The position numbers and the translations under genes were made by a program. Below, piece after piece: positions 1-59,846 of a stretch of DNA of 59,846 bases. The notes under the pieces were generated by a model that saw only the letters and a list, made by a program, of their open reading frames with translations, ran no database searches and was not told where the DNA came from. Source of the DNA: a virus (Duplodnaviria > Caudoviricetes); IMG/VR virus record IMGVR_UViG_3300037502_002383, positions 1-59,846 of that record; one strand, 5' to 3'. Numbering within the stretch: position 1 is the stretch's first letter; every line of letters begins with the position of its first letter.

Positions 1-686
1 CTTCTGAAAGTTGCGCCAATTTTGTCTTCCTGTTTCGCCCACCACACCGCGCGCTCTGGCTTGTTGCTGATCAGGCTAAAGATCTGCGCCGGACCTTTGA
101 GGAAACAAAGATCGCAGTTGCCTAGATCCGTGACGCCGCCATGCTCTTGTAGCTGCAGATCGAATGGATTTGCTTGCCAAAAAGCGCGGACATCTGTCTT
201 CTTGACTCCGGCATCTACCAAAGGCAGTAGTAGGCCGCGGAGACGCAACTTTGCAATACGAAGTGACTCATCTGCGCGAACGCCAACCATCGTATCCTCG
301 GATTCAAGGCCCGTTGCCTTCGTGATGACTCTCCCCTTAAGCTCCTCTGAGCAGAACCTAGCCACAGGATTCGGAAGGTATTTTTTCTTCGTTGTCAGTG
401 CATCGAACGGCTCCCCGTTCCTGCTGGCCGTCTTGTAGTCCACCACTGCAAACCCGGTCTCGTCGTTGCGGTACTCAACCCAAGTGATCGGCACGTCCCA
501 GTTCTGCCCGCAGTCACGCACGAACCGTAGCGTTGCCTCGTCCTCCTTGCCGGTGTTCGCAAAGCACACCACAGCATCAGACGGCAGGCCGCCGTTGCTC
601 TGCAGCACGCGCCAGAGCATGTACGCCGATGTTCGGCCGCCGCTGAAGCTGATGCAGGTCGGGCTGTCAATCTTGAACGGATCCAT
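1..686 (-). CDS. PAPS-reductase-family (PP-loop) phage protein; 3' end runs off the window
   Basis: Not in the ORF track. Hand translation from ATG at 686: MDPFKIDSPTCISFSGGRTSAYML...FANTGKE...RFCSEELK...VGVRADE...GNCDLCFLK...GATFR, open to position 1. Confidence 0.85.
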   Translation of the reverse strand, partial: MDPFKIDSPTCISFSGGRTSAYMLWRVLQSNGGLPSDAVVCFANTGKEDEATLRFVRDCGQNWDVPITWVEYRNDETGFAVVDYKTASRNGEPFDALTTKKKYLPNPVARFCSEELKGRVITKATGLESEDTMVGVRADESLRIAKLRLRGLLLPLVDAGVKKTDVRAFWQANPFDLQLQEHGGVTDLGNCDLCFLKGPAQIFSLISNKPERAVWWAKQEDKIGATFR

Positions 687-876
687 GCCTCACCTTTCTG
701 TACGGGAGGCTCGGGCCCAGGCTTTCCAGCCAGCACAGCTGGCACCACACCCCCTCGTGGCCTGGGATGGTGCTCTTGATCACGTACTCCGTCTTCCCGT
801 GCTTGGGGCACGTGGCCTCGGTGCGCATCTGCACGCTCACCGTCTTCTCGCCGGGCCCATACTCTTCATGACTCAT
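667..876 (-). CDS. Hypothetical small zinc-binding protein
   Basis: 69 aa with CPKH...CQLC; overlaps neighbouring genes in the operon. Confidence 0.65.
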   Translation of the reverse strand: MSHEEYGPGEKTVSVQMRTEATCPKHGKTEYVIKSTIPGHEGVWCQLCWLESLGPSLPYRKVRHGSVQD

Positions 877-1135
877 GTTCGCTCCTTAGGATGCGTTGCT
901 CGGCCCAGCGGCGCCAGGACTTGAGCTCATTGTTCTCCTTGCGCAGGCGCTCCACCTCTCCACGCTGGTGGTTGATGATGCTCTGCGCCCTCTCAATCCA
1001 CTCTGCCACCTCTCGGGGCATGTTGTAGCTGGGCTCTGAAAGCCTCGGTGGGGCTTCAAGGGTCTTAGGTGCTACCTTGGCCTTCGCAGCGGGCTTTGCG
1101 GCCTCCTGGGCCTTTGTGGTGCGTTTTGTGGGCAC
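866..1135 (-). CDS. Hypothetical protein (basic N-terminus, coiled coil)
   Basis: 89 aa with AGGAG upstream; same operon. Confidence 0.65.
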   Translation of the reverse strand: MPTKRTTKAQEAAKPAAKAKVAPKTLEAPPRLSEPSYNMPREVAEWIERAQSIINHQRGEVERLRKENNELKSWRRWAEQRILRSEHES

Positions 1136-1145
1136 TGTGGATCTC

Positions 1146-1265
1146 CTAGAAAGGTGCCAGCGGCGTGTTGGGGGGAGGCGTCTTGCGCGGCCTCACCCAA
1201 CCAGGGATCGGAGGGGCCACCGGGTAGTCCAGTGGCACCTTCGGGAAGGGCCAGTTGGGGGTCAT
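1146..1265 (-). CDS. Hypothetical Pro-rich small protein
   Basis: MTPNWPFPKVP..., 39 aa, ATGA overlap with the upstream gene. Confidence 0.5.
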   Translation of the reverse strand: MTPNWPFPKVPLDYPVAPPIPGWVRPRKTPPPNTPLAPF

Positions 1266-1465
1266 GCGAACGTGCCCTCGCGCATCACGTTGCAGCTCTG
1301 GCCGAACCAGTCGCCGTGCTTGACGGAGACAACACTGCCTTGCGGCACGTGCAGAGGTGCGTCCAAGGCACCGTCTGACATGTAGTGCCACATCAGGAGA
1401 TCCCCCCGGTACTGGTCCAAGGACTGGTAGTTGCCAGTGGTCTGGCCGATGTAGAAATCAGTCAT
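1262..1465 (-). CDS. Hypothetical protein
   Basis: GGAGG RBS before MTDFYIG; coupled to neighbours. Confidence 0.6.
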   Translation of the reverse strand: MTDFYIGQTTGNYQSLDQYRGDLLMWHYMSDGALDAPLHVPQGSVVSVKHGDWFGQSCNVMREGTFA

Positions 1466-1745
1466 CGTAGCCTCCGTAGGACATGGCACGGTCGAGCTCG
1501 CAGGAGTCCTTCAGGTCGCGATAGAACTCATCGATCTCAGCGTAGATGCGCGACTCGTCGCGAGGCGTCATCTTCTTCGTGAGCCACTCAGCGTGGTACC
1601 CCTTGCGGTCCAGGATGCTGAACGACACCGTGCCGTGGTAGTCGATGTCGCTCGCAGCGTGGTAGCTGTACGAGCCGACGATGTACTCATCAATGCACAC
1701 GATGCAGGGGATCCCTGCCACTGTGCTGGTGAACTGATCTGCCAT
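1458..1745 (-). CDS. Hypothetical phage protein
   Basis: 95 aa, AGGAG RBS, downstream of a sigma70-like promoter. Confidence 0.7.
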   Translation of the reverse strand: MADQFTSTVAGIPCIVCIDEYIVGSYSYHAASDIDYHGTVSFSILDRKGYHAEWLTKKMTPRDESRIYAEIDEFYRDLKDSCELDRAMSYGGYDD

Positions 1746-1782
1746 CTGTCTCTCCTAAACCTGCCACCGCGGTGGTGCCTCT

Positions 1783-1820
1783 ACTGTAATGGAAAGTTAA
1801 AGGGTGAGTCAAGACCCTTT
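1783..1820 (-). promoter_or_regulatory. Sigma70-like promoter with overlapping inverted repeat
   Basis: Minus strand TTGACT-N18-TACAGT. The inverted repeat AAAGGGT-N8-ACCCTTT spans the -35. Confidence 0.55.
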
Positions 1821-1823
1821 GAA

Positions 1824-3300
1824 TCAGTCAGGCTTCATGGCATTTTGGATACGCCGACCGATCCACCGCACCACCGGCACTGCCCAAGAGTTGCCGAGGG
1901 CCTTGTAGCGCGGGCCGTCGGGGCACTCGCTGGCGGGTTTCTTGCGCCACGGGATGGCGGTGTAGTTGTCAGGGAACCCCTGCAGCCGCTCGCACTCCAC
2001 GGGCGTGAGGCGGCGGACTTGCATCGTGGTGGCAACGCCCTGAGTGCGCCCACCGCGCAGGCTGTAGGCGCATTCCTCGCTGATGTTGCTGCCGACAGGG
2101 CCGCCCGATGCGTGGCTGCGGTTTGTCTGGTCGCCATCGGCTGCGCCTGCGTGGCTTCCGATGGCCCACGCCACCGCCACCGTAGCCGCGCCGCCCTTTG
2201 ACCCGCAGCCCATCGCGTGCGTGCTGCCATCGCTGCTGCTGATCGGGTCTTGTGTGGGGTGGAAAGCAAACAAACTGCCATTGTCCGCGCTTGCGTTGCC
2301 ATTCCACTTCGTGCCGTAGGCCGCGGTCAGGCAGTCAGCGGTTTCGCGGAAGGCCACCGGCTGCATTACCGCCGTCGTCGTGCTGTTCTCCACGCCGCTC
2401 GGGATGCGAGCGCGCAGGCTGCTGGATAGGTCGGTGAGGCTCGCCACGCTGGCCGTGCCATCTGTGCCGTGGAGGGTGATGCCGACAGGCCCATCGAAGC
2501 CGCCCCCGATGGTAGGAATCAGCGTCTCCGATTCCGCATCCAGCCGCCGCTGCCCCCCCCGCGTTGAGGCACATGGAAATCAGTCGCTGTCCTTCGCTGT
2601 TTGTGCCACCGCGGTCAGCGCGATCCGTAAGGGCGTTGGCAACTCTTTGCCCCGCTTCTCTGCTCGGCGCAGTATCCCGGCGCACGCCGTCCCACTCAAA
2701 AAGAACCGCTGCGGGATCGAAGTCTGTTCGAGCACTTGCGACAACGAACACACGGCGGCGTCGTTGGGCCACTCCGAAATATTGGGCGTCGAGGACTCGC
2801 CACGCCACTGCTCTCTGGGGTCCAAGCACGCAACCAGCGTTCGTCCACTTGCCCCCTGGTGGGACGAGCGGATCATCCTCGCCGGCAAGCCCGGCAAGAA
2901 AGCAACCGAAAGCGTTGTCCTTGGTTGAGAGGACTCCGGGGACGTTCTCCCAGAAGATGATGGCAGGGTCGGCGCGGGATTCATCAATTGCATTGGCGAG
3001 CTCACAGAAGACAAGGGACAGATTGCCGCGAGCATCGTCAAGAGACTTGCGCAGACCGGCGACGGAGAAGGCTTGGCACGGAGTGCCGCCGCACAGAATG
3101 TCAGGGGCGTCGATCAGACCGGCGCGAATCTGATCAGCGAGTTGCGTCATGTCGCCGTGGTTCGGCACAGCTGGGTAGTGATGCGCCAGCACGGCGCTCG
3201 GAAACGGCTCGATCTCGGCAAAGCCCATCGCTTCCCAACCAAGCGGGCCCCACGCCACCGACGCGGCTTCAATGCCAGAACACACAGACAGGAACTTCAT
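1824..3300 (-). CDS. C5 DNA cytosine methyltransferase, frameshifted at a G8 tract (2553-2560)
   Basis: Motifs I (CSGIEA), IV (GGTPCQAFS), VI (WENVPG) and VIII (QRRRRVF) lie in the frame from 3300. Motifs IX (RRLTPVECERLQGFP) and X (RYKALGNS) lie in another frame (ORF 1824..2447). Removing one G joins them. Confidence 0.9.
2580..3041 (-). CDS. Alternative-frame ORF nested in the methyltransferase (EcoHK31I-beta-like); start uncertain
   Basis: 153 aa ORF ending ...EWPNDAAVCSLSQVLEQTSIPQRFFLSGTACAGILRRAEKRGKELP...; similarity recalled, not searched. Confidence 0.55.
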   Translation of the reverse strand: MTMLAAICPLSSVSSPMQLMNPAPTLPSSSGRTSPESSQPRTTLSVAFLPGLPARMIRSSHQGASGRTLVACLDPREQWRGESSTPNISEWPNDAAVCSLSQVLEQTSIPQRFFLSGTACAGILRRAEKRGKELPTPLRIALTAVAQTAKDSD

Positions 3301-3372
3301 GTACACCTCTTCGGTGAGGGCCCGGCAGGCGCTCACCGAAAAGGGCCCCGGGTGGGGCACCTCAACGGACGG

Positions 3373-3558
3373 TCAGTCCGTACCGCCGGCGTTCACCAGC
3401 TCGTCCTGTTGTTGCGCCTGTTGCGCAGCGCTGACCTGCGGCTCTACCTGCCGGCGGATCAGGTCGATGTGCGGCTGGGCCTGCTCGTAGGGGAACTTGC
3501 TCAGCGCCACGAGGCAGGCGTTGACCGTGTCCAGGGGGATGTTCAGGCTGACGTTCAT
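3373..3558 (-). CDS. Hypothetical protein
   Basis: 61 aa, GGAGG RBS, ATGA overlap. Confidence 0.7.
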   Translation of the reverse strand: MNVSLNIPLDTVNACLVALSKFPYEQAQPHIDLIRRQVEPQVSAAQQAQQQDELVNAGGTD

Positions 3559-3788
3559 TCGATCCTCCACACCCGCACGCCGCCGTCTGCCTTGCGCACG
3601 GTGAACCGGCGACCCAGCTGCTTGCCGGCGCTCGTAGCTCCGCGGCTCAGGTTCGCTGCGCGAGCCTTCAGGTCAGCGGCTGCAGCCTCAATGAAGAAGC
3701 TGTCGCCCACAACCATCTCGGCCCAGGGGTACTTGCTGTGCCGCATGCGCAGCGGGGGCACGGGGATGCCTTTGTCGATGGTGATCAT
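3555..3788 (-). CDS. Small phage protein (IDKGIPVP...KYPW.EM.VGDSF family), probably DNA-binding
   Basis: Common phage motif pattern ending in GVRVWRIE. Confidence 0.75.
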   Translation of the reverse strand: MITIDKGIPVPPLRMRHSKYPWAEMVVGDSFFIEAAAADLKARAANLSRGATSAGKQLGRRFTVRKADGGVRVWRIE

Positions 3789-4315
3789 GCGAGGAACTCC
3801 TCTTGCACTGCGGTGAAGTCGTCTTCGGCGCGGCTGCGGCCCGACAAGGGCTCGCCGTCGGCCACCTTCTGGACGTTGCCAAGGCCCGCAGCGACGCCGC
3901 GGTTGCCGTTCTGGTTGTAGGCGTAGAAGTTAATGGACACGCGGCCGTAGCAGCCGCTGTACACCTCGTCGGCGCTCAGGATCGGCTGCACGCTGGCATC
4001 GACCACCTGGGGACGCTGCTTGCTGGTGGCGTTGACAAACCAGTGGCCCTTGTACTCAGGCGTGTCGCGCTCGGTGTCACCGTCGCGCAGCGGCACCTTC
4101 AGGCCCGGGGGCACCTTACCGCCCCAGGTAGGCTTCCCAGCCTCCTTGGCGGCCTCGATCGCCGCCTTGATCTTGTTGACCGTGGCGGTATCAGTTTTTG
4201 GCACCAAGACACACACGCTGTACTTGGGCTCTTGACCCTCGTTCTGCGCGCGTGGCTGGAACAGGTTGACGTAGGACAAACGGGCCTTGCCCGTGACGAT
4301 CTTCGTTGCGCTCAT
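3785..4315 (-). CDS. ssb: ssDNA-binding protein, DUF2815 family
   Basis: RLSYVNLFQP, PLRDGD, VYSGCYGRVSINFYAY, GLGNVQK and an acidic C-tail. Confidence 0.9.
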   Translation of the reverse strand: MSATKIVTGKARLSYVNLFQPRAQNEGQEPKYSVCVLVPKTDTATVNKIKAAIEAAKEAGKPTWGGKVPPGLKVPLRDGDTERDTPEYKGHWFVNATSKQRPQVVDASVQPILSADEVYSGCYGRVSINFYAYNQNGNRGVAAGLGNVQKVADGEPLSGRSRAEDDFTAVQEEFLA

Positions 4316-4329
4316 CTGGAGCTCCTTTT

Positions 4330-5508
4330 TCACGAGAAGTCCGCCGCAGCTGATGCGACGGAGTTGAGAGCCGGCCTCTTGTCAGAGTCCGGCACGAGCG
4401 TCGGCTTGCCCGAAGGCTTGACGACGAGATCACCGATCAGCTCGGCGAATTGCTTTTTGCCCAGGCTTTTCTCCATCGCAGTGATGCCCAGGAGGCTGCG
4501 CTCGTAGATCACTTCCGCGGGGATCCCGGCGGCGATCAGCTTCGCGGCCACCTGGTCTTGGTCCGCGTACTTGCGGTTGGCCCTGCCCTCGACCAGCTTC
4601 CAGCCGGGCACGGTGTGGCCGGACTCGGCCTGCGACAGGGCGTAGGTCTTGACGTCCTGGAGCCAGGCGATGGCCTCGTCGGCGCGCGGTAGGATCGCGG
4701 CTATCTGGTCAACGGTGAGCAGTTCTGGAGGGGTGAACTCGCGCTTGGCCAGGGCCAGGTTGTGCTGCGCCCGAGCCGCGCAGGTGTAGCGCGCCTTGCA
4801 GAACCCTGACGTGCAGTGCTCGCCGGCCACGAACTCGCCAGCCCCGTCCCACGCCAGCGTGGCGCGCGGGCGCACGTAGTCGACGGCCCACCGGGTCAGC
4901 TCGTCGACGGTCAGCTCCTCGCTGCTGTAGTTCTGCAGCCGCGGCTGCAAGACGGTGGTCTTCACAGACCGCGCGTCGAACAGGTGACCCAGCTGGTGCA
5001 ACGCACCGAGTGCGTACAGGCGCATCTGGCTGTTGTCGATCGCGCTGACCGGCACACCCTTGCCGCCCTTCAAATCCAAAATATGAATGCACTGGTCGCC
5101 AACGACCACGAGGTCGCCGGTGCCGAACCCCTCGGGCACCCACGGGCTGAAGTCCAGGCGCTGCTCCAGCAGCACGATGCAGTCCGGCGTGTCCTTGCGC
5201 GCTTGCTCGATCACACCTTCAGCGAACGCCACCGCCTCGCGCACCGCCTCGTCCAGCTCGGCTGTCCAGAACCCGTCGGCCTGCAGTTGCCCGAGGCGGT
5301 CCTCGAACTCCTCCAGCGTGATGCGCTGCAGGCTGTTGAGCAGCAGCAACTCGAAGAGCTCGTGCATGAACGTGCCCTCAGCCGCGAAGGTTGAGCGCTC
5401 ATCGGGGAACTGCTCCTCCAGTGTGGCGCTCGGGGTGCACTGCAACCACTTCTTCGAGCCGCTGGCGCTGAGCTTGGCGTGCAGCTTGACGACGGCGGTG
5501 CTGCTCAT
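4330..5508 (-). CDS. DUF2800 Cas4-like/PD-(D/E)xK exonuclease
   Basis: HAKLSASG..WLQC, GFGTGD, ILDLKGGKG, QMRLYALG, HC...CKA..TC, GWKLVEGR. Confidence 0.9.
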   Translation of the reverse strand: MSSTAVVKLHAKLSASGSKKWLQCTPSATLEEQFPDERSTFAAEGTFMHELFELLLLNSLQRITLEEFEDRLGQLQADGFWTAELDEAVREAVAFAEGVIEQARKDTPDCIVLLEQRLDFSPWVPEGFGTGDLVVVGDQCIHILDLKGGKGVPVSAIDNSQMRLYALGALHQLGHLFDARSVKTTVLQPRLQNYSSEELTVDELTRWAVDYVRPRATLAWDGAGEFVAGEHCTSGFCKARYTCAARAQHNLALAKREFTPPELLTVDQIAAILPRADEAIAWLQDVKTYALSQAESGHTVPGWKLVEGRANRKYADQDQVAAKLIAAGIPAEVIYERSLLGITAMEKSLGKKQFAELIGDLVVKPSGKPTLVPDSDKRPALNSVASAAADFS

Positions 5509-5726
5509 ACCGGCGCGCCTTCGATGTCTTGCTTGGGAACCTCGCGCATGAACCACTGCGCAGCGGCTTCGCTGATCTGCTGCGCGTGGGCGGCGATGTA
5601 CGAGGCCACGATCAGGGCCGCCGTCGGCGCGGGCAGATCGGCGCCTGGCTCATGGCCGTCGATGCGGCCCTCCATGTTCAACGTGCCTTCAGGCCCGTCG
5701 GTGATGGTCACGATGCAGGTAGTCAC
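5505..5726 (-). CDS. Hypothetical protein
   Basis: 73 aa, coupled to both neighbours. Confidence 0.6.
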   Translation of the reverse strand: MTTCIVTITDGPEGTLNMEGRIDGHEPGADLPAPTAALIVASYIAAHAQQISEAAAQWFMREVPKQDIEGAPV

Positions 5727-6220
5727 AGGGCGCTCGCCTTCTCCAGCAGCTGCTGGTACTGGGCCGGAGGGATGTCGCTCAGCTTGGCGGCGCCGAGCTC
5801 GGCCATCAGGGCCTTGACTTCGGCGGCCTTGCCGGCGCGGCTGATCTCGGCGAGCTTGGCGCGCACGTCCTCAAGGCTGAGGGCGGGGGCGGCCGGCGCA
5901 GCTGGGGCAAGGATGGGCTCCGCAGGGGTCGGGGCCGGCTCGGGCTCGGGCTCGGGTGCCGGGGCAGGCTCGGGTGCAGGCTCGACGGGTGCCGGAGCGG
6001 CGGCGGTCTCCTCGTCCTTCACCTTCGGCGGGCGGCCGCGCTTCTTGGCCGGCTCCTCCGGGGTGACGGTGATGGTGCCGGTCTGGGCCAGCGCGCTGAT
6101 GGCCTCGGGGTTGAAGGCCATCGCCTCCTGGCTGCGGCGCAGGTCGGCCAGGCGCGCTACGGCGTCGGCCACCACCTGCAGTTCGGCGGCGTCAGCCACC
6201 GTCAGGGTGATCTCGATCAT
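5723..6220 (-). CDS. Pro/Ala-linker protein typical upstream of DUF2800
   Basis: C-terminal LSLEDVRAKLAE...VKALMAELGAAKLSDIP domain after a PE/PA-rich linker. Confidence 0.8.
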   Translation of the reverse strand: MIEITLTVADAAELQVVADAVARLADLRRSQEAMAFNPEAISALAQTGTITVTPEEPAKKRGRPPKVKDEETAAAPAPVEPAPEPAPAPEPEPEPAPTPAEPILAPAAPAAPALSLEDVRAKLAEISRAGKAAEVKALMAELGAAKLSDIPPAQYQQLLEKASAL

Positions 6221-6352
6221 GTGTGGGTCTTTCAGATGGGTCGGTGAGGATGAGGAACCGGGTGAGCAGCTCCTGCATCAGCGGATTGGGTTGGGTGAAG
6301 AGCTCATCGGCCACGAGCCGGATGAGCTCCTCGTCGGTCAGCGCCCAGTGGG

Positions 6353-6577
6353 TCACCACCGGGCCTCGGGCGCGGTCTCGATGGACTCGCTGAGCACCCG
6401 CTTGGCCTCCTTGCGCCGTGCTTCGACGACGCGAGGATCGAGCATGCCGAACGGCCAGTTGGGGTCGACCTTGTAGAACAGCCGACGGATGTCGGTGCCC
6501 GCGGCCGGGATGTAGACGAAACCGGGATCGTCGAAGCGCACCGAGGGCTCGGTGCGGCGTGCTACTTGCACTTCCAT
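6353..6577 (-). CDS. Hypothetical protein, first gene of the leftward operon
   Basis: GAGGTG RBS; FDDPGFVYIPAAGTDIR motif. Confidence 0.65.
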   Translation of the reverse strand: MEVQVARRTEPSVRFDDPGFVYIPAAGTDIRRLFYKVDPNWPFGMLDPRVVEARRKEAKRVLSESIETAPEARW

Positions 6578-6620
6578 GTATGCCACCTCTCTTTTTGTGC
6601 AGCGCTACTTGCTGCTGGTG

Positions 6621-6664
6621 GCGAGTTTAGCTTGCGTCTGCGAACAAACGCAAGCGCTACTTAC
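6621..6664 (-). promoter_or_regulatory. Leftward promoter with two operator-like sites
   Basis: Minus strand TTGCGT-N18-TAAACT, overlapped by GCGAG-N5-CTTGC (6621-6635) and GCAAG-N5-CTTAC (6650-6664). Confidence 0.5.
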
Positions 6665-6686
6665 ATGCGGGAAAACCCGGAGGGGA

Positions 6687-7217
6687 TCAGGTGCGCAGGA
6701 TCTCGACGACCTTGGCCAGGGCGTCGGTGGGTGAGGCCACCGCGTGCAGGTTGGCCGCAGCGGACCCGACCAGGATCAGGTGGGCCTTGCTGGGGTCGGC
6801 GTGCTGCGCCAGGCGCTGCAGCTTGTGCACGAGGTGCTCGGGGGTGGCGGCGAAGACGAACAGGTGCCCGTGCTGCTCCAGGTCGGGCAGGACGTCGGGC
6901 GGGGGAGCGGCTGGGGGCGGCGCCGCGGAAGGGGCAGAGAGCGCGCGGCCGGGGTCCCCGAACTCGCTGGTCAGGCGCCAGATGGCGTTGAGGTCGCTGG
7001 CGTCGTTGAGCAGCCACTCCAGCGGGGCCCGGGTGACCGAGGCGATCTTCACGACGTGCTCGGTGGTGGGCTTGGTCCGGTGCTCCGGCTCGGCCGCCTC
7101 CCACAGCGCAACGGCGCCTCGCGACACGCCGACCTTGTCGGCGAGGTCCTGTTGTGTCATGTCGGCGACGCGGCGCGCCTGCCGGAGTCGTTGCCACAGC
7201 TCAGTGATCGGTGCCAT
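6687..7217 (-). CDS. CI-like XRE HTH repressor
   Basis: RLRQARRVADMTQQDLADKVGVSRGAVALWE HTH; divergent from the cro-like gene. Confidence 0.85.
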   Translation of the reverse strand: MAPITELWQRLRQARRVADMTQQDLADKVGVSRGAVALWEAAEPEHRTKPTTEHVVKIASVTRAPLEWLLNDASDLNAIWRLTSEFGDPGRALSAPSAAPPPAAPPPDVLPDLEQHGHLFVFAATPEHLVHKLQRLAQHADPSKAHLILVGSAAANLHAVASPTDALAKVVEILRT

Positions 7218-7354
7218 GACAGGATAGTGCAAGTGTGGGTAGCTAATTGCAAGAGCATGCATGTCAGAAATGAGACAAGTGTGGGAGCTGACGGGAGTCT
7301 GACGTTCGGTTGCAGCGTTGTCCAGGACAAAGATCACCACCGGGTCGAAGGGTC

Positions 7355-7382
7355 TTGACCGCGATGAAAGCGCCGCTATCAT
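7355..7382 (+). promoter_or_regulatory. Rightward (cro) promoter
   Basis: TTGACC-N16-TATCAT, 9 nt before the ATG at 7392; a degenerate operator GAAAG-N5-CTATC lies at 7366-7380. Confidence 0.5.
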
Positions 7383-7391
7383 CTGGCCCCC

Positions 7392-7619
7392 ATGGACTTG
7401 CAAAACATCATCCGCCGGTTAGGCGGACCAGCGGCGGTAGGCCGCGTGCTTGGCGTGCGCTCGCAGGCTGTCAGCCTGTGGGTGGCCAAGAACAGAGTAC
7501 CCATTGACCGTGTGCCGGCGCTGGTGGCGCTGGGCCGGGCGTTGGGCGTGGACCTGAAGCCGGAGGACCTGCGGCCGGACGTGCAGTGGGCTGCTCTGCG
7601 GTGCGAGGTGTGCGCATGA
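7392..7619 (+). CDS. Cro/YdaS-like HTH regulator
   Basis: LGGPAAVGRVLGVRSQAVSLW...LRPDVQW. Confidence 0.85.
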   Translation: MDLQNIIRRLGGPAAVGRVLGVRSQAVSLWVAKNRVPIDRVPALVALGRALGVDLKPEDLRPDVQWAALRCEVCA

Positions 7620-7867
7620 CCCGCGACGACATCATCCGCATGCGCGAACAGGCCGACGATTGGGCCGAGGAGCATCTGCAATGCATGGGCGAGTTTCACC
7701 CCGACTTCCTCACGGTCAGTGATGAACGCTTCGCCGCCCTTGTCGCCGCCAACGAGCGCGAGGCGTGTGCGAAGGTGTGTGAGCAGATTGACACCGCAGC
7801 GTTTGGCAGTGAAAGACCCAAGCCCAATGACTGCGCCGACGCCATCCGCGCAAGGGGGCAAGCATGA
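7616..7867 (+). CDS. Hypothetical phage protein (EREACAKVC family)
   Basis: MTRDDIIR...EREACAKVCE...CADAIRARG; paralog at 56998-57252. Confidence 0.75.
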   Translation: MTRDDIIRMREQADDWAEEHLQCMGEFHPDFLTVSDERFAALVAANEREACAKVCEQIDTAAFGSERPKPNDCADAIRARGQA

Positions 7868-8145
7868 GCGCGCTGCGTGAAGCTGCTCAGCAGGAGCCGG
7901 TGGCGTGGCAGTACAAGAAGGAGGGTGGCGGCATCTTTGTGTCAGACCAATGTCCCGCTGACGTTGAAGTGTGGAATGACATTGAGTGGAGCAAGCCCAT
8001 CTTCACTCACCCACCCCGCCGCGAGTGGCGCTCGTTGAGCGAGGAGGAGATTTACCCGCTGTACAACGAGCCGAGAAGCGATGCCGAGATGGTTGAGTTT
8101 GCCCGCGCCATCGAGGCCGCTTTAAGGAGCAAGAACCATGAGTGA
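7864..8145 (+). CDS. Hypothetical phage protein (EPVAW / FARAIEA motifs)
   Basis: 93 aa, ATGA-coupled. Confidence 0.75.
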   Translation: MSALREAAQQEPVAWQYKKEGGGIFVSDQCPADVEVWNDIEWSKPIFTHPPRREWRSLSEEEIYPLYNEPRSDAEMVEFARAIEAALRSKNHE

Positions 8146-8356
8146 ACAATCTACCGCCCTGCGGCTGGCTGAACACCTTGACACGCCGCGCATCGGGCAG
8201 CACAAAGCCGCCGCCGAACTGCGCCGCCTGCATACTGTGAATCAGGAACTGTTGGATGCTTTGAAAGGCCTAAGCACTGCGCCAGATCTAAGCGCATACG
8301 GGATGGCTTTGCATAACGCCCGCGCCGCCATCGCCAAAGCGGAGGGGCAAGCATGA
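8138..8356 (+). CDS. Hypothetical phage protein
   Basis: 72 aa, AAGGAG RBS, ends ARAAIAKAEGQA. Confidence 0.75.
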   Translation: MSEQSTALRLAEHLDTPRIGQHKAAAELRRLHTVNQELLDALKGLSTAPDLSAYGMALHNARAAIAKAEGQA

Positions 8357-8520
8357 CCGAAGCCGTACACGTCGTGCCGCTCAATGACCTGCGTGAGCAC
8401 ATTGCCAGCGTGGACTGTTGGTGCAAACCAATCGAAGACGATGATTTTCCCGATGTCTGGGTGCATCACTCAATGGACGGGCGTGAGTCTTACGAAACAG
8501 GAGAAAGGTTGGCGTCATGA
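8353..8520 (+). CDS. Hypothetical His/Cys protein
   Basis: Hand translation MTEAVHVVPLNDLREH...DCWCKP...VHHSMDGRE, 55 aa, ATGA overlaps at both ends. Confidence 0.7.
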   Translation: MTEAVHVVPLNDLREHIASVDCWCKPIEDDDFPDVWVHHSMDGRESYETGERLAS

Positions 8521-8753
8521 CGGAGAAACCAGAGTACGACGCAGCCGTGGAAGCTCTGCGCAAAGCCATGTGTGCCCTGCCGCGCTACTCGTTCCTACTG
8601 AATGGTGGCGGCGTATGCCGGGTTGAGGACAGTTCAGGTCGCTGGATCGAGTGGGACGAAGCACACAAGCTGTTTGATTCCGAGGTGGTGGACTGGTTGT
8701 TGGCAAAAGAGCAATCCCGCGCCGCCATCGCCAAATCGGCGGGGCAAGCATGA
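8517..8753 (+). CDS. Hypothetical protein
   Basis: 78 aa, ATGA-coupled. Confidence 0.7.
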   Translation: MTEKPEYDAAVEALRKAMCALPRYSFLLNGGGVCRVEDSSGRWIEWDEAHKLFDSEVVDWLLAKEQSRAAIAKSAGQA

Positions 8754-8962
8754 GCGCGCTGCGTGAAGCTGCTCAGCAGGCGCTGGACGCGCTCGATGAT
8801 GGACTGCCGTTCGCACACCTGGACAACGTCGTGGCGCCGGCGCTGAGGGCGGCGCTGGAGCGCCAGCTCACGATCGAGGAGATCGAAGACGTGTGGGTGC
8901 GGTGCGGCTACACGGGACGCGCTCCGCTTGGTTTCGCACGGGCGCTGGCCCGGATGCTATGA
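8750..8962 (+). CDS. Hypothetical protein
   Basis: 70 aa; shares its first 10 codons with 7864..8145. Confidence 0.7.
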   Translation: MSALREAAQQALDALDDGLPFAHLDNVVAPALRAALERQLTIEEIEDVWVRCGYTGRAPLGFARALARML

Positions 8963-9153
8963 CCGAGCTGCGCCTGGAGCTCAGCCGGGAGGCGCTGGAG
9001 GCCATTGTGCGCGGGGAGGAGTTGGTGCTGGACATCGCGGATGAGAATTTGCGCGTGTTCCTGGCCTGCGATCAGGTGACCTTGGAGCACTTCGCATCCG
9101 CCGTGCAGCGGGCCATGCTGCACCTGCTGCCGGTGGGCGACAGCAAACATTGA
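8959..9153 (+). CDS. Hypothetical protein
   Basis: MTELRLELS..., ATGA-coupled. Confidence 0.6.
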   Translation: MTELRLELSREALEAIVRGEELVLDIADENLRVFLACDQVTLEHFASAVQRAMLHLLPVGDSKH

Positions 9154-9203
9154 TCACCGTGCCGGCCGGTCTGCCGGTGACTTGACCTGAAAGAGGAGAG
9201 GCT

Positions 9204-9410
9204 GTGAGTTTGCAACGGCAAGAGTATTTCGAGGACCTGATCAACGACGCGATGGTCGTGCTGGAGCGGCGCTGGCCCGAGCACGACGTGGCCGATCAGC
9301 CGGAGGTGGTGGCGGCGCTGATCGTCTCAGACGCGCTCAACGGCATGCGCAAGAGCATGCTGGACCTGAGCGAGGCTGTGCGCTCCGTCGGGCGGACCCG
9401 GCTGGGGTGA
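9204..9410 (+). CDS. Hypothetical protein
   Basis: AGGAGAGG RBS, GTG start, overlaps the primase start. Confidence 0.65.
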   Translation: MSLQRQEYFEDLINDAMVVLERRWPEHDVADQPEVVAALIVSDALNGMRKSMLDLSEAVRSVGRTRLG

Positions 9411-11776
9411 CGGTGAGCAGGTTCGGCGTGCTGGGCCCGAAGTTGCACCGGGCCGGCTGGGACGTCATACCGATCCCCGACGGAGAGAAGAGGCCGGCGT
9501 TCAAGCGCTGGCAGCACGGCTTGAGTGCTGAGCAGGTGGACCACTACGCTGCGAACGGCTACGCCCGCGGCTCGGTGGGGCTGCTGGCGCGCGGGTTCCC
9601 CGCGGTGGACGTCGACGTGCTCGACGCCGAGTGCGCCCTGGCGGTGCAGGCGCTGGCGCTTGAGGTGCTGGGCGACGCGCCCGTGCGCGTGGGCAAGCCG
9701 CCGAAGCGGCTGCTGATGTACCGCTGCGACACGGCGTTCGCCAAGGTGAAGGTGAACCTGGCCGGCCCCGGCGAGGCCACTGGCATCGTCGAGGTGCTCA
9801 GCGATGGCCAGCAGTACCTGATCTACGGGCGCCACCCGGAGGGCCACGAGTACGAGTGGGTGCGCGGCGCCGGGCCCGGCGACGACTGCGACGTGTGGCA
9901 GCTTACGGCGATCGACCAAGCCGCGGTGAGCCGCCTCGTGCAGCGCCTGAGCGAGCCTGGCGCGCTGCCGCAGGGCTGGAGCGTGGTGGGCGGCCGGCAG
10001 GGCGGTGGAGCGGGCGGAGCGGGTGGCGGGGCTGCGGCAGAGAGCGGGGAGGGCGGTGACGCCTTCGCCCTGCTGAAGGCGCCGCTTGAGGGCTGGCCGC
10101 TGGAGCGGGTGGTGACGCAGGTCCTGCCCCACCTCGACCCGAACATGCTCAACGACCAGTGGGCTGTGGTGGGGATGGCGCTGCACCACCAGGGTCAGGG
10201 CAGTGAGGAGTGGCTGCAGGCATGGGATGAGTGGTCCCAGCCCGGCCACACCTGGGCGGAGGGCGAGTGCGCCTACCGCTGGGGCTCGTTCAAGGACGCG
10301 CTTGGCCGAGGCGCCGGCGGGGTCACGCTGGCCACCTTGCTGAAGTGGAGCAAGGAGGCCCGGGAGAAGGCCGAGCGCGAGGGCCGCCACGCGCTGCTGC
10401 AGGAGCTGCAGGCGCTGGTGGCCGGCGTGCAGGACGCGCAGGACCTGCCGGAGAAGATCGCCCCACGCATCGCCCAGCAGTCAGCGCTGAACGAACTGGA
10501 GCGCGAGCAGCTCGCGGTGGCGATCCGCCAGCGCACGCAGGAGCTCACCGGGGTGCGCCTGCAGATCAGCGCCGTGCGCAGCTGGCTGCGGCCCAAGACC
10601 AGCTCGGCGTTCGCCCATGTCAACGACGAGGGCCACCCCCTGTGCACGTTGGAGAACATGCGCCAACTGCTGAGCCAGCTGCACTGGCGCGTGCGCTACA
10701 ACGTGATCAAGAAGGCGATCGAGATCCTGATCCCCGGCCAGGGGTTCTCGCGCGACAACCGCGACAACGCCGCGATTGCCTGCGTGCTGTCTGAGTGCGA
10801 GAAGGCACGCATGCCGACGAAGCATGTGGCGCAGTACCTGATCAAGATCGCCGACGAGAACCAGTTCAACCCCGTGGCGGTTTGGGTCGAGTCCAAGCCG
10901 TGGGACGGGGTGTCGCGCCTGGAGGACTTCTACGCCACCGTGCGGTCAACTGAGGCCAGTGAGCGGCTGAAGAAGCGACTGCTGCGCAAGTGGCTGATCC
11001 AGTGCGTGGCCGCGGCGTTCAGCCCCGACGGCATCGCCACCCAGGGCATCCTGACCTTCGTCGGGCCGCAGAACATCGGCAAGACCACTTGGTTCCAGCG
11101 GCTGGCGCCGCCGGAGCTCGATGTGGTGCTGACCGGGCACACGCTGGACACCAAGAGCAAGGACAGCACGTTCATCGCGTTGACGTTTTGGCTGGTGGAG
11201 CTGGGCGAGGTGGACGCGACCATGCGAAAGAGCGACATCTCGGCGTTAAAGAGTTTCATCACGCAACCTCACGACAAGATCCGGCGTCCATACGCAGCGA
11301 CGGAAAGTAGCTTTGGACGCAGGACGGCGTTTGGCGCAACCGTGAACGACGAACAGTATTTGCACGACCCAACCGGCAACCGCAGGTTCTGGACGATTGA
11401 GGTGGAGAGCTTCGACCTGGACCGCACGATTGACATGCAGCAGCTGTGGGCTGAAGTGCTGGGCCTGTACCAGGCCGGGGAGCGGTGGTTCCTGGACCAC
11501 GCGGAGGTGACGGAGCTGAACGCGCACAACGACGACTTCACGGTCCAGGACCCGATCGAGGAGCGCATTGCGGGCGCCTTCGACTGGTCCACAGACGGCC
11601 CCTGGCGGTGGGTGACGGCCACAGAAGTGCTGATGATGTTGGGTGTTTCGGACCCATCGCGCTATCAGGCGATCAGCGCAGGCCGGGCGATCAAGCGGCT
11701 CAACAAAAATCAGCGAAAAAAGAGCAATGGCCGCGTGATTTTTGCGATCCCAGCCGCGGAGGCGTTTTTAGGGTAA
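9407..11776 (+). CDS. Primase-helicase: Prim-Pol N-domain, PriCT-2 and VirE/VapE P-loop ATPase
   Basis: AVDVDV, YGRHP, W..VGMALH...WDEWS, Walker A GPQNIGKTT, RRPY and DPTGNRRFW. Confidence 0.9.
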   Translation: MTVSRFGVLGPKLHRAGWDVIPIPDGEKRPAFKRWQHGLSAEQVDHYAANGYARGSVGLLARGFPAVDVDVLDAECALAVQALALEVLGDAPVRVGKPPKRLLMYRCDTAFAKVKVNLAGPGEATGIVEVLSDGQQYLIYGRHPEGHEYEWVRGAGPGDDCDVWQLTAIDQAAVSRLVQRLSEPGALPQGWSVVGGRQGGGAGGAGGGAAAESGEGGDAFALLKAPLEGWPLERVVTQVLPHLDPNMLNDQWAVVGMALHHQGQGSEEWLQAWDEWSQPGHTWAEGECAYRWGSFKDALGRGAGGVTLATLLKWSKEAREKAEREGRHALLQELQALVAGVQDAQDLPEKIAPRIAQQSALNELEREQLAVAIRQRTQELTGVRLQISAVRSWLRPKTSSAFAHVNDEGHPLCTLENMRQLLSQLHWRVRYNVIKKAIEILIPGQGFSRDNRDNAAIACVLSECEKARMPTKHVAQYLIKIADENQFNPVAVWVESKPWDGVSRLEDFYATVRSTEASERLKKRLLRKWLIQCVAAAFSPDGIATQGILTFVGPQNIGKTTWFQRLAPPELDVVLTGHTLDTKSKDSTFIALTFWLVELGEVDATMRKSDISALKSFITQPHDKIRRPYAATESSFGRRTAFGATVNDEQYLHDPTGNRRFWTIEVESFDLDRTIDMQQLWAEVLGLYQAGERWFLDHAEVTELNAHNDDFTVQDPIEERIAGAFDWSTDGPWRWVTATEVLMMLGVSDPSRYQAISAGRAIKRLNKNQRKKSNGRVIFAIPAAEAFLG

Positions 11777-11986
11777 GAGGGCAAAGGTGAGGGGTCTATT
11801 GCCCTGACCCTTTACCCTGACCTAAGTCCTTGATCTTCAACAAAAAAACACTAAAGGGTAATAGAGGGTAATAGATCTCTAATACAACATTGGGGTAAGT
11901 ATATAGTAAGTAGTGCTTACTATATATGTTCCCTAGAGATATAGTCTTCTAAGTACATTCCCCTCCTATGCCCTTTACCCTGCCCC
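11769..11986. other. Putative replication origin
   Basis: AT-rich island with repeated AGGG(T/C)AA / TT(A/G)CCCT, a perfect 11-bp hairpin TATATAGTAAG-N5-CTTACTATATA (11900-11926) and an IHF-like site at 11823-11835. Confidence 0.65.
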
Positions 11987-12256
11987 ATGCTTGAGCGAGA
12001 AGTTGAGCGTCATTTGGTTGAGCGGGTCCGTGCGGCCGGCGGTCTGGCTTTCAAATGGGTCAGCCCGGCTAACGCAGGAGTGCCTGACCGCGTGTGCTTC
12101 CTGCCCGGCGGGCGGGTGGTGTTCGTGGAGCTCAAGCGCCCGGGTGGGTCGCTGAGGCCGCTGCAGGAGCGGGTGATCGGGATGCTGCGGCGGCTGGGTG
12201 CTGAGGTCCACGTTGTGGACAGCAAGGAAGGTGTGGATGAGGTTCTCGCCGCGTGA
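11987..12256 (+). CDS. VRR-NUC domain nuclease
   Basis: GVPDRVCFLPGGRVVFVELKRPGG..RPLQ. Confidence 0.9.
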   Translation: MLEREVERHLVERVRAAGGLAFKWVSPANAGVPDRVCFLPGGRVVFVELKRPGGSLRPLQERVIGMLRRLGAEVHVVDSKEGVDEVLAA

Positions 12257-13586
12257 GGTGCAGCGCATCGCCATTGAGCGGGTGCTGAGCGCCAAGGAGC
12301 AGCTGATCGCGCTGCGCATGGGTGCGGGCAAGTCAGCGGTGGTGCTCACGGCGCTGCAGGAGCTGCTGCACGACCGGTTCGAGGTGGGGCGATGCCTGAT
12401 CGTGGCGCCCAAGCGGGTGGCCGAGCTCGTGTGGGCGCAGGAGGCCGGCAAGTGGGACCACACCCAGGGCTTGCGGGTTGAGCGCGTGCTGGGCACCCGG
12501 GAGCAGCGCGTGGCCGCGTTGGCCCGGCCAGCGGATGTGCACGTCATCAACGTCGAGAACTTCTGCTGGCTGGCGGAGCTCGTGGAGGAGAGCGGCGAGG
12601 CCTGGCCGTGGGACATGGTGGTGATCGATGAGAACCGCGGCGTCAAGGATCGGGCCAGCAAGACCTGGAAGGCCTTCAAGCGGGTGCGCGATCAGATCCA
12701 ACGGCTGTACCTGCTGACGGGCACACCGACCCCCAACGGTTTGCTGGAGCTGTGGCCGCAGGTGAGCCTGCTGGACCGTGGGCAGCGGCTGGGCCGAAGC
12801 CTGACGGCGTACCGGGACCGATGGTTTCAGCCGGACAAGCGCAACGGCATGGTGGTCTACACCTGGAAGCTGAGGCCGGGCGCAGAGCAGGAGATCCACG
12901 AGGCGGTGTCGGACGTGATGCTGAGCCTGGACAGCGACGCGCGGATGCCGGAGCGGATCGACAACATCGTGCCGGTGGCGTTCGACATGCGGCGCTACCG
13001 GGAGCTGGAGCGCACCTTGGTGAGCGGGGCCGTCACGGCGCCGTCAGCGGGCGTGCTGGCGGGCAAGCTGGCGCAGATGGCTAACGGGGCGGTGTACGAC
13101 GACGTGGGCGGCGTGGAGCACGTCCACGACGCGAAGTTGGAGGCGCTGCGCGAGATCGTCGAGCAGGGCGAGCCGGTGCTGTGCCTGACGACGTTCAGGC
13201 ATGACACAGCGAGAATCCGGCACGCCTTCCCACAGGCCCGGGAATTCGACGGCGAGCGGTCGCTGCGGGATTGGCAGGCGGGCAAGGTGCCGCTGCTGCT
13301 GATGCACCCGGCCAGCGGCGGCCACGGGGTCGACGGGCTGCAGCAGGGCGGGCGCGTGGCGGTGTGGTTCGGTCTGCCGTTCAGCCTGGACCTGTACGAG
13401 CAGGCCAACGCCCGGCTGCACCGGCCAGGCCAGAGCCGCGGGGTGGTGATCCACCACTTGGTGGCGCAGGGCACGATCGATGAGCGGGTGATGGCCGTCC
13501 TGGCGGCCAAGGGCGACGTGCAGCAGGCGCTGCTGGACGCGGTCAAGGGTTTGCAGCAAGGGCAGAACGTGGGGGTTACAGCATGA
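12237..13586 (+). CDS. SNF2-like helicase
   Basis: MGAGKS, VVIDE, LTGTP, QANARLHRPGQ. Confidence 0.9.
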   Translation: MRFSPREVQRIAIERVLSAKEQLIALRMGAGKSAVVLTALQELLHDRFEVGRCLIVAPKRVAELVWAQEAGKWDHTQGLRVERVLGTREQRVAALARPADVHVINVENFCWLAELVEESGEAWPWDMVVIDENRGVKDRASKTWKAFKRVRDQIQRLYLLTGTPTPNGLLELWPQVSLLDRGQRLGRSLTAYRDRWFQPDKRNGMVVYTWKLRPGAEQEIHEAVSDVMLSLDSDARMPERIDNIVPVAFDMRRYRELERTLVSGAVTAPSAGVLAGKLAQMANGAVYDDVGGVEHVHDAKLEALREIVEQGEPVLCLTTFRHDTARIRHAFPQAREFDGERSLRDWQAGKVPLLLMHPASGGHGVDGLQQGGRVAVWFGLPFSLDLYEQANARLHRPGQSRGVVIHHLVAQGTIDERVMAVLAAKGDVQQALLDAVKGLQQGQNVGVTA

Positions 13587-14074
13587 GGCGAGAGCGGATC
13601 GACCAGGCGCAGGGCTCGCGCCACCTGGAGGAGGCACCGATCGAGGAGATCGGCGACGTGGACGTGTTGCGGGCCATGGGTATGGCCGCGCAGCGCCAGC
13701 CGCTGGGGGTGAGCCTGTGGAGGCTGCGCTACAGCCGCGCCAGAAGCGAGCTGGCCACGGTGCTGGAGGGCTTGACCGCGTGGGCGTGCCGTAACGGGAC
13801 GGACCCTGAGCTGGTGCCGCCCGTGCTGGCGCACTGGCTGCAGGACGTGTGCCGGGTCTGCGAGGGCCGGGGGTACGCGGTGGTGGACGGCACGCCGATG
13901 TTGTCAGACACCCCGTGCGGTGCGTGCGGGGGAAGCGGCAGGGCTCCGTTGCCGGTGGCCGGGGCGCAGGCTGCGGCGCTGCTGGAGCATATCGCCAGCC
14001 TGGAGCGGCTGGCGGCGGCGGACATCATGCGGCGCCTCAGCCTGCAGATGGCGGACCTGGACGGCCCGGGCTGA
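13583..14074 (+). CDS. Q-like antiterminator / late regulator with zinc finger
   Basis: CRVCEGRG...CGACGGSG; last gene of the rightward early operon. Confidence 0.6.
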   Translation: MRRERIDQAQGSRHLEEAPIEEIGDVDVLRAMGMAAQRQPLGVSLWRLRYSRARSELATVLEGLTAWACRNGTDPELVPPVLAHWLQDVCRVCEGRGYAVVDGTPMLSDTPCGACGGSGRAPLPVAGAQAAALLEHIASLERLAAADIMRRLSLQMADLDGPG

Positions 14075-14088
14075 ATTGCAGGCTGGGG

Positions 14089-14517
14089 TCAGGCCCGATC
14101 GGGCAGGCGCTGGCCGCAGCAGGGGCAGCGGGCCTTGGTGTCGCGTGCGATGGCCGCGTAGACGGCGCTGGAGCTGATTCCCAGCCTCTCGGCGGCCTGG
14201 ATGGGCCCTACCCCTTGGCTGACCAGTTCCAGCGCCTTCTGCGTGCGGCTGAGGGGCTCGCCGGGGCGGGCCTGGGCGGCGGTAGCGCGTGCGGCGGCCT
14301 CCGGCGTGGGCCTGGGGCGCCTGTAGAGCGCCACAGCACCCGGCGGCAGGGGTACGGGCGTGCGGGGGAACGACAGGCAGCGCAGGGGCCCGTCGGGCTG
14401 CGCACGGGTCGCGACCAGTACTGTCCGGGGGGCGGATGCGACTGTGGCCTCGATGCCGGCGCGCACCTTGTCGGACCAGGGCAGCGCCAAGAAGTCGGCG
14501 AGGGGGGACGGGTTCAC
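14089..14517 (-). CDS. HTH + zinc-ribbon protein
   Basis: GPIQAAERLGISSSAVYAAI followed by CPCCG. Confidence 0.7.
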   Translation of the reverse strand: MNPSPLADFLALPWSDKVRAGIEATVASAPRTVLVATRAQPDGPLRCLSFPRTPVPLPPGAVALYRRPRPTPEAAARATAAQARPGEPLSRTQKALELVSQGVGPIQAAERLGISSSAVYAAIARDTKARCPCCGQRLPDRA

Positions 14518-14738
14518 GGCTGGACCTCCGCGACCGGGGGCCGGTTCTTGGCCGCCCAGCGGCGGTCAGCGGGCACGGCGGGGTAGATCCACAGGGGCCG
14601 GTCACCGGTCAGCACCTGCACCAGGACGTGCGAGACCTGGCCCTGGGCGTCCAGCACCACGCCGGCCGCGTAGGCCTCACCCCGGCGGATGAGGTCCACC
14701 GCCCGGGGGCGTTTTGCGGGGATGGCGGTGGCGGTCAT
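14514..14738 (-). CDS. Hypothetical protein
   Basis: 74 aa, coupled. Confidence 0.6.
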   Translation of the reverse strand: MTATAIPAKRPRAVDLIRRGEAYAAGVVLDAQGQVSHVLVQVLTGDRPLWIYPAVPADRRWAAKNRPPVAEVQP

Positions 14739-14998
14739 GCTGCGGCTCCCGTTGCGCGTGCGATGGCGGCGCGTGCTTGGTTGAGGATCGCGCGGCCCTT
14801 GTCGCTGAACTGCAGCCGATCGGCCAGGGCGTGGCCCTTCACGTCCATGGCCATGAGGGTCTGCAGGGCGGCCAGCAGGTCAGGGGCTGCACTGAGCAAA
14901 CGATGATCAGCGGCGGCCGCCACCGGCCGGGGGCGGTGGGCTTGGCGGGGCTGGCGGGCCAGCGGGGCGCCGTGGTGCATGGGGTTTGAGCGGCTCAT
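14735..14998 (-). CDS. Hypothetical protein (AAPDLLAAL family)
   Basis: RLLSAAPDLLAAL...ARAAIARATG; GGAG RBS. Confidence 0.7.
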   Translation of the reverse strand: MSRSNPMHHGAPLARQPRQAHRPRPVAAAADHRLLSAAPDLLAALQTLMAMDVKGHALADRLQFSDKGRAILNQARAAIARATGAAA

Positions 14999-15012
14999 GA
15001 TGTCTCCAAGGG

Positions 15013-15102
15013 TCAGATGAAAGCGGCCACGAGCAGGGCCAGGGCTAAGCCGTAGGCCACGGCGAAGGCGGCATCACGCCAGGTGAGGGGTTGGCCGTGC
15101 AT
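15013..15102 (-). CDS. Small membrane peptide
   Basis: 29 aa MHGQPLTWRDAAFAVAYGLALALLVAAFI, after the repeated RBS motif. Confidence 0.55.
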   Translation of the reverse strand: MHGQPLTWRDAAFAVAYGLALALLVAAFI

Positions 15103-15105
15103 GGT

Positions 15106-15342
15106 TCAGGCCTCCCCGTTGGGTTCCCACTGCATGCCGCAGGCGAGGTCTGCGGGGTCAGGGTTCGGGTCACCGCAGGGCCCGGACTGCGCAAGGCAGA
15201 GCAGGGTGAACAGCGGATCGGCGGGGTGCGCGCCGTTGTCAGCGATCGTCTGGCGGTCGCGGTTGCCGCAGGCCGGGCAGACGTACGGGCGAGCCCATGA
15301 CGCGGTGTGGCCGATTGGGCGGGTGGTGCGAATGGTCAACAT
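15106..15342 (-). CDS. Small Cys-rich protein
   Basis: CPACG...CL...C...CG, 78 aa. Confidence 0.6.
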   Translation of the reverse strand: MLTIRTTRPIGHTASWARPYVCPACGNRDRQTIADNGAHPADPLFTLLCLAQSGPCGDPNPDPADLACGMQWEPNGEA

Positions 15343-15346
15343 GGTG

Positions 15347-15604
15347 TCAGGCCTGCAGAGCAGCACGCACGCGGGCGGCCAGGTCGGCCAACTGGCACTC
15401 ATAGGCCTGGAAGACGACACCGTTGCTAATGCGCTTGGTGTGGTACTTGCGGCCGCCCACGGTGTTGGCTGCAGCGACCACGCGGGCGTATCGGGTGGAC
15501 AGGGGCAGCGTGTAGTCGCGAGCGGGTTCCAGGTCCAGGAAGTGGCAGGCGAAGCGGGGGTTGCCGTTCACGTCGTTGGCGAGGCGGATCCAGTCGATGG
15601 TCAT
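15347..15604 (-). CDS. Hypothetical phage protein
   Basis: NDVNGNPRF...GGRKYH...GVVFQAY. Confidence 0.75.
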   Translation of the reverse strand: MTIDWIRLANDVNGNPRFACHFLDLEPARDYTLPLSTRYARVVAAANTVGGRKYHTKRISNGVVFQAYECQLADLAARVRAALQA

Positions 15605-15607
15605 GGT

Positions 15608-16009
15608 TCAGGCCTCCATTGCACGGTCATAGGCCTTGAGGTAGCCGAGCATGATGTCCGGCTGGCCGTCGTAGTCGAACGAGGGGTCGAGCTTGAAGTG
15701 CGGCACCACGTCCCCCCAGAACCGGGCGCGGTCACTGGCGCGCACGGGGGCGATGGCACGGGCCCGGCGGGCGGAGGAGGTCTCGACGTCGTCGCGAGAC
15801 CAGGTCTGCCAAGACCAAGTGAAGACGTCGGTGGGCTCGAAGGCGTTGCGGTAGCTGATCAGCTCCTCATCGCCAGACTCGGCGGCCACCCGGCTCAGGG
15901 CTTCCTGTTCCGAGGCGGCCAGCACGAGCTTCATTGCGACGGAGTGCGTGCGGGCGCCGGAGCGCCGGGGCTGGATGACGTTCACGCAGTGGAGGGTCGG
16001 GGTTGTCAT
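15608..16009 (-). CDS. Hypothetical protein
   Basis: 133 aa, AAGGA RBS. Confidence 0.65.
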   Translation of the reverse strand: MTTPTLHCVNVIQPRRSGARTHSVAMKLVLAASEQEALSRVAAESGDEELISYRNAFEPTDVFTWSWQTWSRDDVETSSARRARAIAPVRASDRARFWGDVVPHFKLDPSFDYDGQPDIMLGYLKAYDRAMEA

Positions 16010-16095
16010 GGTCAGGGTCCTTCATGCAGGCAACCGGCCTGCGACGGTGTGTCGACGACACTCCCAGGCCGCCCGTGGGCGGCTAGGGGCTGGCG

Positions 16096-16233
16096 TCAGC
16101 GGGCGCGGTTGAGGTGGGCCAGGGCAGCGGCGCGGGAGTCGAAGCGGCCACCGATCGGGGTCTGGTGGCGGCCGCGGACGATGAACCAGCCGCCGAGCAG
16201 GCGATTGAAGATGACGCGGGTGGATGTGGTCAT
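16096..16233 (-). CDS. Hypothetical small protein
   Basis: 45 aa MTTSTRVIFNRLLGGWFIVRGRHQTPIGGRFDSRAAALAHL..., after the repeated RBS motif. Confidence 0.65.
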   Translation of the reverse strand: MTTSTRVIFNRLLGGWFIVRGRHQTPIGGRFDSRAAALAHLNRAR

Positions 16234-16236
16234 GGT

Positions 16237-16464
16237 TCAGGCCTCCGTGGTGGCGCGGGCCACAACCAAGCGGGCGGTGCCGCCCAAGCGCAGGGTCAGC
16301 AGCAGCACGTCGGCGCCGTGGGTGGTGTTTCGCGCTACGTCAGCCCAGCCCAGCTCTTCCAGCTTGCGGGCCGCCTTTTCTTGCTGAGGGCCGAAGGCGG
16401 CGGCGCAGCCGTAGCGGATCAGGGTGTCCAACAGGTTGATCGCCGTGGTGTTCAGGTTGGTCAT
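16237..16464 (-). CDS. Hypothetical protein, first gene of the leftward cluster
   Basis: MTNLNTTAINLL..., AAGGA RBS. Confidence 0.6.
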   Translation of the reverse strand: MTNLNTTAINLLDTLIRYGCAAAFGPQQEKAARKLEELGWADVARNTTHGADVLLLTLRLGGTARLVVARATTEA

Positions 16465-16511
16465 GTCGTCTGTCCTTGTCTGTAGCGGCATCCGGCCGCT
16501 GCGGTGACGAC

Positions 16512-16540
16512 AGTGTAAGCCGGGCTTACGGCTGTTGGAA
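16512..16540 (-). promoter_or_regulatory. Promoter with embedded palindromic operator
   Basis: Minus strand TTCCAA-N17-TACACT containing the palindrome GTAAGCC-G-GGCTTAC (16515-16529). Confidence 0.5.
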
Positions 16541-16788
16541 TGAAAAATTTTGACGACAGCGCGGCTAAACATTCAAACGAATTGAACGGTCGCTGTCGGC
16601 CGGGCTTATGACCGTGGGTTATGAAGACGCCAGCTCTTATGAGCGCAGCTCATGGGGCACGCGGCTTGCTTGGCAAGTGACAATTTTTGTCACATGTCGA
16701 CAGAATGCGTCGCTTTTCCAGCGCCGATGCGTCCCACTTGACAGCCGGCGAGCCTTGCCGGAAACTCTTCCGGCGCCTAAGTGCGTCC

Positions 16789-16815
16789 AAAAACCCCGCA
16801 GCCAGCGGGGTTTTT
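16789..16815. terminator. Bidirectional intrinsic terminator
   Basis: AAAAACCCCGC-agcca-GCGGGGTTTTT. Confidence 0.7.
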
Positions 16816-17374
16816 CACTTGTGCGCTGCCCCGGCCTGCGGGCCCGATCAGCGCATCACCAGCCCAGCACGTCACCAGCCTGGCAGCCTCCGCGCTGTAC
16901 CAGGTCGGCGGGCCTGGCTGTGCCTGAACTGTAGCCAGCAAGCGCCCGCTCCCTCGGTGGAGGGGTGCTGATTCGTGTCCTGATGCAGGCACCCGAACGG
17001 TGCTGCAGGGCTGGCAGGGCCTGGCGGCAGGGCACGGCGCAGGGCTGGCAGGGGGCTGGCGCGGCCAGGCAGCGCGGCCGGCGCAGGGCGGCAGGGCGGG
17101 GTGGAAAAGAAAACGGACCCCCCTCCCCCGGGGTGTTTTTCTGGGTGGCGATTCCGACCCCCCACACACCCCGCTTTTGAGTTGGGGCCCCCGGGGGTGT
17201 AGGTACCTACCCAATCCACGAGCCGGGCCGTTCAGCCAACACACTTCCTATCTGACTACGCAACTACCTACAAGTTGTATAGGAGGTGTGTAGGTAAACA
17301 CGTTCTTCACATAGAAACGTAACACTCGCTGCAGATATGCGTGTCAGCAGTCTGCGCAATAACGCAAGTACAGC

Positions 17375-17632
17375 ATGCAAAACTACAGCGCCCCTACCCC
17401 GTCACGTAACCCCTCACGCAACGCAGGAGATCCCATGAAAGCAGTCTCTGGTCCTTTCGCACTCAACGGTGGCAAGCAAGTCGGCGGCAACGCCATGCAG
17501 GGCAAAGGTGACTTGCCGGCCAAGGTCAGCGTGCCGATGCCCGGCACCAACTCCACGCAGCCCGAATACAAGGGCGGCATGAAGAGCTCTGTCCCCGGAT
17601 TCGGCGGTGGAGTCATCCCGGGGAAGATCTGA
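17375..17632 (+). CDS. Hypothetical Gly/Pro/Lys-rich protein (start may be 17435)
   Basis: Stop overlaps the terS start; AGGAG before the second ATG. Confidence 0.6.
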   Translation: MQNYSAPTPSRNPSRNAGDPMKAVSGPFALNGGKQVGGNAMQGKGDLPAKVSVPMPGTNSTQPEYKGGMKSSVPGFGGGVIPGKI

Positions 17633-18081
17633 TGGCCAAGCAATTCGCCGACCTTGCAGGCGAAGTTCCCAAGCTGGCCACCGCCGCGGACATCTACCCT
17701 GAGATCCAGGGTCGGACGCGGCCGACCAAGCACGCGCAGGATGTGCGGTCCAAATCGCCGGGCAAGATCAACCTGAAGCACGTCGCAGAGGCGTGCGCAG
17801 ACGCTGGTCTGGATCCCGCGGCCGAGATCTTGCGCGTGCTCACGGAGCGCGTGCCGGTGCTCGACCGCTCAGGTCAGCCTGTGCTGGACCCCAACACCGG
17901 CGAGCCCATGACTGTGGACCGGGTGGACCCTGACACCAGGCTGCGCACGCTCAATGAGCTCTTGCAATATACCCAGCCAAAACTGAAGGCAGTGGAGGTG
18001 AAGGTCAATGGCAACCTCGAACTCAGCGGCGACCAGCTCGATCAGCGGCTGGCATCGCTCATCGCGAAGGCGGCCAAGTGA
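17632..18081 (+). CDS. terS: Terminase small subunit (probable)
   Basis: Directly upstream of terL; GLDP...ELLQYTQPKLKAVEV motif. Confidence 0.7.
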   Translation: MAKQFADLAGEVPKLATAADIYPEIQGRTRPTKHAQDVRSKSPGKINLKHVAEACADAGLDPAAEILRVLTERVPVLDRSGQPVLDPNTGEPMTVDRVDPDTRLRTLNELLQYTQPKLKAVEVKVNGNLELSGDQLDQRLASLIAKAAK

Positions 18082-19541
18082 ATCTGGCTGGTCTGAATCT
18101 CGCCGCGCTGTCCGATGAGGAAAAGCGCGAGCTCTACGAGCTGCTCAAGCTCAAGGACACGCGGGAGAAGCGCAACCGCCTCGCGGCCTACGCTCCGTAC
18201 GCCAAACAGCGCGACTTCCATACAGCGTCTGCTAACTACCGTGAACGCTTGTTTATGGCAGCCAACCAGAGTGGCAAAACATGGGCTGGTGCATTCGAGA
18301 TGGCCATGCACCTGACCGGTCGCTACCCTGACTGGTGGACTGGCCGGCGCTTCAACTACGCGATTCGGGCCATGTGTGGATCCGAATCGGCCGAGTTGAC
18401 ACGCAAGGGTGTCCAGCGTCTGCTCATCGGGCCGCCCGAGCTCAGAGACGAGTGGGGCACAGGGGCGATTCCGCATGAGGCGCTGCGCGACACCAGCATG
18501 AAGCAGGGGGTGCCCGACGCCATCAGCTCGGCCGTGGTGCGGCATGTGTGCGGCGAAGACAGCGTGCTGCAGTTCAACTCCTACGACCAAGGGCGTGGCA
18601 AGTGGCAGGCCGACACTGTGGACCTGGTCTGGATGGACGAGGAACCGCCGCAGGCGATCTACAGCGAGGCCCTGACCAGAACCAACGCCACCAGTGGCAG
18701 CGTCTACGTGACGTTCACTCCGCTGCTGGGCATGAGCGACGTCGTCAAGCGGTACCTGCTGGACAGGCCCACCGGCACGACCGTCATCAACATGACGATC
18801 GACGACGTCGAGCACTACACCAAGGAGCAGCGCGAGGCGATCGTTGCGAGCTACCCCGAGCACGAGCGGGAAGCGCGCACCAAGGGCATCCCGATCCTGG
18901 GCTCGGGGCGGGTGTTCCCGATCGCCGAGAGCGCGATCTCGATCAATCCGTTCCCTATCCCCGCGCACTGGCCGCGGATCGTCGGGCTGGACTTCGGCAT
19001 CGACCACCCCACCGCGGCCGTGTGGCTGGCCTGGGACCGCGACGCCGACGCTCTGTACGTCACCGACTGCTACCGGGTCAAGGACTCCAGCATCGCGATC
19101 CACGCCGCCAGCATCAGGGCGCGCGGCGACTGGATCCCAGTCGCGTGGCCGCATGACGGCTTGCAGCGGGATAAGGGCTCGGGCGAGCAGCTGGCCGACC
19201 AGTACCGGGCGCAGGGGCTGAACATGCTGCGCAACCGCGCCACGTTCGAGGACGGCTCCAGCGGGGTGGAGGCGGGAATCGCCGAGATGCTGACGCGCAT
19301 GCAGACGATGCGTCTGCGGGTGTTCAGCCATCTCGCTGATTGGTTCGAGGAGTTCCGGCTGTACCACCGCAAGGACGGGCTGGTGGTCAAGGACGGCGAC
19401 GACCTGCTGTCGGCCACCCGCTACGCGATGATGGCCCGCCGGATGGCCAAGACCCAGGACGCCGCCAGCACCATGCTGCGCAGAAGCAATGTGTTCCCCG
19501 TCATCGACTACGGCGTCCTGGACGCTGAGGTCGGGTACTGA
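18078..19541 (+). CDS. terL: Terminase large subunit
   Basis: AANQSGKT (Walker A), WMDEEPP, TFTPLLG, GLDFG, DDLLSATRY. Confidence 0.95.
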   Translation: MNLAGLNLAALSDEEKRELYELLKLKDTREKRNRLAAYAPYAKQRDFHTASANYRERLFMAANQSGKTWAGAFEMAMHLTGRYPDWWTGRRFNYAIRAMCGSESAELTRKGVQRLLIGPPELRDEWGTGAIPHEALRDTSMKQGVPDAISSAVVRHVCGEDSVLQFNSYDQGRGKWQADTVDLVWMDEEPPQAIYSEALTRTNATSGSVYVTFTPLLGMSDVVKRYLLDRPTGTTVINMTIDDVEHYTKEQREAIVASYPEHEREARTKGIPILGSGRVFPIAESAISINPFPIPAHWPRIVGLDFGIDHPTAAVWLAWDRDADALYVTDCYRVKDSSIAIHAASIRARGDWIPVAWPHDGLQRDKGSGEQLADQYRAQGLNMLRNRATFEDGSSGVEAGIAEMLTRMQTMRLRVFSHLADWFEEFRLYHRKDGLVVKDGDDLLSATRYAMMARRMAKTQDAASTMLRRSNVFPVIDYGVLDAEVGY

Positions 19542-19552
19542 AAGCAAGCACC

Positions 19553-21814
19553 ATGGACTTTCCCAAGGAAATTGACCCTCGCGAGATAGAGATCGAGGTT
19601 GTCGAGGAACCGGTCGAGGAGGTTGATCCCGAGGCGTTGCGCGCCGAGATGGAGGAGCGGCTGCAGATGTTCGGCCACAACCTGGCCAAGACGCGCGACG
19701 ACTGGATCCGTGACCGCTACAGCTACGGCGTGGACAAGCGTTGGCTGGAGGACCAGGACCAGTACGACAGCAAGGACTACGTCAACCGGATGGCCAGCCA
19801 GATGATGACCAGCGTCGAGCAGGGCTACCCTGTGACGACGCAGCACGCTCGGCCGCACCGCTCGACCGTCTACATCGGCATGACGCGGATGAAGACCAAC
19901 GCAGCAGAGGCCCGACTGGCTGACATCTTGCTGCCCACGGACGACAGGAACTGGGGCATCCAGCCCACGCCCAGCCCGATGGTCATGGGGATGATGGATG
20001 ACGAGCGTCCGGCCATTGCCAAGGACACCGGCCAGCCCATCATCGACCCGGCCACGGGGCAACAGCCCCGGGTCAAGGACGTCGCCAGGGCGACGATGGA
20101 CGTGGCCAGGACCAAGGCCAAGGCCATGCAGGTGGAGATCGAGGACCAGCTCGTGGAGTGCGACTACAACTCCGAGCTGCGCAAGATGATCCACGACTCC
20201 GCGGTGCTGGGCACCGGGGTGATCAAGGGCCCGGTGGTCACCAACCGCGTGCGCAAGGCCTGGATGCCGATCACCGACGCCATGGGCCAGACGGTGCAGC
20301 AGGTGGAGATCGTTGAGGAGCTCAGCCCGGCGAGCTTCCGCGTGGACCCGCGCAACGTGTTCCCCGACCCCGGCTGCGGCGAGAGCGTGCACAACGGCAA
20401 GGGCGTGTTCGAGCGGCAGAAGCTCACCGCCAAGCAGGTGCGCGAGCTGGCTCGGCAGCCGGGCTACATGCGCGAGCAGCTGCGCAAGGTGCTCGAAGAG
20501 GGGCCCAAGCGGTCGGCCACGTTCCAGGAGCTGCAGGACGAGGAGCGGCGTGACATCGCGCGCGACACCTACGAGCTGTGGGAGTACTGGGGCGAGGTCG
20601 AGTACGAGGACATCGAGGCCGCTGGCGTAGACGCCGGCGAGAAGGACGTGCTGCGCACGGTCTCAGCCTGCGTGGTGATGATCAACAGCACCGTGGTCAA
20701 GGCGTTCCTGAACCCGCTGGAGGGCGGCGACATCCCCTACGACCTCTACGTCTGGGAGAAGGTCAGCGGCTCGTGCTGGGGCTACGGCATCCCGTACCTC
20801 ATGCGCAGCCAGCAGAAGGTGCTGAATGCGGCCTGGCGCCAGATGATGGACAACGCCGGCGTCTCCAGCGGCCCGCAGATCGTGATGAAGCCGGGCGTGA
20901 TCCAGCCGGCCGACAAGCGCTGGGAGTTGAGCTCGCGCAAGATCTGGTTCGCCACCGACGACATGGACGACGTGCGCAAGGCGTTCGCCACGTTCGAGTT
21001 CGACTCGCATCAGGCCGAGCTGTCGGGGATTATCAAGATGGCCACCGAGCTCGCCGATCAGGAGACCGGCGTGCCGATGATCATGCAAGGCGAGAAGGGC
21101 GCTGCACCGGACACCGTGGGTGGCATGCAAATGCTGATGAACAGCGCCAACGTCGTGCTGCGTCGCCTGGTCAAACAGTTCGACGACATGGTCACCAAGC
21201 CGCACATCCGTCGGTACTACGACTACAACATGTTGTACAACGAGGATGAGGCCATCAAGGGCGACTTCAGCGTGGACGCGCGGGGCACCAGCGCGCTGCT
21301 GGTGCGCGACATCCAGAACCAGGCGTTCTTGAACCTGCTGGCCGCGGGTGCCAACCCGATCTACGGCAAGTACCTCGACACCAAGCGGCTGTTCGAGAAG
21401 GCGCTGCAGGCGCAGCACATCGATCCGGCCGAGGTGTTCAAGCCCGAGGAAGAGATCGGTCGCATCAACGAGATGGAGCGCAAGGCCTCCGAACAGCCGC
21501 CGCCTCCGGATCCACGCATTCAGGCCGCGCAGATCCGCGCGCAGAGCGACATGCAGAAGACGCAGGCCCAGAACCAGGGCGACCTGCAGGAGCTGCAGAC
21601 GCGCCTGGCGATCAAGCAAGCCGACGTGCAGGCTCGCCAGGAGCAGATGATGCTCACGCGCGAGATCGAGATGCTGCGCATGGCCAACCAGCAGAACATG
21701 TCGCTGGAACAGATCAAGGCCAAACTCGCCGATACTGCGATCCGCGAACGCGGCAAGAAGGAGCTGTTCGCGGCCGAACAGCGTCTGAAGCTCGTGGCTG
21801 GATCCGGCGTCTGA
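19553..21814 (+). CDS. Portal protein
   Basis: 753 aa after terL; GTGVIKGP, WGYGIP, C-terminal coiled-coil barrel. Confidence 0.85.
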   Translation: MDFPKEIDPREIEIEVVEEPVEEVDPEALRAEMEERLQMFGHNLAKTRDDWIRDRYSYGVDKRWLEDQDQYDSKDYVNRMASQMMTSVEQGYPVTTQHARPHRSTVYIGMTRMKTNAAEARLADILLPTDDRNWGIQPTPSPMVMGMMDDERPAIAKDTGQPIIDPATGQQPRVKDVARATMDVARTKAKAMQVEIEDQLVECDYNSELRKMIHDSAVLGTGVIKGPVVTNRVRKAWMPITDAMGQTVQQVEIVEELSPASFRVDPRNVFPDPGCGESVHNGKGVFERQKLTAKQVRELARQPGYMREQLRKVLEEGPKRSATFQELQDEERRDIARDTYELWEYWGEVEYEDIEAAGVDAGEKDVLRTVSACVVMINSTVVKAFLNPLEGGDIPYDLYVWEKVSGSCWGYGIPYLMRSQQKVLNAAWRQMMDNAGVSSGPQIVMKPGVIQPADKRWELSSRKIWFATDDMDDVRKAFATFEFDSHQAELSGIIKMATELADQETGVPMIMQGEKGAAPDTVGGMQMLMNSANVVLRRLVKQFDDMVTKPHIRRYYDYNMLYNEDEAIKGDFSVDARGTSALLVRDIQNQAFLNLLAAGANPIYGKYLDTKRLFEKALQAQHIDPAEVFKPEEEIGRINEMERKASEQPPPPDPRIQAAQIRAQSDMQKTQAQNQGDLQELQTRLAIKQADVQARQEQMMLTREIEMLRMANQQNMSLEQIKAKLADTAIRERGKKELFAAEQRLKLVAGSGV

Positions 21815-21824
21815 AAGGAATCAC

Positions 21825-23678
21825 ATGGACTTCGACACCCTGCTGGCCAAGTTCAACGCCGGCACCGCAACGCCAGCAGAAGTTGAGGAGCTGCAGCGTT
21901 GGCAGAACCGCAACAACTACCAAGGCGGGGGTGACAGCCCTCTGATGTCCGCTTTCAGCTCGGGCATACAAGCCGCCATCCAGCGCGAGCAGCAGGGCAG
22001 GCAAGCTCTTGGGGCTGACATCGACCTGGTTCAGTACGGCTGGGACGGGTACAAAAGCCGCACAGGGTTGGGCTTTGGGGAGCCCAGTCCGGACCAGATG
22101 CGCGCTGGGGTTCGCGACTTCTTGGGCAAGTTGCAGACCGCCCAGCTATACGCAGGTGAAGGTACTCGCAACGACAACTTGGTCCAGATGTATGACCAGT
22201 ACGTTGATGCGCTTAACAAGGGTGACGGCAAGACTGCTGCGCTTCTAAACAGCCGTGCAAAGCTGTCCGGCGCGATGTTTAGCACCTTGGTACAAGACGC
22301 TGATCGGGACGCCGCAGACAACTGGGCAAGAACGCTTTACGACAAAGACGGCAAATACGTCGCAAAGCCTAATGACTTTGGGTCTAGTGCTCTTGGTTTT
22401 AGTCTCGGCGATGCGTTCTACAACGGCGGCGGTGGTTGGAGCGTCGCAAAGAGCTACGCCGACCGGTTCGGACTGTCTGCTGCCGACGTGGCCTACGCGC
22501 TGGGCGTTGACGAGCAGACGGCAGATCGCAATATGTACGGCACTCGTCGGTCCAACGACGCGGTGCTTCTTGCTGCTCCAGAGCCCACGCCTGCACCACC
22601 GCCTCCAGCAGCCCCCGAGCCTAGCCGGGAGGACATGATCAACCTGCTGAGCGGCGCAAGCCCTGCCACTGCGCCTCCCGCAGCGCCAAGGGTCATTGTT
22701 GACCCCGAGCCTCCGGCAAACACAGGCAACAACTCAGGGCTCATCAACGACGCCATCCTGCCCAAAGGCGACGCCGGCTCGCTTGTTGGCACTGCTGACT
22801 TCACCGCCGCGACCAGCGACCCGGATCTGACGTTGCCCAAAGGCACAGATGCGAAAGTCACGGGTGAAGGCGGCTTTACCGACGCCACCAACGTCCAGAA
22901 CTTGCCGCTGCCTGACGGCAAAGATGCGGTTCTCGGAGACCCGCCAGTAGTCACCGACGGCAAGGTCACCGGCAACAAGCCTCTGTGGCCTTCGGACTAC
23001 GCCTCGCTGACGGATGAGCAAAAAGCCACGACATATGCGTCGCTGCGCCGCGCTGGGTTCACCGACGCCGACATCCGCACGGCCGCCGGAGCGGTGCCTG
23101 AGGCGCAGTGGCAGGGCTTGCGCCGCTCAGCAGGTTACGACCTGGCCCCCGGCGGCGGGGTGACGCCAGGTTCCAGCAACACGGTCACGCTGCCCACCGG
23201 CACAGACGCCAAGGCCACCGGCACTCCCGGGTTCACGCAAACAACCATTCAGCCTGAGAACCAAGCGCTGACGTCACCTCCGCCCGACCAAGCCACGGTT
23301 GACGCGCAGGTCATCGTCTACGGCCCAGACGGCACGGCGTACAGCAGCCCTGCAGCAGCTCGCGCGGCCGGTGTCACGAACTTCACGCTGACACCTCCGG
23401 CCAACGCGGTGGCCCCCACGCCACGGTTCTCGCCACGCATCACCGCTGGTCAGACGACGCGGGTCAGCAACAACAATTGGGGCGGCCTGCTGGCGTCAGC
23501 CAACGACCCCATGGCCGCCGGCCTGGCGTCGTTTGTGAACACGCCCAACCGCCCCGGCCTGATCAACTCTGCGGGCAACTCGTTCAACGCCAACCCCTTC
23601 GCCACCCCCACCACTCCGCAAGTCCAGCTGCCTCCGGGGGTCGTCGCCCCATGGTTGCGCACACCGGGCGGCGGCTAA
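21825..23678 (+). CDS. Hypothetical Pro/Thr/Gly-rich virion-associated protein
   Basis: 617 aa, AAAGGA RBS, internal LPxGxDA repeats. Confidence 0.65.
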   Translation: MDFDTLLAKFNAGTATPAEVEELQRWQNRNNYQGGGDSPLMSAFSSGIQAAIQREQQGRQALGADIDLVQYGWDGYKSRTGLGFGEPSPDQMRAGVRDFLGKLQTAQLYAGEGTRNDNLVQMYDQYVDALNKGDGKTAALLNSRAKLSGAMFSTLVQDADRDAADNWARTLYDKDGKYVAKPNDFGSSALGFSLGDAFYNGGGGWSVAKSYADRFGLSAADVAYALGVDEQTADRNMYGTRRSNDAVLLAAPEPTPAPPPPAAPEPSREDMINLLSGASPATAPPAAPRVIVDPEPPANTGNNSGLINDAILPKGDAGSLVGTADFTAATSDPDLTLPKGTDAKVTGEGGFTDATNVQNLPLPDGKDAVLGDPPVVTDGKVTGNKPLWPSDYASLTDEQKATTYASLRRAGFTDADIRTAAGAVPEAQWQGLRRSAGYDLAPGGGVTPGSSNTVTLPTGTDAKATGTPGFTQTTIQPENQALTSPPPDQATVDAQVIVYGPDGTAYSSPAAARAAGVTNFTLTPPANAVAPTPRFSPRITAGQTTRVSNNNWGGLLASANDPMAAGLASFVNTPNRPGLINSAGNSFNANPFATPTTPQVQLPPGVVAPWLRTPGGG

Positions 23679-23693
23679 ACTTAGGAGACTGTC

Positions 23694-24062
23694 ATGACAA
23701 CCATCGCGCTCACCAGCACTGACCGCAACAAGGTCAACGGTGCAATTCTCTACACCTGGGAGGCGTTGGGTAACGCCGACGACGGGGCGCCTATCGCGCT
23801 GCCGTTTGCTGCGGACATCACGGTCCAAGCGATCGGCACGTTTGGCGGCGCAACCGTTCGACTGCAGGCCAGCAACGACGGCACCAACTGGCACAACATG
23901 ACGCAGAAGGGCGGCACAACGGCGCTCGGGTTCACGGCCAATGGCCTGCACTCGGTCAACGAGAACCCAGCCTACATCCGCCCACACACCACGGGCGGCA
24001 CAGGAACCGACGTGGACGTCATCGTTGCGATCCACGCGCGTTACGCCAAGGTAGCCTACTGA
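23694..24062 (+). CDS. Small beta-rich virion protein
   Basis: GTFGGATVRLQASNDGTNW motif; AGGAG RBS. Confidence 0.7.
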   Translation: MTTIALTSTDRNKVNGAILYTWEALGNADDGAPIALPFAADITVQAIGTFGGATVRLQASNDGTNWHNMTQKGGTTALGFTANGLHSVNENPAYIRPHTTGGTGTDVDVIVAIHARYAKVAY

Positions 24063-24075
24063 GTAGAGAAAGACC

Positions 24076-24354
24076 GTGAACGTGGCCATGACTGACACTG
24101 ACTTCCAACGGCTTGAAGCCAAAGTGGACAAGCTGACCGACGCCATCCAGCGGCTGATCCTCATCGAAGAAAGACAGTCCAGTCAGGGCGAACGGATCGG
24201 CAAGTGCGAGGCTTCACTTGCTGTGCACGACACGATGATCCACAAGACTGATCGCAAGGTTGACCAGTGGGTCAACCGAGGCATCGGGGTGTGGGTTGCA
24301 GCCACCATGCTTTTCGCCGTGGTGCAGTTCGGCGCCAAGGTCATGGGGAAGTGA
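24076..24354 (+). CDS. Coiled-coil protein with C-terminal TM helix (XhlA/holin-like)
   Basis: Heptad N-region followed by GIGVWVAATMLFAVVQF. Confidence 0.6.
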   Translation: MNVAMTDTDFQRLEAKVDKLTDAIQRLILIEERQSSQGERIGKCEASLAVHDTMIHKTDRKVDQWVNRGIGVWVAATMLFAVVQFGAKVMGK

Positions 24355-24356
24355 CG

Positions 24357-24722
24357 ATGAGCAAAGCCGGTGAACTGGTAGCGATGGTCTTTGTAGGCCG
24401 CGACATGGCGCATCGCGCCCACTTGCGCACCCGCAGCTACGCGGAGCACATGGCACTCGGCGGCTTCTACGAGGGCATCATCGCGCTGGTGGATGGCTTT
24501 GCTGAAGGCTACCAAGGGCGCTTCAACGAGCTGCTGGACATCCCGCTGGCCGACAACGACTTCGAGGGCGAGATCGCTGACGTGCTGGAGCAGCAGATGG
24601 CGTGGATCGAGGACAACCGCGAGGGCATTGCGCCCCGTGACGAGACCGCGCTGCACAACGCGCTGGACGAGATAGTGAGCCTCTATCAATCGACGCTGTA
24701 CAAACTGCGTTTCCTATCGTAG
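24357..24722 (+). CDS. Ferritin/Dps-like four-helix phage protein (DUF5856-like)
   Basis: AHRAHLRTRSYAEHMALGGFYE...FAEGYQG...DEI...TLYKLRFL. Confidence 0.7.
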   Translation: MSKAGELVAMVFVGRDMAHRAHLRTRSYAEHMALGGFYEGIIALVDGFAEGYQGRFNELLDIPLADNDFEGEIADVLEQQMAWIEDNREGIAPRDETALHNALDEIVSLYQSTLYKLRFLS

Positions 24723-24746
24723 ACTTTTTCGCGGCAAAGTGCGTCC

Positions 24747-24950
24747 ATGATCGACTACCAATCCGCCACTTGGCATTTGCTGCGTAAGTGGGCAGAAGAT
24801 CAGTTGAAGCGAGCGCGCGAAAAGAACGACTCGGTGGCGATGGACGCCGCTGAGACCGCTGCGACCCGAGGCGAGATCCGGGTACTCAAGAGATTCCTCG
24901 ACCTGCCCAACGCGGCAGCTCGTGGCGTGACCGTGCTGCCGGACGAATAG
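24747..24950 (+). CDS. Small head-assembly-region protein
   Basis: 67 aa with RGEIRVLK; typical position before the scaffold gene. Confidence 0.7.
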   Translation: MIDYQSATWHLLRKWAEDQLKRAREKNDSVAMDAAETAATRGEIRVLKRFLDLPNAAARGVTVLPDE

Positions 24951-24972
24951 TCCCGCTGCACGATGGCAAGCG

Positions 24973-25000
24973 AGCCACCTTCGGGTGGCTTTTGTTTTTT
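24973..25000 (+). terminator. cUUCGg hairpin with U tract
   Basis: AGCCACC-TTCG-GGTGGCT-TTTGTTTTTT. Confidence 0.6.
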
Positions 25001-25014
25001 CTGGAGGGCATGAA

Positions 25015-25929
25015 GTGGATGAACAGCTGACACAGGAGCAGATGCAAGAGCTCTGGAACGAGGAGGCTACCAAGCTCGACGCCGGCGACCAGCCCGCGTT
25101 AGAGACTCAAGCCGCAGCGCCGCCGGCCGAAGAGGTCGCGCCGCTGGAAGACGTTCAACAGACTCAGGCAGCAGCCCCGCAACAGCCGGAAGATCCACTG
25201 GCGAGCCTGCCAGAGGCGTTCCGCGCGAAGCTCGCGCAGATCGACGCCCTGGCGCAAGCCAATGCCCAGTTGCAGCACAAGGTCAACTCGGCCGAGGGTC
25301 GTGTTGCCGCGATGCAGCGAGAGTTCCAGCAGGCCAGAGTGGCGCAACAGACCGTTGCCCCACAGCAAGCGCCGACGCAGGGACAGATGGCTGCCGCGGC
25401 CAAGAACCCGGAGAAGTGGGAGGCGCTCAAGAGCGATTTCCCTGAGTGGGCCGGCGCGATGGAAGAGTACGTCGCCGCCAAATTGGGCGCTGTGCAGATC
25501 CCGCAGCAGCAAGGGCTGACACCTGAACAGGTGGCCGGCTACGTGCAGCAGCAGGTGGCGCAGACCAAGGCGGAGATGGCTCGTGCTTTGGAAGAAGCTC
25601 GCATCGAGGGCAAGTACGAGAACTGGCGCGAGATGGTCAACACGACCGAATTCGCGCAGTGGTTTGCCGTGCAGTCGCCCGACGTGCGCAACCTGGCCAA
25701 CAGCCAGGCTGCCAAGGACGCAATTCGCATGTTGGACATGTACCACACCGCGAAGACGCGATCAGCTTCTGACGTCCGGCAAGAGCGGGGTGCTCGACTG
25801 GCTGCTGCAGCAACAACCCGCCCGGGGCAGACACCGCCACCCAAGACGATGGGTGACATGTCGCCTGCGGAACTTTGGAACTACGAGGCCGCGCAACGCG
25901 AGAAGACTCGCGCAGCACGCGGCTACTGA
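25015..25929 (+). CDS. Capsid scaffolding protein (probable)
   Basis: Acidic Q/A-rich helical protein upstream of the capsid gene; GGAGG RBS before GTG. Confidence 0.75.
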   Translation: MDEQLTQEQMQELWNEEATKLDAGDQPALETQAAAPPAEEVAPLEDVQQTQAAAPQQPEDPLASLPEAFRAKLAQIDALAQANAQLQHKVNSAEGRVAAMQREFQQARVAQQTVAPQQAPTQGQMAAAAKNPEKWEALKSDFPEWAGAMEEYVAAKLGAVQIPQQQGLTPEQVAGYVQQQVAQTKAEMARALEEARIEGKYENWREMVNTTEFAQWFAVQSPDVRNLANSQAAKDAIRMLDMYHTAKTRSASDVRQERGARLAAAATTRPGQTPPPKTMGDMSPAELWNYEAAQREKTRAARGY

Positions 25930-25931
25930 CC

Positions 25932-26456
25932 GTGAAAACTGCTGAGGAGATTCGAGAGGCCAGCCGCGAGGCTGTCCGCCGGTACAAAGCAAAAAATCGT
26001 GAATTGCTCAACGAGAAAGCCCGCGCTTATCGCGCAGCCAACTTGGAGAAGGTTCGCGAAATCACGCGCAGGTCTATGAAAAAAGCCTACGCGGAGAACC
26101 CGGAAAAATACAAGCAGAGAAGCCAAGAGTGGCGCAGCAAGACCTACGCTGAGCGAAAGGAAATGTTCGCGGAGTGGGGGGCTAAGCGGCGTGCGCGAGA
26201 GGCGTTCCCTGTTTGGGCTGATCGATTCATCGTAAAGGAGATGTACGACTTGGCGCGCAGAAGAACGCAATGCACGGGAATCAAGTGGGAAGTCGACCAC
26301 ATTGTTCCTTTGCAGAGCGATCTCGTATGTGGGCTTCACGTCGAACACAACCTTCGGGTTGTTCCTGCATCGGTGAATAGAGACAAGGGAAATTTGCGTT
26401 GGCCGGATCACTCGAATCCCGCAATGGCAATCACTCTGAACCACAACTTTCTGTAA
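25932..26456 (+). CDS. HNH endonuclease (homing-type)
   Basis: Basic helical N-region, then VDHIVPL...CGLHVEHNL...N..KGN; lower GC. Confidence 0.85.
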   Translation: MKTAEEIREASREAVRRYKAKNRELLNEKARAYRAANLEKVREITRRSMKKAYAENPEKYKQRSQEWRSKTYAERKEMFAEWGAKRRAREAFPVWADRFIVKEMYDLARRRTQCTGIKWEVDHIVPLQSDLVCGLHVEHNLRVVPASVNRDKGNLRWPDHSNPAMAITLNHNFL

Positions 26457-26468
26457 AGGAACTGAACC

Positions 26469-27527
26469 ATGTCTATCATGAACTACGGCACCGTTGCGTC
26501 GCGAAACCTTATCCGCGCGGCGCAAGGCATGCTGGAGCACGCACAGCCCATCACTGTTCTGGGTGACTTCGGCACCCAGCGCGAGATGCCCCAGAACTCG
26601 ACCGACACCCTGGTCTTCCGTCGTACGCTGCCCTTCGGCGCTTCGACCACCGGCACGACGATCGAGAACAGCCAGCGTTACGTTGGCACGCCTGACGTGA
26701 CCGCGTCGAACTTCGTGCTGGCTGAAGGCGTCACGCCCAACGCCAACACGATCTCGTTCCAGGACGTAAGCGTGCAGCTGCAGCAGTACGGCATTCTGTT
26801 CAAGTACAGCTCCAAGGTTGAGCAGCTGTACGAGGACGACATCCCCGGCGAGATGGTCAAGCTGACCGGCGAGACCCTGGCCGAGGTGATGGAGCTCGTG
26901 CGCTACGGCGTGCTGAAGGCCGGCTCCACGGTGATCTACGCCAACGGCTCCAGCCGCTCGGCCGTGAACACCGCGATCAGCCTGAACGCCCTGCGCAAGG
27001 CCGCTCGCACGCTGGAGTCCAACCGCGCTCGCCGCGTGACCAGCCGTCTGGCTCCTGGCGTGAACTTCGGCACCCGTGCCGTGCAGCCCGCGTTCATCGT
27101 GTTCTGCCACACCGACGCTGTGAGCGACGTGCGTAACCTGCCCGGCTTCACCCGGGTGGAAGAGTACGGCTCGTTCAAGCCCATCCACGACCGTGAGGTT
27201 GGGGCCTGCGAGGACTTCCGCTTCATCAGCTCGCCGCTGCTCAAGAGCTTTGCCGCTTCGGGCTCCGGCACGCTCAACGGCATGCTGTCCGTCGGCGCCG
27301 CCAACGTGGACGTGTACCCGTTCATCATCATCGGTGAGGACTGCTGGGGCCAGGTTGCGCTCAAGGGCATGTCGGCCATCAAGCCGGTGGTGCTGAAGGC
27401 CAGCCAGACCAACCACGCCAACCCGCTGGGCCAGTTCGGCTACGTGGGTGCTTCGACCTGGTTCGCCACGGTGCGTCTGAACGACGCCTTCATGGCCCGG
27501 ATCGAAGCCGGTGTGACCGCCCTGTGA
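26469..27527 (+). CDS. Major capsid protein, N4-gp56 family
   Basis: LAEGVTP, QYG, H.D...D, EVGA.EDFRFI, NPLGQFGYVG; strong codon bias. Confidence 0.9.
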   Translation: MSIMNYGTVASRNLIRAAQGMLEHAQPITVLGDFGTQREMPQNSTDTLVFRRTLPFGASTTGTTIENSQRYVGTPDVTASNFVLAEGVTPNANTISFQDVSVQLQQYGILFKYSSKVEQLYEDDIPGEMVKLTGETLAEVMELVRYGVLKAGSTVIYANGSSRSAVNTAISLNALRKAARTLESNRARRVTSRLAPGVNFGTRAVQPAFIVFCHTDAVSDVRNLPGFTRVEEYGSFKPIHDREVGACEDFRFISSPLLKSFAASGSGTLNGMLSVGAANVDVYPFIIIGEDCWGQVALKGMSAIKPVVLKASQTNHANPLGQFGYVGASTWFATVRLNDAFMARIEAGVTAL

Positions 27528-27572
27528 TGACACGCTGGGGCCTTCGGGCCCCGGCATGAAAGGACCCACACC

Positions 27573-27776
27573 ATGAGCGAAAGCATTAACGCCCGCGTCA
27601 ACCGCTTGGCCGACGGCATCGACCGGCAGGAGCTGCAGCCCCTGCTCGCGTCGATCCTGACCGACCTTGCCGCCCTCACGACGTCGCTGAATCAGCTGAT
27701 CACCGACTACAACGCCAACGCCAACATCGTGACCGACACGACGGCAACCGCGGTGACTCTTAACACCCAAGCGTAA
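27573..27776 (+). CDS. Small virion protein
   Basis: AAAGGA RBS; follows a GGGGCC-TTCG-GGCCCC hairpin (27537-27552). Confidence 0.7.
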   Translation: MSESINARVNRLADGIDRQELQPLLASILTDLAALTTSLNQLITDYNANANIVTDTTATAVTLNTQA

Positions 27777-27789
27777 AGGAACCTGAACC

Positions 27790-28230
27790 ATGTCTTACAA
27801 CATCGAGCAAATCAACAGCGGCTCTGTGTCGCTGACCGCCGCCGGCTTGGCCGAGGGCACCAACGCCAACACCTACAAGACCGTCAACACGCTGACCTAC
27901 ACGGTCAACGGCGTGTTCAAGTCCAAGGGTGCGACCGACAACATCGCCATGACCTCCACGGCTGGCACCGTGCCCCCGTCCAGCGCCGCCCTGTACGGCG
28001 TGTGGATCGACGGCTCTGGCAACTTCAGCAACACCCGTGGCCCGGTGGTCGAGACCGGCGCTCCTTGCCCGGTGCCCAGCGCTCCTGCTGGTGACGTCGC
28101 TTTGGTCGGCCTGATCAAGGTCACGACCAACAGCTCGACCACCTTCACCCCGGGCTCCACCGACCTGGGCGCAGCGGGCGTCACCGACGTCTACCTCGAC
28201 TGCATGGTCATGCCGGGCAGCGCGCAGTAA
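27790..28230 (+). CDS. Capsid decoration/minor structural protein (probable)
   Basis: 146 aa, T/G/S-rich, strong RBS. Confidence 0.65.
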   Translation: MSYNIEQINSGSVSLTAAGLAEGTNANTYKTVNTLTYTVNGVFKSKGATDNIAMTSTAGTVPPSSAALYGVWIDGSGNFSNTRGPVVETGAPCPVPSAPAGDVALVGLIKVTTNSSTTFTPGSTDLGAAGVTDVYLDCMVMPGSAQ

Positions 28231-28265
28231 CCATTGCCATCTCCCTGATCCTCCTCTGGGAGTTT

Positions 28266-28294
28266 GAGAGGCGCCTTCGGGCGCCTCTCTTTTT
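28266..28294 (+). terminator. Intrinsic terminator
   Basis: GAGAGGCGCC-TTCG-GGCGCCTCTC-TTTTT. Confidence 0.85.
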
Positions 28295-28331
28295 GGCAGT
28301 TTTGTTTCCCCAACCACACGGAGAGTTTGAG

Positions 28332-28757
28332 ATGGCAAACAAGAAGGACCCCATGCAGGGCATTGAGATCGCTGACGACACGCCTGTTGTCGAGACCGTG
28401 GCGGAGTCCAAGGACTTCCGGCAGCTGGCCGCCGATGAGGCATTCATGAACGAGATGGTCACGGTGATGGTGCACAGCACCACCGACGAGAACCAGGCTC
28501 CTCATGTGATCGTCAACTGCAACGGGATGAACCAGCCGATCATCCGCGGCTATCCGACCAAGGTGCGGCGCAAGTACGTCGAGATCCTGGCTCGGATGAA
28601 GGAGACCAAGTACAGCCAGCGCACGCCGAACCCGGCCGCGCCGGATCAGTCTGAGCTGGTGCCGCGTCACGGCTTGGCATACCCCTTTGACCTGGTCGAG
28701 GACGTCAACCCGCGCGGCCGCGCGTGGCTGCAGAACGTCTTGGCTGAGCCCGCCTGA
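28332..28757 (+). CDS. Hypothetical structural/assembly protein
   Basis: VNCNG...IRG...V.RKYVEIL...YPF pattern; GGAG RBS. Confidence 0.7.
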   Translation: MANKKDPMQGIEIADDTPVVETVAESKDFRQLAADEAFMNEMVTVMVHSTTDENQAPHVIVNCNGMNQPIIRGYPTKVRRKYVEILARMKETKYSQRTPNPAAPDQSELVPRHGLAYPFDLVEDVNPRGRAWLQNVLAEPA

Positions 28758-28759
28758 GC

Positions 28760-29452
28760 ATGGATTACCTCGCCCTTGTCAACCGCGCTCGGGTGGAGTG
28801 CGGCGTTTCTGGTGCCAGCACTCCGCTGACCACGCTGAGCGGTGTCACGGGCGAGTCTTTGCGCATCAAGCAATGGGTCAGCAGCGCCTGGGTTGATGTT
28901 CAGAACGAGCACGAGGACTGGCAGTGGATGCGCACTGCCGTGCAGTTCAACACGGTCACCCAGCAGCAAACCTACACGCCGACGCAGGCCGGCGTCGGGT
29001 CTACTTTCAGCAACTGGAAGCGTGACAGCTTCCGCTGCTCGTCGGTCGGTCAGAGCTACCGAGACGAGCAGCTGCTGAACTACATGGACTACACCACCTT
29101 CCGCAACCTGTACATCTACGGGAACATGCGGACGACCTACGCTCGCCCCGTGGTGGTGTCCATTACCCCCGGCGTAGACAAGAGCTTGGCATTCGGCTCA
29201 ATCCCGGATCAACCCTACGTCATCACCGGGGAGTACTACGTCGCACCCACAGAGTTCTCAACGGACACCGACAGCCCCAATTTGCCCTCACGATTCCACA
29301 TGATGATCGTGTACAGGGCGATGATGTACTACGGTGGCTACGAAGCGGCACCCGAGGTGTACTCGCGCGGTGAATCGGAGTTCAAGCGATTGATGAACCG
29401 GTTGGAGATCGATCAAATCACCACGCCGGTCAGCGGCCCGCCGCTTGCATGA
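28760..29452 (+). CDS. Head-tail adaptor (tail tubular protein A-like)
   Basis: YLALVNR...W.W...IPDQPY...LPSRFH.MIVY.A. Confidence 0.7.
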   Translation: MDYLALVNRARVECGVSGASTPLTTLSGVTGESLRIKQWVSSAWVDVQNEHEDWQWMRTAVQFNTVTQQQTYTPTQAGVGSTFSNWKRDSFRCSSVGQSYRDEQLLNYMDYTTFRNLYIYGNMRTTYARPVVVSITPGVDKSLAFGSIPDQPYVITGEYYVAPTEFSTDTDSPNLPSRFHMMIVYRAMMYYGGYEAAPEVYSRGESEFKRLMNRLEIDQITTPVSGPPLA

Positions 29453-29460
29453 GGTGACCA

Positions 29461-31506
29461 GTGGTAGCTCCGAAGATGCCACCGGTCTCATATGACCTGG
29501 TCCAGCTGCGCGGTGGTCTTGATCTAGTCACCCCGACGCTGTCTTTGCCCCCGGGCGTAGCCCGCAGCTCGGCAAACTTTGAGTGCTCTATCACCGGCGG
29601 GTACACCCGCATCCCCGGATACGAGCGCTTTGACGGACACGACAAGCCCTCCGACGCTACGTACACCATCATCACCTGCACGATCACCGGGTCGGTGGCG
29701 GTAGGCAACACCATCAACGGCCAGACGTCAGGCGCGACCGGCAAGGTCATAGCCATCAGCGGTTCCAACGTCGTCATCACCCGCGAGACCGGCACCTTCA
29801 CGGTAGGCGAGAACGCTCGTGTCGGGATCACCGTGTTCGGCGTTGTGACCAACAACAGCGGTGTGTCTGCTGACGGCTTCACAGATGCCACGTATCGCGG
29901 CCTTGCCGCGGATGAATACCGCACGAGCATCGCGGCTGTGCCCGGCGCTGGCAGCATCCTTGGGGTCTTCTACTTCCAAGGCCTGGTCTACGCATTCCGC
30001 AACAACGTAGGCTCCTCAGCAGCCAACCTCTACAAGTCCAGCGCGGCCGGATGGGTGCAGGTCACTTTTGGCAAGGAACTGGCGTTCAACACCGGCACTG
30101 CAGAGATCTTTGACGGCAACACTGTCACCGGTGCTTCCAGCGGGGCTACAGGAGTTGTTGCCAGGGTTGTGCTGGAGTCTGGCACTTGGGCGTCGGGAGA
30201 CGCCGCTGGCCGATTGATTTTGTCCAGCAGCACGGGCACGTTCACGGCGGCAGAAAACCTGACCGTCAGCGCAGCCGTCAAGGCCAAGGCGGGCGGGGCG
30301 GCCACGCAGATAACGCTGTCGCCAGGTGGCAGGTTCGAGACGGTGCAAGGCAACTTCGGGGGCGCCAACAACAACCGCGTCTACGGCTGCGACGGCGTCA
30401 ACCGGGCGTTCGAGTTCGACGGCACGACGTTTGTGCCGATCGCGACAGGCATGGCGTCTGACGCGCCCAACCGGGTCGCGTTTCACAAGCAGCACCTGTT
30501 CCTCGGGTTTGGCTCATCCTTGCAATTCAGCTCGCTTGGCGACCCCTATCAGTGGAGCCCAATCTTGGGCGCTGGTGAGTTGGCCATGAGCGAGGCAATC
30601 ACCAATCTGATCCCACTGCCGGGTGACCAGACCAGCGGCGCGCTGGCGGTCTACTCTCGCAACACCACGTCGATCCTCTACGGCACGGACTCCACGACGT
30701 TTCAGCTGTCGACCTACAACACCGGCACGGGCGCACTGCCGTACACGGCGCAGAACCTGGATCAGTCCTATGCACTGGACGACCGCGGCATCATGGGCCT
30801 GCAGTCGTCGTTGAACTTCGGCAACTTCGTCACCTCTGCGCTGACGATGCAGATCCGGCCATTCATTGCGTCCCGGTTGAACTTGGCTTCGTGCAGCGCC
30901 GTCAACCGTGAGAAAGGGCAGTACCGGCTCTTCTTTTCAGACGGCAACGGCGTCTACGTCACCATGCTCAACGGCAAGCAGCTGGGCAGCATGCCGGTTC
31001 AATTTCCCAACGCGGCGTTGGTGTCGTGCGAGGGCGAGAACAGCGACGGCACCTCAGCTGTGTTTTTCGGGTCCAGCAACGGGTTTGTCTACCAGCTCGA
31101 CCGCGGCACCAGCTTCGACGGTCAAGCCATTTCTGCCAACTGCAACCTGGTGTTCAACAGCATCGGGTCGCCTCGCATTTTGAAGCGGTATCGCAAGGCA
31201 AGCCTTGAGATCAGCGGGGACAGCTACAGCGAGATCCAGTTTGGGTACAGCTTGGCGTACCAATCTACAGCTCTCGCGCAGCCGGTTGATTCGACGTACG
31301 AGAACAACCTGCGTCCCTCTGACTGGGACTCGTTCTTCTGGGACAACTTTGTGTGGGACGGCGCGGGCCTTGCGCCCACGGAAGTGCTAATGGAAGGCAC
31401 GGCAGAGAACGTGTCTATCCGGCTGTCCTCGGTGTCCGCCATTCTGGAAGAGTTCACCATCAACAGCATCATCGTCCACTACACGCCACGCAGGGGACTG
31501 AGGTAG
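29461..31506 (+). CDS. Tail nozzle/stabilisation protein (tubular protein B-like)
   Basis: GGLDL N-terminus, beta-rich, LQFS..GDP..W; follows the adaptor. Confidence 0.7.
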   Translation: MVAPKMPPVSYDLVQLRGGLDLVTPTLSLPPGVARSSANFECSITGGYTRIPGYERFDGHDKPSDATYTIITCTITGSVAVGNTINGQTSGATGKVIAISGSNVVITRETGTFTVGENARVGITVFGVVTNNSGVSADGFTDATYRGLAADEYRTSIAAVPGAGSILGVFYFQGLVYAFRNNVGSSAANLYKSSAAGWVQVTFGKELAFNTGTAEIFDGNTVTGASSGATGVVARVVLESGTWASGDAAGRLILSSSTGTFTAAENLTVSAAVKAKAGGAATQITLSPGGRFETVQGNFGGANNNRVYGCDGVNRAFEFDGTTFVPIATGMASDAPNRVAFHKQHLFLGFGSSLQFSSLGDPYQWSPILGAGELAMSEAITNLIPLPGDQTSGALAVYSRNTTSILYGTDSTTFQLSTYNTGTGALPYTAQNLDQSYALDDRGIMGLQSSLNFGNFVTSALTMQIRPFIASRLNLASCSAVNREKGQYRLFFSDGNGVYVTMLNGKQLGSMPVQFPNAALVSCEGENSDGTSAVFFGSSNGFVYQLDRGTSFDGQAISANCNLVFNSIGSPRILKRYRKASLEISGDSYSEIQFGYSLAYQSTALAQPVDSTYENNLRPSDWDSFFWDNFVWDGAGLAPTEVLMEGTAENVSIRLSSVSAILEEFTINSIIVHYTPRRGLR

Positions 31507-31510
31507 CAGC

Positions 31511-33937
31511 ATGCCAAATCCGTACTACGACCACACCACGTTCCCGGCTCCCAACTCTGCGGGTTCTTCCGCGGCCATGCGGACCGAGCTCGATTTGATC
31601 GAGCAGGGTTTCGACAAGCTGCCGACCTTGTCTGGCAACGCCAACAAGCTCATCGCGGTCAACGGTGCTGAGACCGCGTTGGAGCCGGTGTCGGGCAGTG
31701 TGGTCCTGCCGGGCGACCTGACGGTTGATGGCAATGTCACGCTGGGCAACGCCGGCACGGACACGCTGACGATCGCCGCGTCTGCGGTGACGTGGTCAAA
31801 CAACCCGACGCACTCGGGCAACCACACGTTCAGCGGCGGAGTGACGCTCAGCGGTGGCACGGCCGACCAAGTGCTGTTCCTCAACGGCAGCAAGCTGGTC
31901 ACGTCCAACTCCGGCTTGGCCTACGACGGCACTTATCTGACGGGCACGTTCAAGGATACGACGTTCACGCTGAAAGACGAGACTGACGCAACCAAGGTTG
32001 CGGTGTTTGAGCTGTCGGGGATCACGACGGGTACTACCAGAACCTACACGCTGCCCAACGTGTCGGCTTCGCTGGCAACGCTTGGCAACATCAGCCAGAC
32101 GTTCACGGGTGCGGTGTCGATCACGGGCACCAGCTTTGGAACTGGTAGCACCACCACGTCCATTACTTTGGGCGCGGCGACTGGCAACTCTACGACTCAG
32201 ATCGCCAGTGGCGCGTCTACCAACGGCACCACCAAGACGCTCAACATCGGCATCAACGGCCTGAGCGGCTCGACGACGGCAATCACGATCGGCTCAAGCA
32301 CTTCTGGTGCTACCAACAACATCACCATCAACGGCAATCCTACGTTCAGTGCAGGCACCGCCAACGGCGTGACCTACCTCAACGGCAGCAAGGTGCTGAC
32401 GAGCGGGAGTGCGCTGACGTTTGATGGGACGAATTTGGGTGTTGGTGGAACGCCACTTAGTGCCGCTGGATATTCGTTCTTGCGCGTTAATGGTTCAACT
32501 GGTGGCGCTGTTGAAGTCACATCGAATGGAACGCGGGTTCTGCAAATTCAAGCGGACAGCGCATCAAGCACAACAATTCAAACTATTGCTAACGGCAGCA
32601 ACCCGCCGCTGATCTTCGGCGTCAACAGCACCGAACAAATGCGCCTCACCAGCACCGGGCTGGGGATTGGGACGAGTTCGCCAACCAACAGATTGTCGGT
32701 AGTCGCAGCCAATGCAAAACAAAACATCACTTCAAGCACAGGCACAAATGAAGTAGTGTTGTTCTTGCAAAACACTGGAGGCGATCTTTATATAGGTCGT
32801 GAAAATTCAGCGGGTACGTATTTTTCAGCGCCAGCCTATTCAGCAAATTTATTTTCTGGTGGCGCTTACCCAATGCTGTTTTGGACAAACAGCACCGAAC
32901 GCATGCGCCTCGACTCCTCCGGCAACCTCGGCTTGGGGGTGACGCCGAGTGCTTGGGGCGGGTACACAGCACTTCAAGTTAAGGACACCGTTATTGGCGG
33001 GGTGTTGGGCAACAACGGACTGTTTGGTTCCAATACCTATTACAACGGCTCTGCATTTACATACATTGCTTCTGATACCGCAACGCTTTACAGGCAACTG
33101 ACGGGCTCCCATTCTTGGTTCACCGCCCCTTCCGGCACCGCAGGCAACGCGATCAGCTTCACGCAGGCAATGACCTTAACGAGCGGGGGTGATTTGCTGG
33201 TGGGGACGACGAGCCCTGCTGTAAGCGGCATTGATATTGTTAAGTCCGGCGGCACGTCAACTTATGTACGAACGTCTGATGGCACATATTCAATGCTTTC
33301 GGGCGTAGCTCCTGCGCTTGGCGGCGGGCTGGTTGGCACCACATCAAATCACCCGGTCTTGTTTTACACCAACAACACCGAACGCGCCCGCATCACGAGC
33401 GGGGGTAACTTCCTCATCAACAACACATTTGCCACAGCCTCAAAACTTATTGTTGCAGGCGATGGAACTTCAAGTGCAGCTTATGCCGGGCTCTTTGCGG
33501 ACAGTGCAGGGGCTAATCTGTTTGCGCTGCGAAATGATGGTTACATAGACACGGGGACTCGCGCTCTTTCTCCGTACAACAACACCACGGGGTCGGCAGC
33601 AAATATGTTTGTCGATTCGGCGGGTGGTCTGTTTCGCTCAACGTCATCGCTACGTTACAAGACCGATGTTCAAGATGCCACGCATGGTTTGGCCGAAGTC
33701 ATGCAGCTTCGCCCTGTCACTTACAAAGGCAAGAACGACGGCGACAAGGTGTTTGGTGGCTTGATTGCCGAAGAAGTGCATGCCGTTGGCCTGACTGAAT
33801 TTGTGGCGTACAACGATGCAGATGAGCCCGACGCGCTGCACTACGGAAACATGGTCGCGCTGCTGGCCAAAGCAATCCAAGAACAGCAAGCCCTCATCAC
33901 CGACCTCCGCGCCCGTGTTGCGGCGCTTGAAGCCTAA
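31511..33937 (+). CDS. Tail fibre with C-terminal Peptidase_S74 intramolecular chaperone
   Basis: ER(M/A)R(L/I)xSxG repeats; SSLRYKTDV...LRPVTY...GLIAEEV...AIQEQQ. Confidence 0.9.
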   Translation: MPNPYYDHTTFPAPNSAGSSAAMRTELDLIEQGFDKLPTLSGNANKLIAVNGAETALEPVSGSVVLPGDLTVDGNVTLGNAGTDTLTIAASAVTWSNNPTHSGNHTFSGGVTLSGGTADQVLFLNGSKLVTSNSGLAYDGTYLTGTFKDTTFTLKDETDATKVAVFELSGITTGTTRTYTLPNVSASLATLGNISQTFTGAVSITGTSFGTGSTTTSITLGAATGNSTTQIASGASTNGTTKTLNIGINGLSGSTTAITIGSSTSGATNNITINGNPTFSAGTANGVTYLNGSKVLTSGSALTFDGTNLGVGGTPLSAAGYSFLRVNGSTGGAVEVTSNGTRVLQIQADSASSTTIQTIANGSNPPLIFGVNSTEQMRLTSTGLGIGTSSPTNRLSVVAANAKQNITSSTGTNEVVLFLQNTGGDLYIGRENSAGTYFSAPAYSANLFSGGAYPMLFWTNSTERMRLDSSGNLGLGVTPSAWGGYTALQVKDTVIGGVLGNNGLFGSNTYYNGSAFTYIASDTATLYRQLTGSHSWFTAPSGTAGNAISFTQAMTLTSGGDLLVGTTSPAVSGIDIVKSGGTSTYVRTSDGTYSMLSGVAPALGGGLVGTTSNHPVLFYTNNTERARITSGGNFLINNTFATASKLIVAGDGTSSAAYAGLFADSAGANLFALRNDGYIDTGTRALSPYNNTTGSAANMFVDSAGGLFRSTSSLRYKTDVQDATHGLAEVMQLRPVTYKGKNDGDKVFGGLIAEEVHAVGLTEFVAYNDADEPDALHYGNMVALLAKAIQEQQALITDLRARVAALEA

Positions 33938-33954
33938 CCCCTGAAAGGACAACC

Positions 33955-34263
33955 ATGAACTGGACCATCTCTTCCCTCGACAGCACCCTGCCTGACGGCT
34001 GCGTGACCATTGCCCACTGGCGTGTATCAAAGACCGACGGCGCAGCCTCTGGCAGCGTCTACGGCACGATCAGCCTGCCCCACAAGGATCACACCGATCC
34101 GACGTTCATTCCCTACCAAGACCTGACTGAGGCGCAAGTCATTCAGTGGGTGCAGGACGCAATGGGCGCCGAGACCGTGGCGGCTCATGAAGCAGCCGTT
34201 CAGGCGCAAATCGATGCGCAACTCAACCCGGTGTCGGCTTCTGGGGTGCCCTGGGCGGCTTGA
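33955..34263 (+). CDS. Tail-fibre-associated protein
   Basis: WTISSL...HWR...FIPYQDLTEAQVIQWV...GVPW. Confidence 0.7.
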   Translation: MNWTISSLDSTLPDGCVTIAHWRVSKTDGAASGSVYGTISLPHKDHTDPTFIPYQDLTEAQVIQWVQDAMGAETVAAHEAAVQAQIDAQLNPVSASGVPWAA

Positions 34264-34272
34264 GGTGCCGGT

Positions 34273-34740
34273 ATGTTGGAAGCTCTGTTCTCGTTTCTCG
34301 GCGGCTCTGTCTTTCGGATGATCTGGGGCGAGGTTTCGGCTTGGTACAACAAGCGGCAAGACCACGCTTTTGAGATTGAGCGTCTGCGGCTGCAGGCCGA
34401 CCTGGACGCAGCTCAACACCAGCGCACCCAAGAGATGCTGCGCCTGCAAAACGAGCTGGGCATCAAGACCGTTGCGGCGCAGGCAGAGGCCGACGTAGCC
34501 ACGGCCGAAGCCGACGCTTTCGTCAAAGCCATGGAGAACGCTTTCAAGCCTTCGGGCTGGGCCTTCGTGGACATCTGGAACGGTGTCATCCGCCCGTCGG
34601 CTGCAACCATTGCGCTGACGCTGTGGGTGCTCAAGCTCAACAGCCAGAACTGGGTCATGCAGGAGTGGGACATCACGCTGGCTGGGACGGTGCTGGGTTT
34701 TTTCTTTGCGGACCGCAGCCTTGGCAAGCGTGGAAGGTAA
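34273..34740 (+). CDS. Holin-like membrane protein
   Basis: N-terminal hydrophobic segment, VIRP followed by two TM-like segments, GFFFADR; overlaps the endolysin start. Confidence 0.65.
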   Translation: MLEALFSFLGGSVFRMIWGEVSAWYNKRQDHAFEIERLRLQADLDAAQHQRTQEMLRLQNELGIKTVAAQAEADVATAEADAFVKAMENAFKPSGWAFVDIWNGVIRPSAATIALTLWVLKLNSQNWVMQEWDITLAGTVLGFFFADRSLGKRGR

Positions 34741-35182
34741 GGCTGTTGCGGTTGCACGGGACCTGTGTCTCGTGTTCGAGGGCATGTACCTCAAGCCGTA
34801 CCTGTGCCCGGCCAACGTGCCGACCATCGGCGTCGGTTCGACTTTCTACGAGGACGGTACGCGCGTATCGCTGGCTGATCCTGCGATCACTCGCGCGAGA
34901 GCGATGGCGCTACTGGAGTGGGAGTTGAACCACTGTCTGCCCAAGGTCAAGCGGCTGTGCCCAGGCCTGGCGGACTGGGGCGAGCAAGCCGCCGGCGCCA
35001 TCCTCGACTTCGCTTTCAATTGCGGTGTCGGCGCGCTGCAAAGCAGCACGCTGCGCAAGCGCATCAACGCCGACGACGAGGCTGGCGCCAAGGTTGAGCT
35101 TATGCGCTGGACCCGAGGCGGTGGCCGCGTGCTGCCCGGGCTCGTAAAAAGACGCGCGGCAGAGGTGGCGCTGCTGCCATGA
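34730..35182 (+). CDS. Endolysin, GH24 lysozyme
   Basis: FEG..LKPYLCPANVPTIGVG, FAFNCG...SSTL, LPGLVKRRAAE. Confidence 0.9.
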   Translation: MEGKAVAVARDLCLVFEGMYLKPYLCPANVPTIGVGSTFYEDGTRVSLADPAITRARAMALLEWELNHCLPKVKRLCPGLADWGEQAAGAILDFAFNCGVGALQSSTLRKRINADDEAGAKVELMRWTRGGGRVLPGLVKRRAAEVALLP

Positions 35183-35219
35183 ACCGATCTAGAATTTCCG
35201 GGGGCAAACCGCCTCGCTC

Positions 35220-35252
35220 AAAGGGCCGCACACCAGCGGCCCTTTTGCTTTT
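35220..35252 (+). terminator. Intrinsic terminator after the lysis genes
   Basis: AAAGGGCCGC-acacca-GCGGCCCTTTTGCTTTT. Confidence 0.7.
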
Positions 35253-35261
35253 GGAGTAGCC

Positions 35262-37367
35262 ATGGCTACGGCAAACAACCCCTTTGACCTGAACAACGTG
35301 ACCGGCGCCAACATGGCGCAGGCCGCCGCTGGTGCGACAACTGCAGCCACCGCCACTGGCTACAACCCGTTCACCGCGGGCGCGACCGGCTACGACTCCG
35401 CGTCAGCGGGATCGACGGGGTACAACGCCTCGACGATGACCGCGGGGGGCTATGACGCCGCTTCCGCTGGCGCCTCGGGCTACAACGCCGCGCAAGGCAC
35501 TTCGGCCAACTACAACGCCACCGACGCGCAGTCCGCGGGCTACGACGCCGCCAGCCGCACGTCTCAGGGCTATAACGCCGCCACGGCGGGCGCTTCTGGC
35601 TACAACGCATCCAGCGCGGGGTCCCAGGGCTACAACGCCATGAACGCAGGCGCGTCCGGCTACAACGCGGCTAATCGCACGGCGCAGGGCTACAACGCTA
35701 CCGACGCGAACTCAACCGGCTACAGCGCCAATGACATCAACGCCACCAACTGGGATGTGAACAACAACCAGACGGTGCAGGGGCAACTGCAAGGCATTCT
35801 TGCGGCTAACTCTCCGCTGCTGCGCATGGCGCAGGCCAACGCGCTGGCGCAGATGAACCGTCGCGGGTTGATGAACTCCAGCATGGCGATCGGCGCTGCG
35901 CAGGGCGCGCTGTACGGCGCTGCGATGCCCATCGCACAAGCGGACGCGAGCCTGTACGCCAACCAAGGTCAGTACAACGCAACCGCGGCCAACAACGCTG
36001 CGGCGGCCAACGCCACAGCGCGCAACCGGGCGGCAGAGTTTGGGGCAAGCGCCAGCAACACCGCTTCGCTCACCAATGCGGGCGCGCGCAACCGGGCTGC
36101 GGAATTTGGGGCAAGCGCCAGCAACACCGCCTCTTCCGAGAATATGGGGGCCACCAACAGGGCGCTGGAATTCACGGCGGGAGCAGGCAACACTGCGGCA
36201 CTTGCCAACGCAGCGGCAGGCAACCGGGCGCTGGAGTTCACCTCGGGCGCGGCAAACACCGCGGCTTTGGCCAACTCAGCGGCAGCCAACGAAGCAGCTC
36301 GCTTTGGCGCCGGTGCCTCCAACACCGCCGCCTTGGCTAACGCGGCTGCGGGCAACCGTGCCGCCGAGTTCACCTCGGGCGCGGCCAACACCGCCGCGTC
36401 GGAGAACATGGGCGCGCAAAACCGCGCACTGGAGTTCACCGCCGGCAACAGGCAGACCACCAACCTGGCCAACGCTTCGGCGGCAAACGAGGCGGCGCGG
36501 TTCAACGCCGGCAACCTGCAGGACATGACGCTGGCCAACACTGCGGCCAGTAACCGTGCGCTGGAGTTTGGGGCGTCGGCGGGCAACACCGCGGCGCTGG
36601 CCAACGCTGGAGCTCAAAACGAGGCGGCCGCGTTCGGTGCCAACGCCACCAACCAAGCCGCCGCGTCGAATCAAGCGGCGTCCAACCGGGCGGCTGAGTT
36701 CGGCGCTGGCGCGGCCAACACGGCTTCGCTCTCCAACGCGGCAGCCGACAACCGCGCCCTGGAGTTCAGCGCCGGCGCGACCAACACGGCTGAGCTGACC
36801 AACGCAGCAGCGGCCAACGAGGCTGCACAGTTCGGGGCCTCCGCGACCAATCAGATGTCTCGCGACTACGCGGGCACGGTCAACGCGATGGTCAGCAAGA
36901 TGCTCGACCAGTCGATGTCTTACGCACTGGCCAACGCTGACAACCAGACCAAGGTCGAGCTGCAGAACATTGACGCCTCCACGCGCAAGGACCTGGCCGC
37001 CACTGAGGCCACGTTCAAGACCGCGATGCAGGCGTCGGCCAGCGCCAACGACATCTTCCAGCAGGTCACAAAGAACATCTCGGACATCATGATGAATCCA
37101 GACCTCAGCGCCGATCCGGCGGATGGGGCTAATGGGATAAGCCCGAAGCAAGCGGCGGTCAACGCGCAGAAGGCCTACCTCAGCGCGTCCATGAGCGTGC
37201 TGGAGACGACGTCCGGCATCAAGGGTTTGAAGGACCTGCTGAACTTCGACACCGACGTCAACATTCCCGGCAGCGGGGGCGGCGATGGTGATACCGGCGG
37301 TGGCGATACCGGCGGCGGTGGTGATACCGGCGGTGGCAGCAACTGGGTTGAAAGCTCTGGGCCGTAA
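35262..37367 (+). CDS. Repeat-rich internal virion/ejection protein
   Basis: 701 aa, Ala/Asn-rich, with RRGLMNSSMA and two tandem repeat arrays. Confidence 0.75.
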   Translation: MATANNPFDLNNVTGANMAQAAAGATTAATATGYNPFTAGATGYDSASAGSTGYNASTMTAGGYDAASAGASGYNAAQGTSANYNATDAQSAGYDAASRTSQGYNAATAGASGYNASSAGSQGYNAMNAGASGYNAANRTAQGYNATDANSTGYSANDINATNWDVNNNQTVQGQLQGILAANSPLLRMAQANALAQMNRRGLMNSSMAIGAAQGALYGAAMPIAQADASLYANQGQYNATAANNAAAANATARNRAAEFGASASNTASLTNAGARNRAAEFGASASNTASSENMGATNRALEFTAGAGNTAALANAAAGNRALEFTSGAANTAALANSAAANEAARFGAGASNTAALANAAAGNRAAEFTSGAANTAASENMGAQNRALEFTAGNRQTTNLANASAANEAARFNAGNLQDMTLANTAASNRALEFGASAGNTAALANAGAQNEAAAFGANATNQAAASNQAASNRAAEFGAGAANTASLSNAAADNRALEFSAGATNTAELTNAAAANEAAQFGASATNQMSRDYAGTVNAMVSKMLDQSMSYALANADNQTKVELQNIDASTRKDLAATEATFKTAMQASASANDIFQQVTKNISDIMMNPDLSADPADGANGISPKQAAVNAQKAYLSASMSVLETTSGIKGLKDLLNFDTDVNIPGSGGGDGDTGGGDTGGGGDTGGGSNWVESSGP
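35352..35741 (+). repeat. Coding tandem repeat, 13 x 30 bp (xxGYNAxxxx)
   Basis: GGCTACAACGC-like core every 30 nt. Confidence 0.9.
36024..36881 (+). repeat. Coding tandem repeat, 13 x 66 bp (NRALEFxAGAxNTAALANAAAx)
   Basis: Counted in the translation. Confidence 0.9.
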
Positions 37368-37759
37368 TGACCCGAGAGCAGTTGCTTGAGCCGATCGTTG
37401 CATCGATCCGGCGCGGGCTACCTGTGTCCCGGTTCGAGGTGTTGCGCTATCTGAACGACTGGGCCGTGACGCCGCTGATGCAAGACGATCGCCACGTCGG
37501 CACCCTGGTCAGCAAGGGCACCGAGGTTCATGTGGCCTTGATGCCAGGTTGGCGGCCGGCGGGGAGCGCACGTCGCCTCATCCGCTCGTTGCTGCAGCCG
37601 CTGTTTGAGCGGCATGAGTTTCTGACCACGCGCGTGCGACACGGGCGCGTGAGCGAGAAGCGATTCGTGGAGCGACTGGGGTTCTCGCCGACGTGGCGTG
37701 ACGGGGACCACCAGTACTTCATCTTGGGGCAGCTGCCCTTTGAAAGGAAAGACGCATGA
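37367..37759 (+). CDS. GNAT-fold-like protein (P22 gp14/DUF2824-like position)
   Basis: EVHVA...LTTRV...RFVERLGF. Confidence 0.55.
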   Translation: MTREQLLEPIVASIRRGLPVSRFEVLRYLNDWAVTPLMQDDRHVGTLVSKGTEVHVALMPGWRPAGSARRLIRSLLQPLFERHEFLTTRVRHGRVSEKRFVERLGFSPTWRDGDHQYFILGQLPFERKDA

Positions 37760-38871
37760 AGCACTACCTCTCGCGCGCACAGACGCGGGCGGCGTGGGCC
37801 GTAGAGATGCCTGCGGGCGACCCCACCGGTGGGGCCGCCTACGGCGAGCGCAGAGACCCGGTGAGCGCGATCGTGTCCATCGCCACGATGGTTGGCACCG
37901 GCGGGGCGGTGATGGCTGGCACGGCCACACTCATGCAGGGCTTGGCGTTTGCCGGGGCGGCTATCGGTCTTGTCGGCAACGTGACCGGCAACAAGACGCT
38001 GAGCAAGATCGGCATGGTGACCGGCCTTGCCGGTGGTGTCGGCATGCTCGCAGAAGGCGTGCTCGGCACGACGATCGGCGGCACGATGGGTGAGACGTTT
38101 GGCTACGGTGCCGGTGCGGCGCCCGTGGCCAACGCGGGCCCAAGTTTTGCCGCCGACAGCCTGTCGCAGACCGCCAACCCAGCCGCGGCGGTGCAACCCC
38201 CAGTGGTTGACGGCGTGATGCAGGGCGGCGCGCAGACGATGCCGGTTGACCCGGGTTCGGCGGCGCTTACCCGCCCGCTGGACGCCGCTGGTCCGGCTGC
38301 GCAGAACCTCAACGCCGGGCCGGGTGCAGGGGCGCCTAGCCTGAACGCTGGCCCAGGGGCTCCGGCTCCGGGCGCAACCGCACCGCTGGCCAGCACGCCC
38401 GTCGGCGCGGACCCGTTCACCGCCACCACACCCACAGGGCTTCGTGCGCTGCCCGGCGACACGGGGGCCATGTCGCCAGGCTTCCTCGACTCGCTCAAGG
38501 CGGGCAACTACATGGACGCGGCCAAAGCGGCTGGCACCAACCTGATGGACCTGAGCAAGTCCAACCCTGGCGCGGCCATGATGCTGGGCAATGCGGCGTC
38601 TGGTGTGGCCAACTGGCTGAGCGGCAAGACCGACGCAGAGATCGCCGCGCTTGAAGCGCAGACCGGCTACAACAACGCCGCAGCGTTGAGAATCCAAGAA
38701 GTGATTGCGCAAGAGAAGCGCCGGCGCGCCAACCTGAATCAGAGCTGGGCTGGTGTGAACACGCAGATCCGCGCCAACCCGAACGCGCAGGTCACCATGC
38801 CGTGGGCGCAGCAGGCCGCCCCGGCTCCCGCACCCGGCCTGATCGCAGGCGCACGCCCACCTGGCGGTTGA
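37756..38871 (+). CDS. DNA ejection/pilot protein
   Basis: Basic leader, then DPVSAI and Gly/Ala hydrophobic helices. Confidence 0.65.
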   Translation: MKHYLSRAQTRAAWAVEMPAGDPTGGAAYGERRDPVSAIVSIATMVGTGGAVMAGTATLMQGLAFAGAAIGLVGNVTGNKTLSKIGMVTGLAGGVGMLAEGVLGTTIGGTMGETFGYGAGAAPVANAGPSFAADSLSQTANPAAAVQPPVVDGVMQGGAQTMPVDPGSAALTRPLDAAGPAAQNLNAGPGAGAPSLNAGPGAPAPGATAPLASTPVGADPFTATTPTGLRALPGDTGAMSPGFLDSLKAGNYMDAAKAAGTNLMDLSKSNPGAAMMLGNAASGVANWLSGKTDAEIAALEAQTGYNNAAALRIQEVIAQEKRRRANLNQSWAGVNTQIRANPNAQVTMPWAQQAAPAPAPGLIAGARPPGG

Positions 38872-38881
38872 GGAGAAACAC

Positions 38882-39382
38882 ATGGCCACCGGACTCATTC
38901 AAGACGAGATGGCGCGCCCGGAGGGTGAAGAGCTCACCACCGAGGCCGTCACGCAGAACATCCAGATGCCGCCTGAGCTGCAGCGCGCCTACGACCGCGT
39001 GGTCGTGGCGGGCATGAAGATCATGTTCGGCAAGGACTCGCACAAGCTGATGCTCAAGGAGCTGCAGCGCGAAGGCCCTCTTGCGCAGAAGCTTGGGCAA
39101 GGCATCGCCGGCCTGGTGCTGCTGCTTTACAAGGAGTCCAACGGCACGATGCCGCCGGCGGTGATGATCCCTGCCGGGGTGTACTTGACCATGCAGGCGG
39201 TGGACTTCATGCGCCAGGCCGATTTGGAGAAGGTCACGAACCAGGACATCGGCGATGCCATGGAAATCATGGTCAGCACGATCATGGAGAAGTTCGGCGT
39301 TGCGCCGGAGAAGCTCCAGTCGGTGCTGAGCCAGTTCGACAACCAGAACGTGGATGCTGCCGCGCAGCAGATGGGGGTCTGA
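38882..39382 (+). CDS. Hypothetical helical virion protein
   Basis: 166 aa, GAGGAG RBS. Confidence 0.7.
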   Translation: MATGLIQDEMARPEGEELTTEAVTQNIQMPPELQRAYDRVVVAGMKIMFGKDSHKLMLKELQREGPLAQKLGQGIAGLVLLLYKESNGTMPPAVMIPAGVYLTMQAVDFMRQADLEKVTNQDIGDAMEIMVSTIMEKFGVAPEKLQSVLSQFDNQNVDAAAQQMGV

Positions 39383-39383
39383 C

Positions 39384-40190
39384 ATGGGGCTGAGCGGACT
39401 CATCGCCGGCGCGCTGGGCGGCGCGGCCAAAGGCTACACCGAAAACGCCGAGGCAGAGAACAAGAAGCGCATCCAGCTGGACCTGCAAAAGGAGCTGATG
39501 GCGCTGGAGGAGGAGAAGGCTCTGCGCGTGGACGAGGTCCGGCGCAACCGCGACTTCGCCGACAAGAAGCGCGATATCCAGGAACTCGACCCGTTGCGCA
39601 TCCAGTCGAAGGTTGGCGAGACCACGGCTGTCGGTGGCGCCACCACGGACGTCATGGTCGGCCGCGAGGACGCGCTGCGCCCCGGCAAGGCGGCCACTGC
39701 CAGAGCCGAGGCCGATGCCCGTGCCGATGCTGAGCGCGCCGCTCTGGGTGCTTACGCCGGCGATCCCAACGCCCGCGCTGGCACTCGTGCCAAGGCCGCT
39801 GACAGCGAGACGTCTTCGCAGCGGGCAGCCGCCGCGGCGTCTGTTGCCAACGCCAACCTGACCAACCTGTCGATCAAAGAGCGGCAGGCGGTCACCGATC
39901 TGCAGCGAGAGTACGAGAACCCGAACACGAGCGACGCTCGTCGTGCGGAGATCATGCGCTCGCTCACCGTGCGCGGCGTCGTCAAACCTGGCGAGTTCGA
40001 CACGGAGAAGGTCACGACCGAGAGAACGGGCGACGACGGCAGCACGGTCAAGACCGAGCGCACGCAACGGCGCACGGGTGCTTCGGCTCCAGCGGCTCAG
40101 TACAAAGAGGGTGACACCGTGACGCTGAAGAACGGCGGCAAGGGCGTGGTCATCAACGTCGACGGCAAGCTGATGGTCAAACCGCTCTGA
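39384..40190 (+). CDS. Ejection protein (probable)
   Basis: MGLSGLIAGALGGAAKG N-terminus, coiled coil, short C-terminal beta motif. Confidence 0.65.
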   Translation: MGLSGLIAGALGGAAKGYTENAEAENKKRIQLDLQKELMALEEEKALRVDEVRRNRDFADKKRDIQELDPLRIQSKVGETTAVGGATTDVMVGREDALRPGKAATARAEADARADAERAALGAYAGDPNARAGTRAKAADSETSSQRAAAAASVANANLTNLSIKERQAVTDLQREYENPNTSDARRAEIMRSLTVRGVVKPGEFDTEKVTTERTGDDGSTVKTERTQRRTGASAPAAQYKEGDTVTLKNGGKGVVINVDGKLMVKPL

Positions 40191-40200
40191 GGATCCCCTG

Positions 40201-43200
40201 ATGGCCACGTACCTGCCGCTGTCCGAGATCGCTCCGCCCGAGGGCCTGCTCCCGCTGGATCAAGCAGTGGGGCTGTGGACGCCCGAGAAACAGAAGCCTG
40301 AAGGCGCGTTTGCTCGCGCCGGGCGGGTGTTGCAAGATCCTGACGGTGGGGTGCTGCCGGCGGTTGGTTCTCTGATTGCTTCGGCTTTGCCAGAGGGCGG
40401 CGACAAACGCACCGCTGGAGGCTTTGCTGCGGACACTGCGGTGGACGTGACCCGGGGTGTCGTCAGCCTCGGCCAAGGGGTGGTCGGCCTCGGCAACCTC
40501 ATCACGTTCGGCGGCCTGGGCAAGGTGCTGGAGACGGTCGGCTACAGCGGTGACCAGACGCAGCAATTCCTGTCGGGGCTGTACACCGCTGACCGCCAGA
40601 TCGCGCAGCGCAACGTGCAGGAAGCCGAAGGTTTCGTTGACACGCTCAAGGCGCTGGCGGTCAACCCCAGCGAGTTGTTCGGCACCATCGTCCAGGCGGT
40701 GCCCCAGACCGTGGGCGCCGGCGCGGCTGGTGGAGCCATCGTGCGCCAACTGCTGCCGCAAGCCGGCAAGGCTGCTGCCGCAGCCGGATTGGTCGGCGAC
40801 GACGCCACCAAGTTCATCAGCAACTTCGTCGCCAAGCGGGCCGCCGTCGCAGCCGGTGCGACCGAAGGCGCCCTGACCGCGGGCGGCATCGCGGAGTCCG
40901 GGCGCGAGGCCGGCCAGGATTACACGACCTACGCTCCGGCCGCACTGGCTGGCGGAGCATTGACTGCGGCTATTGGCGCGGGCAGCGCAAGCGTGGCACG
41001 CCGCATCGGCTTGGGCGACGTGGAAGCCGACATCGCGATGCGCGGTGCCGGCGTTGCACCGTCTGGCGTGAAGGGTGGCCTGATCAGCCGCACGGCCAAG
41101 GGCGCGCTGCAAGAGGGCGTGTTGGAAGAGGCGCCGCAATCGTTCCAAGAAGAGCTCTTCACCCAGGCTGCCACCGGTCGACCGTTCAACCTGGAGGAGG
41201 CCGGCAGTGCTGCGGCCACCGGCTTGGCGGCCGGCGCGGGCATGGGCGGCTTCAACGCCGCGCTCTCGCGCTCGCGTCCGCCCGAGCAGCCCGCACCCGC
41301 CCCCGCACCGCCGTCCGCACTGCAGGACCTGGCCGACGCCAACACCGAGCTCACCGCTGCGGCGGACGCATACCTGCAGGAGCTGCGCCAGGCGCCGACC
41401 GTTGACCAGGCCATTGAGGCGTTCGGCAAGGCTGCGCAGGTGCCGGTGGCTCCGGCTGAGCTGACCATGGACGAGCGGCTGGCCGCCGCTGAGGCCCCGG
41501 GCCTGCTCGGCCGTCAGCTCGACATCCAGCGCCAGCTCGATCAAGCCGCCGGCTTGGACGTCGCGCCGACCGCTGAGCGTCCTACAGCCCCGGCGCTCGC
41601 GCCCCTGCCGCAGCCCGCGGCTCAGCGCAACATGGAGCTGATGGGCCAAGCTGCGCAGGCCGGCACGGAGTTCGAGCGCCAGCAGGCGCTTGAGCAGGCC
41701 AAGGTCTCGCTGCCCACTCCGGCACCGGGCCCGGCCGCGCGCTACGCCGACCTCACACCGATGGACGCGCGCCAGGCGCAGCAGCGGCTGACCGTGCTGC
41801 AGGAGCAGACCGGCACCCCGCTGAGCTTGGAGATCGTCCCGCACCCGGCGCAGAAGGAGCGCTTTGCGATCGGCCGGCGCGAGCTGCCGGTCAGCGCCGC
41901 CGACCTGGAGATGCCGGACCTGCGCGCCCCTGTGGCGCCTGCGCAAGCCCAGGCGCAGATCGAGTCTGCAGCCCTGGCCGGCAAGGAGGTGCAGCGCCGC
42001 GCAGAGGACGCGCCGCGCCAGCAGATGATCAGCCGGGCGATGGCCAACATCGAAGCCCGCGGCGGAGTGGCCTCGCCCTACGAGGCGGAGCTGCTGCGCT
42101 CGGCCAACCTGGGCCAGCCGTACAACAGCATTGATCCGAACCTTGGCCGCCCGGCTTCTCAGGACCAGCTGCTGACCGCAGCCACCGGCATCTCGGTTGG
42201 CTCCGAGGCGGGCCTGGGCTACGGCGCCCGGTCCTCGACCACCGTGCCCCCGGCTCCTGCGCCGTTCGCGTACACCCCTGACGCACAGGGCCGCAAGCGC
42301 GCCGAGCCGGCGGAGCAAGCTGCGCCGGAGGTCGACATCGTCGGCACGTTCGTGCAGCAGATGCGCGAGACCAACACGCCCGCAGCCCGGGCGTTCGTGC
42401 AAGACTTCGAGGCCGGGCGGATCTCGCCGGCTGAGGTGCAAAGCGCGCTGGACATCCAGCGTGGTCTGCCGCCCAGCTCGCAAGAGCGCATCGAGGGTGC
42501 GGCCGCAGCAGCGCCGGCGCCCGCCACGCCGACCGGCGTGCAGGTGGAGACGTCCAGCGCCAGAGTCGAGAACCCCGCACTGCGCGAGGCAGTGGAGCTG
42601 TACGGCAACCGCCCGCTCACGCAGCAAGACCTGACGGTGGAGGGCGCCACAGCGCGCATCGCTCGCGCCGGCCAGCAGGCTCCGGCACCGCAGGTCACGG
42701 CAAGCGGCATTGAGATCGCCCAGAGCGAAGACCTGACGCCGCGCGGGGCGTTCCGCGGGCGCAACGAGGCGATCCGTGCCGGCAATAACCTGCCGAGGCC
42801 GACGATGGTCGGCGGCCGCCGTGCCGCGTCGCTCACGGACGCTGATCTGCAGCAGACGGCCAACGACATGGGCCTGCCGGCCATCACTCGCCGCGGCGCT
42901 CAGATCGAGCTGCTGGCGCGCCAACAGACCGAGCGGGCAGCTGCCCCCGCCCAGCCGGCGGCTGACGATGTCAGTGCGCGTCTGCAGGCCGCTGCGGCTC
43001 AAGCCACCAAGCCGCTGGACCAGCCTGCGCCGGGGCGCATCATCACCTCTGGGGTGAAGATGTCCACCGCTCGGGCGGCGGTGCCGGGTAGCACGCTGAC
43101 CGTCAACGACCAGGGCACCGACCACCAGCTTCGCGTAGTGGACAGCTCCACGCTCGGCGAGCCGGGCAAGATGATCCAGCAGGTGGCTCGGATCTTCGGC

Positions 43201-46200
43201 AAGAAGGTGGTCGTGTTCGAGTCCGACACCGCGCAGGTGGACGGCTTCGTGCAGGACAACGACGACTCCACGATCTACCTGAGCGCGAAGTCCAGCATCT
43301 CGCCGCTGGCGGTGTTCGGCCACGAGCTCACGCACCTGATCAAGCGCGACAGCCCCGAGGCCTACAGCGCGTTGGAGGCGGTGGTCAGGGCCAACCTGAA
43401 GCCTGAGGGCATGGCCGGGTTCGAGCAAGACTACGGCCAGGGCGCGAACCTGGAGGAGCTCGCCAGCGATCTGGTGGGCAACCGGTTCCAGGAGGCCGAC
43501 TTCTGGAACGGCGTGTTCGAGGACATCGCTGCCAAGAACCCCGAGCAGTCGCGCGGCATCATCACCCGGCTGGCCGCGTCGGTGAACAAGGCGGTCAACG
43601 CCTTCATCCGCGTGGTGCGCGGCCAGACGTTCAACGCTGACCAGTACGTCAAGGACCTGACCGCGGTGAAGGCCGCGGTGCGCACCGCAGTAAGCCAGTA
43701 CGCGCAGCAGCGCCGCGAGCCGGCCATGCGGCTGGACGCCGAGCTCATGCGTCAGGAGAGCCAGGTCGACTTGACCGCGGGCTCTCGCATGCCCGCGAGC
43801 GCAAGTGTGGCTGGCGAAACGGCAGAGCCGATGGGCATCACGGCAAGCGCGACTCGCGCAGCGCCGGACAGCGCCGCTGCTGAGAACCGGATGGCGATTG
43901 TCGTCGGCGCCAAGCCGGGCGAGTTCAACTGGAACTTCACCCGCTCGGACCTGACGCCGCCCCCGTTCACCGCGCCAACTCAGTACGGACCACGCTTGGA
44001 GAAGATCGGCGAAGGCGTCTACGAGATCCTGCGCTCCAACGGGTTCAAGAAACTGGCTGAGGAAGCGTTCGGGATCAAGGGGCTGCGGGTGGCCCCGCTG
44101 CACGGGTCTTGGTTGAACAAGCCGGAGCCCAGCTTTGCGCTGTACGCAGAAGGGCTGACGTTCGAGCAGGCCGACGATCTGTCGAAGATGCTGGGCTTTG
44201 CCTTCGCGCAAGACGCGACGGTTGTCTTCCAGCCTACTTCTCAAGAGTCGCCTGGAGAGATACCTGCGGTCTACATCGGCGGCAAGAAGAAACTCACCGA
44301 TGAGCAGATGAAAGCAGTGCTATCATCTGCTCAGGCAGAGGGTATTGACTACAGCTCGACTGCCGACGGCAAAGCGGTTCGTTTCCTGCACTTTGGAGAT
44401 GATGCCGGCTTAGCTGAGCTGATGCAGAAGACGGCTCGCATTGCGAGTAATGCCGGTCTTGGCGCACCGAGGGTGGTCTACGTAAGGAGCCAGTTGAATG
44501 AAGCGGACAGCTATACCAAGGGAACGGGTGGAAGCGCTGGCCAAGCAGTATGGCTTGGAAGTGGCGAAGCCGGACGACCCGGTCTATTCCGAAGGACCGT
44601 CGATCATGTTCTCGTCCCGTACGCAAAAGTCGTCGGAGGCGAAGGTTATCGATTTGCCGTATCGCGATTTGCCCAGCGATTCGGACTCTCAGCAGAACAG
44701 CAAGGACTGATTCGCCAGGCGCTGCTGCCCAAGAGCGGCGCCGACAAGGCAACCATTGACGTTGCCTCGGGCAAGGTCAAGCTCGACATTAAGCCCACCG
44801 GGGCCCGAAACAAGATCTCGGTTTCCGACATTCTCTGGGCGCTCCAGAACCGCTCCGCGCAAGCCGGCCTCATTGAGCCGGGCGACTACAGCGACCAAGC
44901 CCGCAAGCTGATTGCTGAAGCAATTGCGGAAGAAGTTCTTCACAACATCAATGACACGTCAACCGGCAAGTCCGCCATCGGCTGGTACGACCGTGCGCTG
45001 AAGGCTGCCAAAGAGAAGTACGCGGCAATCTTCCCTGAGCTCAAGACTGATCGCAATCGCGAGCTCGTGTTTGATGCGGTGCTTGGCATCACCAGCCAGG
45101 GCAACGACGTCTTCAGCAACTCGTTGTTTGCGGGCCGCGTCTACGAGATGACCACTCGTCAGAACATGACCCTGGGGCAAGCCGTTGCCGCGCTCAAGGG
45201 CACGTTCGGCGGCGAGACCGTGGCAATCGAGAACAACATCCTCAAGCTGGAGGAGTTGATCAACCGCAACGGCTACGACGCCATGCGCAAGTTCTTCAAT
45301 AAGAAAGACACGGTCTCCAACATCAACGCTAAGCTGCGAGCAGATTCGACCCTGTTCTACAAGAACAAACCCCTCTCGGTTGACGGCGCCGCAGATCAGC
45401 GGGTCACCGGTTGGATGGTGTTTGGGCCAAAGATCGGCTCGTTCATCAACAACCTGCACGGCGACTACAGCACCCTGACCGCAGACCTGTGGTTCAGCCG
45501 CACCTGGAACCGGATTCTCGGATTCTCGTTTGTGCATGCTCCGGCTCGCGAGGCCGAGCAGTACCAGACGTTCGTGTCTGCTCTGCTTGCCGAGTACGGA
45601 TTTGCCAAAGACAGAGAAGGCCCGATCCAACCCAAGCGAATCAGCAAGACCGGCGAAGCGGAAATGCCGGAGTTCGGAACGGACGCAGCTGATCTGACAG
45701 ACGCAGAGGTTGAGCAGATCGTTGCCGACCCCGACGCCGCGCTGAACTACGCAACGGAGCTCGAAGCGATCTACCGCAAGGGTGGCTACAAGGCCAAGAC
45801 GGATCTGCGCCGCGCTGCCAAGAACTGGATCGAGAACCGCACAGACCCCGTTGCGTTGCCGCGTACCGACTGGGAGCGAGACTTCCAGCAGCGCACTGTT
45901 GAGACAGCTCAGAAAATCATCAAGCGCCGAACTGGCCAAGAAATCACCATCGCCGACATACAAGCCGCGCTTTGGTACTACGAGAAGGACAACTTGTTCA
46001 AGCTGCTGGGTGGCACGAACAAGAAGAGCGAGGCTGCGGACTACGCAGGGGCGGCCGATGAAACTCTGAGGGCGTACCAAGCTGGGGACCTCTTCTACGC
46101 CAAGACTGACGACCGGTACGTGTTCGGCAGCAAGGGCAGCTACCGGGTGCAGGCATCGCGCTCAAGAGAACGCGCCGCAACCGACATTCCGCTGGCAGAA

Positions 46201-46347
46201 TTGCGCGGCCGCAAGGTCGCCATGCAGGTTCGCGTCGAGTCCACCGGCGAGACCGGCACGCTGACCATGGACGCCGGCGATTCGCTCACCGACATCAACG
46301 AGCGAGAGACCGCCATGCAACGCCTGCTGGAGTGCGTGCGCAAATGA
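40201..46347 (+). CDS. Giant polyvalent ejection protein (2048 aa)
   Basis: Gly/Ala helical N-region with EGVLEEAPQ, zincin-like HELTH (43321-43335) and C-terminal cargo domains. Confidence 0.8.
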   Translation: MATYLPLSEIAPPEGLLPLDQAVGLWTPEKQKPEGAFARAGRVLQDPDGGVLPAVGSLIASALPEGGDKRTAGGFAADTAVDVTRGVVSLGQGVVGLGNLITFGGLGKVLETVGYSGDQTQQFLSGLYTADRQIAQRNVQEAEGFVDTLKALAVNPSELFGTIVQAVPQTVGAGAAGGAIVRQLLPQAGKAAAAAGLVGDDATKFISNFVAKRAAVAAGATEGALTAGGIAESGREAGQDYTTYAPAALAGGALTAAIGAGSASVARRIGLGDVEADIAMRGAGVAPSGVKGGLISRTAKGALQEGVLEEAPQSFQEELFTQAATGRPFNLEEAGSAAATGLAAGAGMGGFNAALSRSRPPEQPAPAPAPPSALQDLADANTELTAAADAYLQELRQAPTVDQAIEAFGKAAQVPVAPAELTMDERLAAAEAPGLLGRQLDIQRQLDQAAGLDVAPTAERPTAPALAPLPQPAAQRNMELMGQAAQAGTEFERQQALEQAKVSLPTPAPGPAARYADLTPMDARQAQQRLTVLQEQTGTPLSLEIVPHPAQKERFAIGRRELPVSAADLEMPDLRAPVAPAQAQAQIESAALAGKEVQRRAEDAPRQQMISRAMANIEARGGVASPYEAELLRSANLGQPYNSIDPNLGRPASQDQLLTAATGISVGSEAGLGYGARSSTTVPPAPAPFAYTPDAQGRKRAEPAEQAAPEVDIVGTFVQQMRETNTPAARAFVQDFEAGRISPAEVQSALDIQRGLPPSSQERIEGAAAAAPAPATPTGVQVETSSARVENPALREAVELYGNRPLTQQDLTVEGATARIARAGQQAPAPQVTASGIEIAQSEDLTPRGAFRGRNEAIRAGNNLPRPTMVGGRRAASLTDADLQQTANDMGLPAITRRGAQIELLARQQTERAAAPAQPAADDVSARLQAAAAQATKPLDQPAPGRIITSGVKMSTARAAVPGSTLTVNDQGTDHQLRVVDSSTLGEPGKMIQQVARIFGKKVVVFESDTAQVDGFVQDNDDSTIYLSAKSSISPLAVFGHELTHLIKRDSPEAYSALEAVVRANLKPEGMAGFEQDYGQGANLEELASDLVGNRFQEADFWNGVFEDIAAKNPEQSRGIITRLAASVNKAVNAFIRVVRGQTFNADQYVKDLTAVKAAVRTAVSQYAQQRREPAMRLDAELMRQESQVDLTAGSRMPASASVAGETAEPMGITASATRAAPDSAAAENRMAIVVGAKPGEFNWNFTRSDLTPPPFTAPTQYGPRLEKIGEGVYEILRSNGFKKLAEEAFGIKGLRVAPLHGSWLNKPEPSFALYAEGLTFEQADDLSKMLGFAFAQDATVVFQPTSQESPGEIPAVYIGGKKKLTDEQMKAVLSSAQAEGIDYSSTADGKAVRFLHFGDDAGLAELMQKTARIASNAGLGAPRVVYVRSQLNEADSYTKGTGGSAGQAVWLGSGEAGRPGLFRRTVDHVLVPYAKVVGGEGYRFAVSRFAQRFGLSAEQQGLIRQALLPKSGADKATIDVASGKVKLDIKPTGARNKISVSDILWALQNRSAQAGLIEPGDYSDQARKLIAEAIAEEVLHNINDTSTGKSAIGWYDRALKAAKEKYAAIFPELKTDRNRELVFDAVLGITSQGNDVFSNSLFAGRVYEMTTRQNMTLGQAVAALKGTFGGETVAIENNILKLEELINRNGYDAMRKFFNKKDTVSNINAKLRADSTLFYKNKPLSVDGAADQRVTGWMVFGPKIGSFINNLHGDYSTLTADLWFSRTWNRILGFSFVHAPAREAEQYQTFVSALLAEYGFAKDREGPIQPKRISKTGEAEMPEFGTDAADLTDAEVEQIVADPDAALNYATELEAIYRKGGYKAKTDLRRAAKNWIENRTDPVALPRTDWERDFQQRTVETAQKIIKRRTGQEITIADIQAALWYYEKDNLFKLLGGTNKKSEAADYAGAADETLRAYQAGDLFYAKTDDRYVFGSKGSYRVQASRSRERAATDIPLAELRGRKVAMQVRVESTGETGTLTMDAGDSLTDINERETAMQRLLECVRK
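44498..44710 (+). CDS. Overprinted 70-aa ORF inside the giant gene
   Basis: TAAGGAG (44483-44489) 8 nt before ATG; protein-like sequence (PDDPVYSEGPSIMF). Confidence 0.5.
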   Translation: MKRTAIPRERVEALAKQYGLEVAKPDDPVYSEGPSIMFSSRTQKSSEAKVIDLPYRDLPSDSDSQQNSKD

Positions 46348-46712
46348 AGACCGTCAAGGACCTCACCGAGCTCAAGCAACTCGCGCTCAGCCGAGGCGCG
46401 ACCGTTGAGGTCGGCGCGTCGCGCTACAACACCACCGGCGAGCGCGTGAAAGCGTTCCCCAAGCCCACTCCAGCGCCGGCGCCTGTCACGCCAGAGCCGG
46501 TCAAGGCGGAGCCCGCGCCAGCGCCAGCGCCGATGCCCGCGCCGCAGATCACCGTGGACCTGCAGCCTGTGGCGCAGGCGCAAGAACGCATGGCACAAAT
46601 GTTCGCCCAAGCGATCTCGTCGATGCCAAAATCCGCGCGCGAGTGGATGTTCACGGTGGAGCGAGACGCCAACGGTCTGCTCTCCTCCATCCGGGCCACT
46701 GCGAAGGACTGA
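46344..46712 (+). CDS. Pro-linker protein with C-terminal WxFTVERDANG motif
   Basis: ATGA overlap with the giant gene. Confidence 0.7.
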   Translation: MKTVKDLTELKQLALSRGATVEVGASRYNTTGERVKAFPKPTPAPAPVTPEPVKAEPAPAPAPMPAPQITVDLQPVAQAQERMAQMFAQAISSMPKSAREWMFTVERDANGLLSSIRATAKD

Positions 46713-46715
46713 CCC

Positions 46716-48287
46716 GTGGCCGCAGCCTCCTACACCACCGACCTGGTCGACTGGATTCTTGACTCCGACACCACGGCGTGGACGGAGCTGACCAACGCCA
46801 CCAGCGGTGGCGCACCGGACGAGGTGGACACCGAGTCGGCGCTGCAAGGCACGAATTCGTGCTCGCAGATCACCAACACCACCGCGCTGTGTTCGCTAAT
46901 TCGCATTTTGGCGACACCGATCACATTGTCTGCGGGGCAGGTGTTTCTGATGTGGCACGGTCACGGCGTAGCAACGGCGTTGCAGTCGTATGCCAACGGC
47001 GGACTACGCACAGTGGTGTCGGGCAACGCAGTCGGCAACTGGAAAGCATGGAGCGTGGGCGGCAACGACGTAGCCCCGTTCCCGTATGCCAAGTGGGTCA
47101 ACAGCCCCATTGACCCCACCGTCACCGCTGACTACACCAACGGCACGCCGCCCACCGGTGCGACCAACATCTACGGCGTCGGGTCCATGTGCATCCTCAC
47201 GCAGCCGGTGGCTCGGGGCCAGCCGCACATCGTGGACATCATTCGCTACGGTCGGGCTGAGGCCCGCATCAACGGCGGAGACCTTGCCAATGGCTACGCC
47301 ACCTTTGGCGATTTTGCGGCACAGAACGACACCTCAGCCAACCGCTGGGGGTTAATTCAGTCTGTCACGGGCGGCTATCAGTGGAAGGGCCTGATGGTGT
47401 TAGGCCACGCCAGCGCGGTGGACTTCCGCGACTCCAACACCGCACTTTTTGTGCAGGACTGCCGCAAGGTCACGGCCACCTTCAACAAGATCGAGGTGCG
47501 CCAAGCCGGTAGTAGGGTGGACTGGACCAACATCTCGATCACTAACTCGTCACCAACCACCAACGTCTCGCCCGGTGACTTTGAGGCCATCGACGACGCG
47601 GACATCAACTTCACGGGATGCACGTTTACCGACATGGGGACGTGGATTTTTAAGCCCAACAGCACCATCAACGACGTCACCTTTCGCCGCTGTGGCCGCG
47701 TCACGCTGGGCGGAGCGACGATGAGCGACTGCGTCATTACTCGCAGCACGGCCACCACGGCGCTGCTGGCGGGGTCGTCGGTCAGCACGCTGTCCAACAC
47801 CAGCTTCACGTCAGCCGGCACCGGCCACGCCATCGAGATCACGGGCGGCACGACCCACACGCTCAACGGTCTGACCTTCAGCGGCTACGCCGCCAGCAAC
47901 GGCAGCACCGGCAACGAGGCGGTCTACGTCAACATCGCCAGCGGCAACGTCACGATCAACTCGGACAGCGCCATCAGCGTGCGCACCGCAGGCGCCACGG
48001 TCACCGTGGTGGCGGGCCAGAAAACCCTGACCGTCACGGGCATCGTCAGCGGCTCTGACGTGGTCATCCTGACTGCCGGCACTGACACCGTGCTGGCCAT
48101 CAACGACGGCGCCACCAACCCCGTCACCAGCTTCGCCTACAGCTACACCTACAGCGCCGGCGTCAACGTGGACGTGGCCGTCTACAAGGCCGGGTACGTG
48201 CCCTACATCGTGCGCAACTACCTGCTGGAGAACGGCAACGCCTCGCTGCCGGTGGCGCAGGTGGTCGACAGGAACTACACACCATGA
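46716..48287 (+). CDS. Beta-rich structural protein with beta-helix-like segment
   Basis: NFTGCTFT / INDVTFRRC / MSDCVIT / LSNTSFT rungs; Ig-like C-terminus. Confidence 0.7.
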   Translation: MAAASYTTDLVDWILDSDTTAWTELTNATSGGAPDEVDTESALQGTNSCSQITNTTALCSLIRILATPITLSAGQVFLMWHGHGVATALQSYANGGLRTVVSGNAVGNWKAWSVGGNDVAPFPYAKWVNSPIDPTVTADYTNGTPPTGATNIYGVGSMCILTQPVARGQPHIVDIIRYGRAEARINGGDLANGYATFGDFAAQNDTSANRWGLIQSVTGGYQWKGLMVLGHASAVDFRDSNTALFVQDCRKVTATFNKIEVRQAGSRVDWTNISITNSSPTTNVSPGDFEAIDDADINFTGCTFTDMGTWIFKPNSTINDVTFRRCGRVTLGGATMSDCVITRSTATTALLAGSSVSTLSNTSFTSAGTGHAIEITGGTTHTLNGLTFSGYAASNGSTGNEAVYVNIASGNVTINSDSAISVRTAGATVTVVAGQKTLTVTGIVSGSDVVILTAGTDTVLAINDGATNPVTSFAYSYTYSAGVNVDVAVYKAGYVPYIVRNYLLENGNASLPVAQVVDRNYTP

Positions 48288-48448
48288 AGACCATCGTGGA
48301 CTCAACGGACAAGAAGCACCTGGGCGAGCGCGTCGACGAGACCGCCGAGGTCATCACCTTCGCCAACGGCGAGACCATGAACGTCGAGAAGCGGCTGCAC
48401 GACAACACCGTGCTGGCCAACAGCAACTACGTCATCTACCTGGAGTAA
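48284..48448 (+). CDS. Hypothetical 54-aa protein
   Basis: MKTIVDSTDKKHLG...LANSNYVIYLE; ATGA overlap; strong codon bias. Confidence 0.65.
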   Translation: MKTIVDSTDKKHLGERVDETAEVITFANGETMNVEKRLHDNTVLANSNYVIYLE

Positions 48449-48451
48449 GCC

Positions 48452-49846
48452 ATGCCCAAGATCATCGACGGCGACGACCTGAACGTCGGCACCGAAATCA
48501 CCATCAACACCACCGCCAAGACCTTCACGCTCGTGGCGGCCGGTAACCTGGTGGCCAAGGACGGCGTCACGCTGCAGGCGCTGTACTCCAAGTTCATCAA
48601 GCTGTGGGAGACGGACACTTACAACAAGTTTCCGTTCCCCATGTACGCGATTGACGCGAAGTCTGGCCAGTTCCAGTTCGGCACGGACGGTGGCAGCTTC
48701 TCCGGCTGGAAGCCTTCGGGTGACGTGACGCGCCAGATGTTGCGCGACGGCGGCTGGTCGGAGTACACCTCCGGTGGCGTCCTGGCCCGCCAGTACGTCG
48801 GCATCGTGTCTCTGGGTGAGGTGAGCACAGGCGCACAGCTTTACTACCAGCGTGCAGCCGCAGACGGCCCGACTAATTTCACCTTCACCGATGAGGTGAA
48901 CGAAGGCATCCAGGTCTACGGCGACATCGCCGCCGACGCCACGACAACCACCTTCGACAAACGCGCCTTCTTCAAGGCCTACGCCCGCGAGGAGCAGAAG
49001 ACCTACTCCAGCTCCACCCTGGCCGACACTGGCCAGACCGCGACGGGCGCCTACACCGTCAACGTGCTGCTGTCCAACGCCGACGACCTCAACACCCTTG
49101 TGGCTGACAGCGGCATCGGCGTGGCGCCGTACACCGGCATCAACGTCAGCTACTACTCGGTGGCGCAGTCCATCGACATCAACGCGGTCACCGACAACTA
49201 CCCGTTCTCGATCATCGTCGAGGGCAACAACGCCACGCTGCAGGAGATCTACACCAAGGTGCAGTACCTGCTGCGCCAGGGCACCGACATCAACAGCGCG
49301 GCGACCAACAGCGCGGGCACCAAGATCGGCAAGATCCAGAACGACTTAATGTACTTCGTCGGCCCGGACCTGTTCTGCCGTCAGGGCGTGTTCATCCAGA
49401 ACATCGACCCCAACTTCCTGAACAACGTCTACTTCATCGACGACAACGCCGTCGCGCGCCAGTACAACTACGCAGCCGCTGGTCAGCTGCAGTTCAACAG
49501 CTTCCTCACCAGCGGCAGCACGGGCTACTACCGCATGTACATCACCGACTCGGTGACCGGCACGGATGACTACGGCACCGCCACCGCCATCACGGTGAAC
49601 GACAAGGATGGCAACCCCATCGCGGGCACCATCGACGCGGCCACCAAGGGCTTCACCTTCGCCTACGACACCAACACCCAGGGCGGCCGCTCAGTGTTCA
49701 CCAGCCCCGGCGGTGACGTGCCCGTCACGGTGGTGGCCGGCAACAAGGGCGTGGCCAAGCCGGTGGTTGCCACAGGTACGATCAGCCGGTCCAAGGGTAT
49801 CGTGATCGGCCTGGTGGCTGAACAAGACCGCGCCTACGTGGCCTGA
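48452..49846 (+). CDS. Putative structural protein
   Basis: 464 aa; GVTLQALYS / ATLQEIYT internal duplication; ends EQDRAYVA. Confidence 0.7.
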   Translation: MPKIIDGDDLNVGTEITINTTAKTFTLVAAGNLVAKDGVTLQALYSKFIKLWETDTYNKFPFPMYAIDAKSGQFQFGTDGGSFSGWKPSGDVTRQMLRDGGWSEYTSGGVLARQYVGIVSLGEVSTGAQLYYQRAAADGPTNFTFTDEVNEGIQVYGDIAADATTTTFDKRAFFKAYAREEQKTYSSSTLADTGQTATGAYTVNVLLSNADDLNTLVADSGIGVAPYTGINVSYYSVAQSIDINAVTDNYPFSIIVEGNNATLQEIYTKVQYLLRQGTDINSAATNSAGTKIGKIQNDLMYFVGPDLFCRQGVFIQNIDPNFLNNVYFIDDNAVARQYNYAAAGQLQFNSFLTSGSTGYYRMYITDSVTGTDDYGTATAITVNDKDGNPIAGTIDAATKGFTFAYDTNTQGGRSVFTSPGGDVPVTVVAGNKGVAKPVVATGTISRSKGIVIGLVAEQDRAYVA

Positions 49847-49858
49847 TAGGAGCAGAGC

Positions 49859-51223
49859 ATGAGCATGAACAGCTTCATCCGAGTGCCGCCGGATTCCACC
49901 GGCAAGCGCCTCTACGCGCACCAGCACACCATCGACGCGACGGAGATGCACGTTCAGGCCATGCACCTGAGCGACCCGGACTCGCCGCAGTACATCCAGC
50001 GCATCGACGAGCAGGGCGCTGCCTCGGTGCGCTTCAGCGAGGGCCAGCCGCTGATGGCGGGCTTCGGATCGCTCAAGGTCTCCAACCAGCGGGCGCTCGG
50101 GGTGTACGAGTCCACGCTGGTGGAGAACCCGGACTTCACCGACGAGATCACCGGCACCGCCGCCGCCACCTACAACTCGGCGTCATCGAGCATCGTGTTG
50201 TCCACCGACAGCACCAACGGCTCGCGCATCTTCCGCACCAGCGACCGGCACCACTACTACATGCCGGGCACCTCCAACCTGGCCATGATGACCGTGGCGT
50301 GCGGCGACAGTGGCAAAGCCAACAACCGCCGCTGCTGGGGCCTGTTCACCGAGAACGACGGCCTGTTCTTCGCGCTGGATGGCACGACAGTCAAGGTGGT
50401 GGTGCGCTCCTCGGTCACCGGCTCGGTGGTGGACACGGCCATCACCCAGGCCAACTGGAACGGCGACAAGCTCGACGGCACTGGCCTGTCGGGCGTCACG
50501 CTGGACATCACCAAGATCAACGTCTGGTGGATCGATTACCAGTGGTTGGGCGGCGGCCGCGTGCGTTTCGGCATCTACGGCCCGGACGGCCAGCGCATCA
50601 CCGTCCACAAGGTGCAAAACGCCAACACGCAGGCGCTGCCCTTCATGCGCACCGGCACGCTGCCCGTGCGGTTTGAGAACGACAACATCGGCGCCACGGC
50701 ATCCGGCAGCGAGCTGCGCTTCGTCTGCGCGGCCGTCTACGCCGAAGGCAACTTCGACGACTACATCTTCAATCGCTTCTCTACCGGCATCCTCACCAAG
50801 AACGTCTCGGCCGCGCAGACCTTGCTGCTGGCCCTGCGCCAGGTGGCCATGATCGACGGCAAGCACAACTGCATCCAGACCTTCCCGGAAACGCTGAACG
50901 TCTACACCACAAAGCCCATCGGCATCACTCTGTTCCAGGACGTGGATTACAGCGGCGGCACCTGGGCGGCCTCGTCCTACCAAGCGCGGCTGGAGCGCAG
51001 CACGGACGGCACGTTCACCTATGCCCAGAGCAAGCCGATGAAGACCTTTTTCTTCAATGCCGGCTGCACCACGGTGGACCTCTCGGCCTTCTTCGAGGTC
51101 AACGACCGGGGCATCATGGTGGCGGCTGACGGTACGCAGCAGGTCTGGGCCTTCCTGTGCTCGCCGCTCACAGCCGAGGCCGCTGATGTCTCCATCAATC
51201 TGAGCTACAAGGAACTCGGGTGA
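49859..51223 (+). CDS. Putative structural beta-sandwich (lectin-like) protein
   Basis: PPDSTGK N-terminus; QANWNGDKLDGTG, IDYQWLGGGRVRFG. Confidence 0.7.
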   Translation: MSMNSFIRVPPDSTGKRLYAHQHTIDATEMHVQAMHLSDPDSPQYIQRIDEQGAASVRFSEGQPLMAGFGSLKVSNQRALGVYESTLVENPDFTDEITGTAAATYNSASSSIVLSTDSTNGSRIFRTSDRHHYYMPGTSNLAMMTVACGDSGKANNRRCWGLFTENDGLFFALDGTTVKVVVRSSVTGSVVDTAITQANWNGDKLDGTGLSGVTLDITKINVWWIDYQWLGGGRVRFGIYGPDGQRITVHKVQNANTQALPFMRTGTLPVRFENDNIGATASGSELRFVCAAVYAEGNFDDYIFNRFSTGILTKNVSAAQTLLLALRQVAMIDGKHNCIQTFPETLNVYTTKPIGITLFQDVDYSGGTWAASSYQARLERSTDGTFTYAQSKPMKTFFFNAGCTTVDLSAFFEVNDRGIMVAADGTQQVWAFLCSPLTAEAADVSINLSYKELG

Positions 51224-51906
51224 TCGTCTGGGCCGCCCACGGCGCTGAATGGGCGCTGGCCGAGAAGGTCAGCTTCAACGGCGTCACCAAGCGCATCACG
51301 GTCAACGCCGGGGTGACGGCGCTGGACATCCGCGAGGACGTCTACAGCGCCTGGGTGCGGTGGGTGGAGCGCGAGGACAACGCCCGGTTCCGCCTGGCCA
51401 TGCGGGTCTCAGGCTTCGATCCCATCCCGGGCGGCTTCACGGGCGCGACCTACTTCATGACCAACGGCTGGAAGCTGGAGTACGACCCGAACGTGGTGGC
51501 CATCGCCGGCGTGCTGTACTCCGACGACTACGCCACGCCGTACTGGTCAGCCACTGACCAGCCCATCTTCCCGGCCACGGTGTCCTCGCTGGTCAACAGC
51601 GCGGTGGTCACCCAGAACGTGGTCACCGGCACGGCGCTCACCCAAGCCCAGACAGCGGACGCCGTGTGGCAGGCCGCCGCGCGCACGCTCACCGCCAGTC
51701 TGGACCCGACCAAGGAGCAGATCGCCGCTCAGGTGCGCATCGCTCTGGCGGACGAGCTCACGCGCATCCTTGAGATCGCTGCGCTGCACGGCTTGGTGCT
51801 TGGCAGCCCGCTCACGGTCACGACGACCGAGCGCACGGCTGGGTCGATTGCGCAGTCGATCACCAGTGAGGCGGGCGGCGGCACGACCGTCACCCGGACT
51901 GCGTGA
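51220..51906 (+). CDS. Putative structural protein
   Basis: DVYSAW..W...YFMTNGWK; TADAVW motif. Confidence 0.7.
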   Translation: MIVWAAHGAEWALAEKVSFNGVTKRITVNAGVTALDIREDVYSAWVRWVEREDNARFRLAMRVSGFDPIPGGFTGATYFMTNGWKLEYDPNVVAIAGVLYSDDYATPYWSATDQPIFPATVSSLVNSAVVTQNVVTGTALTQAQTADAVWQAAARTLTASLDPTKEQIAAQVRIALADELTRILEIAALHGLVLGSPLTVTTTERTAGSIAQSITSEAGGGTTVTRTA

Positions 51907-52208
51907 TCGACACCCGCGCCGTTGCCCTTCAGGGCATCGGCTTTGGCCCGCTGGCCGTTGCCACGCTGGGCTATCTGGTCGAGGCCGAGCAGCCTTCGGC
52001 AATACCTCCTGACCTGGCGTGGATCAACGCCAACGCCCGCGCCTACGGCAAGCGGCGCACAGCCGGGTATGGGCGGGAATACGGGGATGCCGAAGAGATG
52101 CGGCGCAGCATTGCGCTGTTGCGGCAGATCGAGGAAGAAGATGAAATCGTGCTGGCGCTGGTGATGTCCGCCGTGCCGCTGCTAGGAGCTGACCAATGGC
52201 GACAATGA
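51903..52208 (+). CDS. Small protein with acidic-hydrophobic C-terminus
   Basis: AVALQG...EEEDEIVLALV; GTGA overlap. Confidence 0.65.
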   Translation: MIDTRAVALQGIGFGPLAVATLGYLVEAEQPSAIPPDLAWINANARAYGKRRTAGYGREYGDAEEMRRSIALLRQIEEEDEIVLALVMSAVPLLGADQWRQ

Positions 52209-55200
52209 AGATGACCGGGTGCATGAAGATCGTCTCGCGCATGAGCGAGGCCGATCAGGACGCGCTGCTGTCGCGCTTGGATGCGTACCAAGCCGACGGC
52301 GTCCCGGCCGAGCGTGCGCAGCTGATGGCCGCGCAGGACATGCTGGCCGAGATCCAGGGCGAGCGCGACCAGCTCTTCAACCTGCTGCGCGAGCAACACC
52401 CCGACCTGTTCTCGGTCGCTGAGGAGCCTCAGCCCGTCGCCGAAGAACCCCAGCCTGCCACCGCCGAGAACCCCGACATCACCGCCAGCCGGCGCCGCAC
52501 CATCTTCGGCAGCCCTGCGCCGCTGGCCAACTGGACGATGCCTGCGGAGACCAAGTTCGACGACTGGATCTACAAGCTGCAGGACAAGCAGGTGGACATG
52601 AAGCGGGTGATCGAGGCGATCAGCCGCAACGGCGGACTGTCCGACCAGTGGAACGCCTACCTGCAAGAGGAGCTCTACCACGGGCGCAGCGCCAAGGCGA
52701 CCAAGGACTTCGGCCTGAAGGAAGTCCGGCCGCTGATGGAGGAGCTGGAGAAGTCAAAGGTCGGCCTCGCTGACTTCGAGGAGTACCTGCACAACCGCCA
52801 CGCCGAGGAGCGCAACACCCAGATCGCCAAGGTCAACCCGGCCATGCCCGACGGCGGCTCGGGTATCGACACCGCGGATGCGCGAGCCTATCTCGCAGCA
52901 CTGGACCCGGCCAAGCGCCGCACCTACGAGGCGCTCGCCCGTCGCGTGGACGCGATCTCCCAGGGCACGCGCGAGCTGCTGGTGCGCTCGGGCCTGGAGA
53001 CGCAGGACACGATCAACCAGTGGGAGGGCGCCTACAAGAACTACGTCCCGCTGATGCGCGAGGACCTGGACTACGGGCTGTCCTCGGGCATGGGCACCGG
53101 CAGCGGGTTCAGCGTCAGAGGCCCGGCCAGCCGTCGGGCCACCGGCTCCGACCGGCCCGTGGTGGACATCCTGGCCAACCTGCTCATGCAGCGCGAGCGG
53201 GCGATCGTGCGCGCTGAGAAGACCCGGGTCGGCACCGCGCTGTACGGCCTGGCGCTGCAGAACCCGAACGCGGACTTCTGGCTGCCGGTGGACCCCAAGG
53301 CGATCAAGGACGTGCCCGGCACCATGGCCAAGCTGCAGGCGATGGGGCTGGATCCGATGGACGTGCGCAACATCATGGAGGAGCCGCTGCAGCAGGTGGT
53401 CGATCCGCGCACCGGGCTGGTCACTTACCGCGTCAACGCCAACCTGCGCAACGCCGACAACGTGATGGCCGTGCGGGTCAACGGCGAAGACAAGTTCCTC
53501 TTCTTCAACACCCGCAACGAGCGCGCTGCGCGCATGGCCGCGTCGCTGAAGAACCTGGATGCCACCAGCCTCGAAGGGCTGCTCAACGTGTCGGGCAAGA
53601 TCAGCCGCTACTTCGCCGCGATCAACACCCAGTACAACCCAGTGTTCGGCGCGATCAACCTGCTGCGTGACGTGCAGGGCGCCGCTGTGAACCTCAGCAG
53701 CACCCCGCTCGCAGGCGAGCAAGCGGCTGTGCTCAAGGGCGTGGGCGGCGCCACCCTCGGAATCTATCGCTCCCTGCGCGCCGATAGATCCGGTCAATCG
53801 GGACCACCCGGCAGCTGGTCTGCGCTGTGGGAGGAGTTCCAGCGCGAGGGTGGGCAGACGGGTTTCCGCGACATGTTCCGCACGAGCGAGGACCGGACCC
53901 AGGCGCTGCAGGCCATGCTCGACCCAGCCTCTTGGACCGAGACGAAGTGGGGCAAGATCCTCACCGCTGGGGGCACGCTGAAGGTGCCGCTGGAGGCGGC
54001 GCGCAAGGGCGCTGCCGAGCCGGTCTTCAACTGGCTCTCCGACTACAACGAGACGTTGGAAAACGCGGTGCGCCTGAGCGCCTACAAGGCCGCCAAGGCC
54101 AAGGGCATGACCGCCCAGCAGGCCGCCTCGCTGGCCAAGAACCTGACGGTGAACTTCAACCGCAAGGGCGAGATCGGCACCCAAATGGGCGCGCTCTACG
54201 CCTTCTTCAACGCCAGCGTGCAGGGCACCGCCAGGCTGGCCGAGACGCTCAAGGGCCCGGCCGGCAAGAAGATCCTGGCTGGCGGCCTGCTGCTGGGCAC
54301 CGTCCAGGCGCTGGCCTTGGCCGCCGCGGGCTTCGACGAGGATGAGCCACCAGACTTCATCAAGGAGCGCAACTTGGTGATCCCCACTGGGGACGGCAAG
54401 TACCTCACCTTCCCGATGCCGCTGGGTCTGAACGTCATCCCCAACACCAGTCGGGTGCTGACCGAGTGGGCGCTGTCCGGCGGCAAGGATCCCGGCAAGC
54501 GGTTCGGGCAGATCGTCGGCGCGTTCGCCGACATGTTCAACCCGATCGGCAACGCCGGGCTGTCGGTGCAGACCATCGCCCCGACCTTCGCTGACCCGCT
54601 GGTGGCGCTGGCCGAGAACCGGGACTGGAGCGGCAAGCCGATCGCCAAGGAGGACCGCTCGGGCACCGACCCGACTCCCGGCTACACGCGAGCCAAGGAG
54701 ACGGCGAGCTGGGTGAGCAAGCAGCTGGCTTACTATCTGAACCTGGCCAGCGGCGGCACCAAGTACAAGCCCGGTGGCCTGTCACCCACGCCCGACCAGA
54801 TCGACTACCTGATCGGCCAGGTGACGGGCGGTGTCGGCCGCGAGGTCCTGAAGGTCACGCAGCTCGCCGAAAGCAAGGTGACCGGCGAGGAGCTGCCGAC
54901 CTACAAGGTGCCGATCGCGGGCCGGTTCTACGGCGACACCAAGGAGCAGGCGGCCACCGCCGACCGGTTCTACCGCAACGTGACGACCATCAACGAGCAT
55001 GAGAACGAGATCGAGGGGCGCAAGAAAAACCGCGAGGGTGGGATCCCCGAGTACATCAGGGAGAACCCGGAGGCTCGCCTCGTCACCTTGGCCAACCGCA
55101 TCGAGCGCGACGTGGCCGAGCTGCGCCGCAAAAAGCGTGAGATGCTAGAGAAGGACCGCCCCAAGGAGTCGATCAAGATGATTGAGCTGCAGATCACCCG

Positions 55201-55246
55201 AAAGATGGAGCAGCTCAACGCCCGGGTCGAAGCCCTTCAGGACTGA
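52196..55246 (+). CDS. LPD38-type large polyvalent-protein C-terminal module
   Basis: NYVPL, AKNLTVNFNRKG, YAFFNASVQG, ENRDWSGKPI, PDQIDYLI...TGGVG. Confidence 0.8.
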   Translation: MATMKMTGCMKIVSRMSEADQDALLSRLDAYQADGVPAERAQLMAAQDMLAEIQGERDQLFNLLREQHPDLFSVAEEPQPVAEEPQPATAENPDITASRRRTIFGSPAPLANWTMPAETKFDDWIYKLQDKQVDMKRVIEAISRNGGLSDQWNAYLQEELYHGRSAKATKDFGLKEVRPLMEELEKSKVGLADFEEYLHNRHAEERNTQIAKVNPAMPDGGSGIDTADARAYLAALDPAKRRTYEALARRVDAISQGTRELLVRSGLETQDTINQWEGAYKNYVPLMREDLDYGLSSGMGTGSGFSVRGPASRRATGSDRPVVDILANLLMQRERAIVRAEKTRVGTALYGLALQNPNADFWLPVDPKAIKDVPGTMAKLQAMGLDPMDVRNIMEEPLQQVVDPRTGLVTYRVNANLRNADNVMAVRVNGEDKFLFFNTRNERAARMAASLKNLDATSLEGLLNVSGKISRYFAAINTQYNPVFGAINLLRDVQGAAVNLSSTPLAGEQAAVLKGVGGATLGIYRSLRADRSGQSGPPGSWSALWEEFQREGGQTGFRDMFRTSEDRTQALQAMLDPASWTETKWGKILTAGGTLKVPLEAARKGAAEPVFNWLSDYNETLENAVRLSAYKAAKAKGMTAQQAASLAKNLTVNFNRKGEIGTQMGALYAFFNASVQGTARLAETLKGPAGKKILAGGLLLGTVQALALAAAGFDEDEPPDFIKERNLVIPTGDGKYLTFPMPLGLNVIPNTSRVLTEWALSGGKDPGKRFGQIVGAFADMFNPIGNAGLSVQTIAPTFADPLVALAENRDWSGKPIAKEDRSGTDPTPGYTRAKETASWVSKQLAYYLNLASGGTKYKPGGLSPTPDQIDYLIGQVTGGVGREVLKVTQLAESKVTGEELPTYKVPIAGRFYGDTKEQAATADRFYRNVTTINEHENEIEGRKKNREGGIPEYIRENPEARLVTLANRIERDVAELRRKKREMLEKDRPKESIKMIELQITRKMEQLNARVEALQD

Positions 55247-55263
55247 CCCGGGGTTGACTGCAA

Positions 55264-55440
55264 TGTTGGCTACACCCAACAACATGCACTTGCTAACTAC
55301 TGCTAACACTTGCAACCCTAAGTCGTTGATTCTTCTAGGATTCGTATGTTATCCGTGCTATCTTTGGTGCCCAGAAGAAGAGCCGTGTGATCTAGTGCCA
55401 TTGCGGGTCTTCAGGGTGTTGGCTACAGTTGTGGCTACAC
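55264..55440. other. attP with tRNA-3'-end core, arm sites and IHF site
   Basis: Core 55365-55381, reverse complement TCTTCTTCTGGGCACCA. TGGCTACA repeats near 55267, 55420 and 55432. AATCAACGACTTA (minus strand, 55319-55331) matches WATCAANNNNTTR. Confidence 0.8.
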
Positions 55441-55458
55441 CAACACCAAAGGCACGAG

Positions 55459-56472
55459 ATGGCAACTCTCCAGAAACGCGGCGACGCTTGGCGCGCCGTC
55501 ATTCGCCGAGTCGGGTTCAAGCCGATCAGCAAGAGCTTCCCCACCAAGGGCCTGGCCCAGGCCTGGGCGCGCAGTGTCGAGAAGGACATGGACGCTCGGG
55601 TCTACCGCGACCCCAGCGGCGCGGCCAAGACCTCGGTGCGCGAGCTCTTCGAGCAGTTCCGCGATGAGGTATGCCCCGAGCGCCGGGGTGGCAAGTGGGA
55701 GGTCACGCGCATCGAGCGGCTGCTGCGCACCGCGCACTTCGTTGACCAGCGGCTGGACCGCATCACGCCCGAGGACATCCGTGACTGGCGCAACGAGCGG
55801 CTGAAAGAAGTCAGCGCGCCGTCAGTCAACCGCGAACTGAACCTGATCAGCGGCGTGTTCTCGCACGCGATCAAGGAGTGGGGTGTTGCTCTGCGCGAGA
55901 ACCCGGTGCACTTGGTCAAGCGCCCGGCCGGCGCGGATCGGGCTCGAACCCGGCGCTTCGGCGAGCGGGAGATCGCAGCGATCCTGGAGGCCAGCGGCTA
56001 CCAGGAGGGCGTGCAGCCTACGGTGGGTCGAGAGTATGTCGGCCACGCGGTGCTGCTGGCGATCGAGACAGCCATGCGGCTGGGCGAGATCTGCGCACTG
56101 CGCGTGGGCGACGTGGACTTCGAGGCGTGCAGCGCCACGCTGCACATGACCAAGAACGGCGACGCGCGCTCGGTGCCGCTGAGCACCAAGGCGCGGGCGT
56201 TGCTGCGCACCCTGGTGACTGGGCGTGACGCCGACGAGCAGGTCGTGCCGCTCACGGCCGAGTCGCTGGGGCTGTACTTCCGCGAGGCGCGCGACGCCGC
56301 GGGTCTGCATGACCTGCACTTCCACGACACCCGGCACGAGGCCGCCACGCGGCTGAGCAAGAAGCTGGCGAACGTGCTGGAGCTGTCGGCCGTCACCGGC
56401 CACCGCTCGCTGCAGTCGCTCAAGCGGTACTACCAGCCGCGCGCGGCGGAGCTCGCGGCCAAGCTCGGCTGA
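55459..56472 (+). CDS. int: Tyrosine integrase
   Basis: TAMRLGEI, TKNG, FHDTRH, TGH...LKRYY. Confidence 0.95.
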   Translation: MATLQKRGDAWRAVIRRVGFKPISKSFPTKGLAQAWARSVEKDMDARVYRDPSGAAKTSVRELFEQFRDEVCPERRGGKWEVTRIERLLRTAHFVDQRLDRITPEDIRDWRNERLKEVSAPSVNRELNLISGVFSHAIKEWGVALRENPVHLVKRPAGADRARTRRFGEREIAAILEASGYQEGVQPTVGREYVGHAVLLAIETAMRLGEICALRVGDVDFEACSATLHMTKNGDARSVPLSTKARALLRTLVTGRDADEQVVPLTAESLGLYFREARDAAGLHDLHFHDTRHEAATRLSKKLANVLELSAVTGHRSLQSLKRYYQPRAAELAAKLG

Positions 56473-56804
56473 GCCAGGGCCCACACGCTGTTGGGCACAG
56501 CCGGCGGTGGCTTCATGCGGGAGCGGTACTTGCGCCCCCGCTCAGAGGCGCTGACCGGCTTGGGCTTGCGGGCGTCGGGCTTGTTGCCCAGCGCGTAGAC
56601 CGGGCGCGGGTAACGCCGCCCGAAGCCCTCCATTGTCCAGCTCTGGATGTGGATCTGCTTGGTCACCACGGTCAGGCGCATGGCGGTCAGGAAGCTGGAC
56701 ACCTGACGGTAGTGGACGTCGGGGAAGAACTGCGCCACCTCCCTCATGGTGAGCGGCCCGCAGATGTGGAGCACGTCGCGGATGTTGGCGAAGCTGGGTT
56801 TCAC
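56430..56804 (-). CDS. Winged-helix-like DNA-binding protein
   Basis: GPLTMREVA...RPVYALGNKPDA; overlaps the integrase 3' end. Confidence 0.65.
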   Translation of the reverse strand: MKPSFANIRDVLHICGPLTMREVAQFFPDVHYRQVSSFLTAMRLTVVTKQIHIQSWTMEGFGRRYPRPVYALGNKPDARKPKPVSASERGRKYRSRMKPPPAVPNSVWALAQPSLAASSAARGW

Positions 56805-57001
56805 TTCATCCACTCCGGTTTCTTGGGCAGCGGTGCCCAGCCGATGTAGCCCGGCTTGCCGGGGCTGTACTGCCCGTACACAGCCACGCCTCCGGTGGTC
56901 AACAACTGCACCTTGGCCGACAGCGGGCACGTCTCAAGCGGCCGCCAGTAGTAGGCCTGGTCCACCGCTGCGGCCTTGTCGCTGGTGATCTTGACGGTTA
57001 T
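56801..57001 (-). CDS. Small phage protein with apparent ATA start (possible pseudogene)
   Basis: WRPLETCP..KVQLL..GGVA...GWAPLP; expected ATG is ATA. Confidence 0.55.
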   Translation of the reverse strand: MTVKITSDKAAAVDQAYYWRPLETCPLSAKVQLLTTGGVAVYGQYSPGKPGYIGWAPLPKKPEWMK

Positions 57002-57252
57002 GCTTGGCCCCTTGCGCGGATAGCAGCGGCGCAGTCGGTCACCCACGCGATGTACCCGGTTGGCCCCTCGCCTTCTTCGTCCATTTTTTTCGCTGTGGCG
57101 TCACACACCTTCGCACACGCCTCGCGCTCGGCAGCGGCGACGGCCTGAAGAAAGGGCAGCACCTCTTCAAGAAGCTCCTCGTTTACTGACAAGCCCTCGG
57201 ACTCGGGGCCAAGCACCTCGCGCATGACGCGGATGATGTCGTCGCGGGTCAC
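56998..57252 (-). CDS. Hypothetical protein (EREACAKVC family)
   Basis: Paralog of 7616..7867. Confidence 0.75.
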   Translation of the reverse strand: MTRDDIIRVMREVLGPESEGLSVNEELLEEVLPFLQAVAAAEREACAKVCDATAKKMDEEGEGPTGYIAWVTDCAAAIRARGQA

Positions 57253-57434
57253 GCCTCACCCCTCGCCTTCTGCGTGCACTCAGCGCAGCGCCACAGGCGC
57301 AGCCTGGTGAACAGCGAGCCGCCTCGGATCTCCTTGGGCTGGTCGCAGGCCGAGCACCTCTTGCGGAAGGCCATGCCGGGGCCGGAGCCGCGTGTGCTCA
57401 TGCTGACGTCCTTGACGTTGCTGTAGTTCTTCAT
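57249..57434 (-). CDS. Small zinc-finger protein
   Basis: CSAC...WRCAEC. Confidence 0.65.
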   Translation of the reverse strand: MKNYSNVKDVSMSTRGSGPGMAFRKRCSACDQPKEIRGGSLFTRLRLWRCAECTQKARGEA

Positions 57435-57724
57435 GGGAGTAGTTGCAGGCCGGGCGATGAGGTGCGGCCGGTCTTCTCGTCGTACAGCGTGCCGGTCACC
57501 CGGTCGGCGAGGTAGCTCTTGTCCCGCAGCTTCAGTCGGGTGAAGACCTTCCTCTTCGACTCCCGGTACACGCGCACGTCGCGTTCGATGGGCACCGCCT
57601 GGCGAAGCCGCTCCATGTCGAGGTCCATCACGCACATATCCGGGGTGATGCGGATGATCACCTCGTTCATGGCGCGGAACTCGCCCACGCGAGCGGGCAG
57701 GAAAGGCGGCAGGGACTTGCTCAT
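57431..57724 (-). CDS. Hypothetical protein
   Basis: ADRVTGTLYD motif; coupled. Confidence 0.7.
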   Translation of the reverse strand: MSKSLPPFLPARVGEFRAMNEVIIRITPDMCVMDLDMERLRQAVPIERDVRVYRESKRKVFTRLKLRDKSYLADRVTGTLYDEKTGRTSSPGLQLLP

Positions 57725-58029
57725 GCGGCCTCCTTGCGGAAGATCCCGTCCTCGCCCAGCGTGCCCTTGCGGTCCTTGATCTCAGTGTAGGCCGACTCCA
57801 GGCAGCTCACCAGATCGACGTCGGCCAGCGCGGCGCCGACGATGAGCGTGACCAGCACGTCGCCGTAGGCGTCCACCATCTCTGCGCGGTCGCCCTTGTG
57901 GATGGCGCCGATCAGCTCGGTCACCTCTTCCAAGGTCTTGATGGCCTGGGCCATCGGCGTGGAGCGGGGCACGATCTTGCGATCCTCCGCCCAGCGGATC
58001 ACTTCCAACTCCAACTCTCTGTAGCTCAT
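57721..58029 (-). CDS. MazG-like nucleotide pyrophosphohydrolase
   Basis: WAEDR...KTLEEVTEL...DAYGDVLVTL...AYTEIKDRKG. Confidence 0.85.
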   Translation of the reverse strand: MSYRELELEVIRWAEDRKIVPRSTPMAQAIKTLEEVTELIGAIHKGDRAEMVDAYGDVLVTLIVGAALADVDLVSCLESAYTEIKDRKGTLGEDGIFRKEAA

Positions 58030-58262
58030 CGCGAGTCCTCCTTCATCTCGATCAGTGGCACCACTTCCCAGTCGCCCCGCGCAGCCATGGCCGCGACGTG
58101 CTCGTACTCGTCGGTCACCCGCCAGCGCGATCCCGGCAACTTGTCGGGGTGGATGCGAAAGCGCCAGGCCACCGGCTGCGGCAGCAGCCCGAGAGCAGCG
58201 CACTCGCATTCACCGTCACCGCCGTAGGGTGCCCAGCAAGTACCGCAGACTGTCCTGCTCAT
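58026..58262 (-). CDS. Hypothetical protein
   Basis: CGTC...CEC and QPVAWR motifs. Confidence 0.65.
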   Translation of the reverse strand: MSRTVCGTCWAPYGGDGECECAALGLLPQPVAWRFRIHPDKLPGSRWRVTDEYEHVAAMAARGDWEVVPLIEMKEDSR

Positions 58263-58906
58263 CCCTCACCCCTCTCGTCGTAGGTCACCGTCGAGGTGTC
58301 GCCCAGCCTCCACTTCGCGGTGTTCTCCACGCGGTAGGTCCGGGTGCACACCTTGAAGTCGGGCATGCGCAGCTCGCTGTGCGTGATCGCCGGGTCGAAG
58401 AACCTGCAGCGATTGTTGGGCTGCAACGCGAACTGGCCATTGTCCAAGCGCAACAGGTTGAAGCTCTTGTGCTCCTCCGGTGTCTCGCTGAACCCGAAGT
58501 CGGGGATGCGCGGGTCGGGGTTGCAGCTGTCGATCGTCAGCATGTACTCGCCCTGGTGCAGGCACTTGTCCTTGCCGAAGAACTCGGCGCGCAGGCCTTT
58601 CAAGAACGGCTTGTCGACCACCTCGATGTGGTAGCTCATGCAGTCCCAGATCTGCAGGACGTCGAGCGGGAGGTCACTGCCAAACCTGCCAAACCTGCGC
58701 CAGTAGAACGCTGAGATCGGCAGCTTGTCGTACAACGCACCGTACTGCGGCAGGTAGGTCTCAAACCGGAAGGCCTGGCCCCGGATCGACTTGACGCTGA
58801 CCCACACGCCTTCGATGAGCGGCGCGTCTTTGTCGCAATCGAAGTCGTACAAGTACTCGGGACGCACCAACACCTTCTCAGGCGGCAGAGGACAGACGAA
58901 GCTCAT
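58259..58906 (-). CDS. Conserved phage protein of unknown function
   Basis: VRPEYLYD...GALYDKLPISAF...QIWDC...EHK...NGQFALQPNNR. Confidence 0.75.
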   Translation of the reverse strand: MSFVCPLPPEKVLVRPEYLYDFDCDKDAPLIEGVWVSVKSIRGQAFRFETYLPQYGALYDKLPISAFYWRRFGRFGSDLPLDVLQIWDCMSYHIEVVDKPFLKGLRAEFFGKDKCLHQGEYMLTIDSCNPDPRIPDFGFSETPEEHKSFNLLRLDNGQFALQPNNRCRFFDPAITHSELRMPDFKVCTRTYRVENTAKWRLGDTSTVTYDERGEG

Positions 58907-59199
58907 GCTTGCCTCCCGATCTCAGCCGCAGCCCTGACGATGGCGCGTCGGGTGGCGGCGTAGGGGTCGTTTCCAAAGACTTCAACGGCTCCGCGTCCGC
59001 AGTTTGCACCGACTTTTTCACCGTCGAAATTGACACCCATCTTCAACTTCACCGCCAGCCGCAGCGCATCGCCGTCGTCGGTGAGGGGGTTCCAAGGAGT
59101 CCAGCCCATTTCAGCGCGGATTCGTGGCGTGTCATGAATCCATCCGAATTCAATCCCCGCCGCCTTCGCAGCATCCTCAAGCAGTTCGCGGTCAGTCAT
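58903..59199 (-). CDS. Hypothetical phage protein
   Basis: MTDRELLE.AAKAAG...WNPLTDDGDALRLAVKL...TRRAIVRAAAEIG. Confidence 0.75.
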   Translation of the reverse strand: MTDRELLEDAAKAAGIEFGWIHDTPRIRAEMGWTPWNPLTDDGDALRLAVKLKMGVNFDGEKVGANCGRGAVEVFGNDPYAATRRAIVRAAAEIGRQA

Positions 59200-59315
59200 A
59201 GGACATTCCACCCCAACAGAAACAGCTTCCAGTAGGCCTTGAGGACGAACCCCACGACCGCGATCAGTGCCGCCACGCCGAAGCCGAACGCAGCGACCGA
59301 CAAGATTCTCTCCAT
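59196..59315 (-). CDS. Small membrane protein
   Basis: 39 aa, hydrophobic. Confidence 0.55.
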   Translation of the reverse strand: MERILSVAAFGFGVAALIAVVGFVLKAYWKLFLLGWNVL

Positions 59316-59467
59316 CACTTGGTCTTCTCCTTCTTGACTGGCGGGTGCACCACCTCGCGGGTGGTGAACCGATGCAGGTTGGCGCACTCGTAGCGCCGCC
59401 GGGTGTAGCCCGCGAGCTTGCGCGTCTCCAGCACCTCGGTCCAAGTTCCACAGGTCGGGCACTTCAT
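59315..59467 (-). CDS. NrdR-N-like zinc ribbon protein
   Basis: MKCPTCG...VLETR...RRRYECANLHRFTTRE. Confidence 0.75.
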   Translation of the reverse strand: MKCPTCGTWTEVLETRKLAGYTRRRYECANLHRFTTREVVHPPVKKEKTK

Positions 59468-59625
59468 GGCAGCCAGAGCGCAATGACAACGGCCGCGAGG
59501 AACGCGACGACGGTCAGCGTGACCGCCACTAGGAATCCGCTGAGCACCTTGTCAGCGCACTCCTCCTGGCAGCCCTCGGTGCAGGGCTCACGGCCCTGCT
59601 GGCACGACGTCCCGCGGCACCTCAT
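59464..59625 (-). CDS. Small Cys-rich membrane-anchored protein
   Basis: C...CQQGR.PC...C followed by a TM helix. Confidence 0.6.
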   Translation of the reverse strand: MRCRGTSCQQGREPCTEGCQEECADKVLSGFLVAVTLTVVAFLAAVVIALWLP

Positions 59626-59846
59626 TTGCGCCCCCGCAGAACTGGCCTGCGCACGGCCGGCCGGCGCAGGCTCTCCAGCCACTCCTGCACATCGGCTTCC
59701 AACCACATCACCGCCTTGGTGCCGGGCACCACGAGGCGAGGTGGCAATGTCTCGGGACGCCGGGACACGTCGGACTTCAGCGTAGCCACGCTGCGCCCGA
59801 GCAGCGCGGCCAGGTCGCTCACGGTCAGGGTCTTGAGGGTTGTCAT
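59622..59846 (-). CDS. AlpA-like HTH regulator / candidate excisionase
   Basis: LTVSDLAALLGRSVATL...LPPR...WLEADVQEWL. Confidence 0.8.
   Translation of the reverse strand: MTTLKTLTVSDLAALLGRSVATLKSDVSRRPETLPPRLVVPGTKAVMWLEADVQEWLESLRRPAVRRPVLRGRK

Follow-up and report, generated by a model that had tools for sequence, protein, structure and literature searches.

A polyvalent phage protein of the LPD38 type encoded in two halves, each with a single cysteine facing the break

The phage-type polyvalent proteins (Iyer et al., 2017, PMC5512222; examples are phi24B gp47 and the Bcep22 gp75-like, or 'DarB-like', proteins) combine an LPD38 domain with a HExxH region, carry swappable cargo between linkers, and are encoded where the late operon ends, beside an integrase. 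The locus considered here shares all of these features. However, the known LPD38 polyvalent proteins are single polypeptides of 2800–4300 aa, whereas here there are two genes whose products have terminal connectors, and the main text of PMC5512222 makes no mention of a split, of fission, of linkers or of separate genes. One member of the group, gp47 of phi24B (LPD38), has been found by proteomics to be abundant in virions (preprint 10.64898/2026.04.10.717836).

A different parallel is provided by the pre-ejectosome proteins gp27 and gp26 of cyanopodophage A4 (A-4L), in which Cys1715 of gp27 is disulfide-bonded to Cys5 of gp26, and the C-terminal helix of gp27 lies in a cleft of gp26 (PNAS 2025, PMC12002296). 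In the A-4L record each of these cysteines is the only one in its protein (gp27 having 1717 aa and gp26 1114 aa), and the two genes are 5 nt apart. As at our locus, two large and otherwise cysteine-free proteins are encoded in series, with cysteines at the facing ends; but the A4 genes are adjacent, whereas seven genes separate the halves here, and the pair is not described, in the passages of PMC12002296 consulted, as the fission product of one polyvalent protein. Comparison of the A4 pair with our two proteins (P0001 and P0002) by blastp gave only E > 0.5, the LPD38 profile was not significant on gp26 or gp27, and a profile search of the PDB was empty. Since there is no detectable sequence similarity, and Foldseek gave no solved relative for a model of our C-half, the analogy is one of architecture and cysteine placement only. 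The first-pass annotation had put this locus forward as an undescribed system: that description holds only in part, a docked and disulfide-bonded C-terminal helix having been solved in A4 (PMC12002296).

Genes divided by other genes are also familiar. In Aeromonas phage Aeh1 the ribonucleotide reductase gene is cut in two by inserted DNA (nrdA-a / mobE / nrdA-b), and the halves assemble via added interaction peptides, without splicing (PMC3045599); the Aeh1 insert is a single endonuclease gene, whereas the present one is a structural cassette, and the connectors also occur without any insert (locus L050, below). Fractured genes likewise have foreign genes between the halves of a split gene, combining split inteins with a free-standing endonuclease, and terminal peptides are thought to rejoin their products (Dassa et al., 2009, PMC2677866). 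Unlike split inteins, our proteins have no match to a Hint or intein family, and their cysteines lie at the outer tips, not at extein junctions. We know of no cysteine rule for Aeh1 nrdA. A full-text literature search, confined to main texts outside subscription journals, gave no description of split LPD38 proteins or of a general rule of cysteine tips.

The divided gene and its continuous relatives

In the window (the whole stretch of viral DNA analysed, 59,846 nt), the split locus follows the terL–portal–MCP–tail genes (Table 1). As had been claimed from the first inspection, the ORFs for the N-half (P0001) and the C-half (P0002) are open throughout, and between them (46344–52208) lie seven tightly coupled + strand ORFs, specifying 122/126, 523, 54, 464, 454, 228 and 101 aa, with junctions that are either overlaps of 4–13 nt or gaps of 3–12 nt. 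The tight spacing extends to the halves themselves, in that the stop of P0001 overlaps the start of the first cassette gene, and the stop of the seventh overlaps the start of the C-half; the distance between the cargo ORF and the carrier ORF is 5.8 kb. A scan for promoters and terminators over 39000–57000 gave counts at or below shuffle expectation. The integrase gene that follows is found in the equivalent position in L004, L009/G001, L018, L099 and L101, and comparison of the other window genes with Dartukuta, MetMV and Stx phage gave no match. Jointly with the fission and docking explanation developed below, it seems on balance probable that the window is the complete genome of a temperate podovirus-like phage.

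Table 1. Features of the split locus and its surroundings (window positions)
Feature	Position	Strand	Details
N-half, P0001	40201..46347	+	2048 aa, one Cys; ORF call, 79 homologues
Conserved N-terminal carrier part with HExxH	40201..43833	+	50-87% identity to relatives, both split and fused, over residues 400-1215
Linker 1, GITASATR	43834..43857	+	P0007 departs from P0001 immediately after this linker
Cargo domain, about 760 aa, lower G+C	43858..46146	+	43-100% identity with >40 polyvalent proteins
Linker 2, VQASRSR	46147..46167	+	P0007 rejoins P0001 at this point
C-tail, 59 aa: strand-rich stretch and terminal helix ...MQRLLECVRK	46168..46344	+	Cys codon 46333-46335
Cassette gene 1, 122 aa, conserved border	46344..46712	+	ATGA overlap with P0001 stop
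523-aa protein, predicted beta-sandwich and beta-helix, tailspike or glycan-binding type	46716..48287	+	AF2 model, Foldseek
54-aa ORF, putative gene	48284..48448	+	no Pfam/PHROG family
464-aa cassette protein	48452..49846	+	54% identity over 463 aa to L059 junction gene; no family found
454-aa virion structural protein	49859..51223	+	phrog_1645, E 6.5e-66
228-aa cassette protein	51220..51906	+	C-terminal end resembles end of 696-aa L004 protein
Cassette gene 7, 101 aa, conserved border	51903..52208	+	83% identity to L004, 33% to L096
C-half, P0002, LPD38-type carrier module	52196..55246	+	1016 aa, one Cys
N-extension, about 90 aa	52196..52468	+	Cys9 codon 52220-52222; predicted helices 18-33, 38-67
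Linker 3, NPDITASRRR	52469..52498	+	start of homology to fused P0028, Dartukuta, MetMV
Tyrosine integrase, downstream neighbour in split and fused relatives	55429..56472	+	PF00589, E 1.8e-25

P0001 matched nothing in Pfam or PHROG, and its 79 homologues are of two kinds, short ones without LPD38 and long ones with it. The HExxH motif (HELTH, residues 1041–1045, nt 43321–43335) is kept in P0003, P0006, P0007 and P0028, and to judge from this motif, in a protein outside the Pfam and PHROG families, the region may be a metallopeptidase. The cargo domain has relatives at varied positions in its more than 40 polyvalent hosts, and is set apart by its base composition (G+C of 0.583 in 44001–46000, against 0.70 upstream); it too matched no Pfam or PHROG family, and in the ESM Atlas it hit only unnamed viral clusters.

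The C-half is readily classified. LPD38 (PF18857) occupies residues 716–907 (nt 54341–54916; E 3.9e-44, with 151 bits where the cut-off is 27), with a hydrophobic helix just before it (about residues 692–712), and residues 117–1012 correspond to the final ~900 positions of phrog_14770 (E 3e-203) and phrog_616, as well as to the C-terminal ends of giant ORFs from 353 phage records. The AF2 model of P0002 (pLDDT 75.5) is mostly helical. It had no match at E <= 0.001 when compared with the PDB by Foldseek, and a wide VIA-align search gave generic helical matches, among which the best ejectosome row (PhiM1 8vb2_A, Z 6.4 over 215 residues) is a lead only. Sequence and profile searches of the PDB with P0002, alignment A1, the 454-aa protein and the 523-aa protein gave nothing meaningful.

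That the two ORFs are halves of one protein of related phages, as the first-pass annotation had surmised, is borne out by G001 and P0028. G001 is a complete phage close to that of the window (identity of 81% for terL, 80% for portal and 94% for MCP), and in the syntenic position, between the integrase gene and a homologue of the gene for the 278-aa protein upstream of the locus, it has a single ORF of 3169 aa (L009:10787-20296). Such a fused, cassette-free ORF in relatives had been named in advance as the check to make, and no cassette gene was found anywhere in the G001 record (59,867 bp). P0028 is a fused protein of 3104 aa, with matches of 56–58% to the N part and of 64–75% to the LPD38 part. 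Because cargo and carrier occupy two ORFs here and one in G001/L009 and P0028, the present locus is a fission variant and not a canonical member of the polyvalent group. The related phages make the giant protein as one chain, which is probably injected with the DNA. Reads and contigs of four other runs mapping to 45800–52800 were short pieces (88–99% identity), too short to bear on cassette-free variants, and none spanned the stretch or joined across the cassette.

The recurring linkers to which attention had been drawn proved to be where they were placed, and to be true borders of modules. The pattern [ITVQL][TQ]AS..R has exactly three matches in both proteins together, all at the named linkers. 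P0007 follows P0001 up to GITASATR, then has a different cargo, and rejoins it at VQASRSR, while the C-half homologue of L004 has an additional ART domain between its N-extension and the ASRRR linker. The homology of P0028 to the C-half begins at ENPDIT[A/K]SRRR. The breakpoints, as predicted, fall on ASR linkers.

Cysteine-tipped connectors

The terminal peptides that had been described as cysteine helices, QRLLECVRK ending the N-half and MATMKMTGCMKIV beginning the C-half, were confirmed from the translations. The sole cysteine of P0001 is residue 2045 of 2048, and that of P0002 is residue 9 of 1016. By comparison, the 24 other translated ORFs of the window have 62 cysteines in 9903 residues, from which ~19 would be predicted in the 3064 residues of the two halves; by our own arithmetic, the joint chance of both positions, if each single cysteine is placed at random, is ~2e-5. 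New here is the single break-facing cysteine in each half, while fused relatives have none (0 Cys in L009, P0013, P0016 and P0060).

Both connectors are confined to split forms and are strictly terminal, at the ends that face the break. The C-tail is at the extreme C-terminus of eight further short homologues and of none of the LPD38-bearing long forms, and nine other stand-alone LPD38 proteins have an N-extension homologous to that of P0002, whose predicted helices are followed by an acidic, proline-rich spacer. In a set of 359 proteins that includes giant fused ORFs, the C-tail profile found 10, all with the match at the C-terminus, and the N-extension profile 16, all at the N-terminus, with no internal match for either. 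Two residues of the tail (L63 and C66) and three of the N-extension (C9, G35 and A41) are invariant across identities of 14–80%.

The cysteine pattern extends well beyond the window. Among 120 LPD38 proteins of 558–1778 aa, 37 have cysteine in the first 12 residues only, seven have it elsewhere, and 76 have none, many of these 76 being encoded on short contigs (a few kb) and apparently cut at the 5' end (although some, such as P0192, with 964 aa and on a 156-kb contig, may be true stand-alone forms that lack cysteine). Outside their first 12 residues, the 120 proteins have nine cysteines in 151,534 residues. Of the 79 P0001 homologues, 29 have a cysteine in the last eight residues (27 of the 29 having no other), and 41 have none at all.

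It had also been proposed that the terminal peptides would co-occur, and matched types were indeed found at every locus with both halves in view: tails of the helix type (..LL.C..) are paired with ..C[LMI].. N-extensions at 7/7 such loci, and ..INC tails with C.Y.F N-extensions at 4/4. L110 and L111 have a type B C-half, with no N-half within 8–10 kb upstream. In a tree of 106 LPD38 cores (90 fused and 16 split, two of the split calls being doubtful), the split forms are scattered, with 11 Fitch changes, and L017/L018, of type B, group with the window and L004, of type A, at a support of 1.0. On this tree the connectors look portable.

Two other roles for the terminal cysteines were considered and rejected. 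Lipidation of the lipobox or CaaX type did not agree, on inspection, with the lack of a signal peptide before Cys9, or with the varied number of residues (0 to 4) after the C-terminal cysteine across types. For a split intein, a Pfam scan (E <= 0.01) gave no Hint or intein family; the tail starts with ERAATD, the N-extension leads on to ENPDITASRRR, and there is no end with His-Asn plus Cys/Ser/Thr.

The presence of a break-facing cysteine in each half suggests that the halves are clipped together again in the virus particle.

Genes at the junction

The border genes of the cassette are conserved. The gene that directly follows the C-tail is a homologue of gene 1 in L004 (58%), L096 (40%), L101 and G002, and gene 7 is always the last before the C-half (with a gene-7-like C-terminus in L101). 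Between them, the 523-aa protein has an all-beta AF2 model (pLDDT 92.3), for which Foldseek gave matches of low TM-score to a GH87 glucanase (E 2.8e-6), the HFTV1 turret (2.2e-4), the LKA1 tailspike (7.5e-3) and CBMs (near 1e-2); the last 265 aa of the protein share 41% identity with a 746-aa protein in the L059 junction, and its ESM Atlas hits were unnamed viral clusters only. By tblastn the 454-aa protein matches proteins of cyanomyophages and phage HMO-2011 that are annotated as virion structural, and part of the L059 junction has 30% identity to the 228-aa protein. To go by the beta-helix/CBM-like model and the virion structural protein, the cassette looks like a group of host-recognition genes.

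The number of genes between the halves is highly variable: none in L050 (where a homologous connector pair is separated by a 12-nt spacer), four in L101, five or six in L059, six in L004/L099, seven in the window and L096, and about eight in L103. A second, non-homologous connector type has no gene between the halves in L128, one (ferritin-like) in L017/L018 and L108, and two doubtful ORFs in L151. These junction types were counted in a small convenience sample; a scan of metagenomes with the tail alignment gave at least five loci, and a narrower search with the N-extension alignment gave one further locus.

Origin and possible role of the split

In the explanation that we regard as reasonably probable, the gene for an LPD38-type polyvalent virion or ejection protein would have been divided by fission at a linker between domains, leaving an N-half with the carrier region, the HExxH region, one cargo domain and the 59-aa cysteine-bearing tail, and a C-half in which a helical domain of ~70 aa, with the sole cysteine, comes before the spacer, the customary linker and, last, the LPD38 carrier module. 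A portable connector pair would be made up of the tail and the N-extension, the tail docking on the C-half's N-terminal domain while the head is assembled, and the two cysteines forming a disulfide in the particle. Because the cytoplasm is reducing, this bond could form only in or after assembly; once formed, it would restore the two gene products to the behaviour of a single chain, which is packed in the capsid and leaves with the DNA. Less easily fitted to this reading are those LPD38 proteins that may stand alone without cysteine, and the type B C-halves of L110 and L111. The gap arising from fission in a late operon would then serve as a landing site for translationally coupled genes, occupied here by a block of seven, of which the first and the last are conserved and those between, coding for putative host-recognition proteins, can be exchanged.

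The events might instead have begun with the cassette, a mobile multi-gene block having entered an intact giant gene at a cargo slot, bringing with it a stop, a start and both docking peptides, much as Aeh1 nrdA is split by the mobE endonuclease gene and its halves are joined via insert-derived tails (PMC3045599). This was the interpretation in the first-pass annotation, and it has some appeal. Type A connectors and the gene-1/gene-7 borders go together in the window, L004/L099, L096, L101 and at both ends of G002; 7/8 loci with type A/C connectors carry a cassette, four with the common borders, so that only a later loss in L050 need be supposed; among ~90 loci, homologues of the cassette genes were found solely in other split junctions; and the cassette of L004/L099 (alone) includes an HNH endonuclease gene (phrog_5046, E 1.4e-12). 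Yet the homologous connectors of L050 stand without any gene between them, homologous connectors elsewhere flank interchangeable interiors of quite different gene number, L059 and L103 have related connectors but unrelated border genes, and non-homologous cysteine-tipped pairs (type B and the adjacent A4 genes) have zero to two genes between them, so there is no support for the view that stop, start and docking helices all came with the cassette. Moreover, none of the seven cassette genes of the window matched a nuclease family in Pfam or PHROG, and comparison by eye of 46147–46167 with 52469–52498, in search of excision or recombination sites, showed no DNA stretch common to the two linkers. 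We therefore consider this order of events unlikely.

Fission followed by docking could also do without a disulfide, the conserved cysteines serving elsewhere, for example in metal binding or as a redox-sensitive release switch in ejection. The cysteine pattern and the matched types would fit any function needing two close thiols, and the reducing state of the cytoplasm is in keeping with non-covalent docking; but one thiol per partner would be too few for a usual metal site, and the sole solved case with such a pattern has a disulfide (PMC12002296), which makes this alternative, to our minds, quite improbable. Very improbable indeed is that the halves are two independent, non-associating virion proteins, whose terminal peptides are recombination leftovers with cysteines placed without function. 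P0001 does lack a family match of its own, but three or more unrelated connector types keep one break-facing cysteine in otherwise cysteine-free proteins, the types are strictly paired (11/11), and the tail and N-extension have the invariant residues given above.

Giant polyvalent and ejection proteins are among the least understood components of virions, and how a chain of ~3000 residues is packed and threaded out has been posed as an open question (phi24B preprint, 10.64898/2026.04.10.717836). With gene fission and re-linking as our preferred reading, we propose as a rule that cysteine is avoided in proteins of this kind, the exception being a single residue at either end facing the break where the gene is in two pieces. 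Much more tentatively, it is possible that portable cysteine-tipped connectors are general in tailed phages, enabling a giant, cysteine-free injected protein to be encoded in pieces and re-linked by a disulfide in the capsid, while the break provides a protected, co-transcribed landing pad (colonised here by exchangeable host-recognition blocks), such that one recombination hotspot would serve for the exchange of injected cargo and of receptor-binding modules alike. If the cysteine rule holds, one structural observation in cyanophage A4 would become a principle across many phage lineages. The split forms would explain the 'truncated' LPD38 proteins of annotation pipelines, the junction would be marked as a site of exchange for host-range genes and morons (such as the ferritin-like gene), and the short, matched connector peptides might find use in the joining of proteins.

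Two halves and their fused relatives

The window, with CheckV at 100%, is an entire IMG/VR record of 59,846 bp from a G+C-rich temperate phage. Between the N-half (P0001) and the C-half (P0002) of its large polyvalent protein lie seven tightly packed ORFs on the + strand, here called the cassette, and both outer borders (P0001/gene 1 and gene 7/P0002) show ATGA-type stop/start overlaps; a scan of positions 39000-57000 gave no promoter- or terminator-like sites above shuffle expectation. The arrangement described in the first-pass annotation (two halves, seven coupled genes between them and three linkers) was confirmed at the ORFs that it named.

Features of the window and of related loci
Feature	Location	Remarks
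Primase/helicase, portal and tail genes		in window
terL	18078-19541	
Major head protein	26469-27527	
Tail fibre	31511-33937	
Four ORFs directly 5' of P0001	35262-40190	701, 371, 166 and 278 aa
P0001, N-half	40201-46347	2048 aa
Cargo domain	43858-46146	~760 aa
P0002, C-half	52196-55246	1016 aa
Tyrosine integrase	55429-56472	
Gene between type B halves	L018:9403-9894; L017:5975-6463; L108:8400-8888; L087:2-241	162-163 aa; ..INC tails, M.C.Y.F starts
HNH endonuclease	L004:3210-3680 = L099:11000-11470	phrog_5046, E 1.4e-12
CX5CX3C cluster (residues)	P0007 1585-1595; P0028 1699-1709; P0025 1654-1664	sole internal Cys

P0002 carries LPD38 (PF18857; E 3.9e-44), and its residues 117-1012 align to the final ~900 positions of PHROG profiles that are 2800-3900 positions long. 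In 353 phage records the P0002-like region is the C-terminus of one giant ORF, as in Bacillus phage Dartukuta (4203 aa), MetMV (3002 aa) and Stx phages (~2794 aa), and also in Vibrio, Ralstonia and Bcep22-like phages. Of the LPD38 cores in genomes, the closest reach at most 57% identity and come mainly from Betaproteobacteria, a resemblance that does not name the host.

That P0001 and P0002 are parts of one protein, as had been proposed, is borne out by the 79 homologues of P0001, which are either short and without LPD38 or ~2900-3500 aa long and end in it. One homologue, P0028 (3104 aa), is 56-58% identical to the N part and 64-75% identical to P0002, with similarity to P0002 starting at ENPDIT[A/K]SRRR. 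The decisive comparison is with G001, a complete relative of the window phage (terL 81%, portal 80% and head protein 94% identity), in which homologues of the four genes 5' of P0001 precede a single 3169-aa LPD38 ORF, and the integrase comes next. Nothing in the G001 record matched a cassette gene, so the fused, cassette-free locus expected among relatives does occur. Judged by sequence comparison, and with the ORFs of relatives taken as longest-ORF calls in G+C-rich DNA, P0001 and P0002 are the split form of a protein that relatives encode as one chain.

The pattern [ITVQL][TQ]AS..R has just three matches in the two halves, namely the linkers GITASATR and VQASRSR (P0001) and NPDITASRRR (P0002), and each is a module border, in agreement with the breakpoints foreseen there: the homologue P0007 tracks P0001 as far as GITASATR, holds other cargo and converges again at VQASRSR; in the P0002 homologue of locus L004 an ART domain follows the N-extension and precedes the ASRRR linker; and P0028 joins P0002 at the third. 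The ~760-aa cargo domain of P0001, which belongs to no known family, is common to >40 giant polyvalent proteins (43-100% identity, at differing positions) and has a G+C content of 0.58, against 0.70 in its flanks. The four ORFs directly upstream of P0001 have no family match; their lack of cysteine, and the order that they keep ahead of the fused gene in G001, make them candidates for further internal or ejection proteins.

Connector peptides and solitary cysteines

The 59 residues that follow VQASRSR (the C-tail) also form the extreme C-terminus of eight other short homologues with varied cargo, and were found in none of the long, LPD38-bearing homologues of P0001. Likewise, the first ~70 residues of P0002 (the N-extension) are N-terminal in other stand-alone LPD38 proteins; two N-extension families, 'MATMKMTGCMKIV' and 'MSLTSCLRKAG', unlike at first, align with C9, G35 and A41 invariant. 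Among 359 proteins, profiles matched 10 C-tails and 16 N-extensions (some of them training sequences), all at the very end and none internally. A third N-terminal type, 'M.C.Y.F' (~38 aa), is unrelated to these two; many stand-alone LPD38 proteins have it, and it partners N-halves ending '..INC[KD]' (type B, as distinct from the helix types A/C). Tail and N-extension types match in all 11 listed loci with both halves visible (helix 7/7, INC 4/4), so the suggested pairing of the terminal peptides holds. Two Zoogloea MAG contigs (L110, L111) carry a type B C-half for which no N-half appears in the 8-10 kb on its 5' side, where integrase, replication-like and other unrelated genes are found instead; its partner may be elsewhere in the prophage or absent.

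P0001 has a single Cys, fourth from its end, and P0002 a single Cys at position 9; the remaining translated ORFs of the window have 62 Cys per 9903 residues. Four fused relatives (the L009 ORF, P0013, P0016 and P0060) have none, and in P0028 and P0025 Cys is confined to a CX5CX3C cluster within one cargo. This cargo is precomputed as Pfam PF17338 and present also in P0007; the cluster hints at a site for a metal or an iron-sulfur centre in proteins that otherwise lack Cys. In a set of 120 LPD38 proteins (558-1778 aa), Cys is restricted to the first 12 residues in 37, lacking altogether in 76 (many being seemingly 5'-truncated on short contigs) and located elsewhere in seven; beyond residue 12 there are only 9 Cys in 151,534 residues. 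Of the P0001 homologues, 29/79 have Cys in the last eight residues and 41/79 have none.

From this pattern we infer that the halves may dock and be joined by an inter-chain disulfide. How might such a joint look? In cyanopodophage A4, a cryo-EM study (PMC12002296) describes gp27 Cys1715 disulfide-bonded to gp26 Cys5, the terminal helix of gp27 being seated in a cleft of gp26; in the A-4L record these proteins (1717 and 1114 aa) have one Cys each, at 1715 and 5, and their genes are 5 nt apart. No sequence similarity of gp27/gp26 to P0001/P0002 was detectable, and no solved structure related to the P0002 model (pLDDT 75.5, mostly helical, N-extension helices at 18-33 and 38-67) came up in Foldseek. 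The window locus, therefore, cannot be filed as a homologue of gp27/gp26, but by architecture it may work similarly, and with this one solved precedent it is not the undescribed system for which it had been taken. Alignment by VIA-align of model residues 119-563 with the PhiM1 pre-infection ejectosome (8vb2_A; Z 6.4, rmsd 5.6, 215 residues) showed a weak resemblance, below the informative level for helical proteins. The LPD38 protein phi24B gp47 was found in virions by proteomics, according to a preprint (10.64898/2026.04.10.717836). Full-text searches of openly available papers turned up neither an account of split LPD38 proteins nor one of the cysteine rule, and 'split', 'fission' and 'linker' are absent from the main text of Iyer et al. 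2017 (PMC5512222).

The cassette and the origin of the split

The 454-aa cassette protein falls within phrog_1645 ('virion structural protein'; E 6.5e-66) and resembles proteins annotated as structural in cyanomyophages and in phage HMO-2011. The 523-aa protein is predicted to be a beta-sandwich with a beta-helix (pLDDT 92.3), with GH87 glucanases, a haloarchaeal virus turret protein and carbohydrate-binding modules as its closest matches and phage tailspikes as weaker ones; the multi-domain nature of the targets keeps the TM-scores low. The border genes (the first, 122 aa, and the last, 101 aa) are conserved in the window and in loci L004/L099, L096 and L101, and on the evidence of gene content the interior is exchangeable: L004/L099 has genes of 134, 156 (HNH endonuclease), 200 and 696 aa, L096 has a seven-gene version, and L059, with other border genes, has counterparts of two window genes, the 464-aa one (54%) and, for its C-terminal part, the 523-aa one (41%). 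The HNH endonuclease of L004/L099, a close relative, is absent from the window cassette and could drive this exchange. In the near-identical phage G002 (L014-L016; 99% MCP) the 57,413-bp contig begins at the C-half and stops 35 codons into gene 1; the assembly thus broke inside the cassette, perhaps at population variants.

Did the cassette make the split, bringing its own stop, start and docking helices, as the first-pass annotation supposed? A cassette is present in seven of the eight listed type A/C loci, but the evidence leans against this origin, which we consider unlikely. Locus L050 pairs homologous connectors (tail ..LEELIACLNK, start MAQLMSTSCLKLV..) across TAA, 12 nt containing GGAG, and ATG, with no gene between. 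Type B pairs, among the matches listed in what is a convenience sample from pattern-based scans, have no intervening gene (L128), one (L017/L018, L108), whose product looks ferritin-like by eye, or two doubtful ORFs (L151); A4 has none. In a midpoint-rooted FastTree phylogeny of 106 LPD38 cores (90 fused and 16 split, two split calls being doubtful), split forms are dispersed over the tree (11 Fitch changes), and the root is inferred as fused; this tree is not decisive, because module exchange confounds it, its root is arbitrary and nearly all of the type A/C loci carry a cassette. One tight clade (support 1.0) mixes type A (window, L004) with type B (L017, L018) connectors. These observations fit the idea that connector pairs move by recombination, and that the junction may then accumulate genes.
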